Shown here one piece after another: positions 1 through 64,000 of a stretch of DNA of 64,000 nt. Source of the DNA: Eledone cirrhosa. Its lineage: Eukaryota. The notes below the pieces were generated by a model. That model was not told the DNA's origin and ran no database searches. It saw nothing but the letters and a program-made list of their open reading frames with translations. How positions within the stretch are numbered: position 1 is the stretch's first letter; every line of letters starts with the position of its first letter. The DNA is taken from contig OZ024740.1 of the NCBI GenBank assembly GCA_964016885.1, positions 179,428,001-179,492,000 of the forward strand, given 5' to 3'. The translations under genes were made by a program, and so were the position numbers.

Positions 1-480
1 ATAACATTTCAATAACATCTATATTTCAGCTAACACATTTTGACATATTATAAAGGATAACAAAATATATTTTTTTAATTTCTTACATGGAAATTCTCAA
101 GCACCTAGATTTCAGTACAAATTGATAGAAATATTTTTTAGGTTGTTAGTATAATATTTTTCAATATTTAGATAGAATTATTCTCCAAAGTATGACTGAA
201 AATCAGATATCGAGAATATTTTGTTGCTCTTCAGATAGTCAAAGAAAATGCAATTTTACAAAAAACTTATGGTTCTCGTAACCATTGTGCATTAGAGCCA
301 CACACACACACACATACACACACGCACACACACACACACACACACAACACACACATATATGTATTTATATATATAAATATATATGATGAATTTGTTGCAA
401 TGGTTTTGATATGAAATCGTGTGTTGAAACAAGCAATGTTATATTTGGGGAGGGTCATATTATTGTAATATTGCGAGAAA

Positions 481-943
481 TATATATATATAAAAGCAAG
501 TCGGTCTCTGTGTGTGTCTGTCTGTGTGTCTGTCTGTGTACAACTACTAGGCTCCTTTTAACTTTTGAAGTACTAGGCCGATTTGCTTCAAGGAATGATA
601 TTTCTATGTCCAGTAGGTGGTCTACGTGGTAGTGGCAGCGCCATCTTACGCATAGGGTTTAGTCTACTGAAGGACATGCGGTGCGTCTATTCCATCTTTA
701 TCCCCTTACTCATACCTACTACAGCAAGGCCGGATCTGAAATCAGTCATGCCAATTAACTGAAGCTACCCCATGAATTGTTTTTATGTTGCCGTTTATTT
801 CACTCAATCATGTCACTGTACACCCATTTTGTTAACATTTTTTTTACAATTACATTTCAATTCTTTGCTCAACCTTTGGCTCTCTTTATACGGACAAACA
901 GGCTGTCATTCATTTCCCGAGCAACGCCGGGTACATCTGCTAG
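481..943 (+). mobile_element. Non-autonomous Helitron-like element
   Basis: Starts TATATAAAAGC followed by a (GTCT/GT)n tract; ends with a short GC hairpin (CCCG..CGGG, 916-931) then CTAG|T at 940-944, the standard Helitron 3' signature. Confidence 0.55.
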
Positions 944-1103
944 TATATAATAAAACCCACTCACTGTTTGGGGTGGTTTCGCTTCCTTATATTTCATATC
1001 CCTATAGTCAATTTAGCTGCCAATCAATGTTTATCATTGATTGACCAACAGTCAAAATATAAAATATAAGGAAGCGAAACCAGCCCAAACAGTGAGTGTG
1101 TTT

Positions 1104-1112
<9 letters not shown>
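944..1112. repeat. Imperfect inverted repeat (~55-bp arms, ~58-bp spacer) abutting (TA)n
   Basis: 944-998 is the near reverse complement of 1057-1112. Confidence 0.85.
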
Positions 1113-1157
<45 letters not shown>

Positions 1158-1250
1158 AGAGTTCTTTCATAACACACCTGTGACATCATCAGTGATACTG
1201 TTATGTTTCCTACCGTTGTATTGTAATGGTTTCTGATTATATTATTTATT

Positions 1251-1437
1251 TGGATTGGCAGTATCGGTAGAGAGTCGGACGCCATTATTTGCAGCAAAGA
1301 GTTACGGTTCTTTATGGATCTGAGTTCAAATCCCGCCGAGGTTAACTTTGCTTTCATCCTTACAGGGTCGATAATATAAAGTACCAGTAATACACTGGGA
1401 TAATTGCTGCCCTTGTGCCAAAAGTAGAAACAATTAT
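1251..1437 (+). mobile_element. tRNA-derived SINE, family A
   Basis: Pol III A box TGGCAGTATCGG and B box GAGTTCAAATCC; about 10 related copies in the window sharing the tail CCTTGTGCCAAAAGTAGAAACAATT. Confidence 0.9.
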
Positions 1438-1812
1438 TTATTTATTTATTGTATTCTCTGTTTGCGCAGGCGTTTGTGCGCGTGTTTTCACCAAACAGAT
1501 GTAGTAGTAGTAGTAGTAGTAGTAGTAGTTGTTGTAATAGTAGTAGCAGCATCAACTGTCGTAGCAGTACGAGCCATGCGTTACAATCTCTCTTGGAAAT
1601 TTTGTGTTGGAATGTCTCATTGCTTCCTCTTGCTGAACTGGCTGTGGTCACTGCAGTCATGAGGGAAATTTATTGGTGGATTGAATGCAATAAAACCTAA
1701 AAGAAAAGATATAATAAAAAATACACCAAGAATAATAGTATAATCCATAAATAGTGCACTGGGTGAAGAATGAGGTATTTCAGAAGTAAATGAAAGGGTT
1801 CATACTATATAT

Positions 1813-1951
1813 AAGGGTGAAAGCAGCGATTCTTTTTTTAAACTTTAATCTGTTATTTTAATAAATGTTTGCGTTGTGGTTTTTATATATTTGATATATA
1901 TCCTTATCGAAGCCTCTTTGGATTTTAGTCTTCACATTTATTATTATTACT
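1813..1951 (+). mobile_element. Truncated 3' tip of the PLE pLTR family found at 34880-35535
   Basis: Near reverse complement of 34880-35022; includes the 3' half of that family's hammerhead; ends in (TA)n. Confidence 0.8.
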
Positions 1952-1960
1952 ATATATATA

Positions 1961-3770
1961 TTGGGAGAGTCATGTTGCAATAAACAACATACGCACCAGG
2001 TGTTTCACTTCAATTTATTATAAATTTCATAAATTTTATGAATTTCTGGTTGGTTGGTTCTACAACCGGATGGTTGTTTATATATTGTCAAAATTCTTTT
2101 GTCACATGTGATGTTGGGATGTTGCTATTCCATTCATGTTTTCTATTTAATTTTGGTTGGAGTTCATTTATGTTTATTGCCTCTGCGATTTGTCTAAGCA
2201 TTGCGTCTTTTCTGTGTGTAGATTCTATTTTTATCTCTATATTCTCTAATTTGCTTTTATGTTCTATTTTAGAATGTTGGTGGAGTATTGATGAGTCTTT
2301 TCCATCTTGGAGTTCTCGCCAGTGTTCATTTAATCGTTCTCGTATGCTACGAGCTGTCGCACCTATGTATATTATATTCTTATTTGTATATTGTCCCTCA
2401 GTACATCTTATGCTATAGACTATGTTTCTAGTTTTACAGTTAATATGGGGGCTTAGCTTACAGGTTATGAATTTCCTATCTATACAGGGAGGTCTTTGAA
2501 AAGGGTATGTATTAGTGTTTTTATGGAGGTACCTGGTCTTCCCACTATCTTAATATTTAGTTTAAGTTTATCTTGGGCCCTTCTGAATTTGTAAGCTAGT
2601 TCACCTCTAGGGGTTGTATTGATACACTCTGGTATTTATTGCTATCATACCATGAGTTTATTTTATTATTCCTAGTTCTTTCTATTCTATTCCAAAATTT
2701 GTTCCTATACAAGGGGCAGGTTCCATTTGTATCATTATTTACCATTTTTTCCTGTTTGATTCTGGCTTCTCTATATACCCTGATTTTATCTCTCTGATTG
2801 TAGCCAGAGAACTGCATACGGTGGATGAAGTGTTGTATGTGTCTTTCTAATTCTTTGGGGTTGCACATGTGGGACACGTTTCTCATCACCATTACTAAAT
2901 CCGTAATCAGTATGTTGATTTTGGTGTGATCCGAAACAGCTGAGTTTCGGTGGACCAGGTATTTGAAAGTCATAGGTTTGGCATAATGGGAATGGAGGAT
3001 TTGTTTTTTTTTTATTAATAGTTTCTAACCAGAGCTCTGTGTCTAGTACAGGTAAACGATGGCTGGGTGTTTGCTTGGGTAGTCTATAGTAACTTTGATG
3101 CTCTGGTGGATGGAGTTAGCTGTTTACTGGATAATTTCCATTATGCTTTTCTCTAATTCCTGACTGTTCTCAATTGTGTTTTTTTTACTACGATGTTTAT
3201 ATCATCAACGTGGCAGGAGTACATAATCAGGGTTAAGAGGTTGTTGTCTTCTAATTGTTTCTTTAAGTTTATTGTCCCACCATACCATGAATAGGTTAGC
3301 TATGTCACCTGCAATGCTAACACACACATAGAACAAACAACTAACTAGTAACATGTAAATAAACAAATAAATAAAATAATAAAAACACACACAGACACCC
3401 GGATGTAACACATGCATTAACTAAGCACACAACACACACAAAAACAAGATGGCGTAGGACAGAACAAAGGAGAGGCACAAAACAAAGAAAAGAATCGCCA
3501 TTCACTGAAGAGGTCACATAATGTGTGAGGAAAGAACTTTGACAATATATGAACAACCATCCGGTTGTGGAACCAACCAACCAACCGGAAATTTATAAAA
3601 TTTATGAAATTTATAAAATTTATGAAATTTATATTTATAAAATTTATAATAAATTGAAGTGAAAGCAACTGGTGCGTGTGTTTCTTATTGGCAACATGAC
3701 CCTCCCAAAGTATAACAATATTGGTTTTAACACACATTTTCAGATAAAGAATCTTGCTAAACAAATTCAG
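1961..3770 (-). mobile_element. 5'-truncated, degraded Penelope-like element with inverted pseudo-LTR
   Basis: Minus-strand translations give RT motifs (VSIAGDIANLFM, HVDDINIV), a thumb region (ORF 2596-2973) and GIY-YIG (NIVYSIRC..IYIGATARSIRERLNEH). 1961-2105 is inverted relative to ~3525-3710. Flanked by (TA)n. Confidence 0.85.
3501..3543 (+). ncRNA. Minimal type I hammerhead ribozyme motif (slightly degenerate) in pLTR
   Basis: UUCA CUGAAGA G GUCACA UAAUG UGUGAG GAAA GAAC UU UGAC; the sister copy at ~15844-15886 (-) has full stems I and II but core CUAAAGA. Confidence 0.7.
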
Positions 3771-3775
3771 AAACG

Positions 3776-3849
<74 letters not shown>

Positions 3850-4244
3850 TAAGAGGGGGAGCTTTGTCTGTATGTGTATTTATGAATTCATAAAATACAT
3901 TTCTTTGTCTTGGAGGAATAAATTTCAATAAATATTGAAACCGAGTGTATTTAATTTTATTTTCCTTTAGCATCTTCAGCTGCCTATATTTTAATTCAAT
4001 ATATTAAAATGTATTCTTTGAACTACTTTCGATTACATTAATCAATTATTACTACTTTATCTCTTGATAAGTATCACCCAATATTTATATTTAAAACTGT
4101 TGAAATCTGATATAGGCCGTAGGCTTGAATTTTTAAGTGAACGTAGAATTGATTTGAATTCCTCTTATTTATTTCATTGACCTCACCCGGGTAAGATGCT
4201 AAGCTAACCCAAGAAAGTTTAATAATTTGTCTCGAGTCCTGAGG

Positions 4245-4500
4245 CTCGTCAAGCCGGTGCTTATGCCGGTTTTCGTAGCATTAAGCGTACAAGTGTTCAA
4301 GTGTATAAGACTCTCCCATGGACAGGACGCCAGTCAATCGAACGGTTAAGACTCGTCTATTGCTGCTGCTCATTTTCAACTAAATATACTGAGGTAACGT
4401 GAAATTAAGTGTTTTACTCAGGAACACAAATCACAACACACTCCCCGAATCGAACCCACGATATTACAACAAGGTCATGTGCCTTCACTAACCACCATAA
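4245..4500 (-). mobile_element. tRNA-derived SINE, family B
   Basis: B box GGTTCGATTC near the right end on the minus strand; similar to 28925-29166 (shared GGACGCCAGTC and AACGTGAAAT blocks). Confidence 0.7.
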
Positions 4501-6112
4501 TATTTATACTTAGAAACTAAAATGGATTTTCTGGTAGAGTCAAAATAGATCACAGAAAATCACACTGTCCTAACTCAGAAATCGTGATTCATAATCCTTT
4601 TTTTATCATGAAAAAGAAAGCTTTTTCTCTCAGATCTCTCTCTACTAATGGGACATTCGATCAGTTCTGATAATTTTATGTTTATGTTGTATGTTGAAAG
4701 CAACTGAATTTAGAAAACCCCATTCTCTCAGGGTAGTAAATGTTAGCTCGGAAATGTAGTTACAATGGGGAACAGATAATAAGTAAATTAGTGTGATATT
4801 TATTTAGCTATACCTTAATATAAGCTAGAATGTACAATGTTTTCATTTATATAATTGTATATACAAATATATTATTTAACTAATTAGAATTTGTAATGAA
4901 AATATTACTTTTATGATGATTCAATACATAAAAATACCCTGCAAGAAAATGAAATATTTAGCAGTTCCTCTGTTTAAAAATAGGATACTGAAATTTAACT
5001 CAGAAACATATTTGATAAAATGGCATGAACAACAAATGAATTATTCTGCCACACTAAAAGAGATGAATATTTCAATATATAAATTCAGAGTTGAAAGTTT
5101 GAAGTACTTTGAATGCAATTGTCTCCATATGTGATAAGTTGTCGGCAATTACAATAATAGGACATGCGATAGATGTAATGTATAAAACAAATAGAAAATA
5201 CATCCATGCAACCTTACCCCACTCACAAATACGAACCTCTCCCCCCCCCATATCTCTCCATCTCCTCTCTCCACACATATATATACTCATACACACAAAA
5301 ATAATCTATATATTATATTAATATTAATGATCTAATTATTGTTAATGCCCATGATGTATTCGAAAAATAATTGCTAATGAGTGGATGGTAAAAAAATGAT
5401 GGCTAATCAAAGCAGAATAACTGTGAATGGCCTATTAAATGTATTCTCAGAAGTGAATATAATGAACAGAATATATTCACATTTGTATTATTTTAATAAA
5501 AGTGATGATTTGACAATCAAACGAAACTAAATCGGAAATCAACATTCTCTAGGCATATTAATATTTTCTTCGTAATATTGATTCTTCTCTATTTGGTGAC
5601 CTATAAAATGATGAAGAATGTTAAGTTTATTTAATTTTGCCTGTGTAAGATTCCCTTTGGAATACAACTGTGTTAATGCACCTCTGCCATATTTCCAGGA
5701 TTAGACATCGGTAAAGTAATTATCAGTACGGGTTTTGAATTATTCGCCTCTACCCTTCTCTCCCATACGGCCCTGGCGCACGGTTAAAATGCTGTATTCA
5801 CTTCTGATATAGGCAAGCTATTAATTTGTATATGAATCGTTTTATTGAGAGTCGAAACAAAATTCAGTATTTTGTTATTTTTACAGCTAGTTTTGGAGTG
5901 TACAGATACCTATACAAGAACGTAATCTATATCGGGCTAGCCAAAATGAATATAAGAAAATTAAATATGCGCAAAGAAACTTGTGACGGTAGTAGTAAAT
6001 TTGATATTATACGGCAAATTAATATGGACATTTCAGAATTGTCTCTTGTGACTTTGTGAAAGGGCGTTCGGTTTGAGAGCATCCATTGGTTCATTATGAC
6101 ATATATGGTGGT

Positions 6113-6275
6113 GGATTGGCAGTATCGGTAGAGAGTCAGACGCCATGCTTTGCAGCACTGAGTTCAAATCCCGCCGAGGTTAACTTTGCCTTTCATCCTT
6201 ACGGGGTCAATAAAATAAAGTACCATTAATGTACTGGGTAATTGCTGGCCTTGTGCCAAAAGTAGAAATAATTAT
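6113..6275 (+). mobile_element. SINE family A
   Basis: Near-identical to 1251-1437, with A and B boxes. Confidence 0.9.
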
Positions 6276-6382
<107 letters not shown>

Positions 6383-6537
6383 GATATGTCTCATGAAATA
6401 ATACAGCCAATTTTCCACACAATACATTTAGTTAGCACCCCGAACGTTTAATTGGGAATATACTCACTTATTTCCTAATGTTTGTTGAGTGAGTTGGAAT
6501 TTGGCCGGAGTATCGCTAAAAGCTTTCTACGATAATG

Positions 6538-6570
<33 letters not shown>

Positions 6571-6574
<4 letters not shown>

Positions 6575-6892
6575 GTTTGTATATGTATACTAAAGCCAAA
6601 ACAATGCAGGGATAGACATAGAATAAAGAATGCAAATGCAAAAGATATTGTTGACAATTAGTCTTTTACCTTAGATTTATTTAAATGTCCTTAATTTTCT
6701 AGATAATATCTCTTCTTCGGAGGGAAATAAAGCGGTTAAACCAGTGTTCTAAATAGCTTGCCAAATCATGCTGACAGGAAATTTTGCATTTCTTTATTCT
6801 ATGTCGATACCTGCATTGTTCTGGCTTTATTATACATATACAAACGTTTATACCTCATTACATAATGCTTCAAGTGAACTATAACCTCCTCC
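6571..6892 (+). mobile_element. ORF-less fold-back remnant of the PLE family at 22777-26776
   Basis: 6571-6781 matches the inverted pLTR 22777-22982; 6783-6892 matches the sense pLTR end plus the ATGCTTCAAGTGAACTATAAC tail; flanked by (TA)n on both sides. Confidence 0.9.
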
Positions 6893-7299
6893 CATATATA
6901 TATATATATATTTAAGGGTATATATATATATTTATATATATAATTTTAAGGATCTGTTTTACTTTTTTTTATCCTTTCTTTGATTCGTCAAAGTGACATT
7001 ATTGAAAAAATCAGATGGACGATTCTGTTAAAGACAAGTTTTAAAATGTATATAAAGTATAGAAAGTACTACCGGTTTAGATGTATTATTGAATTCATCT
7101 TATCAAATGTTGAGTATTGAAATACAAAAATTAAAAAGAATTAATAGCTGCTGCTATCTTCACTACCACCGCTCTATTAACAAGAACTCATTCTCCAGCC
7201 ACATTTTGAGCAAGAAAGATGAGAAAAACCTTACTCCATCATTTGATTTTAAATCTTTAATTTTTAGTTTTTAACTCCTATTAATTCTTTTTAATAGGA

Positions 7300-7600
7300 G
7301 TGAAAAACTAGACTGAAACTGGTGAAAATCTGAAGTAGCAAGTTTGGAAAAATATGGAGGGTGAGGCAAAACTTCCCAGTCTAGCCCTAGTAAATTCTGC
7401 CACAAGAGAGTGTGTGAACTGGCATTGTCTTGATGAAACACAATATCTTTTCGGAGTGTCGCTATGAACTACTTTCAAGCATCAAATATCTAACGATTGC
7501 ATACTCTGAAGGAAAAAAAAGTAAAGTTAGCAAGCATGAGAGCACCTGAAGTATAGTATGTGCAAAAACCGACGGACGTTTTGACCAACCCCAAATAAGT
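7300..7600 (-). mobile_element. Mariner/Tc1 transposon remnant
   Basis: Minus strand encodes VFHQDNASSH (mariner HDNA-type second catalytic Asp motif) at ~7411-7440; TIR-like GGTTGGTCAAAA near 7580-7591. Confidence 0.55.
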
Positions 7601-7607
7601 GTAATAT

Positions 7608-7620
7608 TAGTAGTAGTAGT

Positions 7621-7710
<90 letters not shown>
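7608..7710. repeat. Compound (TAG)n-(CAG)n-(TAG)n microsatellite
   Basis: Direct reading. Confidence 0.95.
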
Positions 7711-8153
7711 CATAAATGTAAACATTTTATTGCAACGATAATGTATGTATAAATGTATCAAAATATGATATTCAACTAGATTGTTTCAGTTTCAAAACCG
7801 ATATTAAATAAAATACTTTGGCATTATGGTAAACCAGACAATAAAGGTGTTAATGTATTCGATTATTTGCTTACATATTCATGGGCGAATATATTGCCGT
7901 CGAAAAACTCTCTTCTATTATTGGTGTCTCTGATGTCAATAAATACTTGTGAGAGTCAGTACCAGACACATTGATACTTTCTAAACAAACACCACTATTA
8001 TAGTATTTCTCTCTTTAGTGATTTATTACTATCAACACATGGACACATATATAGATACACATGCAAAAACTTATATGTGGTTTCGAACAAACATACACAC
8101 ACACACATTTGCACGCGCACGCGCACATGCACACACAAACAGACACACACACA

Positions 8154-8248
<95 letters not shown>

Positions 8249-8297
8249 GACAACTAAAAAATAGTTTTTGCTCTACATGACTGAATAAAATAAATGC

Positions 8298-8508
8298 AAT
8301 CTGAGTTTTTCGAATATTAATAATAATATTCGAAAGAGTCGTTTGCAATTATGCAAACAGCCTCTTTTAATCCATGTTAGTAGAATGAGCCCTTCATTCT
8401 TGCTCTTTTGTTGGCATGTAAACAGAATTCTACTGACATGGCTTAAAAAAGGCTGTTTGCATAATTGCAAACGAATCGAATATTATTATTAATATTCGTA
8501 AAACTCAG

Positions 8509-8511
<3 letters not shown>
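8298..8511. repeat. Inverted repeat (~88-bp arms, ~40-bp spacer) between (TA)n tracts
   Basis: 8298-8387 is the near reverse complement of 8427-8511; each arm itself contains two hairpins. Confidence 0.85.
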
Positions 8512-8553
<42 letters not shown>

Positions 8554-11511
8554 TCAGTCTTATGTAAACGCCTGTATTGGTGAATTCGTTAAATTGTTAA
8601 TGTAATATTGATAACGTGGTATTGTTATTCAAGATAATGCCAAATTTATTTTAACGTTGTCCCATTAGGCGATAAATGTGATTATGAAACGGATTTAGAT
8701 ACGCATGTTTATTTACATTCCTTCGTCTATGATGAAGTAGAACATGCCGGCAGTTGAAATTGTTTCAAATAATGGAAATATGGGATTTAAATGGATTTTG
8801 TCAATAGTAACTATGATAGTACATATTTTCGGGTTTATCCAGTTTATTTCCTGTCGCAAATATATTTCGAGGGCAATTTACATGGAACGAAATACGATAA
8901 AGGCATGGTATTAATTATGCAGTATTATTGAGCAAAATGTTTATGCTTTTAAGAAAAAAGATAAGCTTTGTTTCATTTGCAACTCTATCAATGGAAGGGT
9001 AATTAGGGTGTGGGACAAAAAAACTTATGTTACTGGTTTGTGTTGACTGCATTCTCTGTTCAATTCTTGCCGAGAACAAATTTCATTTTGACCCTTTTCA
9101 GATTGACAAAATAAAATGTCAGCCTAAGGCAGTTTTTGGAGCAATTTTTGAAGGGCAAGAGGAGATGACTTCATGTATTTTTCAGTTTAAATTGTTCTTT
9201 GTTTAGTAGACATTACACCAGTATACCAACTATGAGAGTTACAACTAGTTTTAAATTAAATAAATCATTATATATACACACTCACGATTCTGTAGAGAAA
9301 CAATAGTAACTATAATATTAGAAATGAAACACGTAACATAATGTTAAGTAGGTCGAACATTAGAAAGGCAATTAGGTTTTCAGTCTATAATTACCATTGT
9401 AGGAGAGGGGGAATTGATATTCCGAATAACAAAAAACAAACAATTGTTACGACCTTGCATGATGATGGATATCATCATACGAGTATTAATGTAGTAGTTA
9501 TATAGAATAAAATTTTGAAAAGACGAGATAAAATTCATGTAATGAATAAATTTAGGTATGTAATGTACATAGGATAATTAGACGGATATATCGATATAAA
9601 TGCATAGACATATATAGAAAGGGACATGTATATAATCAGTAGATTTAATGAAATTAAATAAAACTAATAGCTTATATATATATATATATGCACAAAATTG
9701 ATGTTCACATATATATATATATGCACAAAATTGATGTTTACATTCAATATTCAAAATGCTATTAAGGATATATTATCACTTAATATCTCATATCAAAATA
9801 AAATACACCCAATAATTAGTTCACACAATGTATTTTGGATGATAAATTGAAAATTATTAACATTTTTCATGTAGTTAGCATCAAAAACCTAATTAGAAAT
9901 ATATATGAGTTTACCAAAATCCCCATTACCATTATTAACATCGTATGTTTAAATTAACATCGTTGTTGAAAGTATGGTTAACCTATCCTGTTATGTTTCG
10001 TTATTATTAAGCTCCATCAGAACAGTACATCTTCAATGACAAAGCGGAGATCATTAACGAATGTCACCACATTACATTAGAGTAGACGTGTAAATTAGCA
10101 AATATCAAATATACAAACTTTTGTTGTCAATTATTCATAGACGCATGTAAACAATCGGTAAGTTTGGGTTAAGCTTTTCAACGTGTTTAGAAAAAAGTCT
10201 AATCATAAATATTAATAGTGAAGGAATATCTCGCTAAATATAATATCAAATTCTAGCGGAGATTCTGTATGAAATTGCAATGGTTGACAACCAGGAAGTG
10301 ATATGGTTAATATCAATTTTCTATGTTTCTTAATATAAGGATTATGTAGGGTAAACACTCAGCATGGTACCCAAATGAGGAAATCGTTGTTAACATACAC
10401 GGTTCGCTATATTAAATAAGTTAATTGTACTTGGCGTTTGACATTAATTCCATCTCGAGTAGGTCAAGCGAACTTCTAGAATTTTCTTCATTGATTCAAA
10501 CTCACTAGGCCTAATAAAATCGAGATGAATTATTCTGATTAGAAACGGCAAATAATAACCTTTATTCTTTATTATTATTTATTTTCTAATCTGTATATAA
10601 AGTAACCAGAAGTTATTATGATATTAACCGGTTTTATTTCGACCAGTTATCTTTGCTCCACCTAACACACCCATTCCTCTTGAAGAAGTGTATATTCAAT
10701 CAATAACTAACTCACCTTGGATTATTTAGATTAGTTCTAAATATTGTGAGCCAGAGTGAAATGGATTGTATAATAGAATCCTGAAAATATACTTGCGTGA
10801 TATACTCTCTTGGCCTGTAGATAGATGATTTAATGACCTCAGTGGGAAGAATTCCATGTGCAAATTTTAGACATGATAGCATTTATATATAGGTCAAAGT
10901 TAAAATGCATTGGAGAATTGTGTTTGAGAGTTGCATGTAGAGAATGTTGCCAATAATGTAAAGAATATTATAATTATGTACATAGTAATATAGTTGGATG
11001 CGATGTGTCCCTTGGAAGTATCCTTATTAAAGTTCAACTCTGCACAACTGAAATCCACGAATGAATAATTTACTGGAGATATGATATACGAGACGTTTAG
11101 TATATGAAGATTGAATTCTATAATCACTATGTCTATTGTTTCTTTATATCATATGTATCAAATATATATATACACATATATTCTATACAAATACTTTGTA
11201 TGTTTGGAAGTACATTTATTGAGATTAGAACACTTTGCTTATTGAATAATATTCTGTTAGTTACTCTTTTTTTTCTAGAAGATCGACAAGATCTCAGACC
11301 TCTTTCTCTTACCGAGTGAGGTGGAACTCATTAGATCGAAGCAAAGAGACAATGTTTTCATTGGTCCTTCCAACTACAGCTACAATCTACTGGTCGCAAA
11401 TTTTGGTTCCTTTATTTAATTATATTCTCCCACCTTTCAATATCCGGTGTTATATATTGTCTTCGTCATGAGCGGTTCTCACAGATTCTTACGAGTAACG
11501 TTGGTGTTTAA

Positions 11512-11593
<82 letters not shown>

Positions 11594-11779
11594 AAAATTA
11601 AGATAAATTAAATGAATTTAATCCAAATCGAAATTGTGGGTGTCATACCTTAACGGTATGCGCCATATCGCCCGGAAAATAAGCTCAAAGATTATGTAGG
11701 TCTGAGCATTTTATAGAAATTATCTCCTGTGATTATTCATGTTTATATTTATTTCTATATATGTTAATCAATTTCTAGT

Positions 11780-11857
<78 letters not shown>

Positions 11858-11876
11858 TTGTGTGTGTGTGTATATA

Positions 11877-12015
11877 GTGTTAGAAGGTAATCTGGACACA
11901 AACAAGAGAAGAAAAGCTTCCCTTCGTCAGATGTTTACTACGGATCTTGGATGTTTCGGCGCACAAAACAGAACATCGATGTGTAGCGCGCCCATGACCT
12001 TTTATCTATCAAAAG
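11877..12015 (-). repeat. Short dispersed repeat, probable PLE pLTR tip; second copy at 27545-27624 (+)
   Basis: Shared GCGCCGAAACATCC..GTAGTAAACA(T/G)CTGACGAA..CTCTTGTTTGTGT..TTCTAACACT; both copies abut TA/TG microsatellites. Confidence 0.65.
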
Positions 12016-12016
12016 G

Positions 12017-12077
<61 letters not shown>

Positions 12078-12197
12078 GGTGTTGGATGCTTAAAGCATCC
12101 ATATGCGGCAGGCCATATGAGCACTCGATGCCCTCGTAGAGCAGAGTATGATATCACAGAAAAAAGAGAATCAGGAAAATCTGCTTCGTAGAATCGA

Positions 12198-12292
12198 GAC
12201 GTATCCGAGGACCGCGCGATTTCAGAGTCAGGTTTCATAACCACATCGATCGTGCCTCGAACTGGTCGCCCGAGAAACAATTGTTATATATC
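12198..12292 (+). ncRNA. Type I hammerhead-like motif with CCGAGGA core and long stem II
   Basis: GACGUAU CCGAGGA [GCGAUU...GGUCGC] GAAAC AAUU GUU AUAUAUC; palindromic stem III AACAAUUGUU; enclosed by a perfect 24-bp inverted repeat (12151-12174 / 12317-12340). Confidence 0.55.
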
Positions 12293-12654
12293 CAATACAT
12301 TCCTTTCGTCGCAACACTGATTCTCTTTTTTCTGTGATATATATATATATATATAAATATTTATACAGATATTCTACAGCTATTGCAACATCCTTGGTTA
12401 GAGACGCATGCCGGATTATAAGTTTGGCCGGATTAGAACAGTACTCAATAGAAGCATGTTATAAAGTCGTAAATATTTTTTCTACATCTCAAATATATTC
12501 ACATACAGGTGCAGCTAGTTAAACTGAATATAACGCTAAGTTCTAATATTTTATCGGGAATTGGGTAGTCAGCCGTGCCGAATGAAAGTGACGTATCTCC
12601 CCACAATGCTGGGATTAGAAGAGAAGCCAGTTCTTTACGTATACGAGAATTAAT

Positions 12655-12846
12655 AATGATTTCTATTATAGATGCAAGGCTAGTAATTGGGGGGGGGGGG
12701 GGAGTCGATTAAATCGACTCCAGCACGTTACTGGTCCTTTATTTTATCGACCCCATAAGGATGACGTGATTTGAACTCAGACCGTAAAGGACCGGAACAC
12801 TATGCTGCAAAGCATGGTGTCCGATTCTAACGATACTGCCAATCCA
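12655..12846 (-). mobile_element. SINE family A
   Basis: Reverse complement similarity to 1251-1437. Confidence 0.85.
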
Positions 12847-12869
12847 AGAGAATTAATGATATATATATT

Positions 12870-12922
<53 letters not shown>

Positions 12923-13923
12923 TGCTTGTATATATGAGTGTGCGTGGGTGTCAGTGTGAGCATTCCTGATTGTCTATATAATACGTTATCATGGATTTAC
13001 ACATCTTTTGGTGTGTACAATATACATAGGTTAATTTGATCGAGAATACAGAACATTATTCTATTCTATAAGGCGTATTATTTGACAGAATAATCAGTAA
13101 ACTAAATGATTCGAAACGTTTATTCGATATTACCAATATCGATATGTAACAAGTGAAATGAGACACAATTTAATAAAAATCAAAATAAAGACCTCACCGA
13201 TCCAGTTGTATGTTATTATAAACTGATACTACCTGACATAGCCACAGGGAAACGAAAGAAATATTAATACAGATAGACAAAGAATATATGAAAACGAAAC
13301 ATAAAACAAAAACTGTCCTATATAAATACAGTTGATGAATTATTATTTCTCATTTCTTGTCTAGTTTGTATAAGTTGGTTCATCAGATTTTCCTAATGGG
13401 TTTTATTGCTTTAAATTGAGGCAGAAGAAAGATAATATATTTCATCGTATGCACAAGCAGATGCGAGACACTAACTCTTTCGTTCTATCTCTCTTGATAT
13501 ACCGCTCTCTATTTTTTGTCTCAACTCTCAACGTTTCAGTACCCCCCCCCCCTCAATAAATATAAAACCCCCTCTCTCTCTTCTTCTTCTCTCTCTCTCT
13601 CACTATCTCTCTCTATCTCTCTCTCTCTATCTCTCTCTCTCTCGCTCTCTGTGTTTCTCTGCCTTTGTTCTATGTTTCATTTAAGTAAACCAGAGAGACG
13701 AACTCCAGAGAGTCGAGCAGAATTTTATTAATGTCGAAAAAACCTTGTCTCTCATATATCGGAGTTCGTATAGAAAGGAATAAATTGACGAAAGAAATTT
13801 ATCATTAGCAAAACAAAGAATAAAAGTCTACTATTTAACAGAATGGCAATGGTAACTATAGAAATATGAATTCAGTGAAGGAGAACAGAAACCACGAGAA
13901 CAAGAAATAAACAACGAAGGGGT

Positions 13924-13998
<75 letters not shown>

Positions 13999-14329
13999 GT
14001 TATTTTATGTGGAATAATGTGTAAGATAAAGAAAAAAAACCAAATAATATTTAAATGAAATGATAATATTTGTCAGAATGCAGACAATATTAAATAAAAT
14101 AAATCAACCTTATATAAATTTGTAACATATTGTTTGCTACTGACAGATAATGTTTAGATTGAGCTTAATTTGTATGGTTTCTAATTCTTACACAAAGAAA
14201 TAATTCATTCAGAACACAAATTTTACATTAAATATATAAATAAATGCTAACAAAAAATATTGGGTTCTTAGTTCACTATGACAAAAAATTGGACTAAAAA
14301 ATATCATATGTATATATGTATGTATGTGT

Positions 14330-14861
14330 AATCTCTTTCTCTTAATTTCGAGTATATTTTTTTGACCGGCAACCTTCTTGGTGGCAAGGTTGTAAAAGAA
14401 AAGAAATTGACATCCCTTGAATCGCAAGAATGTTTTGCAAATTTTGAAGGTGCCAGCTATCGCAGCCATTTGTAGACTATGAATTAGGGAGCTGCGCTCT
14501 CTGTCCGCAAATCCAAGTTCAGTCATACTTTGGTCCGTGCGGGTTGGTATATAACCCGTAACTCCAATAATGATGGGTATGAAGCTAATGGTGTATCTTG
14601 GATACTGGATTTGTAAACTCCTCATCAATGGTCCGCAGATGTCCTCCTTCTCCTGTATTTTTCTGACAACGTTTATATCAAGTGGGCAGCTGATCTCCAC
14701 GACAGAATACGTTTTCAATGTGTGGTCCAAAACAAAAATATCAGGCCGTTTGTGCTTTAATTTGGTGGCAGTTTTTATTTTCAGGTTCCACCAGTATTCC
14801 TTAGTGCCATCTGTCTCAATATATCCTTCCTCGTTTGTTGTTAATTTTGTTTGTTGTTAAT
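14330..14861 (-). mobile_element. 3' fragment of an R4/Dong-like (RLE-type) non-LTR retrotransposon
   Basis: Minus strand EYWWNLKIKT..KHKRPDIFVLD..VVEISCPLD (RPD..E restriction-like endonuclease); homologous to 50590-50960. Confidence 0.85.
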
Positions 14862-14862
14862 T

Positions 14863-14946
14863 ATGTATGTATGTATGTATGTATGTATGTATGTATGTAT
14901 GTTTGTATGTATGTATGTATGTATGTATGTATGTATGTATGTATGT
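14863..14946. repeat. (ATGT)n microsatellite
   Basis: Direct reading. Confidence 0.95.
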
Positions 14947-14968
14947 TTGGATGGATATACATATGTAC

Positions 14969-15010
14969 TAGCATAGTACCCACCAATATGACAGGGTTTA
15001 TAGTAAATTG
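14969..15010 (-). mobile_element. Possible Helitron 3' terminus
   Basis: Minus strand ACCCTGTCA-tat-TGGTGGGT hairpin followed by ACTATG CTAG|T; extent of the element unknown. Confidence 0.35.
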
Positions 15011-15717
15011 ATTGCAACATTCTATGTAAAAGAGATTTTCCTCAAGATTTCCTTGACTTTATCGCTCATATCATTTTCGATCCACGATATTTAAGTTTGC
15101 ATTCATTTAAGTCAATTACAATAATTTTCTTCCATATTAAAAAAAGAAAGCAACAAAAAAACAGCAAATAAATATTCATTAAATGTTGAGGACTTTGTTC
15201 TATATTCGGACGACTGCTAGTAGCATTTGTCTTGTTCGAAAATAGATAACTATTTGTGGCTCGTAAATATTTTGTTAGTAGAGCCTTTTCTGTTGAAAGG
15301 ACTCGGCTGTTATTTCTAGCTGTTGATAAGCCTATTCACGCTCCTGGACTTGATGGTAGGGCGATGTGTATTTTTCCAAACAACATGTGCTTTTCGTCGT
15401 TATTCCTGATTTCTTCATAGATAGTTTTAAAACTTTTCCTTTGCTGACGTTCCAAGATTTAACATCTATGATTCAGCTATTAATGGTGAAATATATTTCT
15501 TTATTGGAATATATACAAAAGGAGATTAATCATTATTGCAAGGTATCTATATTCAAAGTTCTCCTTAAATTTTTAATATGCTACCTCCGTAACTATGTGT
15601 GGTTACACACTTTGCACTCTTTGCAAATTATCCCCTATCAATGTTTGATGTTTATTTTATAAATATTGTCAATCGATTTTTAATTTAATTTTACGTTAGT
15701 AAATATAAATACATATA

Positions 15718-15958
15718 TGTTGTTATACTTTGGGAGGGACATGTTGCTAATAAGAAACACACGCACCAGTTGCTTTAACTCGAATTTATTATAAATTAAA
15801 TTATAAATTTAAAAATTTATAAATTTCCGATTGTTCATATATTGTCAAAGTTCTTTCGTCACACATTATGTGACCTCTTTAGTGACTGGGGATTCTTTTC
15901 TTTGTTTTGTGCCTCTCCTTTGTTCTGTCCTACGCCATATTGTTTTTGTGTGTGTTGT
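15718..15958 (-). mobile_element. Solo pLTR of the PLE family at 1961-3770
   Basis: Near reverse complement of 3430-3720; contains a hammerhead with inactivating G5A change (CUAAAGA). Confidence 0.9.
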
Positions 15959-16367
15959 ACATATATAATTATGAGTTGAGGCATTTGAGCTTATTTCCCA
16001 CCTAATGTTGAGAAATTATTCATCCCCTTATATAGATTTATGAGAAAATATATCTGGCAACTATCGATTCGACAGAGTCATTAGAGGGTTGGTTATTTGG
16101 TCCACCATGCCGAATTCAAACTCTGTCGAGGTTCACCTGGTCTTTCATGCTTTCTGGATCGATAAGGAATGTTCCAGTCTATTGTTGGTGCTGCACTTTC
16201 TCCTAGCAGTCACAATATTGATGATTCATTGGCTAAATTGAAAGGGAGTCGAGAGGGATTCTGCGATACGTTCTGCATTACACGCCGTGTCAACACATAA
16301 ACACGTATGTCCCATTAATTCTCTGTAAAAAAAGTATATGCACTCATGTGTACGCACGACATCTCCC

Positions 16368-16480
<113 letters not shown>

Positions 16481-17619
16481 TAGCATATATAAGTATATCT
16501 ATAAATATAGGGAAAATACCAACATACTGAGCCACTTATTTGATATCTGGAATTGCGTGGTATATTAGTGAACGGGTTCTTATTTTCAAATTTGATATAG
16601 AAAACATGTCTGAAGTTTGTTGCATCATATATATATCTCGTTTTGGATAATATAATTCAAATTTCATCATGTAATGCCGAGATATCATATATATATTTAG
16701 AAAACAAAATTCCCTAACGAAATTCGTATTGATTCGAGATCCAATATTCAAGCCAGTATAATTTTATTAAGTCAGACTAAGAGAGGATCAATCATTGTTA
16801 CTTGCCAACAATCTGACAACACTGTTTCTTTAAGAATTTAAGAATACTTGGTGTCTGAATTATGTTAAAAAATATATTGCTTTATTGGCATTGAGTTATA
16901 CACTTTCGTATTTTTGAAATTATAATTTGATAGCAATGTTTGACGAGGCAATAGAGTATAAAACTGAGGTAACGATGTAAAAAGTCAGCTAAAATTCAAC
17001 GTCAGTGTTATCTACATTTAGTTTAGAATCATTTCACTCTAATGTTATGTAATCAGCTCGTTAAACATTTTCACAAATTCTGGGCTACGTGATGCCGATG
17101 TTTCGGGTCAGATCGTCGCACCTTCCTACATCTGGCCCCTTTCTAGTTATTTTCCAATGCCTCTGTCACTTAGCCAACATGTTTTCTCTGAAAGGAGACA
17201 CATGGTAAGCTCAATTATGAAACGTATATCTATAAGAAATATATATATATACACGCAAAAAACGTGCAGACAAAAGCGTATGCAAGCACATCTACACACA
17301 CAGGATGCACATATATACGCATATATGCCTCGCCCCATGTATATCTAATCACGCGCACGCACGCGACTGTATACACACTCGCACACACAGACACACACAC
17401 ACACACACACATATACATGCTTATATACACACGCACACTTACACATCCATACGTTCGGTACGTACACACACACACACACACACACATACATATACTCACG
17501 CATATTGACCTGTTTGCATGCACACGCATAAAAATGTGGATGTAAAAAAAAAAGGAAGAAGAAAAAAACAAAACAAAAAACATAGATGTAAAAACACAGA
17601 TATAAAGACACATACACAT

Positions 17620-17701
<82 letters not shown>

Positions 17702-17979
17702 GCACGGGCGCGCACATACGGAAGCGCTCGTGTACATATATAGAAAGTATACACACATTAAGGCGTTCAGACACATAGATACAGGGTGTAAAAAACTTGT
17801 GGAGAAGTAAGTACACATATAAAATTATAAGATTGGCTGCGAAAATATAAAAAATAAAAATATCTGGAGTGGAAAACGCAAGTGACCTTTAAAATCAGTT
17901 AGTCAAGAAAATAGGGAAGTAAAAAGTGGAAAGTGAAGATATTAGGTAAGTGAATCGGAGAATAAAGGGGGGAGGGGTC

Positions 17980-19565
17980 CCTTAAAGATCACAAACCCGA
18001 CTTTATTAATCGTCCTAGTTGTAGGTTAATCAACCTTGCTAAGACTGATATTGGTCTTGCCAGCAAAACATTTTAAAATAATATAAATACACACATTAGA
18101 AGTAAGTCTAAATTACTCCAATGGATAAATAGCTCTTCCGTAGTACATTGGTTTAATAATATTAAAAACAAAAATAGTTCTAGATTCACCCAATTTGACA
18201 TTGTAGATTTCTACCCATCTATCACTCAGACCCTTTTAGCGAAAGGTTTACTAGAAGGTTTACTAAGAAGAGAATGTCATCTTGCGCGCTAGAAACACTC
18301 TACTCTTTACTGATAATGACACTTGGGTAAAAATATCTAACCCAGAGAACCCATTCTATGTCTCAATCGGCTCTTATGACAGTGCTGATGTTTGTGATTT
18401 GGTCGGCCTATTCCTCCTACACACACTTAAAGAAAAATTCCCTAACCATATTTTTGGGCTTTATCGCGACGATGGTCTAATACTTTCCCATACCACCATA
18501 GGCCATAACTTATATAGATTAAGGAAAGACTTAATAAAAACCTTCGCTAGTTTTAATCTTAAAATTACTATTGACACTAACCTTTCCAATGTATATTTCC
18601 TAGATATAAACCTAGATTTGCCTACTGCTTCTTATAAACCATACCATAAACCTAATGAAAACTTAAAATATATAAATAAAGGCTCTTGCCATCCTCCTAT
18701 AGTTTTTAAAAACCTTATCCCTAATATTAGCCGTAGGATCTCCACCCTCTCTTCCTCAGAAGCTATTTTTAATAAGGCATCCCCCTACTATAATAAAGCC
18801 CTCCAAAATAGCGGTTTTAGCGAACCGATTAAATACATACCCAACTATACTAACTCTATTAAACATAAAAACAGGAAAAGAAAAATAATCTGGTTCACAC
18901 CCCTCTACTCTCTAGCAGTTAAAACTAATGTAGGCAAAAAATTCCTAGAGCTCCTAGATAAACATTTCCCTAGAACACATAGATACTATAAGATCTTTAA
19001 TAGAAACTGTGTCAAAATTAGCTATTCCTGCGGTCCCCCTATTAAGTCCTATATCATCAACAAAAAATCACCTAGAGAACATCAAAATTGCTCCTGTAGA
19101 ATCAAAAGTGAATGCCCATTACGAGGTAAATGCAACACCAAAGCCATTGTATATGCGGCTAAAGTGACAACCATCAGCAACAACCATCCAGCCACCAGTG
19201 AACGATATGTGGGTATGACGCAAGACAAATTCAAAACGCGTTATTACTCACATGTCGCATCCTTTCGACATCCAGAAAAAAGATTTACAACAGCTCTGGC
19301 TAGCAGAATATGGGATTTGAAAGACCAAGGTATCCAATATAAATTGGATTGGTCAATTTTGAACCAATCTAAAGAATATGCAAGAGGAACAAGAAAATGC
19401 ACGCTCTGCATAAATGAAAAATATTGGATCTTGCAAAATCTTAATACACCAAAGACCTGTCTGAACACAAAGACGGAAATTTTCACGAGTTTCCCACACA
19501 TGAAATCACACCTGCAATCCAGCTCATATAAACTTAACACACTTTCAGATACTTATCCTCCATAA
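17980..19565 (+). pseudogene. PLE reverse transcriptase + GIY-YIG endonuclease (N-truncated; 427-aa open segment 18282-19565)
   Basis: [11 protein letters not shown] and QFDIVDFYPSI upstream with stop/frameshift; IGSYDSADVCDLVG, YRDDG, FLDI, Cys linker CSC..CPLRGKC, IVY..YVGMT..FKTRYYSH, CTLCINEK. The Cys linker is typical of Neptune-type PLEs. Confidence 0.92.
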
Positions 19566-19634
19566 ACTCTTATTATTCTCTTTATAACTACCCTTTCTGA
19601 TTTACTTTCATTTTTATCCTTATTATTAATTTCA

Positions 19635-19851
19635 TTTTTATTTTTATTTTTATTTTTATTTTTATTTTTATTTTTATTTTTATTTTTATTTTTATTTTTA
19701 TTTTTATTTTTATTTTTATTTTTATTTTTATTTTTATTTTTATTTTTATTTTTATTTTTATTTTTATTTTTATTTTTATTTTTATTTTTATTTTTATTTT
19801 TATTTTTATTTTTATTTTTATTTTTATTTTTATTTTTATTTTTATTTTTAT
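19635..19851. repeat. (TTTTTA)n hexanucleotide array inside the PLE 3' UTR
   Basis: Direct reading. Confidence 0.95.
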
Positions 19852-20166
19852 ATTTTAAATTTTTACTTCCCATCCACCAATAACCCCCACCCTCTTTATT
19901 CTCCGATTCACTTACCTAATATCTTCACTTTCCACTTTTTACTTCCCTATTTTCTTCACTAACTGATTATAAAGTTCACTTGCGTTTTCCACTCCAGATA
20001 TTTTTTAATTTTATTTTTTATATTTTCGCAGCCAATCTTATAATTTTATATTTGTACTTACTTATCCACAAGTTTTTTACACCCCGTATTTATGTGTCTG
20101 AACGCCTTAATGTGTGTATACTTTCTATATATGTACACGAGCGCCTCCGTATGTGCGCACCCGTGC

Positions 20167-20222
<56 letters not shown>

Positions 20223-20356
20223 ATCTATATGTATGTATATGTGTCTTTATATCCGTGTTTTTACATCTATGTTTTTTGTTTTGTTTTTTCTTCTTCCTTT
20301 TTTTTTTACATCCTCATTTTTATGCGTGTGCATGCAAACAGGTCAATATGCGTGAG

Positions 20357-20408
<52 letters not shown>

Positions 20409-21176
20409 TACCGAACGTATGGATGTGTAAGTGTGCGTGTGTATATAAGCATGTATACTTGTGTGTGTGTGTGTGCGTGCGAGTGTGTATACAGTCGCGT
20501 GCGTGCGCGTGATTAGATATACATGGGGCGAGGCGTATATGCGTATATATATGTGCATCCTGTGTGTGTAGATGTGCTTGCATACGCTTTTGTCTGCACG
20601 TTTTTTGCGTGTATATATATATATTTCTTATAGATATACGTTTCTTGTAGATATACGCGTGTGTGTACGCGTGTACCTTGTTTGTCTTCTTTTCTTTAAT
20701 TTTTTCTTTCTAAATTATTGTTCCATTTTTATAATTATATCGAAAATGATACTTTCTTTTAATTATTACACTCCCTTACCTCTTTTACTTCCGCATATAA
20801 GTGTACGTGCGTGTGGGTGTGTTTATACGCATGTCTTCATATTCTTATAATGTATCTATTACCCTATTTCTGTGTACCTGCCAAACAGAAAACCACATCA
20901 TGTCTGTCTGTAGTTGACAGATACACAGATACACTTACCCTAACACATATATTTACACACACTTTTTCACTATACGTATACATTTGTACATACACATATA
21001 TGTACATCTGTGAGCGTATATACATACATATACACACACCTAACTATATTTCTTGAAAGATTTTTATATATTTCATATGGCTATTGTAATTCATTTGTCT
21101 ATATTTATATAATTTTTTTTTTTTTTTTTTGCTTTTCTTGATGAGACTTTCCAAGTATTTAGCCATGTTTTATATA

Positions 21177-21248
21177 GCCTCGTCTGACGAACGAATCAAG
21201 ACGTTTCTTTCGTATTCGCCTCATTCGGGAAACCTCTGGTAATGAGGT
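21177..21248 (+). ncRNA. Type I hammerhead ribozyme (canonical core)
   Basis: GCCUCGU CUGACGA A[CGAAU...AUUCG]G GAAA CC UCU GG UA^ AUGAGGU; 7-bp stem I, GUA triplet, predicted cleavage after 21241. Confidence 0.8.
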
Positions 21249-21273
21249 AATTATATTGTATTGATTTTTAGAC

Positions 21274-21358
<85 letters not shown>

Positions 21359-21361
21359 CGG

Positions 21362-21478
<117 letters not shown>

Positions 21479-22352
21479 AATACAAATATAAATTAGCGAG
21501 AATCGTTTTCAGCTCAGGAATTAACGAAAATCAACGTCCGATATGTGTGGCAAGCGCTCGATGAATCATATGAATCAGAGCTACAACATACGTTAAGGGC
21601 CAAATACACTGAGATGATGGTTAAACATATCATCCGCACAGCCAAAATCAAAACGACCAAGTAATTCGGGTCAAACAATAAAAATATATGTGTTGATACT
21701 TTCCCGGACCCTGGACTGATGGTAAAATCCAGTATTGGTTTCTGCGACTCCAAATCAAGTACTATCCGCCTACATAAAGAATGTTGGGCTTCTGGTGAGA
21801 TGATGAGCAAGGCAGTCGTGTTTTCAACGGGTTTTGCTCCAATATGCTATAGATAGTGTAGCTATTACTGACCCCTCGTGGGATTCAGCAAGGGAGGTAA
21901 CACCTCTATTAAGCGAATGATTCAGTTGTGTATTATTGCGAGAATGCAAAATATCACAAATCGAATAAAGCTCTCGACAGAATGATTAAATATAACAGAG
22001 CCATTCAACAGTCAATATAAGTAACTGAAAAAATCAATAAAATTAACTGCTCAATAGCTGGACTCTGGAGATTAATACAAATATAAATTAGCGAGAATCG
22101 TTTTCAGCTCAGGAATTAACGAAAATCAACGTCCGATATGTGTGGCAAGCGCTCGATGAATCATATGAATCAGAGCTACAACATACGTTAAGGGCCAAAT
22201 ACACTGAGATGATGGTTAAACATATCATCCGCACAGCCAAAATCAAAACGACCAAGTAATTCGGGTCAAACAATAAAAATATATGTGTTGATACTTTCCC
22301 GGACCCTGGACTGATGGTAAAATCCAGTATTGGTTTCTGCGACTCCAAATCA
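21479..22352. mobile_element. Unclassified terminally redundant non-coding element (595-bp unit + ~277-bp identical partial repeat)
   Basis: 21481-21757 repeats at 22076-22352; diverged homologue at 41492-42072; flanked by (TA)n. Confidence 0.85.
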
Positions 22353-22430
22353 TATATATATATCGGATATCTTAAAATGGTAAAATCCAGTATTGGTTTC
22401 TGCGACTCCAAATCATATATATATATATAT

Positions 22431-22742
22431 CGGATATCTTAAAATGCGGACGAAACCATGGTAGAGGTTACTAAATATGTTCACTTTTCTCCTAGTTTAT
22501 TTTACACCTAATTCTGTTTAGTTGACTGTATATCTGGTCGATTTATACAGGCTGTCGAAATACTCGATAAATACTCCGTCGCAACCACCGCGAAGGGCTG
22601 CTTTCGGTTATTTGTCGGAGATTTCTTCATAGGAGCCTTTATTCTTATAGCGTGGTCTAATTGATTTTTTATATTGTTCATTATGCTAATTGGGAGAGGA
22701 AACGGTATATATTTTATCTGGTGATTCTATAGACTTGTTTTA

Positions 22743-22745
<3 letters not shown>
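22431..22745. repeat. Unclassified dispersed repeat; second diverged copy at ~40965-41230
   Basis: Shared colinear blocks ACCTAATT, TTTCTTCA(T/C)AGG, TCTTATAGC, ATGCTAATTGGGAGAGGAAA, TATATATTTTATC..TGATTCTA. Confidence 0.7.
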
Positions 22746-22780
<35 letters not shown>

Positions 22781-22886
22781 GTTTGTATTTGTAAAGACAA
22801 AAGAATGCACGTATGGATATAGAATTTAAATGCAAATGCAAAAGATATTGTTGACAATTAGTCTTTTACCTTAAATTTGTTTAAAT

Positions 22887-22926
22887 ATCCTTAATTTTCG
22901 AGATAATATCTCTTCTTCAGAGGGAT
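22887..22926 (-). ncRNA. Minimal type I hammerhead ribozyme (canonical core) in the inverted pLTR
   Basis: AUCCCU CUGAAGA A GAGAU AUU AUCUC GAAA AU UA^ AGGAU; palindromic AAUU stem III. Confidence 0.7.
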
Positions 22927-23625
22927 GTAAAGTTGTTAAACCAGCGTTCTAAATAGCTTGCCAAGTCATGCTGACAGGAAATGGTATAGAGAATATGTTC
23001 TATCTCTAACGTCAAGGAGTGAAGGTTAGGTGGATAAAGAGTAGTCTCCCTTTAAAAGGGTTTTGTACATGTATGTTTAAGTGTGTGGGAGAATACGTGA
23101 AGGTGTAAGTATGTGTGTGTGTGTGTTTGAGTGTTAGAAGATATGTCTATACGTAAATGTGGGGGATAGATGCTCTATCGTGTTAAAACTGGTCTTTGTG
23201 TGTGTATGTGTGTTTGTGAGAGGGAATAAGTGGAGGTGTAAGCGCGCGCGTGTGTGTGTGAGTACGTGTGCGTGTGTGTGAGGGGGAGGGTGAAAGTATG
23301 GCGCTAGGTGCTCTAAAAAGTTATACATTGGGTGTTGAGTTCTAGTCTATCATTGAACATACATGTACAAAACCCCTTTTAAAGGGAGACTACTCTTTAT
23401 CCACCTAACCTTCACTCCTTGACATTAGAGATAGAACAGATTTTCTATACCATTTCCTGTCAGCATGACTTGGCAAGCTATTTAGAACGTTGGTTTATCA
23501 ACTTTACTTCCCTCCGAAGAAGAGATATTATCTCGAAAAAATCTTTTGCATTTGCATTTATATTCTATATCCAAGACTGCATTGTTTTGGCTTTACAAAT
23601 ATACACGTTTATACCTCTTTACACA

Positions 23626-26179
23626 ATGCTTCAAGTGAACTATAACTTCCTCCTCTCCTTACGCCTGAGCCAGGCCCAGTTCACAACTGTAAAGAAACTC
23701 TTCCAGCTATCTGAAAAGCGCGCCAAAGCTGGCTGCCAATAAACTTCCTCAAACGATGCCTGAATAACAACATCAACCCCCAAACTATCAAAAACTTGCA
23801 CCTACCAACATGCTTCAAATCACCAGGCCTCAAACGATCACTTAGTTACATACAAACATTCTGCCTAAGAAAACTCATACAACACCAACACCGCACGCTA
23901 CAACAACACATACGGACTATTTCCAGCCTTGTACCACAACTCGCTGCAACCCCAGAAACTCTGCCCAGAGTTATCTCCGCCGCTATAGACAGGTCATACC
24001 ACCATCGCCGAGACTACGAGAAAATACGCATAACGCAAACATTTCTCAAACTCAGCACGGCTAACCGTCTTAACAACAACCCAACTCTAAGCACCAACAG
24101 AGGCGAACAAGAGGGTACCAACGCCGAACCTAGCGGCGCCCCGACGAACAACACACCTGACGCAAAACACCTCGTCACAGACTTGACAGGATCCCTCTCC
24201 GAGAGGAATTAGACCTCCTCAGCCTGGGTCCCAAGTGCATATTGAAACAGAGACTGGACGACAAATTATGGCTCGACATAGAAAGAATTTCTATCGGGCT
24301 GCCTATCAACTAAAATAGATATCGACTCTCGCAAACAACACAACGGAATCTAACAAACCCAGATTCCTGATATACCAACTGGATCGCCCACTCTGTCCAC
24401 CGCCTGCCAACCGCGAGCTTGAAGAAAAACTCTCGAGGCTAAAACATTCCGTATTTAACATCTTACGGAAACAGCAGAAACCTCTCCAGGACACAACTCG
24501 CCCTGAAGAATCTACGGAATAGGGAACTTATATACTTACCATCCGGCAAAGGTAAAGAGTTTTGTATCATCTCTCAAACCACATACAACAACCTAGCCTT
24601 TGAACACCTAAGCGACAATGAACTATATACAGAGATCCCGGACATGACTGCTGCCCAGATCGAAAAACAGGCCAACTCCATCTGGTTCGACATCTGTAGG
24701 AGAAGACAACTCCCAAATAAAGTTAAGCTCAACTACACCACTAGAAATAACAGACTGCCCACTTTCTACCACCTCATCAAGACCCACAAGAATAGTACTA
24801 AGACACAAATAAGACCCATTGTTTCTAGCATAGAAGGACCCCTATACACAATCTCCTGGCTCCTCTCCCAGGTCCTCAAGCCTCTAGTCTCCACCTTTCC
24901 CGGGCACGTCAGTAGCTCCGTCGAAGTCATACATAGAATACACCAACTCCAACCAGGTCAACTTGAACTAAATAGATACGCCTTTAGCCTCGACGTTGTC
25001 TCCCTCTACACTACAGTCCCCGCTCATCCAGCTGTCGATTTATTGAAGGACTGCGTGGTTGCAGAGGACATCCACTGCTACGGCCCCCATCCGACGGACA
25101 TACACCAGCTTTTGTCCTTCACAGTAGACAGAACGTACTTCACCTTCCACCACCACACATACAGACAGACAACAGGATTACCCATGGGATCCAGACTATC
25201 GGGCCTGCTGGCCATCATCTATATGAACCAGCTAGACTGCCGAGCTCTCAACACCTGCCATTCCCATACCTTCTTCACCCGATATCTAGATGACATACTC
25301 ATCCTTACATCATCCCATGAGAAGGCGGATCAAATATACACGACATTCTCCAGCATGGACGCTAGTATAGAGTTCAGCATGGAACAGCCCGATGACCGCG
25401 GATCCTTATCCCTACTGGACTTCCAACTCAGGTTTACAGAGGAAGGCAACATCCATACCTGCTTCTATAAAAAAGCTGCCAGCAGGGACCTGTTTGTACA
25501 TTTCAGATCGCCCTCCCAGCCTGCGCTAAGTTCTGATACATAAGGAACGAATTAACACTTAACCGGAACAAATCCACTGACGCTGGAGTCCGAGACACAC
25601 CCACCACACATTTCCTGGAAGTACTCAAACTGAACGGATATACGACGTCCACCACGAACCGTGCCAGAAAGAACAGAGGACACCACACCCGAGGCATTAA
25701 CACCTGCTTCCTGAAGCTCCCACACTTCAGTGAGGAAACAACAACAGCCATCCGCAGAGCTATCAGACGAGAGGGACTAGATGTCCAACTAGCCCACTCA
25801 GGACCTTCTCTATGCGGACGGCTAACCAAACGACACTCCACCAGACATGACAGCCGCTGCAGGCTAGCCAACTGCCCCACTAACGACACAGACCTATGCC
25901 ACCAGGCTTACGTCGTATACAGATTAGAGTGCGACAAATGCAGCAATTTCTACGTAGGTAGCACCACCATACCACTTCACATAAGAATAAAAGGACACCT
26001 CAATACTAACGCTTCCTCATTTAGCGAAATGCAAAAACACCGACAACAACAGAGCAGTTACGATAGAAACTAAGAAAAGAAACCTAGGCAATCTTAGAAT
26101 TAAGGAAGCACTGATTATAGACAAAACACAACCACCAATCAATAATAGACGAGAACTCAACACCCAATTTATAACTTGA
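23626..26179 (+). pseudogene. PLE ORF (RT + GIY-YIG) broken by several frameshifts and stops
   Basis: MLQVNYNF start, NFLKRCLNN, LPTFYHLIKTHK, IRPIVS, SLDVVSLYT, QTTGLPMGS, RYLDD, LSLLD, VVYRLECDKCSNFYVGST..LHIRIKGH, RIKEALII..PPINN. Confidence 0.92.
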
Positions 26180-26584
26180 TAGAGCACTTAGCCCCATAAT
26201 ATCACCCCACCCCTCTTCCACACACTCACACGCACTCACACACGCACACACACGCACACAGACACACACACGCTTATACCTCCACTTATTCTCTCTCACA
26301 CACACATATACACACACAAACACCAGTTTTAACACGATAGAACATCTATCCCCCACATTTACGTATAGACATATCTTCTCACACACACATACACACACAT
26401 ACTTACACCTTCACGTATTCTCCCACACACTTAAACATACATGTACAAAACCGTTTTAAAGGGAGACTACTCTTTATCCCCCTAACCTTCACTCTTTGAC
26501 GTTAGAGATAGAACATATTCTCTATACCATTTCCTGTCAGCATGACTTGGCAAGCTATTTAGAACGCTGGTTTAACAACTTTAC

Positions 26585-26624
26585 ATCCCTCCGAAGAAGA
26601 GATATTATCTCGAAAATTAAGGAT
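26585..26624 (+). ncRNA. Minimal hammerhead, U4C variant (CCGAAGA), in the 3' pLTR
   Basis: Same fold as 22887-22926 with C at core position 4. Confidence 0.6.
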
Positions 26625-26773
26625 ATTTAAATAAATTTAAGGTAAAAGACTAATTGTCAACAATAACTTTTGCATTTGCATTTATATTCTATACCCATAC
26701 CTGTATTGTCTTGGCTTTACAAATACAAACGTTTATACCTGATTACACAATGCTTCAAGTGAACTATAACTTC

Positions 26774-26806
<33 letters not shown>

Positions 26807-26809
<3 letters not shown>

Positions 26810-27472
26810 AAGATCGGAATTAAGAGTATTCCGCAGTTCACAGTAATAATAATAATATTAGCTCAAAGAAGAATAGAGAATTTTCTTCTGAGCTCAAATG
26901 CAAAGAGAAGTGTGTTACACAGTTAGAGGTGTGTAAAGAATTATTACAAGTGAGTTTTACGGTTACTGTATAGAGAACAATATCTACAATTAAATAGAAA
27001 CAATATCTACAATTAAATAGAAAAAAACTAAGTCAGAATCAAATCTCTGAATTAGAGTTTAAAATTACCAACCTTATAACTATAAGTTTCCTGATACGAA
27101 TCTCGTTCGTTTCACCACCGACATGTGAAATATAATAGCCCCCAGGATTCTCAGTCAGCAAATGTGGATTCTGTTCAGGACACATCTAACCTCATGGATA
27201 GAGAGAAAGCTAATATACACGCTGCCCAGAGTAGGGCTAAATCACGTGTTATTTGCATCAAATAACGGCTCTCATGGATTAGGGAAAATGCTAGAGAGGG
27301 CAGCCCAACCATTCGAATTTATTAGATCAACAATTTGGAGATTTGATTCTGACTTAGTTTTTTTCTATTTAATTTCTAAACCTGTAGATATTGGTCTCTA
27401 TACAGTAACGGTAAAACTCACTTGTAATAATTCTTTACACACATCTCACTGTATAACACACTTCTCTTTGTG
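26807..27472. repeat. Fold-back element (~135-bp inverted arms, ~290-bp spacer) between (TA)n tracts
   Basis: 26901-27046 is the near reverse complement of 27338-27470; the left arm has an internal ~21-bp tandem duplication and a ~95-bp outer extension. Confidence 0.85.
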
Positions 27473-27544
<72 letters not shown>

Positions 27545-27789
27545 TGCGCCGAAACATCCGTAGTAAACAGCTGACGAAAGGGAACTGTCCATCTCTTGTT
27601 TGTGTTGCCTTACATTCTAACACTCGTTATCAGTAACCACACATCCTCGCCTACTTCAATCCATATGTTTATATGTATATATATATAGTGTGTGTGTGTG
27701 TATGTGTATATATATATATGTATATATATATATATGCCCGTATACGAACTGACACACACGCAGATATATATGTGTGTGTATAGTGTCAA

Positions 27790-28900
27790 GAGTTTCCGTC
27801 GCCGTAGGAGTCCAGTATTGTGGTTCGGAAATTTTTCATTAAGGGTATTGAAGGAGGAATAATCCAACCGTATCATACACATCTACCCTGTTGTAGGATT
27901 CCATGGATGCATCGAAGGGATTCTCAGGCGTTGATTTTTTAATCCAGTTAGACTAATTTGTAAATAGCAGGGTTTTCCTGGAATGCATTTTAACTTTTAT
28001 TTCTCTATCAATTATTGGACTAAAGCGACGGGTGAAATATAAAGCTTTAGCTAATAGTGAACAAGTGATGGAGGGTTAAAATTCATTTAAATCTAATGTT
28101 TAACTTGCCTTATTTTATTCTGGTATATTTTTTAAACAAACTATCATTGAAGAAGTTTTCTTCCACTGTAATATGTCAGTTTCATTCTTGGTAATTATAT
28201 TTATCCGTATTAATATCTATATCTTCTTATATACAAATCCTATTTCGATTCTAGCGGAGTTTCTGAACTTTCAATGTCATGCAAGCATTAGTTTCAACTA
28301 GGATTTCAGTTCTTTTAGCTATCTTTAAGTTTCTTTCGGTGTCCTTAGCTTCATTATAAATTTCATTATAATTATTAGTTTTGGCTTTCTTGTATTTATC
28401 CTTATCTACTTCATATAAATCTTTACTTTTATCAGGAAAGAAACTATTTCTGGAATATGTAATCGTTCTTATGTGATACGAATGTTTAGTTTGAAAATTG
28501 TTATAGTGTAATTAATCATTTGTAATAAGTTCGAATCAAAGGGGCATAAGTCGCTAACCCTAGGAATATATTTGTATGACTTTATGTTAAAAACGTTTGT
28601 GCCAGTGGCCGAATAGTAGTGTCTTCCATCTCAATCTGCGCACTTTCTCTATGCGTATATTAATTTAATATGTATTGGTTTGTTTGGGCATGATTTTAGT
28701 AGCGTCATCAATCTCATATAAACCCATCTTGTTGTATTGGTGTGTCTTTAGAGGTTCGATAAATCCACGTGGTGAGCTGTAGATGCAGTGTCACAATTCT
28801 GCTTATGTGTGTGCTTGTATTTTCCCGTATATAATTTATGTTATGTATTTGTGTACTTGTGTATGTGTGTGCCTCTATTTAAGTTTAAATCTAGTTTAAA
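27790..28900 (-). pseudogene. Highly degraded Neptune-like PLE RT remnant
   Basis: Minus strand SRKTLLFT..WIKK..ENPFDASMESYNRVDVYDTVGLFLL..NEKFPNHNTGL aligns by eye with the ORF at 18282; left/right limits approximate. Confidence 0.7.
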
Positions 28901-28924
28901 GTCTCTCTAAAGCTAGGAAGCTTG

Positions 28925-29166
28925 CCAGACCGGTACTTATCTAGGTTTCGTGGCGTGAAGCTAGTTAGAGTAAAAGACTCCCTCTGTTCAGGACGCCAGT
29001 CTATGGCAGGGTTGAGCCTTCAGTTTTTCAGGAATTCACTTTCAACTGAGTGTACTGGAGCAACGTGAAATGGAGAGTTTTGATGAACACAACACACAAA
29101 CCAGCCCAGGAATCGAACCTATGACGTTATGATCGTAGGTCCAAAACAGTTACCACTAGGCTACGC
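28925..29166 (-). mobile_element. SINE family B
   Basis: Minus strand A box TAGCCTAGTGG and B box GGTTCGATTCC; similar to 4245-4500. Confidence 0.75.
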
Positions 29167-31629
29167 ACCCCCGCATGTATATTTATGTGAACACTATGGA
29201 TATCGGTTGAAATTGATATGTGTTTTTTTAAGGGTTTATGTGTTAATTGTAGTGTATTGTCATTAATAGTGTTTGGGAACAGTGTAGGCCTGATACCAAT
29301 ATAGGTGAACATTGCGGATATAAGGTAACTGTGTTTTGTGTGTTTGGGCCTGTATATATTCATTTAAAACGATGAAAAGGCCCAAACAACGCATAAAATG
29401 AACTAAATATGCTTTGTTTGGACTTTTAATAATTTAAAATAATGATAGTATTGTAATGCTTTGTAAACCTCTCTCGAAACTCAATTTATATGTATGTATG
29501 AATGTATGTATATTTTTCCGTATATATATATATATATATATATGGGTGTTTGTGTCTGTGTGTATGTTTGTAGATATAGTCAGATATATTCATCTGAACC
29601 TTGTTAATGAGCTCCTTCAGGCGACACATATACGAAGCCTTTTGTCGCGTGAGGTATTGAATGTGGCAGCAAGATTCCAGTAGCAGCGGATTATGATTGT
29701 CTTCAAACAAATGTAGAAATATATAGTAATTTGGTGATATTAACATTGTGCTACCCAGGTATATGTGTATGTTTATTCTTAACAATTAGTAAATTTGAGA
29801 ATTAAATAAACAAATATGAATTTAATCATATTGTAATAATATTTCAATTTATTGATTACTTATTGATAATTTAAATATACAAGAATTACATTCAGCTGAT
29901 TACAAGACCTCACAGACCGTGTTTCTATCACTAATATGCAGCTACATTAAATAAAGGAAGTTGCCATTTTGCTTTTTATGTGCACCTGAACACTAATCCT
30001 GTATGTCTGTCACCTGACATTCTTATATAAACACAATCTACTTGTGGCTATATTATCTAATTATTCTTTTGTTGTGTAAACATAGCGGTGAGGAATTTAA
30101 TGGTGCTTTGTCTTGCCATTCCTAGCAGGATGACAGAAGCTATACAGACTCTCGCTTTCCTTACCTAGAGAAGATCATCTGGAACTAGGAAGCAAATGAT
30201 GGCCTCGATTGTAAAACAAACTATGGAAACTAAAGTGTGAGATACAGTATATGATTCACCATGTGATTGAACAGATACATCTTTTACAGACAAATATATG
30301 CACAATACACAAAATAACAACATCTAGACATTCAGTACATTTTTGTTCATGTCTATGTATTCTTTTCCGAAGATGCACAACTTCATTTCTAACAACAATG
30401 CACTGATCCAAAAGGTATTGTTGAGGAATTCCCTATTCCAGCACGTGAATCTTGAAACAAATATATAAAGCCCAACAATTTTATTCTAATTAACCAATAC
30501 ACATGCTACGGTCATTGATATCTCACATGGCTAACAATGAGAAATTTTAACTACCTCAAAAGTTGTCTATATTTGGTGTTGGCACATATCCAACTATGGG
30601 CAATTTCTCCACCTAAAATTTCTCTGAAATAAAAAGAATTATATAAGACAAATCCTCATTCCTCGTAGAGTCCGACAGCAAATTGCAAATGATAAAACCC
30701 AACGCAAACTAAAGTTTAGATAAACAGTAGATAGGAGTCAAATATGAATTGTAGCTCAAATGTTTTTATGAATTTATCATAAGAATAAAAAGCGAGGTAA
30801 TATTCTTTGCTATTTGAAAACCGGTTGAAGACCATCGCCATACACATGGATCTACAAATTAATGGAAATTAAGGAATGGACACAAGTTAGTTAAAAATAA
30901 TAATAATGAAATTTATTAATTACAGTTTGACACACCACACACATTATATTTTTGGTGAATGGATGGGAAGCAAACATGTCATCCACACGAGACTTGCAGA
31001 AGGTATATTATTGAGTCGATTCAAATATATACAGCTTTGTTGATTGGGTAATAAAATATATTTCGTGATGATGTACTGGAACCACTTCTATTGTTGCTCC
31101 CACCTAAATGAAGGGAATGTATTTACTGACTGGTAAATAATATCTATATGAATAGAAAAACTATCTTTGGTAAGTAGCTTTCTTAATATGTATTGTTTTT
31201 TATGAGTATTGGAGCATGAGACAATGGAAGATATTTTAGTAAGAAATATACCACAAGACATAGCTTTTTCCCCTTCGAAATATTGAGATCTGCTGCATTA
31301 TATTTACCGTTGAATATAATCAAAGCACATTAAAATTTACATTAATCAAGAGCGCAAATGTGGAATATTAAAGGAATTTTAACGAGAATTTCGACGGCTT
31401 TGGCATTCTAATTATGCGTTGAACAAAGTGAATTTACTCGAACTAGTAATTCAACGAGGATCCCACTGAACAACCATTGAACGAATGACAAACACCACAT
31501 ATAATCTTATTACATTACAAATATTATTTATATTATTAGATATAATTGAACTAAATCAAATAAATTTAGAAACACTCATTAATTCCATAATGTTCTTTGG
31601 AATGAAGCCAAACATATACTACGTTACTA

Positions 31630-32887
31630 CAGCTAAGGGAGACAGGAATGATTGTTTCAATTACAGAGGAATCTCCCTGTTAAGCCCACCCGGTAAAGTC
31701 TAAGCTATGTGTCTGGCAAACAGATGTAGGGAGATTGCCGAATCAAAGTTAGCTGATAAACAGTGCGTGTTTTGTTCCGGTTGCAGCAGAAATTCGAGAA
31801 ATCGTGCCGCTTTTGTCAAGATGTAAATTCTTGTTTTGTATACTTCAAAAAGACATATGACAGAGTTTCTCAAGACCTCCCGTGGAAGATCCTGCAGGAG
31901 TATGGGTTCGATAGTCAGCTTCCTGTTTCCCTGATGTCCCTGTACGAATATCCGAGTATTTATGTCCGGATAAATAGTGAGTGCTAAATCGAAACCATTC
32001 AAGCCAAAGCTTCATATTATTACTTCTGCTGTTCGCTATTTTCACGAACAAGATTGACATGCGCAACCTGGTTGTAAGTGGTTTCACGACTAGCTGGTGT
32101 AAAATAAGTCGGCTGGAATATGCAAATAACATGGTGTTACTTAACTCGACAGAAGGTGTCCCGACATGGACTTGTTAGGTTTGATGCCGAGCGCTGCAGG
32201 GCTGGAATGAAATCAGCGCTGTGACAACTGATGAACTCGTCCTGTCAAAGAAACATGCGTTGTGCATTCTACAGGTGAATAAAGTTCCACCGAAGCAGGT
32301 GGCGAAAGTCAAGAATCTCGGGGCTATATTCACGACTGATGGAAGGCAGAAGACTAAATCAAGTGCAGGAATTGAACAAACCCCGGCTTCAGCATTCGGT
32401 TGTCATAAGAAGGGAGGTAGGTGTAAAAGCCAAACTCGTTATCTTCAATTTTGTATTCTTGCTAACTTTTACCTATGGTCATGTTAAGTCTGTAATGACT
32501 GAAAGAATATGTCATAATACGAGCGCTCGAAATGGAGTTCCTCCAAAAGTTATCTGCCATAACGTTATGCGACAGTGTGCGTAGCCCGGATATCAGAGGA
32601 GATTCGCTACTTCTCCGAATTGAGAGATCACAGCTCCGATACTATGAGCATATGTTTAAAAGGTCTCAGGAAAGAATTGTTGGCAAAACCACCCGGCAGC
32701 AGACTCAGAGCAAGTGGGTTGGATTACACCATGAGCTCGGATGGTCTCGCTTCGGAATCCAGATGGATAAGTTGAAGACGTTTGCTTCTGACAGGACCTG
32801 CTGGTGCGGGAAAGAGTGTTTAAGGACTCTCCTCGCATGACGCTCTCACGAATAAGTGGGTTAAGAAAAAGAGGATGCGGAGGAGGA

Positions 32888-32920
<33 letters not shown>

Positions 32921-32930
32921 GAAGAAGAAG
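31630..32930 (+). mobile_element. 5'-truncated degraded RTE-clade LINE (Expander/Rex3-like)
   Basis: KGDRNDCFNYRGISLLSPPGKV, CFVYFKKTYDRV, LEYANNMVLL, LLLRIERSQLRY; 3' (AAT)n/(AAG)n tail. Confidence 0.85.
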
Positions 32931-34056
32931 ACTATAGCTGGAATTGGGAGGCATATGACAATCATTTTCATTTAAACCCAGTTTTATGTATTTATATTAT
33001 GAATATATAATGTACTTTCTTACGCTTTTCTTTCATTTGTGTGCACTGTGCAATGTTTAGTACATATATTCTTAAGTATTTGTAAAATTGCTTCTTTTAG
33101 AATTATTATATCTCTCTGTATACGAATCTCACATGATATTAGTATTCTTAAATAATACTCTCATTATCTTGTGAGTCAATCAAGAGAAAAATAAAGCACG
33201 CAAAATTATTAAATGCAATATTTAAACAGTTTTCCTGTCAGTATTCTTTTTATGGTTTTATACAAACATTTCTATCAATTATGTATTTCTATTGGCGTAC
33301 TTTTACATTTTGCTATAGTTTTTTTTCAAATTAAATCACTTTAATCAAGCTTCTCTAATTTGATTTTGGAAATACAAGTCAAATTGTTTAGCAAAAATAT
33401 TTCAGAATTTTGCCAAAAGACAAACACACTGCCAGAAATAAATGAAAATGAAACAAATTAAATAATAAAAGTTTAGAAATAAAGTAAAAAAAAAAAAAGT
33501 ATCTTATATTTGTCATGGTAAATATAACTCAATATTATATTGCTTTTTTTCTTCTTCTGAATATTCAGGTTTATGTTAAAACGTTTCAATGTTATGAACG
33601 TTTACTTTAATGATTTAAATATATTCTGTATACTTTTAAAACAGGATTATAAATAAGCCTCACAAAACTGAATTGTTTACCATGCAACCAATTATTTTCA
33701 CACGCTGACTCAGACATTCGTTCAATCTCTATTGCAACAATTTAAATACATCATCTTTCAGTAGTTTAGATATTTAACTTGTTAAAACTAATTTTCATAG
33801 CGTATTATATAATGACATTTTATCCATAGAACGAAACTTTTATCTCAGGAGTCTTCCGTTTGAGGGTAACGGGTTTAAGGTTTTACGTTTATATATATCT
33901 ATATAAATAAAAGTCGAGTCGTGGCCGCCAGTCTGTCAGCCCACAGATGGAAGTGGGGTGATAAACAATCTACGAATATTTAGGGCAAAATTAAAACCAA
34001 AGCGCGTTGCAACATGTGGAAAGGAGAGAGAGAGAGGGTTATAATATATATATATA

Positions 34057-34730
34057 TAAACAGGAAAAATGAAACGAAATTTCATTTCTCACTCTTAGTA
34101 CGGCTGTTACTTAAATATAAGTATGTATACGTACATACATATATGTATACAGACGTACAGTAGTATGTATATATATATACATACATGCACATATATATAT
34201 ATATATATATGTACGTATGGATTCACCGAACATTTATTATAATGCTCGGTGTGTTTGTAAACAAACATCCCGAATTAAGCCGTACAGTGTCTAGCAACCA
34301 TCGTTGCTCATTTGTTCAACACTGACAAAGGAACGCTGTACTAGTATCAAGCTTGTTAGCTATCGTCAGCAACGTATACCTTCTTGCCAGATGGTTGAAC
34401 GTCTGAAAGTATAAACATTCCTTATGCATATTAACGGCTGAGCAGCCTAATTTGCATATCGAGTGAGTTAATCGAGTGAGTTAATCGGCCGGGGTACCGA
34501 CACGATAAACGGAAAAAAAAATGAAACGAAATTTCTTTTCTCTCTCTTAGTACGGCTGTTACTTAAATATAAGTATGTATACGTACATACATATATCGGT
34601 ACCCGGCCGATTAACTCACTCGATATGCAAATTAGGCTGCTCAGCCGTTAATATGCATAAGGAAAGTATATCCTTTCAGACGTTCAACCATTTGGTAGGA
34701 AGGTATACGTTGCTGACGATAGCTAATAAG
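34057..34730. mobile_element. Rearranged pLTR-like fold-back element with a hammerhead
   Basis: 34352-34500 is inverted at 34596-34730; spacer 34507-34595 is a direct copy of 34057-34145. Confidence 0.8.
34333..34375 (-). ncRNA. Minimal type I hammerhead motif with A14U change
   Basis: ACGUUG CUGACGA U AGCU AACA AGCU U GAUA CUAG UA^ CAGCGU; 6-bp stem I, palindromic ACUAGU stem III. Confidence 0.65.
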
Positions 34731-34798
34731 GTGAATATTTAAATTGTATTTTGATGTTTTTTAAAGAATGTTTAATGCTTGCTTGTTCTGCTCATCTC

Positions 34799-34884
<86 letters not shown>

Positions 34885-34983
34885 ATAATAATAAATTTGA
34901 AGACTAAAATCCAAAGAGGGCTCGATAAGGATAAATATATATCAAATATATAAGAACCGTAGAGAAAATATTTATTAAAATAA

Positions 34984-35057
34984 CAGATTAAAGTTTAAGC
35001 AAAGAATCGCTGCTTTCACCCTTAACGGGATCTTCTGAAACTAACAAAGTCAATCTG
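34984..35057 (-). ncRNA. Full-size type I hammerhead, U4A variant (CAGAAGA); second copy 35601-35675
   Basis: CAGAUUGA..AGUUU CAGAAGA U CCC GUUAA GGG U GAAA GCA..UGC UU^ AAACU UUAAUCUG; bipartite stem I. Confidence 0.65.
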
Positions 35058-35538
35058 TAAACGCAGAAGTGGATATTTCAAAAAACGTTGCGACCGGAAG
35101 AAGACAGGAAGACAATACTTTGGTTCGTGGAAACGTTCGCTATGCAAATAAGTAATGGTATAAACAAAACATATACTTAGCTCCCACATCAAGACGTAAA
35201 ATATCCACGTATAGATCGTACTATCCGTTAGGGTATAACGTGGGGCTGTAATACAGGAAAGTTTTGTGCAATTTATGTTTACAAGCCGAAATTGCCTCAG
35301 ATTTTTTGTTTAAGATGTGGTCTGTGGCGTAGAGTATTTCCAGGGCCTCAGCGGCGCAGAGGTCACATGGTCTTTTATTTCCGTTATACGATCTAGCCCT
35401 AGCTAGGATCTCCCAGTGTAACTTATATTGGGTGTGGTTGTCTTTTAGTCTCCAGATATAAGCTGAAAGTGACGTCATATTCCTTCTTAGAGGGTAACGA
35501 AAAGACTGGGTATGCATGTAAAGACGCTGCTTTAATAA

Positions 35539-35576
<38 letters not shown>

Positions 35577-35757
35577 TTGTATGTATATTTATTAAAATAT
35601 CAGATTAAGGTTTAAGCAAAAAATCGCTGTTTTCACCCTTAACGGGATCTTCTGAAACTAAATACAATCAATCTGTGAACGCAGAAGTAAATATTTCGAA
35701 AAACGTTGCAACCGAAGGAAGAAAGGAAGACGATACTTTTGTTCGTGTAGACGTTCT

Positions 35758-36473
35758 CTGGTAATGAACGAAAAAAACGAAGATAATACGTCATTATTTG
35801 GAGCGTGGAGAGCAATTACACGCAAAGACAAAACCACGTTTATGGTAATCTAAAATTCTATTTAGGAAACCGAATGATTCTCGGCTTCAGAGTTAAGAAT
35901 AATGTAATTAAATTAGAGAGGTTATTGAAATCAACAATAATTAAATATGTATATGCACGCAACCATATACATACATATGCATACGCGAAAACACCCGCCA
36001 TGAGTATGCATATACTAGCACGTACGCAAAAACACGCGCACACATACAAAAAACCTGCGCAACACCTGTACCCGCACAGATACGAACGTATACGCCAAAT
36101 ACACATAAAAATATATAAAAAAGAATATATATATATATATGTGTGTGTGTGTGCGTGTATACATATACTTATATAAACGTATATAAATACGAACATAAAT
36201 ACGTACATAACGCGCGCACACACATACCTACAGGTAAATAGATATATGTTCGCAAAACGACGTCAACCAAAACACAAAGTACGCATATACGCACACCCTA
36301 CATACGTTCAAACCCGCATACACACACAAACGCAAAATACACGTATACACATAACCATATACACATGTAGCAGTATATATAATATAATATATACACCTAT
36401 AACAAATACAAGCAAATATACGTACGAGAAAGTATACGTACCTTCACAAAACATACAGGTAATACTTACTTAC
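35758..36473 (-). other. Spliceosomal GT-AG intron (716 nt) in the PLE 3' region/pLTR
   Basis: Minus strand TAG|GTAAGT donor, TGAC branch-like motif, pyrimidine tract, CAG| acceptor; precisely absent from the neighbouring copy (junction 35139/35140). Confidence 0.85.
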
Positions 36474-39425
36474 CTATACAAATAAGTAATAATATAAACA
36501 TAAAATATACTTAGCTACCACATCAAGACGTAAATTATCCGCGTATTGTTCGTACTATCCGTTAGGGCATGATGTGGGGCTGTAATACAGGAAAGTTTTA
36601 TGCAATTTATGTTTAAAGCCACAATTGCCTCAGATTTTTTGTTTAAGATGTGGTGATAGGGCTAGAGTATTTCCAGGGGTTCAGCGGCGCAGAGATCACA
36701 AGGTCTTTTATTTCCGTTATACGATCTAGCCCTAGCTAGGATCTCCCAGTGTAACCTGTATTGGGTATGGTTGTCTTTTAGACTCCAGATATAAGCTGAA
36801 AGTGACGTCATATTCCTTCTTAAAGGGTTAAGAAAAAAATGGAACGTGGATATTTCAATCTTACATTTGTAGACAATGTAAGAGGGTGTATAATATATAT
36901 ATATAGATAGAGAGCGACGACCTCGTGGTAACGTAGCGAAACAAAACCAATAAGAGAGAGATATTGAGAGAGTTGTAGAAAAAGCTAGATAGACAGATAC
37001 CTATAACATCGCAGTCATGTGTGTGTGCGAGAGAGAGAGAGCGCGTGTGTGTGTGTATGTGTGAGAGAGAGTCTGTATGTTTGCTTAGGGGAGAGCATTA
37101 CATGATTAACTGTATGTTATGTCAGTGAGACGCATCCGCACACACTCATACACACCTACACATACACACACAATAAATTGTAGTCTGCTGGAATGATATA
37201 TGAATAGAACAAATACTGAAAGAAATTATTAGGTTGTCAGTTTGATTCTCGGCGAAAGTTTGCTGACAGTGAACGTATCTGTGGAAATCGTTAATTTCAA
37301 GATCAGGGTCTTCCGTTGTTTGAACAATTGGACCACACTATTTTTTCTTCTCCAAACGTTTCTTATGTCATCTTACCCTTCTTTGCCATCCATATTTTTT
37401 CGGCATGGAAGCAACCGACACAAATTCATTTAAGAACAGTGTTATTACAGAAAATTACGATATCAATATTAATGCAGCACATAATAATGATAATTCTTAA
37501 ACAACAATAATAATAATGATGTAAGGAAAATGTCAAATATCTCAGAAAGAAAGCACTGAAAGAGAAAGGAAATGAATGAAGAAGAGAAAGAAATTCAAAT
37601 AACAACAAATGAAGAGTCTCAAAGACAAGGACGGGAAAGGCTCTCAATTCAAAGGAGAAATAAAATTAGAGAAGAAAACAGATTAGCTCCCCAAGAGTTA
37701 AGAGGAAATTTGACAGAAAAAAGAAGAGATGAAATAAGAGAGGAAAATAGAATTTCTCACAATGAAGCAATACATTTTCAGACTAGGGCGGAACAAGAAA
37801 TTGTAACTCAAGTAGAAAGATCATGGTATGCTGAATTACATAGTTCTGTAAATCATTTACAAATGAAGTATTTGAATATGACCCAAGTAAAAATGATGAT
37901 AATCTATCAAATTTAGGAACAATATCAGTAGTTTGTAAGCATTGTTGTACAAAATTATTCAAAGACGAACCTAAGGGATCATGTTGTTCATATGGTAAAG
38001 TTAAATTGAATCTAATTGAAAGACCACCTGAACCTTTAAATATACTAATGTTGGGGAAGGGATTCCAAAACTTCTTAAAGAATATAAAAAATATAACGAA
38101 TTGTTTTCGATGACATCCTTTGGAGACGGTGAATCAATATCTCTGCCAGGATTCATGTCAGTTTTTAAAAGGTCACATTTATCGCAGAATAAGTTCATTG
38201 TATAATCCAGTTGGTAATATTACGAAATATACTCAAGTTTATTTTATCGATGATTAAAATGAACGAATTAATATTAAAAGTAGCACACTATAACACACAT
38301 CCAAGATATGCTTTTGGAAAATAGTGAGCTTATCAGACAAATTAAAACTATGGCATCTTTTGTTAACAGCCCAAATCTTCAATTGTCAAATAGAATACCA
38401 TCTGGTGAGTATACACGGACATACAATTACCGAGTATCTAATGATATAAGATTAGTAATGGTTGGAACTGAATTTTCACGAAGAAACATAATTTTTACTT
38501 ATAAAGAAAATCAATGAATTACATAGACCCTATGATTCATTACCCTTTGATTCATTGGAGAGGAAATGATGGCTATTCGTTAGATTTACCCTTATACAAC
38601 CCAAAATACAAATCAAACAGTCCCAAATAAGAACGTTACATGCAGGCAATATTACGCAGATCATTTATAACTAAGAAATACTTGGAATCAAATTGTAAGA
38701 TGTAAACGATTCTTCCAAATGTATTTAGTTGATAAGTAAGCCAAAATTGAGTTTGAACAGTTATAGTACATTAAACAGCACCAAAGGGTCGAAGATTCTC
38801 TAAATAATAAAAGAGTACTCAGTGAATTAGGTAGGGTTGTAATTTTACCTTCTACTTTTGTTGGAAGTTCAGGATATTGGAAAGAAAGAATTCAAGATTC
38901 AATGTGTTATGTGAGAGAATACGTCGGACTGATTTATTGATAACATTTACTTTCAATCCTAAATGGAATAAAATCATTGAGAACCTATACAAAGGTCAAA
39001 AAGCCGAAGATAGGCCCTACATATTTGCGAGAGTTTTCAAGCAAACGTTAAATAAAATTATGAAAATATAGTTTGATAAGGGAAGTGGAATAGGTAGCAA
39101 AACAAAGGCCTACATATATACAGTAGAATGGCAGAAAAGAGGCTTACCACATGTTCATATCGTACTTTGTCTAGAGCAAACAATTTTTCAAAATCAATTA
39201 GATACATTAATCTCGGTAGAAATTCCTGATCGAATTGTCACTACATGAATGGTCCATGGTCCATGTGGATTATTAAAGCCGCAATGTCCATGTATGAATA
39301 ACGGAAAATGTGGGGAAAATTACCCAAAAATATTTAATTAATGAAACTAGAATATCCTTTATATAGACGGAGAAAATAGAAGATGGAGGAAGAACAGCAA
39401 CAATAGCAACAAACTCAAAAGCATA

Positions 39426-40365
39426 TATAATCGAGTCCGCTTAAGAGTATATCGGATAAGAGTATACGCCGCTTAAGAGTATAGCATAATCAATTCCCGA
39501 ATTTATGTACTATGTTTTGTACAGTGCATGGGTCCGCTTAAGAGTATATCGGATAAGAGTATAGTTCGCATAAGAGTATAGCATAATCAATTCCCGTTTA
39601 TATATTTTCTATATAATTTAGTCCGAATAAGAGTATAATGAATACGGTAAAGTAAATTGGGTTTATAATGTAACGTAGCCATTTTAAAACAATTCAAAAT
39701 GAAATGCGATGATGTCATTTATACAACCATTCTAAAAGGAATTTAAAGTTTAATATATGCAAATACAAAAATAATTCATTGTGTCATAAAAATGTCTTTG
39801 AACGCTCTGCTTTATTCATTACTCAAACAATATCCATTACTCAAAGGTTAGTATGTATTATTTTTATATTTATAATATGAATGTGCATAGGTACCTAACA
39901 TAACTTTAATCATTTATCAATATTTTAGATCTCTGGAAAAGAAGGAATAAATAATGCCCTGTTGACTGTACGGCGCTATATGATGCAATCGTTTGAAAAT
40001 TTTGAAAATTATACTCCGTCTGAAATCGAAGGAATTGATTGAATAGAAAATTGCGAGCAATCGAGTGTAAAAGAGCATTTTCGACTATTTTTAGGAAATA
40101 AAAATTGCATACCAATATATTGAAATATTGCTTAATTTATCTATAATTTGCAATAATTCTTGTTGAATTCTTCTGGTGTAACTTTCATTTTCTTTTACTT
40201 ATAAATGCATTTTAAACGATAATAAAGCGATTTTTAATCATTGAAAGACTCAAAATAATAATACTATGGAATATTTTTACTTAGTCTGGATAAGAATATA
40301 GTTCGGTTAAGAGTATACTATTTTCCATTGCCGAGGGTATACCCTTAAGCGGACTTATACTATTG
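39426..40365. mobile_element. MITE / non-autonomous TIR DNA transposon inserted at TA in Helitron A
   Basis: AGTCCGCTTAAGAGTATA (39434-39451) is inverted at 40338-40355 (1 mismatch); multiple subterminal TAAGAGTATA repeats; Helitron coding sequence is contiguous across it. Confidence 0.8.
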
Positions 40366-40479
40366 TATAATTGAAAATAGGTGGATTGTACCTTAAAATC
40401 CATTACTTTTGAAAGTATTTAAAGGCCATATCAATGTGGAACTTTGCTCCTCTGTTCAAGCTATAGTATATATATATAT

Positions 40480-40649
40480 AATTGTTTCTACTTTTGGCAC
40501 AAGGCCAGCAAATACCGAGTACATTACTGGTACTTTATTTTATCGACCCCGTAAGGATGAAAGGCAAAGTGAACCTCGACGGGATTTGAACTCAGACCGT
40601 AAAGGGACGTAACTATGCTGGAAAGCATGGCGTCCGACTCTCTACCGAT
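40480..40649 (-). mobile_element. SINE family A
   Basis: Reverse complement similarity to 1251-1437. Confidence 0.9.
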
Positions 40650-41235
40650 ATATAATGAAGTACTTTAATAAAAGTAGCGATGCTGCTGTTCAAAGAATCT
40701 ATACCACAATAAAGGGAGGGGTGCGGGACAGCGTCCGTTTTATATTTTTAATCCCGTTAGTACAATAAGTTGGATTACTTTGAATAGATAATGAATGACT
40801 ATTACATAATTTATGTGCTAAATTTCGTAACTCTTGATGAAATATTAATAAATTTATTGCTTATTTAAAATTCAATTATTTAACATTTTAAAATTTCAAC
40901 ACTTCCGGTATATCGCCACCACCACTTCAGCTACCATATATATGTGTGTGTGTGTGTGTATATGCATTTTTTCTTCTAACTTTAATTCTATACCTAATTG
41001 TGTATGGTTGACGATATATTTAATCGATTTCCACGTGCTATTGAAATGATGGGTAAATATTCTATGGCTGTTGACAGCGAATAGATAGCTATCGTTTATT
41101 TATCTATTATTTCTTCACAGGTGCCTTTTAATCTTATAGCCTGGTTTAATTGGTTTTTTATGTGTTTGAATATGCTAATTGGGAGAGGAAATTGAGTATA
41201 TATTTTATCAAATGATTCTAAGGACATCATTTATA

Positions 41236-41331
<96 letters not shown>

Positions 41332-41352
41332 TATATATAGAGAGAGAGAGAA

Positions 41353-41392
<40 letters not shown>

Positions 41393-41446
41393 TGAGAGAG
41401 AGAGAGAGAGAGAGAAAAGAGAGTTATACAGATAGAATGACTATGT

Positions 41447-41491
<45 letters not shown>

Positions 41492-41496
<5 letters not shown>

Positions 41497-42069
41497 TAAA
41501 TTAGCGAGAATCGGACTTCGGCTAGTGGAAACTAGTGAAAAACAACTTCCGAATTGTGTGGCAAGCGCTCAATAGATACGAGTGTAGTAGAGCAATAAAA
41601 GCCAAAAAGCTAGCAAGCTATTCTGGTCAAACAAATAATGAAATATGATTGAAAAATTTACCCGGGCCATCGGAAATGGTGGTAAAATCCAGTATAGGGT
41701 TTCTGCAACTCCTAAATCAAGTACTGTCTGCTTAAACAAATCATGCTAAGCTTTTCGTATGGTGATCGAACAAGGATGTCACTTTTTCAACATGTATTTT
41801 GTTCTGTGCAAAGCTACGGATCTCGCCGTAATCTGAACGGACGTGCGGATTGAAAAGGGAGAGAACCCCTAGTTTTGGCGGATGAATTTAGTATGTGTGA
41901 TTATTGCAATATTGCAAAATATCGCAAAACGAATTAAGCTCTGACAGAATAGTTTTAAAAAATAAACATAAGCTATTAATTAGTCAATAGAATTAACTAA
42001 AAAAAATTAAAAAAATTAACTGGTTAATAGCTAGACTCTGGAGATTAATACAAATATAAATTAGCGCGA

Positions 42070-42072
<3 letters not shown>
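41492..42072. mobile_element. Second member (560-bp unit + 21-bp terminal repeat) of the unclassified family at 21479-22352
   Basis: Colinear conserved blocks; AAATATAAATTAGCG(A/C)GAATC at both ends; (TA)n flanks. Confidence 0.85.
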
Positions 42073-42126
<54 letters not shown>

Positions 42127-42134
<8 letters not shown>

Positions 42135-42499
42135 TAAGAGGAATTCCAACTTTGTCTGATTTACTCGTTTTATTTACAATCCTTTAAAATATATATAATG
42201 GTATTATAATGAAATAGTATGATAGAATATTAAATTCTAAGTGTTAATTGAACAAGTACTTTCATGCTTTCGCAATCTTCAGGTTCATGATATGTGGTGA
42301 CAGTCGAGTTTGCAATTTTCGACTGTCACCACATATCATGAACCTGAAGATTGCGAAAGCATGAAAGTACTTGTTCAATTAACACTTAGAATTTAATATT
42401 CTATCATACTATTTCATTATAATACCATTATATATATTTTAAAGGATTGTAAATAAAACGAGTAAATCAGACAAAGTTGGAATTCCTCTTATTAATATA
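42127..42499. repeat. Perfect palindrome: 181-bp arms, 11-nt spacer
   Basis: 42127-42307 is the reverse complement of 42319-42499; I saw no mismatch by eye. Confidence 0.95.
42339..42377 (+). ncRNA. Minimal type I hammerhead ribozyme; mirror copy at 42249-42287 (-)
   Basis: UGAAC CUGAAGA U UGC GAAA GCA U GAAA GUAC UU^ GUUCA; GNRA-capped stem II, palindromic AAGUACUU stem III. Confidence 0.8.
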
Positions 42500-42553
42500 A
42501 TCTTCTATACACAATCATACACACCCGTGTATATTTACCTATCTATATCTATC

Positions 42554-42586
<33 letters not shown>

Positions 42587-42611
42587 AGAGAGTAGAGTAG
42601 AGAGAGAGAGA

Positions 42612-42704
<93 letters not shown>

Positions 42705-42867
42705 GAGAAATATGGAGTGATTTTGATTTTTTCAACACGTTCATGTGTATGTGTGTGCGTGTGTGTATGTGCATATACACACATTTATATTTATGAGTAT
42801 ATATCCGGTATAAAAGTTTTGTGTATAAAATTGGGTGTTAGCACAGCGTGTACTGTTGTATGTATAA

Positions 42868-43053
42868 TAATTGTTTCTACTTTTGGCACAAGGCCAGCAA
42901 TTATCCCAGTGTATCACTGATACTTTATTTTATCGATCCCGTAAGGATAGAAGGCAAAGTTAACCTCGGCGGGGTTTGAACTCAGACCAAAAAGGGCCGT
43001 AACTCTTTGCTGCAAAGCATAGTGTCCAACCCTCTGCCGATACTGCCAATCCA
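42868..43053 (-). mobile_element. SINE family A
   Basis: Reverse complement similarity to 1251-1437. Confidence 0.9.
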
Positions 43054-43234
43054 TGTATAATAATGAAAATGATTGTGTACAGCGCTCAGGTGCATTATAA
43101 CTGTTGTTCTTTGATTTTATAAAATCGCTATCAACTACCATATATATAGACAAATCGAGAAAGAAAGAGAGCGAGATTTTGTGAGTGAGTATATGAAGAG
43201 AGAAATGCAGATAGATACAGTGACTATATGACAG

Positions 43235-43264
<30 letters not shown>

Positions 43265-43265
<1 letters not shown>

Positions 43266-46200
43266 ACCAACAACAATTGGCAACAGATACACCAAACGTT
43301 CAGGGAGGAAGAAACAGGTCAATTGAAGGTCTGGCAAAGAATCCTACATATGAACTTTTCAAAGAGCAAACTGTCATTTCCATAATTCCACAATATAATG
43401 CATGCAGGGAGTCTCTTTGCCTCTGTTTGTGCGCACTGCAAAGCTTATCGCTGTCCACATGAAACGAAATCTCTGTGCTGATTCCAGGGAAAGTGAAACT
43501 TCCCCCAAGGAAACCATGATACGAGCTGAAAAGTATGAGGGTTTGTATGATGCTGTGGCTGAAGGAGATTCAGTAAATGCAAGTCAGATAATAGTTCTTC
43601 CTCCTTCAATCTATGGTTCCCCTTGCTTCCATAGTGAGTGCTTCAAGAATTCAATGACTGTGTTTCGACACATGAGAAAGCCATCTTATGTCATCACTGT
43701 AACATCTATCCCTAAATAGTTTGTACCCTGGGTCAGATTCTAGGGATCGTCCCGATATTTGTGCAAGAGTCTTCAAGATTAAGTATGACAGCCAAATGGT
43801 TGACATACTGAAAGCAAATGTCCTAGGAAAAGTTGTGGTTCATTCTGCTATAATATAGTGACAGAAACGAGGCCTCACTCATGCTCATATTCTGCTGATA
43901 ATGGCTGAAGATGGCAAGCCCCGAACTGCTGATGCCATTGATCAGGTAGTGCACTGTGAAATTCCTGATAAAGAGACCAATCCAATTCTGCATAAGATCA
44001 TCACATCCTGCAACATTCATGACCCATGTGGACAAGCTAATATGATGTGTTCATGTATGGAAGGGCTAGGACAACAACACCATTGCTCTAAATCTTATCC
44101 TAAGGTAATCAGATAAACCACATTTGTTGCCGAAAATTCCTTTCCAGAGTATAGAGGAAGGGATAGACAGAATAGTGGTCACACCCATACAATGCAACTT
44201 AAAGGTCCAGTATTTACTGTTGATAATCATTGGATTGTTCCATACAACTCTTTCCTCTCAATGAGATTCCAGTGCCACACCAATTGTGAGGTTGTCCACA
44301 GTGTCAAGGCTGTTAAGAACTTGTGTCCATGCGCAAATGAGATTGAGACCTATATCAATGCACGGTACATCTCAGCCAGTGAAACATTCTGGAGAATCTA
44401 TAAATTTCCGTTACATCATCGGAAACCGCCAGTTGAAAAGTGGCCTTTCCATTTACCTGAGAAACAAATAGTCGTGTATGAGCGAGGGCAGGAAGAAAGT
44501 GTTGTTTCTAGGGAACAGCCAATGACTAAGTTGACGGAATATTTTCCACTGAATATTAGAGACCCAGTTGCTCAAAACATATTGTATATTGATATTCCTA
44601 AATATTTCACTTGGACAAACAAAAAGTGGCAAAGAAGAAAAAAGGGACATCTGGATGGTGATCAACAATTTATGAGTGAATCTCTCAATAGACACCAATC
44701 TGAATTATATTATCTCAGGATGATCCTACATCACAAGCCTGGGTCAACTTAATACAAAGATTTGAGGAGAATTGAAGGGATTGAATTTCCCCCATTCCAA
44801 GAAGCATGCAGGAAACTTGGTCTGTTGGATGAGGATGGAGGAAAAGACTAAGCTATGGAAGAGGACTCGTCCATTACGCTTGGTCCTCAGCTACGAGAGA
44901 TCTTCTGCACCATTTTATTGTACTGCATGCCAAATGACCCTCTGCAGGTCTGGGAGAAATTGAAGAATTGTCTTGCAGAGGATACCATGCATGAACGTCA
45001 TGAACAAGTCATGTCCATGCAAACCGTGCAGATTGTTATACAGAAGATCAAACAAAGACTTCAACATTATGGCTTGGACATTCATGCCAACTGTGGATTT
45101 CCGCGGCCAGACCCAACTATTGTTGACATACCAGAAATCAACAGGATTCTTATGGTAGAAACTGATTTCGTCACACACCAACTGCAAGCAAACATAAATG
45201 AACTTCTGCTAACATTGAATACTGAGCAACTGGTTATATTTCACAAGGTAATCACCTCTGTAAATGAAAATGAAGGTAGAATTTTCTGCATGAATGCAAG
45301 TGCAGGCACAGGAAAGACCTATGTCATCAACCTCATATTGGATTACTTCCGATCTAAAGGTAAATTGCACTTGCCACTGCCATATCTAGAATAGCAGCTA
45401 ATTTGCTTCACAAGGGTCTAACTTTTCATTGCAAGGGCAAGATTCCTCTCAACGTGGGTGTTGAATCAACTTCTTCACTAAGCGGGATGCCACAGGTAAA
45501 CTTATGCAGCAATCTGACCTGCTAATCATTGATGAGATATGTATGCGACATAAGCAGATCTTCGAATGCCTTGACAGGATCTTCAAAGATGTTAACGGTT
45601 GCAAAGAGCAATTTAGTGGTCGAACAGTATTACTATCTGGTAAATTCTTGCAGTTGTACGTTATGGTGTTAGACAATAAATAGTTGAGGCAATCATCAAG
45701 AAATCTTATCTCTGGGACTATGTGGAAACCATGGAGATGACAACCAATCAATGGTTAATTAATGCAGAGGATTCTGATGAAAGGCAGTTTGCAAACTACC
45801 TTCTTGATGTGGGAAATGGTAAAATTCCAATTCTACCAACTGTAGGTGTATTCACAATTCTTCTGCCAAATGAACTTTGTCTGGCATATGGTAATGTGTC
45901 TGGACTGTGTGATTTTGTGTATACACATCTTCCTGGAAACTACACAAACCCACTATTGCTTGCAAATGGAGCCATTATCATTCCAACAAATGATATTTAA
46001 CAAGTTCCCTGGTGATGGAATAATCTACAGAAGCTTCCATACCGTTGATAATGAACTGCAATATCCAATTGAGTTCATCAACAAACTTACCCCATCAGGC
46101 TTCCCAACACACATACTTAAACTGAAGAAAGGGAGTTGCATCATGCTTTTGATAAATGTGGATCCTCTAAACGGGCATTGCAATGGTACCCGCTACATCA

Positions 46201-46526
46201 TCATCAGTTTACATAATCATGTAATTGAAGCTGAAATGGCATTGGGTCCCAATTCTGGAACAAGGTTGCCAATCTCAAGGATACATTTTCCGTCAACAGT
46301 TTCATCACTTTTCCATCTCCATTATCGCCTTTTTTTAAAAATGTATCATGGATTGCTTTACTGATTACAAAAGTTAGTGTAACACAGTCTTTTTTCAGTT
46401 TATGTGCACATTGTCAATTTACTTTTCAATTTACGCATCATATCTATATGCATATATATTTGCGTATATCAATATGAGCACTGTAGATGCTAGCAGAAAA
46501 CCGTCCCGGGGCGGTTACTCTGCTAG
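43265..46526 (+). mobile_element. Degraded Helitron B (Rep + Pif1-type helicase) nested in Helitron A
   Basis: IVLPPSIYGSP, QKRGLTHAHILL (HUH), DNHWIVPYN, ARYISASETFWRI, Walker A ASAGTGKT, LIIDEI, LKLKKG..MLLINVDPLNGHCNGTR; 3' hairpin and CTAG|T at 46523-46527. Confidence 0.92.
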
Positions 46527-47527
46527 TACGGAATAATGACCAATATAATGAAGTCAATGAGTGTGTAACAGGATTTTATCTCAATAGTAATGAGACAGCA
46601 TGGTAAATCCTTCAATTTAATATTCACATGCGATACCCAGCAGTTCAACAATTAGATATACATTTAGAAAATGGCCAAGGAGTGTACTTTACCAGTAATA
46701 ATGTTGAAAGTAGAATTATAAATCCCCTAAATAAAACTTTAATTTCGTTCTTCATTGAACGAAATTGACGAATATGCAAGCAGTTTCTTATATGAGGACA
46801 TACCATCTCATTGTACCCTTACTTCCAAAAAAACATAGAAAGGAAGATTTGTACAAACATGTTCTAGAATTTACACTGTACCACCTAATCAAACATAATG
46901 CTATTGTCTCAGTTTATTGCTGAACGTAGTTTATTGCTGAATGTAGTTAGATGTCAAAAAATGTTTCAGAGCCGTAAAAGCAAATAAAATATTTAGAGAA
47001 GCTTATTTTGGCAAGGGATTGTTAGAAGAAGACAATCATCTAAATCTAGCACTTAGAGAAACTGTTTCTTCCAAACTGCCATGCCAAGTGAGATACTTAT
47101 TTGCAATAATTCTAATTCATTGCAAACCTCCTTATCCTGTAGTGTTATATGAAGAACGTAATCAACCAATGTCAGCTGATATTCTAAATAGATTGACAAA
47201 CAATCAGCAAGAGAAAATATATGATGAAGAAATATTATACAATGAACTTTTACACAGACTTAAAGCTCTTTAATATGAAATAGGACAAAGGGCTTTGATT
47301 GAAATAGGACTACATGAACCAACTTATGAAGAACTATAACATTGAACCAACTATGAAGAACTATAACATTGAAAGAGTAAATGAACACTTAGAACACTTA
47401 GAAACTTTGTGAATGAAGAGCAAAGACTTATTTACACCATAATCAATGATTCAATAACTAATAGAAATGAACAAACATCATACTCTTTAGATGCTCCATG
47501 TGGAAATGGAAATATATTTTTGATTAA

Positions 47528-47692
47528 TAATTGTTTCTACTTTTGGCACAAGGCCAGCAATTACCCAGTGCATTACTGGTACTTTATTTCATCGACCCCC
47601 CGTGAGGATGAAAGGCAAAGTTAACCTCGGCGGGATTTGAACTCAGAATGGCAAGGACCGTAACTCTATACGTCAAATCATGGCGTCCGACC
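47528..47692 (-). mobile_element. SINE family A
   Basis: Reverse complement similarity to 1251-1437. Confidence 0.9.
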
Positions 47693-47759
47693 AATAATAA
47701 TGTTTTACTAGGAAACAATAAAACGAATGGTTATATTAGTATAGACATTGCTTTATCTA

Positions 47760-48207
47760 CACATTTCAGAGATGTGCCGGATACAGGTTTGAGTGTTCCC
47801 TTTTGATTTAAGCTTATATATTCTATTCTGTTTGAGTTAACATGGAATCATACCTTTGGCTGAATGTGCAATAGAAGGGTTTGCACTTAACGAATTAGAT
47901 CGGAGAGTAGCACTAAATCATCCGTATAACCTGCATCTCAGATTTGATGGCTGGATATCTATTACTTGCTCGTGGATTTAGTGCGAATCAACAGAAGTTC
48001 TGAGAACGTAAACCAATCAAATGATGAAGATATAGTGTACTAATGTGTCACCCTCTACAACATCTGCAACAATTTCAAAGAAATTCGCACCACTGTCTGG
48101 AAATCGTAGCATAATGGATTTCACTGTTTCCTTTGGAATGTCATAGGCAAGTAGTATTTCTTCTGATTCTCCTCTTTGAATTGAATAGAATGCTTTGGGG
48201 AATTCTA
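47760..48207 (-). mobile_element. RTE-like LINE RT fragment
   Basis: VEFPKAFYSIQRG..EILLAYDIPKETV..FEIVADVVEGDTL (RT motifs 3-4, degenerate). Confidence 0.7.
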
Positions 48208-48260
48208 CATACATACACACATACATACACACATACATACATTCATACATACATACATAC

Positions 48261-51179
48261 AACACGTGCTACAGGTGACCATGCTACTAGACTTCCTAGC
48301 AGCCAGGTCGAACAACTATGCCTGTAAGAAACTTGACACCACCTGTACCATCTAAGTCTACCTCGAATGGTGGGGAAAACACTATCGATAATAATAATAA
48401 TCGAAGAAATAATAATAATAATCGATGAAATTTGACACCACATGTACCATCCGAGTCTACCTCGACTGTTGTGGAAAATAATATCGATAATGATAATAAT
48501 CAAAAGTATAAACAATTGAAAGTTTTCCCCAACGAAATCTTCCAGAGAGAAATTAATTCATGTATAAATATCTCTCTTGCTGAACGTATTAAAACGACAA
48601 TGTTTAATAAAAACCAAATAATGAAATATAACGTGTTATTGACGAAATAGGGAATGAATATTTACGACGGATAAAACCCCCAACATTTTGGCAAATCAAC
48701 GCCTGTTTATATGCCTTAGCAACGATATTGAAGCATTATCTTGGTGATAGCAGAGGTATTAACAAGAACAGAACACCACCAAAAATACCATCATGTATAA
48801 CTAAACTAGAAAAATAGATTGCTGACCTTCAAAAAACCATAGAATATGTGACAATGTTCCTTACATGCAAACAAACACAAAAAAACCTCACTCCTCACCA
48901 ACAAAGAGTGAAACATAAAATAGAGACGATGTTTGGTAACAGTAGAACCAGAATTCTTCAATATAAGCTGATCACCCTCAAACAAGAATTGAGAGCTGTT
49001 AGCGAAAAACGCCGATACCTGAAGAAGGTCGATGAGAGAAAACTGCGTTGTCGGAGGTGAGACAACTTAGGAGGAATATGGCTACAGTCTGGCTGCACTA
49101 CAGGAAAGCTTTCGAATCTGTTCCCCACTCGTGGATGATAGAGGCCCTCCAACTTGCTAAAGTCCCAGACATTATTGTCAGAGCTATAGAGAGGCTGTCT
49201 TCCTCTTGGGCTACTATCTTAAGGTTAAAGACAGAGAGGGAGGACTCTATTTTCACTGATAAAATAAAATATCGCAGAGGTATATTTCAGGGAGACAGTC
49301 TCTCTGTGATATTATTCATCTTGTCATTAAACCCCTTGTCCTTTCTGCTCAAGAAGTCTGAGGGATACATCATTGGCTCACAGGAGAACAGAAGTATGAA
49401 CCTTACCCATAATTTCTTTGTGGACGACCTGAAACTCTATCCCAAGAACATGGATAGGATGAAGAAAAATCTTGACCTGATTACAACTTTCTCAAAGGAT
49501 ATAGGAGTTTGGCGAAGATAAATGCTCATATATGACTGTAAAGCGGGGAAAAGCAACAACCCAATCTAGCAACATTGTCATCAATGGCCTAACTTTTTCA
49601 TCGATATCTGATGAGGACTGCTACAGATACCTGGGGATAGATGAGAACATATCCTGTAATGGTATCTGTAATACGGAACGCATAACCAGGAAATACTACA
49701 CCCCGATTAAGAAAGATTTGGTCATCGGAACTCTCTGCGCAAAACAAAACAGCGGCTCACAATGTGTTTGCTGTGCCGGTCCTAACACCAACGTTTGTAA
49801 TAACAATTGAACGATAGACGAAATCCGAGCAGTTGATGTTGTTACTCGAAAAATACTAAACAACACCGGAGACTTCCACACAACAGTGACATAGACCGAC
49901 TTTACTTGAAACGTAAGCAGGGAGGCAGAGGCCTAACATCAGTCCAGACAGCATTTAAATGTCGCATCATATCTCTCCGACAGCATCTACGAACCTCGAA
50001 GCGTAGGAGCCCGTCTATTGAGCAAGTCTATCTGCATGAAAGAGATGAGATCATGAGAGTAGGGAAGGAACGCGTCCAGAGATATTCCCTGTGTGATAAT
50101 CAAAAAACTTACACCCAGGGAAGTCGCTCAACAGTATCCCAGTGAATCCATGGATGAAAAACTGCATGCCTATCAACAAACAATAATGCATGGATATGTG
50201 GCCAGGAAGCTCCAGAGTGAGAGTAATATACATAAGGAAAGTAGTCTGTCTTGGACCAACAACCGCTATATTGGCTCCCACTTTGAAGGATACGCTTTTG
50301 CAATCCAAGAACAGGAGATTAACACGAAATACCTGATTTACAAATGAGAGAGGGATGCATAAAAACCTAGATGTGATAATAAGTGCAGACTCTGCAGAAC
50401 TAACATCGAGGATATCACCCATGTTATGCGCAGCTGTCCAAAGATGTCATCGACATACTATCTACCTATGAGGCATGATGGATGTAGTGGCCAAAACACT
50501 GTACAATGCAGTTCGTAAAAAAGATAGCCCCGATAATAAACACAGTATAAGCTACAGCAATGTGTAAGACATCCATGTAGATAATATAAAAGAGTACTGA
50601 TGGAATGTTCCAATAAAAACCCCAATAAAATGCAGGCATGACAGACCAGATATTATGTTATGGGGCAGGGAGAAGAAAGCATGCACAGTAGTGGAAATTA
50701 GCTGCCCAGCAGATGCCAATATAATATCAAAGATTAGTGAGAAGGAGAATATTTATGCAGAACTGATGAGAAATCTGCAGATACCCCACCCTGATTACAC
50801 CTTCAGATTATGTGTGTGATTATTGGGGCACTGGGTTATGTTAGTAACTGCCTCAATACAAATCTTGAGAAGCTAGGCTTCACAGGAACAGAAAGAAGAC
50901 AACTAGTTAGGAAACTACAAGTACAATCCATTAATGGAACAGTAAAAAATGTAAAACATTCCAAACATTTTACAGATACAAAGCATATACACATGCACAC
51001 ATACAACTCAAAACATCCACATCCACACATACAATGACATCCATATCTACACATGCAGGCATGCATACATAATCTACCTAGTTGATGTTTATAAATTCCA
51101 AAGAGAGAGTCTAGTGTCTATGTTAGAAACCGACTCTCTCTCTATTGGGAAAAAATTGTGAAATTATAAAACCAGAAGA

Positions 51180-51180
<1 letters not shown>
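48261..51180 (+). mobile_element. Internally deleted R4/Dong-like non-LTR retrotransposon (RT + CCHC + RLE)
   Basis: VWLHYRKAFESVPHSW, GIFQGDSLS, FVDDLKLY, YRYLGI, KRKQGGRGL, CRLC....EDITHVMRSC, RPD..VVEISCP; frameshifts and stops. Confidence 0.9.
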
Positions 51181-51234
<54 letters not shown>

Positions 51235-53190
51235 CACGTATGGACTCACATGCACACACGCGTATAAATAGCCTATACTGAGTAAATATGTATATATATC
51301 TTAAAGAAACATTAGAAATGCCAAATATATGTATTTTCGTGTGAATAGCTTTTATCTCGTGGAAACACACACACACACACACATATATATATGTGTGTCT
51401 CTGTGTGTGTGTAACGTTATAGAATTTTAAAAAATGTACGTGAATAGAAATGCCGACCTACATGCGTGCACACACGTACAAATAAATATGCGTCTGTGTG
51501 TGATAATTTCAATGAGAGGTAGTAAGTATGTATGATATATATATATATTTGATAATTATAAACTTCGAGATTCATGATTAAAATAGAACAAACATAAAAA
51601 CCTAATATTGTTTACAACATGAAAATGCATCTTCCTAGAGCTCTCTCTGAAGGTGTTGCTATACTATTTTATAAAATGATAGAATGTTAAATACCTGCTT
51701 TTTGACGTTGCAGATATAGATGGAAATTTTATTCTGATGAGGATGGGAATATAGATAATTAGAAAAAATAACATATACTCAGTAATATACATAAATACCT
51801 AGATTCACATAGATTACTTTTCAAGCAAAGCAAATGCATAATTTTAATATAATTATCTTCCTATATTTCTCTGCATATATTTTGTTTTCTTCTCAGTAAC
51901 TTTCTAAATTGACAGGAGGGTGTTTATTTATCTATTATCCAGAATTATCAAAATTTGAAGAATAGAAATTTCATGCGAGAACCCACAGCAAATTTTGAAA
52001 GTTTATTCCAAAATAAAGTAACATGGCGATATGTTTAGCCTATGTCTGTTTGTTTCACATGGATGCGAATATAAAAAGCAGTTCAGATGGCTTGTTTACT
52101 TCAAATAACCTTACCGTGATCTTTAAAACTAGAATTTATGTGTTCCATACACTCAAGGAGTCCTTATAAAAATATCAGAATAATTGTTAAAAGGCTAATT
52201 GGATATATATATATATAGGAGAAAGGATGAATGAGGATTGGTTTATTAGTGGAGAATTGAAGAGAAATCACGTAGTGCTCTGCTAACATGGCAAACCAGA
52301 ATACGAGAGCTCAATAGAAAACTTCAAATATAAATTGAATCTGGGGAGAGAATAGATACGATGCTCAGGCAGATAAAGTGGGCACACATATAACTGAATG
52401 TATGTCTAAAATCAATAGAATGATTGGAATAACAACAAACCTGCAATATAGCGACTAGGGATAATATAAGGATGCATCTGAACAAACACAAAATGATACA
52501 TAGATAGAATGCTTCCATAGAATGCAAAACATTAATCGAATAACTACGTATTGACGGGAGAGAGATCGAATAAAAAGAAAATAGGACGCACTCACAAAAT
52601 CTTGTGGGAGAAAAAAGACACAAAAGACACATACATGCAGTGATAAACATACATATTTACCAAACACAGAAGCAGTCAAAGACACGCACACAAACAGAGT
52701 CAGACACAGACACAAATGATCACGCGAGCACATACCATATACACACCTCAAAATTGTATGTAGTAAATAGAACAATGTCCAGACCAGGTGTAGACACAGT
52801 GAGCAAGAATAATCATCGAGAAGGTCAAAGGATGTGTAAATTAATCGACGAATGGACTAGTTACTCAATTAACTGAAGTGAATCTGTAGTGTGCGTGTGT
52901 TTTTAAACACTATTCACATATAACAATATCGTTTTAACACATGATTTCACATCAGAAATCTTGCAAACAAATAGTAGATTAAATGAATATTTCTTTGATT
53001 AGTTTACGTGAATCAAGAATATAGAATCATAACACCAACAATCCAAAGTAAAATGTGAAAAATTCTCTTTGTAAGGTTACTCAGTTAATTTGATGTAGAT
53101 ATTTTGTATCTAGATAAGTAGCAGGACTCCATAGTTATCTTATAAAAGAAATCAATACAAATGTATTCAACATTCTGATTATATCTTTAA

Positions 53191-53614
53191 TAATTGTTTC
53201 TACTTTTGACACAAGGCTAGCAATTACCCCAGTACATCACTGGTTTTATGTTATCGAACTTGTAAGGATGAAAGACAAAGTTAACCCCGGCGGGATTTGA
53301 AATCAGAGAGCAAAGGGCCGAAAACTGATTATTTTAATTTTTCTCTATTTAATCGGCATCGTCCTGAATATTTTATCATTCTATTTCGCCTATATAGGGC
53401 GGTAAATTAGCCATATCGATAGAGTGGCGAATAAAATGCTTTGGGACATTTAGTTACGACTTCTTTAGGTTCTAATTTCAAATCCCACCAAGGACAGCTT
53501 TGCTTTACAACCTTACGGCGGTGATGAAATATACCAGTAACACACTGGGCTCCTTTTAATTGATTTTCCGTCCCCTAAATTGTTTGGCCGTGTGCCTAAA
53601 TCAGAAACTATTAT
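53191..53614. mobile_element. Two diverged SINE family A copies, head-to-head (53191-53322 minus, 53396-53614 plus)
   Basis: Similarity to the family A body and tail. Confidence 0.75.
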
Positions 53615-55003
53615 TTTTTCACAAATATTTACATGTATTTTTTTTTTCTATAGAAGGAGGGGGATCAAATAACGCATTATTCATATCTTTGTAGGGGACA
53701 AATAGCTAGCCATACATCTCTCTTGCAACACTCGTTTATTTGAAAGTTATCCAATTTAATGTATTAAGAAATATTGAATTGTTACCTGCGAATGACGGCG
53801 TCAAGCGATTTGGAGTAATTATCTTTTAAGCGCCTAATACTATGACATTGCTGGACAATCCCTGACCTATCCAGATACATTAACGTTTTTCTACTGTAGA
53901 TTATCTTAGAAATACTTTGAGTTTCTCTAACCGTATAATTAATAATACTATAGTTTTTCCCCACTTAATTTTACATTTAAAGTTTAATCAGAACGAGATG
54001 GATAACATTCATAATACTATTTAGGACTCCAGTGCTTCATTGAAAGGAATGAGCAGCTTAAGGGAGCATGTTATTTTCGTGAAATAAGAGACCTGTTTTG
54101 AATGCTTACAACAGACACACAACCATGGGATATAGTGGTGTCATGCCGTTCGACAGATGTCTCTAACTACAAGAACAGAAACAGTACATTCGAGATGATT
54201 ACACCTCCCTAATATAACTCAAAAATATTTCGGCAAACGAAAAAGTAACATTCCTAATTTGTTATCTGGTCAGTTTGAACCTGAAACCACCGGGATGCAA
54301 AGAAAACTTCATAACGACGCAGCTATTTCTGCATTCAGAAAGACCCATGTATTTCATATGCACTGCCGAATTTAGCTTTCCCAAAATATAGGTTTCGTTA
54401 AAGCACAATCAAACACGCTACTTGGATTTAGCTAACAATATCCCGATAATTGATATTTAACCAATAAAATAAATATTACTAGAATTAGAAGTAAAACAAT
54501 CGAGTATAGTATGGAATAGTCTAGAATTTAATCAATTTGCTTTGTTACTGTCTCAGCCTTGGCTAATTGCGATTTAATTATAATCACAATCATGAAATAT
54601 AAATTAGTTAGAATTATCATCTATTTGTTTACAATGCCTCAACAGAAGGACTATTTTATTCCTTTTAAATAGATTAATTAGGAGAAAATAGTAAAAAGAA
54701 AATTTCTAAAATAGGGTTAGTATTTGTTTTCATTCTTTACATTGAAAATATGGAATGGTCAACTCTGCTACTGTTTTGTTTTATTAAGGGATATGGAGAG
54801 TTATGCTTAAAATGAATATTTTGTAAGAATAAGTCAGTTTTTAGTTAATATATTCTCTTTTTAAGTCAATGTTATTGAGGGTTATAGTTGGGGTCCATGC
54901 TGTATTAACTATGTTCTGGTTTCCCAAGAATATTTTAAGTAGTTGAAATCTTTCGACATTTAATTCCTACCATTTATAATTTATTTTTCTGTCGTCTCTA
55001 ACT

Positions 55004-55255
55004 GCCAATGACATATGCAGACACATGTAAAGCCAATGACATATGCAGACACATGTAAAGCCAATGACATATGCAGACACATGTAAAGCCAATGACATAT
55101 GCAGACACATGTAAAGCCAATGACATATGCAGACACATGTAAAGCCAATGACATATGCAGACACATGTAAAGCCAATGACATATGCAGACACATGTAAAG
55201 CCAATGACATATGCAGACACATGTAAAGCCAAAGACATATGAAGACACATGTAAA
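55004..55255. repeat. Minisatellite, 9 x 28 bp (GCCAATGACATATGCAGACACATGTAAA)
   Basis: 8 identical units and 1 with two substitutions; no spacers. Confidence 0.97.
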
Positions 55256-57149
55256 GCGAAAGAAAAGCAATAATGATAATAATTAGAAAAATATAAAGGA
55301 CATGAATAACAGCCAAAATTATGAACAACGCCAACCACAAAGAAACATTAAACAATTGAATTACGTCGATCAAAAACATAGCACCGGCAATATGTCAGCC
55401 ATTAAAAGGTGTTGTATTACAACATTGGTGAACAAGAAAACAGTGGTACGTAACGAATAGTATTGAAAAATATCTTTGTAAACAATCAATATGGATTCAT
55501 ATTTACATTCACAATGTGTAGTGTAGAATATAAATATATATGATGGGTAGAGAAACAACTTATAGAAGTAGGTTAGCATGACATAATATAAGCTGCCCAC
55601 AACATAAATTTATTGAGGATCTAAAGGAATTAAATGCCACAGCACAACATGTAAGTTTCAGAAATCATTTAGAGTAGTTTCCTTCCAACAGAAGTTGATG
55701 AGTGTAAATTTCAAGCATACTATAAAGATTGATATGCCATTTCTATCGAAATAAATTTCCGCGCAGATATAAAATGTTATGTTGCCAAATACATTAATAA
55801 TCTTTAATATCTACAGCAATATAATGTTCTGTTCAATACCAACAGGATTAGGTTCTGGGTTTTTGAAATTGTTAGGTGATTTTCAGTCGAGTAACTGTCA
55901 TGAGGCTTCGCCAACCACGCAACACACTCATACATACACACTCATACATACACATACATTTACACACGCACTCACACACATACACACAGGCTTGAATACT
56001 AATAGGACTTTTACGTTTCAAGATTTAATTCCATAACGATAGCATTTGCTCATAGTTTTCTTCCATAATTTTCTTCGGTGAAGTCGAATATTAGAGGAAC
56101 TTTATTTATTGAAAATAAATCGAACATTAGAATAAATACATCATTGTAATTAATTGGCGGAGAATTTTCAGAGTCATTAGAACGTGGGATTTAATGCCGT
56201 GTCTTAACTGATCCGGTTCTCTGCATCGCCTAACTTCACATCCTTCCCAGGAAAGAGAGGGATCTGATGTATTCCGACCTGATGAGAAGGTAGACTTCGC
56301 CAGGTGTAAAATGACCAAGATACACCATATATCACAATGGCGCCCATATCAATCATAAGGAGTGACAGCTCTATACATTTGTTGTTCAAGAGATATCATG
56401 GTGAGTAGAAGGAGGTAATGATGGAGGATTAGATTCGGAAATAGGTTCCAGAATATAGTAGAGATCATATGAGACTACGACGAACCAGCATTATCTTCTG
56501 ATCATATTCAAAATTATAATCTCTTGCATTTTCTTGCATTATTCATAATTACTCATTATAATATGTTATAAGATTTCTATATAATATATAATTCAGTCAA
56601 AATTTCAATAAATTGTTTTATAATTTATGTGTTCGTTTTATGATTATCATGGAAACATTTATTAGTAAATAATTCCAAATGTGGCTTTCGTATTCTGTAT
56701 GCGAAACTTAATGGGGAAACATAAAATTAAATATGAGAATGAAACAAAACATTCATAAAATTGGTGTATGAATATAGTGACAGTGAGAGAAACAGAGGGA
56801 GGGCGAGAGAGATATAGGGGGAACAAGAATTATACAGGTACATAGTATAAATAGTCTAATAGGTTGAGCATATAAGCCCCCTGGACAAGGATAAACTTTA
56901 TTGAAATCTTTTCCATTGCCAGGAATTTATATGCTCATCGTGGACTATTTTTCATAATTAAAAGTGTCGGAGGTACTAACTTTTTTTTACTATAAAGATT
57001 CGAAACCCCATACCCACGCGGTGGTTAAAACTATAAATTAATTTTAGAAATATATATATGCACAGATTCAAAGAGATCAGAGAAAATAACAAAATCGGAT
57101 AATGATCTCTGTCCCTGATTCCTCTTATACCGTGTACATTCATGTATGT

Positions 57150-57900
57150 CTCTGTATTTGAAAAAGTCGTTCATAATAGAAAGTACATTGCCACAACAGA
57201 GGTCTCACCATTCATATTTAGATCGGAGTCACCATTCCATCAAATCACTCCGTTCCATATCAGGTGGTCAGTGCCAACATATGCATTGAAGTCTCCCATC
57301 AGGATATATGATTCAGTCTTAAGTGCATCTAACGCTGCAGTGACTTCCTCAAGGAAAGACCTGTATTGGGACTTCTTATTTGGTGCATAAAATTGCATCA
57401 ATCACAAAGACATATATTTCAGCCTAAGCTTCAAAAGGCAAATCCTCTTACCTAACGGGATCCAGTCCATAACATATTCTGGCAGACAGGGGATTGAGAG
57501 TATGCACGCTTCCGTCTGTACAGTTATTTCTGGGCCACCAATGAATATGGCGTTTCCATCCTCCATCCAAAGATACAGTATCAGATTCACGGATCTTTGT
57601 TGAGGAAACCCCGACTGTACCTAGCCGGGGGCATCTAGCTTCCTCTACTCGTTCCTGCTCCAAACCTGTAAGAGTTGTCATATTCCAGGTTCCAACTGTT
57701 AAGGATTGCTCCCTTCCGGAGATTCATTCTGGTCTCGGGATACGCAATCCTTGTGCGTCGATCGCTTGCCTCCCAGGACACGTCGTAAGCCCATCGCCAC
57801 GTTTTGCGGCATGAAACGATGACTGCAAAATATTTTTCGGTCAGGCCCCTCTACCTAATGCCTGATGCGTTCGTTGTTAACCCGTGCGAGGGACGATGCG
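57150..57900 (-). mobile_element. RTE-clade LINE 5' portion (APE endonuclease)
   Basis: LTVGTWNMTTL..VGVSSTK, WIPLGKRICLLKL, YAPN..FLEEV..ILMGDFNAYVG. Confidence 0.85.
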
Positions 57901-57959
57901 GTATGTTTCCTTTCTGGTTTCCTTATTATTTTGCAGTTACAGTTGCAGTCTTATTCGCG

Positions 57960-59320
57960 CAAATCACTAGTTTGTTATTTTGTCAAATCCTCGAAGACGA
58001 GGCTTTTTTAGAAGAGGTTTTTACTCACCTCATGGTAGCTACAACACTGGGTTATGACAATTTTCTTGTGAACTGCAAGTAAAACCCATTGCACCATTTC
58101 CCAAAGAAAATTGCCGCTGTTGGTCCAGCAGTTACCACTTATATCACAACTAGCTATCCTATTTGTGATTATGTGCTGGATGCTCGTGTTAAGAGAGGGA
58201 CTGAGCTGTGAACAAATCACCATATAGTTACCTGCAACTGTAGACTACTTAATCCAAAGAAGCCCACGAAATTGGCAAGTCCAGGGTGAAATACAAGGAT
58301 AAGTTGCAAGCATTGGTGGATGAGGAAGTGATGAGCAGTTATGCAGATACTATTGCATCCAAATTCAGAGAAGTCCCTGAGCAAACTGAGGATGTTGAGA
58401 CAGAGTGAAAATAGTTTAGTGCAAAGTTTTCTGCTTTAGCTGGCGAAAGAGGCTTTTTGTGGTGCGGGTTAGCAGGAAGACAACTTGGTTCAATCAAGAG
58501 GACAAAGAGGAAATCCGAGCAAAGAAGGAGGCTTGGATATAAGTCCCCCTTTATGCACCTACAGGACCAGCAGACAAGAATAATCGCATCAGAGTCAGTA
58601 AAGGCATCGAAAGTTAAGACACCGGAAGGCTTTGGGTTTAAGATGGAATACGACTTTAGATCAGCAAAGAAAGTGTTCTGGCAGACCATCTGCTGACTTT
58701 GTAACGATAAGCCATCCTCCACACCTGCTCTCAAGAACGAGTCTAGGGTTCTCTCTTTATATATGTGCATCCTCGTAAGGTGAAGAGGATACTTTGCTGA
58801 TTACTTAAATCACATCATAATACCATTTTCTGATTTACACCGTGTGCATCTAGGAGCGGGAACTGATGTCTCAGAGACTGAGGTAACAAGAGCAGTTAAA
58901 TAACCCAAATGTGACAAGGCCTCTGGTTAAACTCATTAAACAGAGACGGGATTTTCTGGCTTAATCATTTGTGTGTGTGGCCTAGATCTCTAGAATGACA
59001 CCTAAGAAATGGCAATCGGTACTGATAATCTCAATTTTCGAAAAGGTAGACAAGAGAGATTGCTCCAATTACCGGGGGATCACCTTGTTATGTGGCCAGG
59101 ATCACCTTGCTATGTGTCCGGCAAAAAATGCAGGGAGATTGTTGAGTCCAAGCTAGCTTATGAACAATGCAGTTTTCTCCCCGGGTGGAGCACAGCCAAC
59201 TGCGGCAGGTCTTCGAGAAATCGAGGGTTATTGCCAAGAGGTATATTCTTGTTTTGTCGACCTTGAAAACACATATAACTGCATTCCTCTGGACCTACTG
59301 TGGAAGGTTCTGCTGTATCT
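57960..59320 (+). mobile_element. Degraded RTE-clade LINE (end of endonuclease, linker, start of RT)
   Basis: AFLEEV, FGFKMEYDFRSAKKVFWQTI, CREIVESKL..EQCSF, YSCFVDLENTY; related to 31630-32930. Confidence 0.8.
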
Positions 59321-59635
59321 ATTCCTTCAAAGGTCTATGTTGGATCCTATTAACTTAATTTAAACCGGCTAAACCATCACCAACCATGGTGATTAAAGTG
59401 TACGATAGCTTTGTGTGCTACATGTGGCCACTATCTGTCAAATCACCTGCGGCAATGTTAACAGCATGATATATTCCTGGGAACACAGAGTGAAAGACAT
59501 TGGTTGACCTAGAGCCAAATAAAAATAACAACAAAAACTAAGCAAAGTAATTATATTACGTTATCACTTCGACCTGCTATAATTAACACTCAGGTTTCTC
59601 TCAAATTATACCTTACCGTCTAGAATAAGAAATCT

Positions 59636-59685
59636 ACAACAACAACAACAACAACAACAACAACTACTACTACTACTACTACTAT

Positions 59686-59738
<53 letters not shown>
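59636..59738. repeat. (ACA)n-(CTA)n microsatellite
   Basis: Direct reading. Confidence 0.95.
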
Positions 59739-61789
59739 ACATAAACAACTATATCTGATGAAACAATTTAAATCATGAACATGACATCCATCAACATCAA
59801 ACGCTGACAACTGACAACATTCATCAAACACGTGACAACAGCCATTGGCAATAATTACGGGAAAACAATTTTCCTCGACATTAACAACAACAGGAACAAC
59901 AACGAGATCAACAAGGCACAATAACAAAAGGAATAAGATTCTCCAAAGCTAATTAAATGAATAGCAATGGCTGGTCATTAACACAGTCTCATTATATGCT
60001 AGAATCAATAACTAAACCTTGTTCATATAATAAACAAGCCTCTATAATAAAATGATACTTCAGTTAATGTAGCCCTAAATATTTAAGAATGAACTGATGA
60101 TCAGAGATGGAAAGCTCTTTGATGATGTGTTTGCTGGATCTGAGCTGTACTGGAGCTCAGCAATAACGAATCCAATAATAAAAAAAAATAAAAAGATAAT
60201 CCAAACTATTAATTAAATGACGCATCAAAGTATCACGTAGATCGCTCAGGTCATAGCGTATTTTATTTCTACTTCTTATATTGCATATGCTGAACATAAG
60301 TGAAGTTGCTATGTCACCAATAGTATGCCAACCATTGGTTCATTGAAGTCATAATGGAACGTCTGAAACCATTGTAGGAATAGTTACGACAAATATATTT
60401 CCATTTAATTCAAAGAGTAACGGATTAAGAGTATTCTCAATGGTATTTATATGATTTGCTTATATACATCTACTGGTATAGCATTTCCCTACAACCACAA
60501 TTCAAGACATAGGGCAATTAAATTATTTGGTTAAAGGTATTTGCCCAAGATTCCATGCATCGGGTGCCAAACTCGAAGGAGCGTCATTGCTTAGCGAAAT
60601 TCACTTCTTAACCTCATAAACGTGCTTCAGATAAAAGGTTACCCAATTAGTCCCCTTCCATAGTTTCAGAGATCCATTAGAAAAATATGAAATTTTGTTG
60701 TAGAAATTGACATTATTAATTGGCAGTAATGTGTGATACTTTCGGTATCAGTGTCCGTTGATACTAACGATTTATCTGGAAGTGTCGGCTACCATTAATT
60801 AAAACAAAACATCTCAAAATATCAATGTGTCCAATTCATAACTCTAGGAATTCCTATTCAAGTGATATTTTATTATTTGTTATTAAGAGTTACGTCAATC
60901 ATATTTCATTCATTTTTTATTATTTGTATATGTAGGTCTTTTCAGTTTTCTAAGTGAGAGAGAAACGTTGGAAGACTCCAGTATCAGATCTGCTATTTAT
61001 TTATTTATTTATTTATTGCATTATATTAGGTGATATTGAATTTCTAGATCTCATGTCGGCAGTCGACATCAAAAAGTAAAGAAAATACAGTCAGAGAAAA
61101 AATAAGTGAACAATATCTTACAGCAAGTGCCATCATCGCAAATTTATTGTTGATTTTGTGACAAATGATTCAACCGAAACATCGGAAGGAACCGCCAGAA
61201 ATACGGAACACACCCAACACAGCTCACAAGGAAGCACATTGAAAGCAACTTCGACAACGATGAAATACCGAGAATGTGTCTAAAATTATTAAAAATTACA
61301 TTTATTAAATGGTGTCAAAATTAATAACTTTTTTGTCAAAAAAAAATTTATAAATGAACTCAATATATGTCAGCAGCTGGTTCTTCAGAAGTTGGTAAGA
61401 TAAATACAAGTAATATATTGGTATGTATTAATGTTGCCAACATTGTTTAATTAATATTTTATGGGGTTGGCTGTCATGTTTGTAATGCAATCAAAGTGCT
61501 TATGTATGTGTGCCAATAACGTATCAGCAACGTTATAGAGTATACTGTTTCTTGCACTGAATATGAATATATATGTAGAATTGCGAGTATCTCGAAACCA
61601 TTCTCCTGAATGATGAACTGCAGTAGCTGAATTAAAGGCAAGAATTGCAGTAAGACGCCCGGATCAGCAATCGGTCATCAGATAAAATGACGTAGATGTA
61701 AAAGGCAAACTCACTCTCTTTAATTAGTCCCTATGGTCATTTTTCTTGTCTAATGACCGCGATAATACGATCGAGAATACAAGTGGGCG

Positions 61790-62110
61790 AAATCGGGTTC
61801 GTATGAAGTATCTTCGGAGTAACGATGCTTGATAGGGTACATAGCTCGAAGACAGGGAGTCGCTTCGGGCTGTGTCACTATATCTCCAAATTGAGGAAAG
61901 AATGATTGGAGAGATGTTAGGGGTTAAGCCAACAGTCAGGAGACCAAGTGGATGTCATCGAGCAAGATAGCTAGATAACATCTATGAGCTCGGTTGGTCA
62001 CGGCAGGGATCAATTCGGATTAATTGTAGACAGTTGCTTCTCAGAGCACCATCTATAAAACGTATCTGAGGACTCTCTCTCCACGAGCCTCCCAGGAATA
62101 CGCGGCGCAA
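61790..62110 (+). mobile_element. 3' fragment of RTE-clade LINE
   Basis: Similar to 32520-32860 (shared ATGAGCTCGG.TGGTC.CG and GTTGCTTCT..AGGACTCTC blocks). Confidence 0.65.
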
Positions 62111-64000
62111 AATAAGAACAAAACAGAAAAGAAGAGAAAACTTCATAATTGTTATAGACAAAGATCTCGATTAAGGAGATTCTTCTAGCATCTTATTAGG
62201 TTATACCACGAAAGAGGTCTGTCAACTTCAATCTTCCGACGTCTGTTTATCATGCTATCAAACCTCATCTTTCCTAGGCCGGTACATTAATTTTGTCTTC
62301 AAACGATGAATGGTGAACTTCACCTTGAGTGTTTTACACTCAGGACGTAGAGAACCGAAACAAATACCACAAACCATTACATCTGATGCTCTAATGGCTG
62401 ATAATTTGATGTATAATAATTAATTACTTAGCCTTAGCAGATCCTGCATGAAGCAGCAACATCTCTCTAATGACCATGTTCAGTTGCATCTCGCAAGATT
62501 TTATTCCAGTTCTTGTTGACGGGTTTGAGATTCCTGTTTATTGTCTGCCACCCGTTCATCCTTTTTCCTCCTCTTCTTCCCTTTTCCCTGGGGGTACCAA
62601 TACAGGATCTGGTTAGTAAGGCTTTCACTAGTAATTACAGTTCAATAGTATTCTGTGCTTTACCGACACTGTATGAGTCAACATCATGTTAATGACATAG
62701 AGCCTGCTGGGCTGGAATACAGTGAATAGACTGTTGTAGAAATGGACAAATGTAGTTCTAATTGAAGTATATAAAATGAGAAACATTAAGCTGAATAATT
62801 GTCAGTCCATTGATTTAACCTATCGCATGCAATCTTTGTCCGTTCAGTGAGACTTTCGTTAAAATTGTTTCTCTTCAAATACAGTTAATTAGTAGATACA
62901 TTTCTACCATTAGTAAACATGCATGTTTTTCAAGGTAATAGCATATATGGATATTACTATTGACGTAGTATATTGTGCGGAATCTTTATACACATATTGA
63001 ATATCATTTAGCAGGTGCGTGTATCTATAATTAGAGGAGCGCGATTTAGATATAAATTCTTGCGTACTATAGATTCATTAATAAATCCCGGTTTGAAAGG
63101 ATGTAAGCAGACCTACTTAAAAGTTGATGTTATTTTAATGTAATATTAACAAAATTAGAAGCATGTAATACATGTAACACATCATTTAACTGATGCATTC
63201 TAAAATCTATTATGTACGTAAACGATGAAACAACATGATAAATGAAAGTTTAGTTCTCAAATGGTTTGATCAATATAAATTTAAGAACAATATTTAATGA
63301 TCAGAAAGTTTGGAACTTCTGCGTAAAATTGAAGATCTTTTATTTTATGAATTTTATGTATAGAAGTTTCAAATGGCTGAGACCAACAGAAAATAAGGAC
63401 GGAATGGAAGCAGTCGAGGATGAACGAGACAAAAAAACAACAACAAAAAAAACAACAAGAATAAAAAAATAACCTGGACGGACGTGATGAGAGTTGTTCT
63501 CAATTATCTTAAGCTCATAATGGAGATAACGCAGGTACACGAGAAGTAGGTAGACGCTGAATAGGCTACCAGTCAAGAAACGTGGACGTAAAATGATTAT
63601 ATATATATATAAATAAATAGTGTAAACAAAGTTTCATACACTTAATATGCATATGCTACCAATGGTTTCAGGCTCCATTCAGGCACCACTGTATAATGCT
63701 GGAGGCACTTTTAAACTGGCACTTCATTCAGGCACGTGGACAGAAATATGAAATAGGGAATTTGTTATCTCTAGGAAGATACTCCATCGTAAATTTGTGG
63801 ATGTTTATTTGAAGCAGGAGAGGTTGTTCTGGAGTGAAGTTTGTTTGTATACAAATTTATCAATTTCTAGGGCTATTCTGTCCACGGATTGTAACAATCA
63901 ATGACACTGCCATTCAATCGCTTACATATCGGTTCTTAAAGTTGGTGAACTGCCTCCTCTCTTATACAGTGGTGGCCGTGACTGGAAACCGAAATTATAT

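Follow-up and report, generated by a model that had tools for sequence, protein, structure and literature searches.

Non-LTR retrozymes of metazoans are non-coding, AT-rich tandem units that carry one type I hammerhead each, range from monomers to multimers, co-occur with PLEs and are expressed as circular RNA, according to the sections of two sources drawn on here (PMC7229834; bioRxiv 10.64898/2026.07.22.740005). The preprint proposes that retrozymes derive from a PLE pLTR, and in the consulted part of PMC7229834 the mobilisation of animal retrozymes and the use of circular templates by PLEs are proposed, not shown. An architecture with a fixed 3' end, variable 5' ends, tandems and inversions is described for PLEs themselves (PMC8557442, in part). 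Among these, Hydra-clade PLEs target (TA)n and show a fixed 3' end, 5' truncation, partial tandems and inverted 5' joins (Craig et al., 2021; PMC8557442). Putative non-autonomous Chlamys elements, MRC1 among them, form pLTRs and multicopy head-to-tail insertions; in the consulted text they usually have 3' sequence in common with their autonomous partners, and a canonical hammerhead is missing from most Chlamys elements (PMC8557442).

The hammerheads of such elements are not uniform. A U3-A8 pair in place of C3-G8 is a natural active variant (Perreault, 2011; PMC3088659) and is also present in schistosome PLE hammerheads, where the Cercyon PLE variant is listed among minimal motifs that mostly occur singly (PMC4209133). 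In the supplement of PMC8557442, as far as it was drawn on, hammerheads of Hydra and PLE-X elements with extra bases flanking helix II are classed as canonical.

Here, a 64,000-nucleotide stretch of the Eledone cirrhosa genome (GCA_964016885.1, contig OZ024740.1, positions 179,428,001 to 179,492,000; hereafter the window) was analysed, which holds two copies of an element that is probably a non-LTR retrozyme with a variant hammerhead and not the bearer of a new ribozyme class (Table 1). The element resembles metazoan retrozymes in several genomic features: its units are non-coding and AT-rich, lie head to tail without LTRs, range from monomers to multimers, co-occur with PLEs, and carry in silico one type I hammerhead each, with a variant core. 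Unit length falls within the 51-972 bp of the preprint and above the 150-450 bp given in the consulted part of PMC7229834. The element differs in its non-canonical U3-A8 core with large inserts, in a helix III that is stable as a monomer, and in a ribozyme predicted to be self-blocked, which that part of PMC7229834 presents as unusual for animal retrozymes. Furthermore, when it was compared with three PLE families, homology was detected neither to their pLTRs nor to other parts of them, and its RNA circles are putative, being suggested by genomic arrays. The (TA)n target and the insertion architecture are those of Hydra-clade PLEs, and extra bases on both sides of helix II are likewise found in PLE-X1_cBra (C...A) and in many Hydra elements (U...U); however, those are autonomous and bear a canonical CUGANGA, whereas the element lacks an ORF and has no sequence homology to the local Hydra family. 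With the schistosome variant it shares U3-A8 and an extra nucleotide 5' of helix II, but it sits in a retrozyme, spans ~120 nt from core to cut, contains subdomains of ~70 nt and ~30 nt and tolerates U3-G8. It is like the putative Chlamys elements in being non-autonomous and in its multicopy head-to-tail insertions, but those tend to have 3' sequence in common with a partner.

The element in the window and its genomic family

The first-pass annotation had described a 595-bp unit followed by an identical 277-bp partial repeat; the unit stands, and the repeat measures 279 bp (282 in register). This second pass includes the cut site and lacks the first half of the core. The diverged second copy with its short terminal repeat was also recovered, at 74% identity to copy 1 over 473 nt, with 21-26 bp repeated; its 560 nt compare with a 612-nt lineage B consensus, owing to one ~55-nt internal deletion. 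Both copies lie in (TA)n with a common left boundary, and the conserved sequence blocks reported earlier are present. Terminal redundancy, seen in both window copies, is not a constant feature of the family, since unit length is attained by 16 of 68 copies sampled by a 3' motif. The non-coding character holds, the longest ATG ORFs being 22-82 aa in 12 full-length lineage consensi. A near-perfect palindrome of ~500 bp with 233-nt arms (42075-42575) abuts the 5' side of copy 2.

An Rfam search had been suggested as a check, and covariance models run on lineages A-D at the gathering threshold and at E<=10 returned low-complexity or chance matches only. No ribozyme family of Rfam 15 was among them, the hammerhead motif described below escaped both thresholds, and no tRNA-, 5S- or 7SL-derived head of the kind that defines a SINE was found at four loci, even at E<=10. 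HDV-like, twister, twister-sister, pistol and hatchet motifs, compared by eye, are not conserved in the element.

The element is a real high-copy family, with more than 7,000 copies by exact-motif count in the 3.0-Gb genome and about 20 lineages. Two independent exact motif patterns gave 5,572 and 7,236 matches, the second leaving out the youngest lineage, D; the reversed patterns gave 0 and 2. Lineages A, B, C and D were recovered by DNA searches with four seeds. Mean copy-to-consensus identity is 99.3% in A, 94.4% in B and 96.6% in C, and the three consensi are mutually 75-78% alike. Clustering at 90% of 56 sequences (44 position-ordered copies and 12 seeds) yielded 22 clusters. In a metagenome scan, none of the 80 pattern matches tested with flanks, out of 120, fitted the family profile. 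No title or abstract in the searched full-text literature, a scope outside which subscription papers, Repbase and Dfam lie, describes this family or such a retrozyme.

Several other repeats accompany the element. A diverged family (70-95%) that ends in (TA)n occurs at 22485-22777 and 40969-41268 and at about 20 fetched loci; it has no hammerhead by descriptor and could be a further PLE-mobilised element. Many copies also have in their flanks, next to (TA)n, a short recurring element that contains a strong inverted repeat (flanks of L230, L250, L252, L259, L323, L508). Non-LTR retrotransposon fragments lie at 14209-14856 (minus strand) and 49036-49521 (plus strand), the second with an RVT_1 match, and a 28-bp minisatellite of 9 copies with 99% matches lies at 55004-55257. 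Broken ORFs at 44117-46364 (plus strand) are presumably pieces of a Helitron Rep/helicase.

Table 1. Features of the element and its neighbours, in window coordinates.
Feature	Position	Strand	Remarks
Truncated Hydra-type PLE	18267..21275	+	RT-endonuclease ORF piece at 18267-19565 and a long 3' UTR; from the candidate helper family
Canonical CUGACGA hammerhead of this PLE	21184 and 21241	+	C3 at 21184, H17 at 21241
(TA)n target microsatellite	21276..21478	.	Common to copy 1 and the Hydra-type PLE 3' end, tail to tail
Full unit, copy 1, lineage A	21479..22073	-	595 nt; fixed 3' end at 21479
GACCCG box, conserved	21667..21672	-	Can pair with stem I 3' strand; predicted off-switch
Variant type I hammerhead, copy 1	21702..21832	-	Descriptor match, local fold, family alignment
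Copy 1 hammerhead, first half	21832..21821	-	Stem I 5' 21832-21828; U3 21827 to A9 21821
Copy 1 hammerhead, second half	21742..21702	-	G12 21742; C17 21707; stem I 3' 21706-21702
Copy 1 predicted cut	21707/21706	-	GGUC^CGGG
5'-truncated second pass of copy 1	22074..22352	-	279 nt, identical to first pass
39-nt local duplication	22377..22415	-	5' junction of copy 1
Decayed copy 2 (lineage B)	41492..42072	-	560 nt plus 21-26 nt of repeat
Copy 2 hammerhead region, broken	41657..41799	-	U16.1 to C, stem I mismatch; descriptor fails

Polarity, ends and insertion pattern

Across copies the left (plus-strand) end is constant and the right end varies, so the RNA sense is the minus strand, on which the element has a fixed 3' end and is truncated at the 5' side. 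Folding scores are lower on the minus strand in lineages B and C (z of -3.1 and -3.3, vs -1.6 and -2.8 on the plus strand; 12 shuffles each), and neither strand reaches significance in lineage A (-0.6 minus vs -1.3 plus; 12 shuffles each). The long stem has G-U pairs on the minus strand where the plus strand would have A-C. In the 68 copies sampled by 3' motif, the 3' end is followed by (TA)3 or more in 60, and 5' ends vary. Dimers, an inversion (L037) and a chimera of lineages A and C (L010) also occur. The insertion features of PLE mobilisation are present, namely a fixed 3' end, 5' truncation, partial tandems, inversions and a microsatellite target. The earlier proposal of a non-autonomous element is supported, and the element is very probably mobilised by a PLE.

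PLE RTs start internally, as demonstrated for an anole element (PMC11167929, in part), which accounts for the fixed 3' end. The unit junction is the start of reverse transcription, not the predicted cut. In the 3'-terminal ~120 nt of the unit (21479-21600, minus strand), conserved hairpins lie beside this fixed start: AAC-N4-GUU, GCUC/GAGC with a covarying stem, and CGA-UWC-UCG. They are a candidate PLE protein-binding or initiation signal.

A predicted variant hammerhead within the unit

The first-pass annotation had found no CUGANGA core, which is literally correct, and had suggested an undescribed ribozyme near the unit junction. Instead, a UUGANAA...GAAA...GUC core was found in mid-unit, so that the candidate ribozyme is a type I hammerhead of variant form, with its predicted cut ~230-250 nt from the fixed end. 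On the minus strand, stem I (R-C-Y-Y-G) is followed by UUGA-N-R-A, one extra base and helix II, which closes a branched insert of ~70 nt; an extra A and GAAA come next, then helix III (ACCC/GGGU) closing a ~30-nt hairpin, then C and CGGGU. The three helices stand round the core in type I order, U3-A8 replaces the canonical C3-G8, and helices II and III bear large inserts. One extra base on each side (A/C and an invariant A) keeps helix II from lying directly beside A9 and G12. In the local Hydra PLE the cut is ~35 nt from the end, which would suggest a hammerhead at the 3' junction of the element too, but this was discarded since GAAA is missing there in lineage D.

The invariant core (U4, G5, A6, A9, G12, A13, A14, A15.1 and U16.1, with H17) is found in the family and is intact in copy 1; copy 2, in which U16.1 is mutated, is not matched by the descriptor. 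A set of 27 copies was picked with a motif that lies away from the ribozyme. In these, 239 of 243 cells at the nine invariant positions are kept (98%, vs a background of 76.5%), N7 can be any of the four bases, and the core is fully intact in 21 copies; in the BLAST set the core is intact in 68 of 82 copies. The 3-8 pair, among 30 aligned rows, is UA in 24, UG in 5 and CA in 1, so that the canonical C3-G8 is absent, and no covariation back to C-G was seen.

The named helix pairs are 89.4% formed, with 27 double changes, in 30 cluster representatives; two more, which have internal indels, were excluded, and the rows were located by core near-matches and hence are not unbiased. None of 500 shuffles, which ignore relatedness, scored as high, and slid controls reached 22-53%. 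Double changes fall mostly in helix II, with few in stems I and III. RNAalifold, run unconstrained, recovered the three-way junction from the family alignment. The helices covary, with relatedness ignored, and the strand that folds is the minus strand. A relaxed hammerhead descriptor matched 12 of 20 lineage consensi in sense, none of 20 in antisense and 4 of 2,000 shuffles; eight of the 20 fail the strict descriptor. Local folds lacked the junction in one of seven (L232). In copy 1 the local minimum-energy fold is the three-way junction, yet it is no more stable than shuffles (z -0.3), and the first pair of helix II is an A-C mismatch in lineage A, which is nevertheless young and abundant. 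When whole units were folded (6 of 20), the probability of stem I was 0.00-0.56 in nascent transcripts and at most 0.03 in monomers or circles, where the downstream GACCCG box competes for the stem I strand (pairing probability 0.01-0.82 in circles).

The hammerhead is predicted with good confidence to be an active ribozyme. The strongest competing explanation, which we regard as unlikely, accepts a PLE-mobilised element and takes the hammerhead-like fold as vestigial or as a structural RT-binding site, with arrays formed by read-through or linear template jumping, without circles. The weak stem I in whole units and the mismatch at the base of helix II favour it, as does the anole PLE, whose hammerhead was not required for insertion in vitro and whose protein was needed for cutting, in the part of PMC11167929 consulted. 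Against it stands the exact conservation of the catalytic positions while N7 is free.

Truncation at the predicted cut

A further argument against a vestigial fold is the accumulation of 5' ends past the predicted cut. Among 89 lineage D insertions, 74 had a closed 5' end (L542 was dropped for an N flank), and 15 ends fall in the 24 nt after the cut, one of 25 bins, where 3.2 would be expected (Poisson p 1.5e-6). The bin that follows is more AT-rich and empty, and one insertion (L463) ends exactly at the cut. In the independent 68-copy set, with coarser boundaries, 45 nt hold 21 ends vs 6.2 expected; this pile-up was noticed before lineage D was tested. We infer run-off from a cleaved linear RNA, trimmed to the nearest TA-like bases, as the explanation, and stalling of the RT at helix III could be an alternative cause.

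Tandem arrays and the RNA template

For lineage D, 757 termini and 1,423 internal junctions were counted. The 20 top-scoring loci are spread over many chromosomes and contain 1.4-13.5 near-identical 615-nt units each; 19 end at a common 3' base and the remaining one in an N gap, and their 5' ends are scattered. Further arrays have 15-16 units, and one has 18 junctions (~19 units). Comparison of 32 arrays (243 units) with the reference unit gave 125 differences common to all units of an array and 42 singletons, and recurrent same-site differences occur in four arrays. Array L198 carries a G>T at nt 308 in 5 of 13 units, not adjacent to one another, and breaks off at nt 309; the units of L192 have T, T, C, A at nt 231. 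Repeated passes over one damaged template base would explain both patterns, for which gene conversion or assembly error are alternatives. Array length drops with divergence from the youngest variant, older lineages being short, which may reflect later collapse or better circle formation in the young variant. The lineage D end-to-start joint was also found in short-read contigs of two runs from one sample, which may be the assembly's own.

Array-private variants and recurrent errors are best explained by rolling-circle reverse transcription, as expected of that process, and the RNA template is likely to be circular. This agrees with the multimeric intermediate first proposed, which is probably circular. 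Array-private variants would also be expected from read-through of an existing array, as in the explanation without circles; the two-base errors at one site in L192 and the stop beside the error site in L198 fit one molecule re-read.

Satellite-like expansion of monomer-plus-partial insertions by unequal crossing-over or gene conversion is much less probable. It is an acknowledged route to satellites (bioRxiv 2026.07.22.740005, in part), and both L545, with its block-like CCTTT variant, and L531, where a 1-nt deletion is mosaic, are in keeping with it, but the longest arrays are the youngest, are identical across chromosomes and share a 3' base in 19 of 20 cases, and short older lineages are the reverse of gradual expansion. 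Least probable of all is RNA processing by an undescribed self-cleaving motif near the unit junction, the idea first put forward, for which the conserved 3'-terminal hairpins could speak, given that junction sequences vary between lineages, 5' ends of lineage D are not in excess there, the most conserved block is accounted for by the hammerhead core, and the fixed end is accounted for by the internal start of PLE RTs (PMC11167929, in part).

Candidate helper elements

Two PLE proteins of the window gave 85,704 and 15,878 first-look genome candidates. The PLE that shares the microsatellite with copy 1 belongs to a family with open frames of ~719 aa and junctions of the same kind as those of the element, ending in (TA)n ~35 nt past its canonical hammerhead. 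Its linker and endonuclease motifs match, by eye and with no tree, the Hydra rows of Craig et al., and an assignment to Neptune was therefore rejected. The family (L091-L120) is very abundant and young, with an unusually long, microsatellite-filled 3' UTR of ~1.3-1.7 kb; its hammerhead has an enlarged helix II, and an inverted truncated copy lies at 17219-17978. Head-to-head joins of the element to a Hydra-type ORF within 40 nt occur at 3 of 305 flanks in this PLE-rich genome. One is at 0 nt (L120); the others (L070 and L499) involve a second Hydra-type family, and the PLE piece at L499 is decayed and so may predate the insertion. The proteins of this second family (L499/L070 flanks) and of a third Hydra-type family (L009 flanks) are about 53% and 43% identical to those of the main family. 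Of 17 PLE ORFs near 5' ends, 15 are inverted, an orientation count that was set aside because long 3' UTRs bias it. On balance a Hydra-type PLE is somewhat favoured as the helper.

Other PLEs are present as well. The family at 2088-3024 (minus strand; L121-L150), to which the 15,878 candidates belong, has a CX4CxxC linker of the Nematis/Neptune type and a fixed (TA)n end, ~190 nt from which lies a hammerhead with the canonical core CUGAAGA; one copy of the element (L071; 1 among 233 flanks) joins its 3' UTR. A decayed Penelope-type element at 22774-26737 (RT 24443-25543, GIY-YIG 25537-26073) is surrounded by long inverted repeats. A Naiad partner was rejected, as short element motifs are absent from the Naiad and Hydra consensus text of PMC8557442 that was available; the Chlamys part of that text has four chance 10-mer matches. 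A long insert in L038 was also rejected as a partner. It is a ~1-kb fragment of an RTE-like LINE (L038:2097-3105) with a short-repeat tail, placed at a retrozyme junction with a few bases duplicated.

Proposed mechanism and implications

The reading that we consider probable is that minus-strand RNA of a non-LTR retrozyme is cut at the variant hammerhead, circularised and copied into (TA)n by a PLE enzyme, probably of the Hydra clade. Transcription of tandem or terminally redundant copies would come first. The hammerhead, on the evidence of folding and conservation in silico, would fold once CGGGU is made and cut at GGUC^CGGG. The GACCCG box is then predicted, with support that depends on the lineage, to take the stem I strand and turn the ribozyme off in the monomer or circle. 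A PLE endonuclease would nick (TA)n, and the RT would start at the observed fixed end, ~230-250 nt downstream of the cut. On a linear cut RNA, run-off near the cut would leave the ~240-nt stubs seen in the genome; on a circle, rolling reverse transcription would give the observed arrays of 1-19 units with random 5' ends.

A bolder proposal, put forward tentatively and with rather less than even confidence, is that this family may be the founding member of a group of large-insert, U3-A8, self-silencing hammerhead retrozymes that screens for CUGANGA would overlook. Its youngest arrays would record a Hydra-type RT rolling up to ~19 times round one circle, with the same errors made again at damaged bases and with run-off at the cut where the template is linear. 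A young lineage with long identical arrays, a predicted cut site that coincides with a truncation hotspot and a candidate helper clade make the model directly testable. Furthermore, a family of thousands of copies can escape both Rfam and screens that look for CUGANGA and short helices, so retrozyme counts are probably underestimates.

What the first reader, a model, noticed from the sequence alone, without database searches (positions are those of the whole stretch)
34880..36830. Spliced and unspliced versions of the same Penelope 3' region side by side
Seen: the right copy has 716 extra nt (35758-36473). On the element's sense (minus) strand these begin AG|GTAAGT and end with a pyrimidine tract and CAG|; the left copy joins the two exons exactly (..ttgcatag|cgaacg.. 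vs ..ttgtatag|[intron]|agaacg..). The intron lies between the ORF stop and the hammerhead and is full of decayed CA/TA repeats. Known: PLEs are unusual retroelements in retaining introns. Inference: both spliced and unspliced RNAs of this family were reverse transcribed, giving direct genomic evidence of splicing in a pLTR and raising the possibility that splicing regulates ribozyme or UTR function.
Basis: partly seen in the sequence, partly recalled or inferred. Interest (0 to 1): 0.7.

Follow-up and report, generated by a model that had tools for sequence, protein, structure and literature searches.

The report
Spliced copies of intron-keeping retrotransposon
A jumping gene of a kind known for keeping its intron has left thousands of DNA copies with the intron and hundreds with it cut out exactly, at either of two splice-type start points, which likely means that it copies its own sense RNA whether spliced or not and bears on an open question about how these elements move.

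Summary
In detail: 716 nt (35758-36473) with AG|GTAAGT...CCAG ends in the right copy, joined exactly in the left. The two copies are only about 90% alike, so they are separate insertions and their adjacency is incidental. The element is a high-copy Penelope-like element with Hydra-clade motifs. Exact genome counts: 7880 intact acceptors, 306 precise joins, and 101 joins from a second donor 32 nt inside the intron to the same acceptor: about 5% spliced. Joined copies occur in successive subfamilies (one clade rejected, p=1.6e-5), end at the same two 3' points as intron-bearing copies, and the two arms of one insertion share their form in 43 of 45 pairs. Best reading: the enzyme copies sense RNA, mostly unspliced, and probably reads one RNA more than once. 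No RNA data were available. Control of the ribozyme by splicing is not supported: the acceptor lies about 100 nt upstream, and the core reads CAGAAGA, not CUGANGA. In tandem copies the same intron precedes the next ORF, as in Drosophila virilis Penelope. The scan noted the same thing earlier on other DNA of this genome (e1-9581210).

The parts
34880..35535 (-). Left copy: 5'-truncated, intron-less (donor-1 join), long 3' end with the ~86-nt tail; mid-age subfamily
   Evidence: end type
35139..35140 (-). Exact exon 1/exon 2 join TTTGCATAG|CGAACG
   Evidence: 306 exact joins of this type genome-wide
35221..35535 (-). C-terminal remnant of the ORF (endonuclease end with CDLCAAE and LNKKSEAISACKH), stop at 35221-35223
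34992..35042 (-). Hammerhead-like motif with Hydra-type layout but core CAGAAGA (A in place of U4); activity untested
   Evidence: compared by eye with File S2 of PMC8557442
34806..34879 (.). (TA)n tract abutting the 3' end of the left copy (target)
35536..35584 (.). TA/TG microsatellite between the two insertions
35585..36842 (-). Right copy: 5'-truncated, intron-bearing, short 3' end without tail; oldest subfamily sampled
35758..36473 (-). 716-nt GT-AG intron (513-1530 nt among intron-bearing arms sampled; about 750 nt in young copies)
36468..36473 (-). Donor 1, TAG|GTAAGT
   Evidence: 80 of 102 intron-bearing arms read TAG|GTAAGT; 3996 exact places
36436..36441 (-). Donor 2, AAG|GTACGT, 32 nt inside the intron; joined to the same acceptor in other copies
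   Evidence: (101 exact places)
35758..35775 (-). Pyrimidine tract and CCAG acceptor
   Evidence: 7880 exact places
35609..35659 (-). Hammerhead-like motif of the right copy (CAGAAGA core, further changes in stems I and III)
36555..36842 (-). C-terminal ORF remnant of the right copy (frameshifted), stop at 36555-36557

Best explanation
The insert is a likely spliceosomal intron in the terminal repeat of a high-copy Penelope-like element with Hydra-clade motifs, and the element's reverse transcriptase likely copies sense RNA in any splice state: about 95% of copies keep the intron and about 5% lack it exactly, at one of two donors. Shown: the three DNA forms, their counts, their spread over subfamilies, their shared 3' end points and their agreement within insertions. 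Inferred steps: (1) a tandem element is transcribed through ORF, stop, 81 nt, intron and exon 2; (2) most RNA that the enzyme uses has not been spliced at this downstream intron, while a minority has, at donor 1 (about three quarters) or donor 2; (3) synthesis starts at two fixed points in exon 2 (about +172 and +258), primed at (TA)n, and both arms of an inverted insertion, or both repeats of a direct tandem, are read from one RNA or one source; (4) source elements mostly kept the intron, because intron-bearing and spliced copies share the same private markers; (5) in a tandem the same intron lies 302 nt before the next ATG and would act as the 5'-leader intron. Why spliced templates are rare is untested: a junction 81 nt behind the stop codon would mark a translated RNA for nonsense-mediated decay (general knowledge, recalled), and intron-less sources may be poorly expressed, as reported for D. 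virilis Penelope.
For: Two donors, each with an AG|GTAhGT consensus, are joined to one acceptor: 306 and 101 exact places. Two other AG-ended sites of the intron give 0 joins. Sample anchored on exon 1 only: 93 kept, 4 + 2 precise, 1 imprecise, of 100. Exon tree of 127 arms needs at least 24 state changes; AU test on 44 rows rejects one clade of donor-1 joins, p=1.6e-5. One marker-defined lineage holds 20 intron-bearing and 10 joined arms of 30 read, and a donor-2 copy carries the same markers. A second lineage holds 2 intron-bearing and 10 joined arms of 12. The same two 3' ends occur in all forms: intron-bearing 81/67 of 181, donor-1 72/55 of 143, donor-2 27/19 of 54. Inverted pairs with complementary ends: 24 S1/S1, 14 kept/kept, 5 S2/S2, 0 S1/S2, 2 mixed, of 45; both mixed pairs are broken by a deletion and differ in subfamily markers. 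Direct tandems L185 (both donor 1) and L365 (both donor 2) agree. Joined copies run far into the ORF, some through all of it, so the removed intron lay behind the stop codon in the template.
Against: No RNA junction was seen. Both joins share a 2-nt AG (often AGG) with the acceptor, so a microhomology deletion gives the same letters. Joined copies do cluster on the tree (24 changes against 42.6 for shuffled labels), and the joined share differs widely between subfamilies (35 against 1379 in the youngest; 14 of the first 100 in a mid-age group; 10 of 12 in one small lineage), which intron-less sources would also explain and which would make agreement within insertions trivial for those copies. 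Several long loci were fetched because both arms stood in one list, so the pair counts are not a random sample. Only two spliced direct tandems were found. Pattern lengths differ (21-27 nt), so the percentages are approximate.
Confidence: 0.8

Rival explanations
1. Splicing is real but rare in templates; most intron-less copies descend from a handful of intron-less source elements that arose once each and then multiplied.
For: Uneven joined share between subfamilies; a small lineage with 7 joined insertions against 2 intron-bearing ones; full-length intron-less tandems exist that could act as sources (L185, L365); clustering on the tree.
Against: The strongest marker set that looked private to joined copies proved to be shared with 20 intron-bearing copies once sampled by the marker. 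A donor-2 copy carries the same markers, which a donor-1 source cannot yield. Joined and intron-bearing copies of the mid-age subfamily are equally diverged, 1.74% and 1.79%. Each founder still needs splicing followed by reverse transcription.
Confidence: 0.3
2. The joined copies come from a back-spliced circular RNA: the donor behind the ORF joins the acceptor in front of it, and the enzyme reads round the circle.
For: Such a circle has exactly the same junction letters. It explains junctions behind the stop codon, copies that run past the ORF start into exon 2 (L187, L360, L362, L367) and direct tandems with the same rare donor twice (L365), without needing the non-canonical hammerhead.
Against: No direct evidence. 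Intron-bearing tandems are as long (L180-L184) and need a linear multimer or another route, so linear RNA suffices for most copies. No spliced array longer than a partial tandem was seen.
Confidence: 0.15
3. The joins are not splicing but repeated microhomology deletions or template jumps of the reverse transcriptase at AG.
For: 2-3 nt microhomology at both joins; the sequences after both donors resemble the start of exon 2 (GTACGT, GGAACGT); other deletions occur in copies (L225, L019, L264).
Against: Both joins use consensus donors and one acceptor with a pyrimidine tract; two other AG sites give 0 joins; only 1 of 100 unbiased copies has an imprecise deletion at the donor against 6 precise joins; many independent origins.
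Confidence: 0.07
4. The 716 nt are an independent insertion into one lineage, and the intron-less form is ancestral.
For: The segment is rich in simple repeats and varies in length.
Against: No TSD; followed by exon 2 in 27 of 30 loci picked by its own sequence; present in the oldest and the youngest subfamilies; donor-2 copies keep exactly its first 32 nt.
Confidence: 0.02

Closest known systems
Hydra-clade Penelope-like elements, incl. Hydra-1_Obim (Craig et al. 2021, PMC8557442; passages, Hydra section, supplement parts 2, 52, 53 read)
   Same: DKT, CxCx5C linker, CxxC and CxH around the conserved E and N, C-terminal endonuclease, (TA)n targets, hammerhead layout with T before and after stem II.
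   Different: RWR for RWK; core CAGAAGA for CTGANGA; a ~750-nt pLTR intron, which the passages read do not mention for Hydra; a different family from Hydra-1_Obim by eye (different 3' end and ribozyme); thousands of copies.
Penelope of Drosophila virilis (Schostak et al. 2008, PMC2377424, passages; Cervera and de la Pena 2014, PMC4209133, parts 1-2 of 4)
   Same: Intron in the pLTR, upstream of the hammerhead and of the next ORF, retained in DNA copies; spliced and unspliced RNAs are both reported there.
   Different: There the intron is 75 nt and its end overlaps helix I, so splicing changes the ribozyme; here it ends about 100 nt before the motif. The passages read report no intron-less genomic copies and no second donor.
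Chlamys-3_cRei (PMC8557442, passages)
   Same: 5'-UTR intron tied to the pLTR with two splice isoforms (398 and 751 nt).
   Different: Isoforms were seen in RNA, not as reverse-transcribed DNA copies; N-terminal endonuclease clade.
PAc Poseidon element of Anolis (Frangieh et al. 2024, PMC11167929, parts 1-2 of 4)
   Same: Two internal start points of reverse transcription that define a tail; uncleaved RNA serves as template; AT-rich targets. Here the ends at about +172 and +258 both lie behind the predicted ribozyme cut at +143.
   Different: No use of intron state there; start points lie inside the ORF in PAc but in the leader here.
Antisense-template model for intron retention (Arkhipova et al. 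2013, PMC3846280, passages)
   Same: Head-to-head inverted insertions and intron retention are seen here too.
   Different: That paper leaves antisense versus unspliced sense template open; precisely spliced copies with the same ends as retained copies favour sense RNA in this family.

Membership tests
Hydra-clade PLE | DKT in place of DKG | tested here: met
   HSDKTG in 14 of 14 long natural copies scanned
Hydra-clade PLE | N-terminal RWK motif | tested here: inconclusive
   LRWRA (RWR, conservative change) in 13 of 14 copies
Hydra-clade PLE | CxCx5C linker before a C-terminal endonuclease | tested here: met
   NCNCRNRVDC or a near variant in 13 of 14 copies
Hydra-clade PLE | [quoted passage not shown] | tested here: met
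   CDLC..E in 13 and LNKKSE...CKH in 9 of 14 copies; a rough CCHH pattern of my own matched none
Hydra-clade PLE | Insertion into (TA)n | tested here: met
   Both window copies and the loci read base by base end at (TA)n; not counted over all loci
Hydra-clade PLE | Canonical hammerhead near the 3' end | tested here: not met
   Layout matches, but the core is CAGAAGA in 319 of 323 copies and never CTGAAGA; no Rfam hit
Hydra-clade PLE | Placement in the RT phylogeny with Hydra | not tested
   Reference proteins were not available as tool sequences; Pfam gave no family for the 470-aa piece. Filed as Hydra-like by motifs.
Spliceosomal (U2-type) intron | GT donor with consensus, pyrimidine tract and YAG acceptor, conserved across copies | tested here: met
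   TAG|GTAAGT in 80 of 102 and CCAG acceptor in 82 of 102 intron-bearing arms
Spliceosomal (U2-type) intron | Precise removal | tested here: met
   306 + 101 exact joins in DNA
Spliceosomal (U2-type) intron | Removal seen in RNA | not testable with these tools
   No RNA holder listed
Spliceosomal (U2-type) intron | Branch point | not tested
   TAATGAC lies about 30 nt before the acceptor (read by eye); not mapped
Type I hammerhead ribozyme | CUGANGA and GAAA core | tested here: not met
   A at position 4
Type I hammerhead ribozyme | Three stems around the core | tested here: inconclusive
   Stems of 5, 3 and 5 pairs can form (-5.5 kcal/mol) but are not the minimum-energy fold (-8.8); z-scores 0.35, 0.0, -1.46
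Type I hammerhead ribozyme | Self-cleavage | not testable with these tools
   Needs an in vitro assay

The most novel reading that the evidence does not exclude
The splice form works as a barcode of the template: every Penelope-type insertion, inverted or tandem, is written from a single sense RNA unit that is read more than once, and for the intron-less copies that unit is a back-spliced circle made by the spliceosome rather than by the hammerhead, which this family has let decay while expanding to thousands of copies.
Probability: 0.2. Interest if true: 0.8.

Novelty: new variant of a known kind. Interest (0 to 1): 0.6.

Why it matters
[quoted passage not shown] This family records three RNA forms in DNA by the hundreds to thousands. 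That favours sense templates, gives a rate (about 5% spliced) and supplies a natural barcode for asking whether both arms of an insertion come from one RNA. It is also a countable case of reverse-transcriptase-mediated precise intron loss. The pLTR intron itself and its retention are known; eight literature searches listed no paper whose title, abstract start or passages read reports precisely spliced genomic copies, but the 2003 founding paper is not held and may bear on this.

Tried and rejected
RNA evidence: no RNA holder listed; laying four contig sets of unrecorded kind on the right copy showed no joint at the intron ends among the 15 joints shown, and contig depth cannot rank parts: uninformative. 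Rfam: only microsatellite-driven miRNA matches below gathering scores. Pfam: no family for two pieces of this element. Intron-less master for the TA-deletion markers: rejected after sampling by the marker. Donor 2 as a decoy that lowers splicing: the two intron-bearing members of the mostly joined lineage have a damaged donor 2, but 29 intron-bearing places share that damage, so it is undecided. A transcription start just upstream of donor 1: 10 of 63 joined arms against 0 of 30 intron-bearing arms end within 45 nt of the donor (p=0.027), but joined junctions lie 750 nt nearer the start of synthesis, where early truncation is likelier, so it was not accepted. Recursive splicing at the internal AG|GTATGT (+238) and use of the duplicated internal acceptor (+611): 0 joins each. 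Two apparent mixed inverted pairs (L019, L264) were read base by base and set aside as deletion-fused neighbours. A second Hydra-like family in the window: 30 loci picked by its 3' end showed no join to the ORF end, but that query was biased to the long form. The tree includes poorly aligned tail/(TA)n columns; rows were cut to 560 nt for the AU test. Arkhipova 2003 and Lunse 2017 are not held.
Full report
Observation. On the minus strand the two neighbouring fragments align with one 716-nt gap, window 35758-36473, beginning GTAAGT after an exon ending in TAG and ending in a pyrimidine tract and CCAG; the left fragment joins the flanks exactly. Only the AG is shared by both ends, so there is no target-site duplication. 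The fragments are 330 of 363 and 152 of 172 identical in their exons, end at different 3' points and are separated by a microsatellite. They are separate insertions into TA-rich DNA, not a matched pair.

The element. Natural full-length tandems (L180-L184) show the unit: a leader, an ORF of about 2.1 kb, stop, 81 nt, an intron of about 750 nt, and exon 2 of about 258 nt that runs on into the next unit. The acceptor lies 302 nt before the next ATG. In four tandems checked, the 302 nt before that ATG hold 0 or 1 ATG against about 4.5 in shuffles (in one of them the stretch began slightly inside the intron), while the intron holds 20. So the '3' intron' is also a 5'-leader intron, as in D. virilis Penelope (PMC2377424, passages) and Chlamys-3_cRei (PMC8557442, passages). 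Motifs in 14 long copies fit the Hydra clade as defined in PMC8557442: DKT, CxCx5C, CxxC and CxH; RWR stands for RWK. Pfam gave no family and no RT tree was built.

Counts. Exact patterns in the 3.0-Gb genome gave 3996 places with donor 1 kept (this includes donor-2 copies), 7880 with the acceptor kept, 306 precise donor-1 joins and 101 joins from a second donor, AAG|GTACGT, 32 nt inside the intron, to the same acceptor (first seen in L233). Reversed-pattern controls were 0. The acceptor side is the fair denominator, because 5' truncation removes donors more often: about 5% of arms are joined. Two other AG-ended sites in the intron gave no joins. Of the first 100 of 3189 places found with an exon-1 motif alone, 53 were read (50 kept, 1 donor-1 join, 1 donor-2 join, 1 imprecise deletion) and 47 were assigned by matching coordinates to the lists (43 kept, 3 donor-1, 1 donor-2).

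One loss or many. A tree of exon sequence for 127 of 244 distinct arms (those with at least 250 nt of exon 1 and 200 nt of exon 2; 61 kept, 54 donor-1, 12 donor-2) is a ladder of subfamilies with joined copies in all but the oldest branch sampled. It needs at least 24 changes of state; shuffled labels need 42.6 (sd 3.0), so there is clustering, partly due to how I sampled. An AU test on 44 rows rejects one clade for donor-1 joins (p=1.6e-5). Markers that first looked private to joined copies were then searched: one set gave 49 places, of which the first 30 held 20 intron-bearing and 10 joined arms, and a donor-2 copy carries the same markers. Another set gave 12 places: 10 joined arms in 7 insertions and 2 intron-bearing (9 assigned by coordinates). 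The joined share differs between subfamilies: 35 against 1379 in the youngest, 14 of the first 100 of 757 in a mid-age group. Either sources differed in splicing or some intron-less copies acted as sources; both may hold.

What the forms say about the template. All three forms end at the same two points of exon 2, about +172 and +258 (kept 81 and 67 of 181; donor-1 72 and 55 of 143; donor-2 27 and 19 of 54). This is the two-start 'tail' pattern shown in vitro for PAc (PMC11167929, parts 1-2). Since joined copies need sense RNA that met the spliceosome, and kept copies have the same ends, the kept copies most likely come from unspliced sense RNA too (inference). PMC3846280 left this choice open (passages). 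Of 76 head-to-head pairs, 45 had complementary ends and both states called: 24 donor-1/donor-1, 14 kept/kept, 5 donor-2/donor-2, none donor-1/donor-2, 2 mixed. The two mixed pairs are interrupted by deletions and their arms differ in subfamily markers. Of the other 31, 17 agreed, 4 were mixed neighbours without complementary ends and 10 had an uncalled arm. Some long loci were chosen because both arms were listed, so these are not random counts, but 52 loci (L368-L419) were taken from the lists by position alone. Only two joined arms ran on into a next ORF, and both have a partner of the same form: L185 (donor 1 twice) and L365 (donor 2 twice). One RNA unit read more than once, or an intron-less source, explains this. 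A back-spliced circle would give the same letters and is the boldest reading; circular templates for PLEs were proposed in PMC4209133, there by way of the hammerhead.

The ribozyme claim. The motif has the layout of Hydra hammerheads in File S2 of PMC8557442, but its core reads CAGAAGA in 319 of 323 distinct copies and never CTGAAGA. The hammerhead fold is not the minimum-energy fold and Rfam finds none. The core starts 103 nt after the acceptor, so splicing does not change its sequence, unlike in D. virilis. Both 3' ends lie behind the predicted cut at +143, which fits the report that uncleaved RNA is the template. That U4 matters for catalysis is recalled, not checked: the paper on variants is not held.

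Limits. No RNA run was listed, so splicing is inferred from DNA. The decay argument for the rarity of spliced templates (junction 81 nt behind the stop) rests on the general 50-55-nt rule, recalled. The taxon is probably a cephalopod, judged from Hydra-1_Obim and earlier scan notes only.

Literature and earlier notes. Seen: PMC4209133 and PMC11167929 (parts 1-2 of 4), PMC8557442 (passages, one section, three supplement parts), PMC3846280, PMC2377424, PMC6765202 and bioRxiv 10.64898/2026.07.22.740005 (passages; its supplements not seen). Eight searches showed no report of precisely spliced genomic PLE copies; Arkhipova et al. 2003 is not held. The scan has noted the same result in this genome (e1-9581210) and spliced PLE copies in other genomes; these are unchecked notes and I reached my reading before seeing them.

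Verdict. Real, ordinary in layout, new in what it records: a known kind of element with a countable set of spliced DNA copies that bears on an open mechanistic question. Interest 0.6.

Noticed in passing
window 18267-21272 (+), with an inverted copy of its 3' region at about 17219-17978: A second Hydra-like PLE family (432-aa open remnant, about 1000 candidates genome-wide) with a ~1.6-kb CA/TA-rich stretch behind the stop and a CTGACGA...GAAAC hammerhead-like motif at about 21180-21250; two 3' end types as in the main family. No intron could be assigned.
   Followed up: partly
window 1812-1952 (+): A third, short fragment of the main family's exon-2 end and tail (89% to the left copy), between TA tracts.
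   Followed up: no
L183:4373-4622 and many loci: [quoted passage not shown]
   Followed up: partly
L480, L482; 29 places: A lineage with donor 2 damaged (GTTGTA); a sub-lineage of it is mostly intron-less (10 of 12 arms).
   Followed up: partly
loci L270-L299, L400-L419: Donor-2 joins are concentrated in one mid-age subfamily (92 of the 100 listed start exon 2 with G), while donor-1 joins are mostly in a younger one, so donor choice shifted between sources.
   Followed up: partly
window 23715-26073 (+) and 22774-26776: Another Penelope-type element (RT and GIY-YIG remnants) flanked by 356-nt inverted repeats.
   Followed up: no
window 1984-3024 (-): Decayed element with a GIY-YIG/CCHH-type endonuclease remnant (YIGAT...H...H).
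   Followed up: no
window 37800-39400 and 44117-46364 (+): Decayed Helitron-like Rep/helicase remnants (label from recalled motifs).
   Followed up: no
window 34345-34737, 42075-42551, 941-1116: Fold-back hairpin elements with 130-233-nt arms set in TA tracts.
   Followed up: no
window 40478-40614, 42867-43004, 47527-47665, 53190-53325, 6158-6275: Five copies of a short SINE-like repeat.
   Followed up: no
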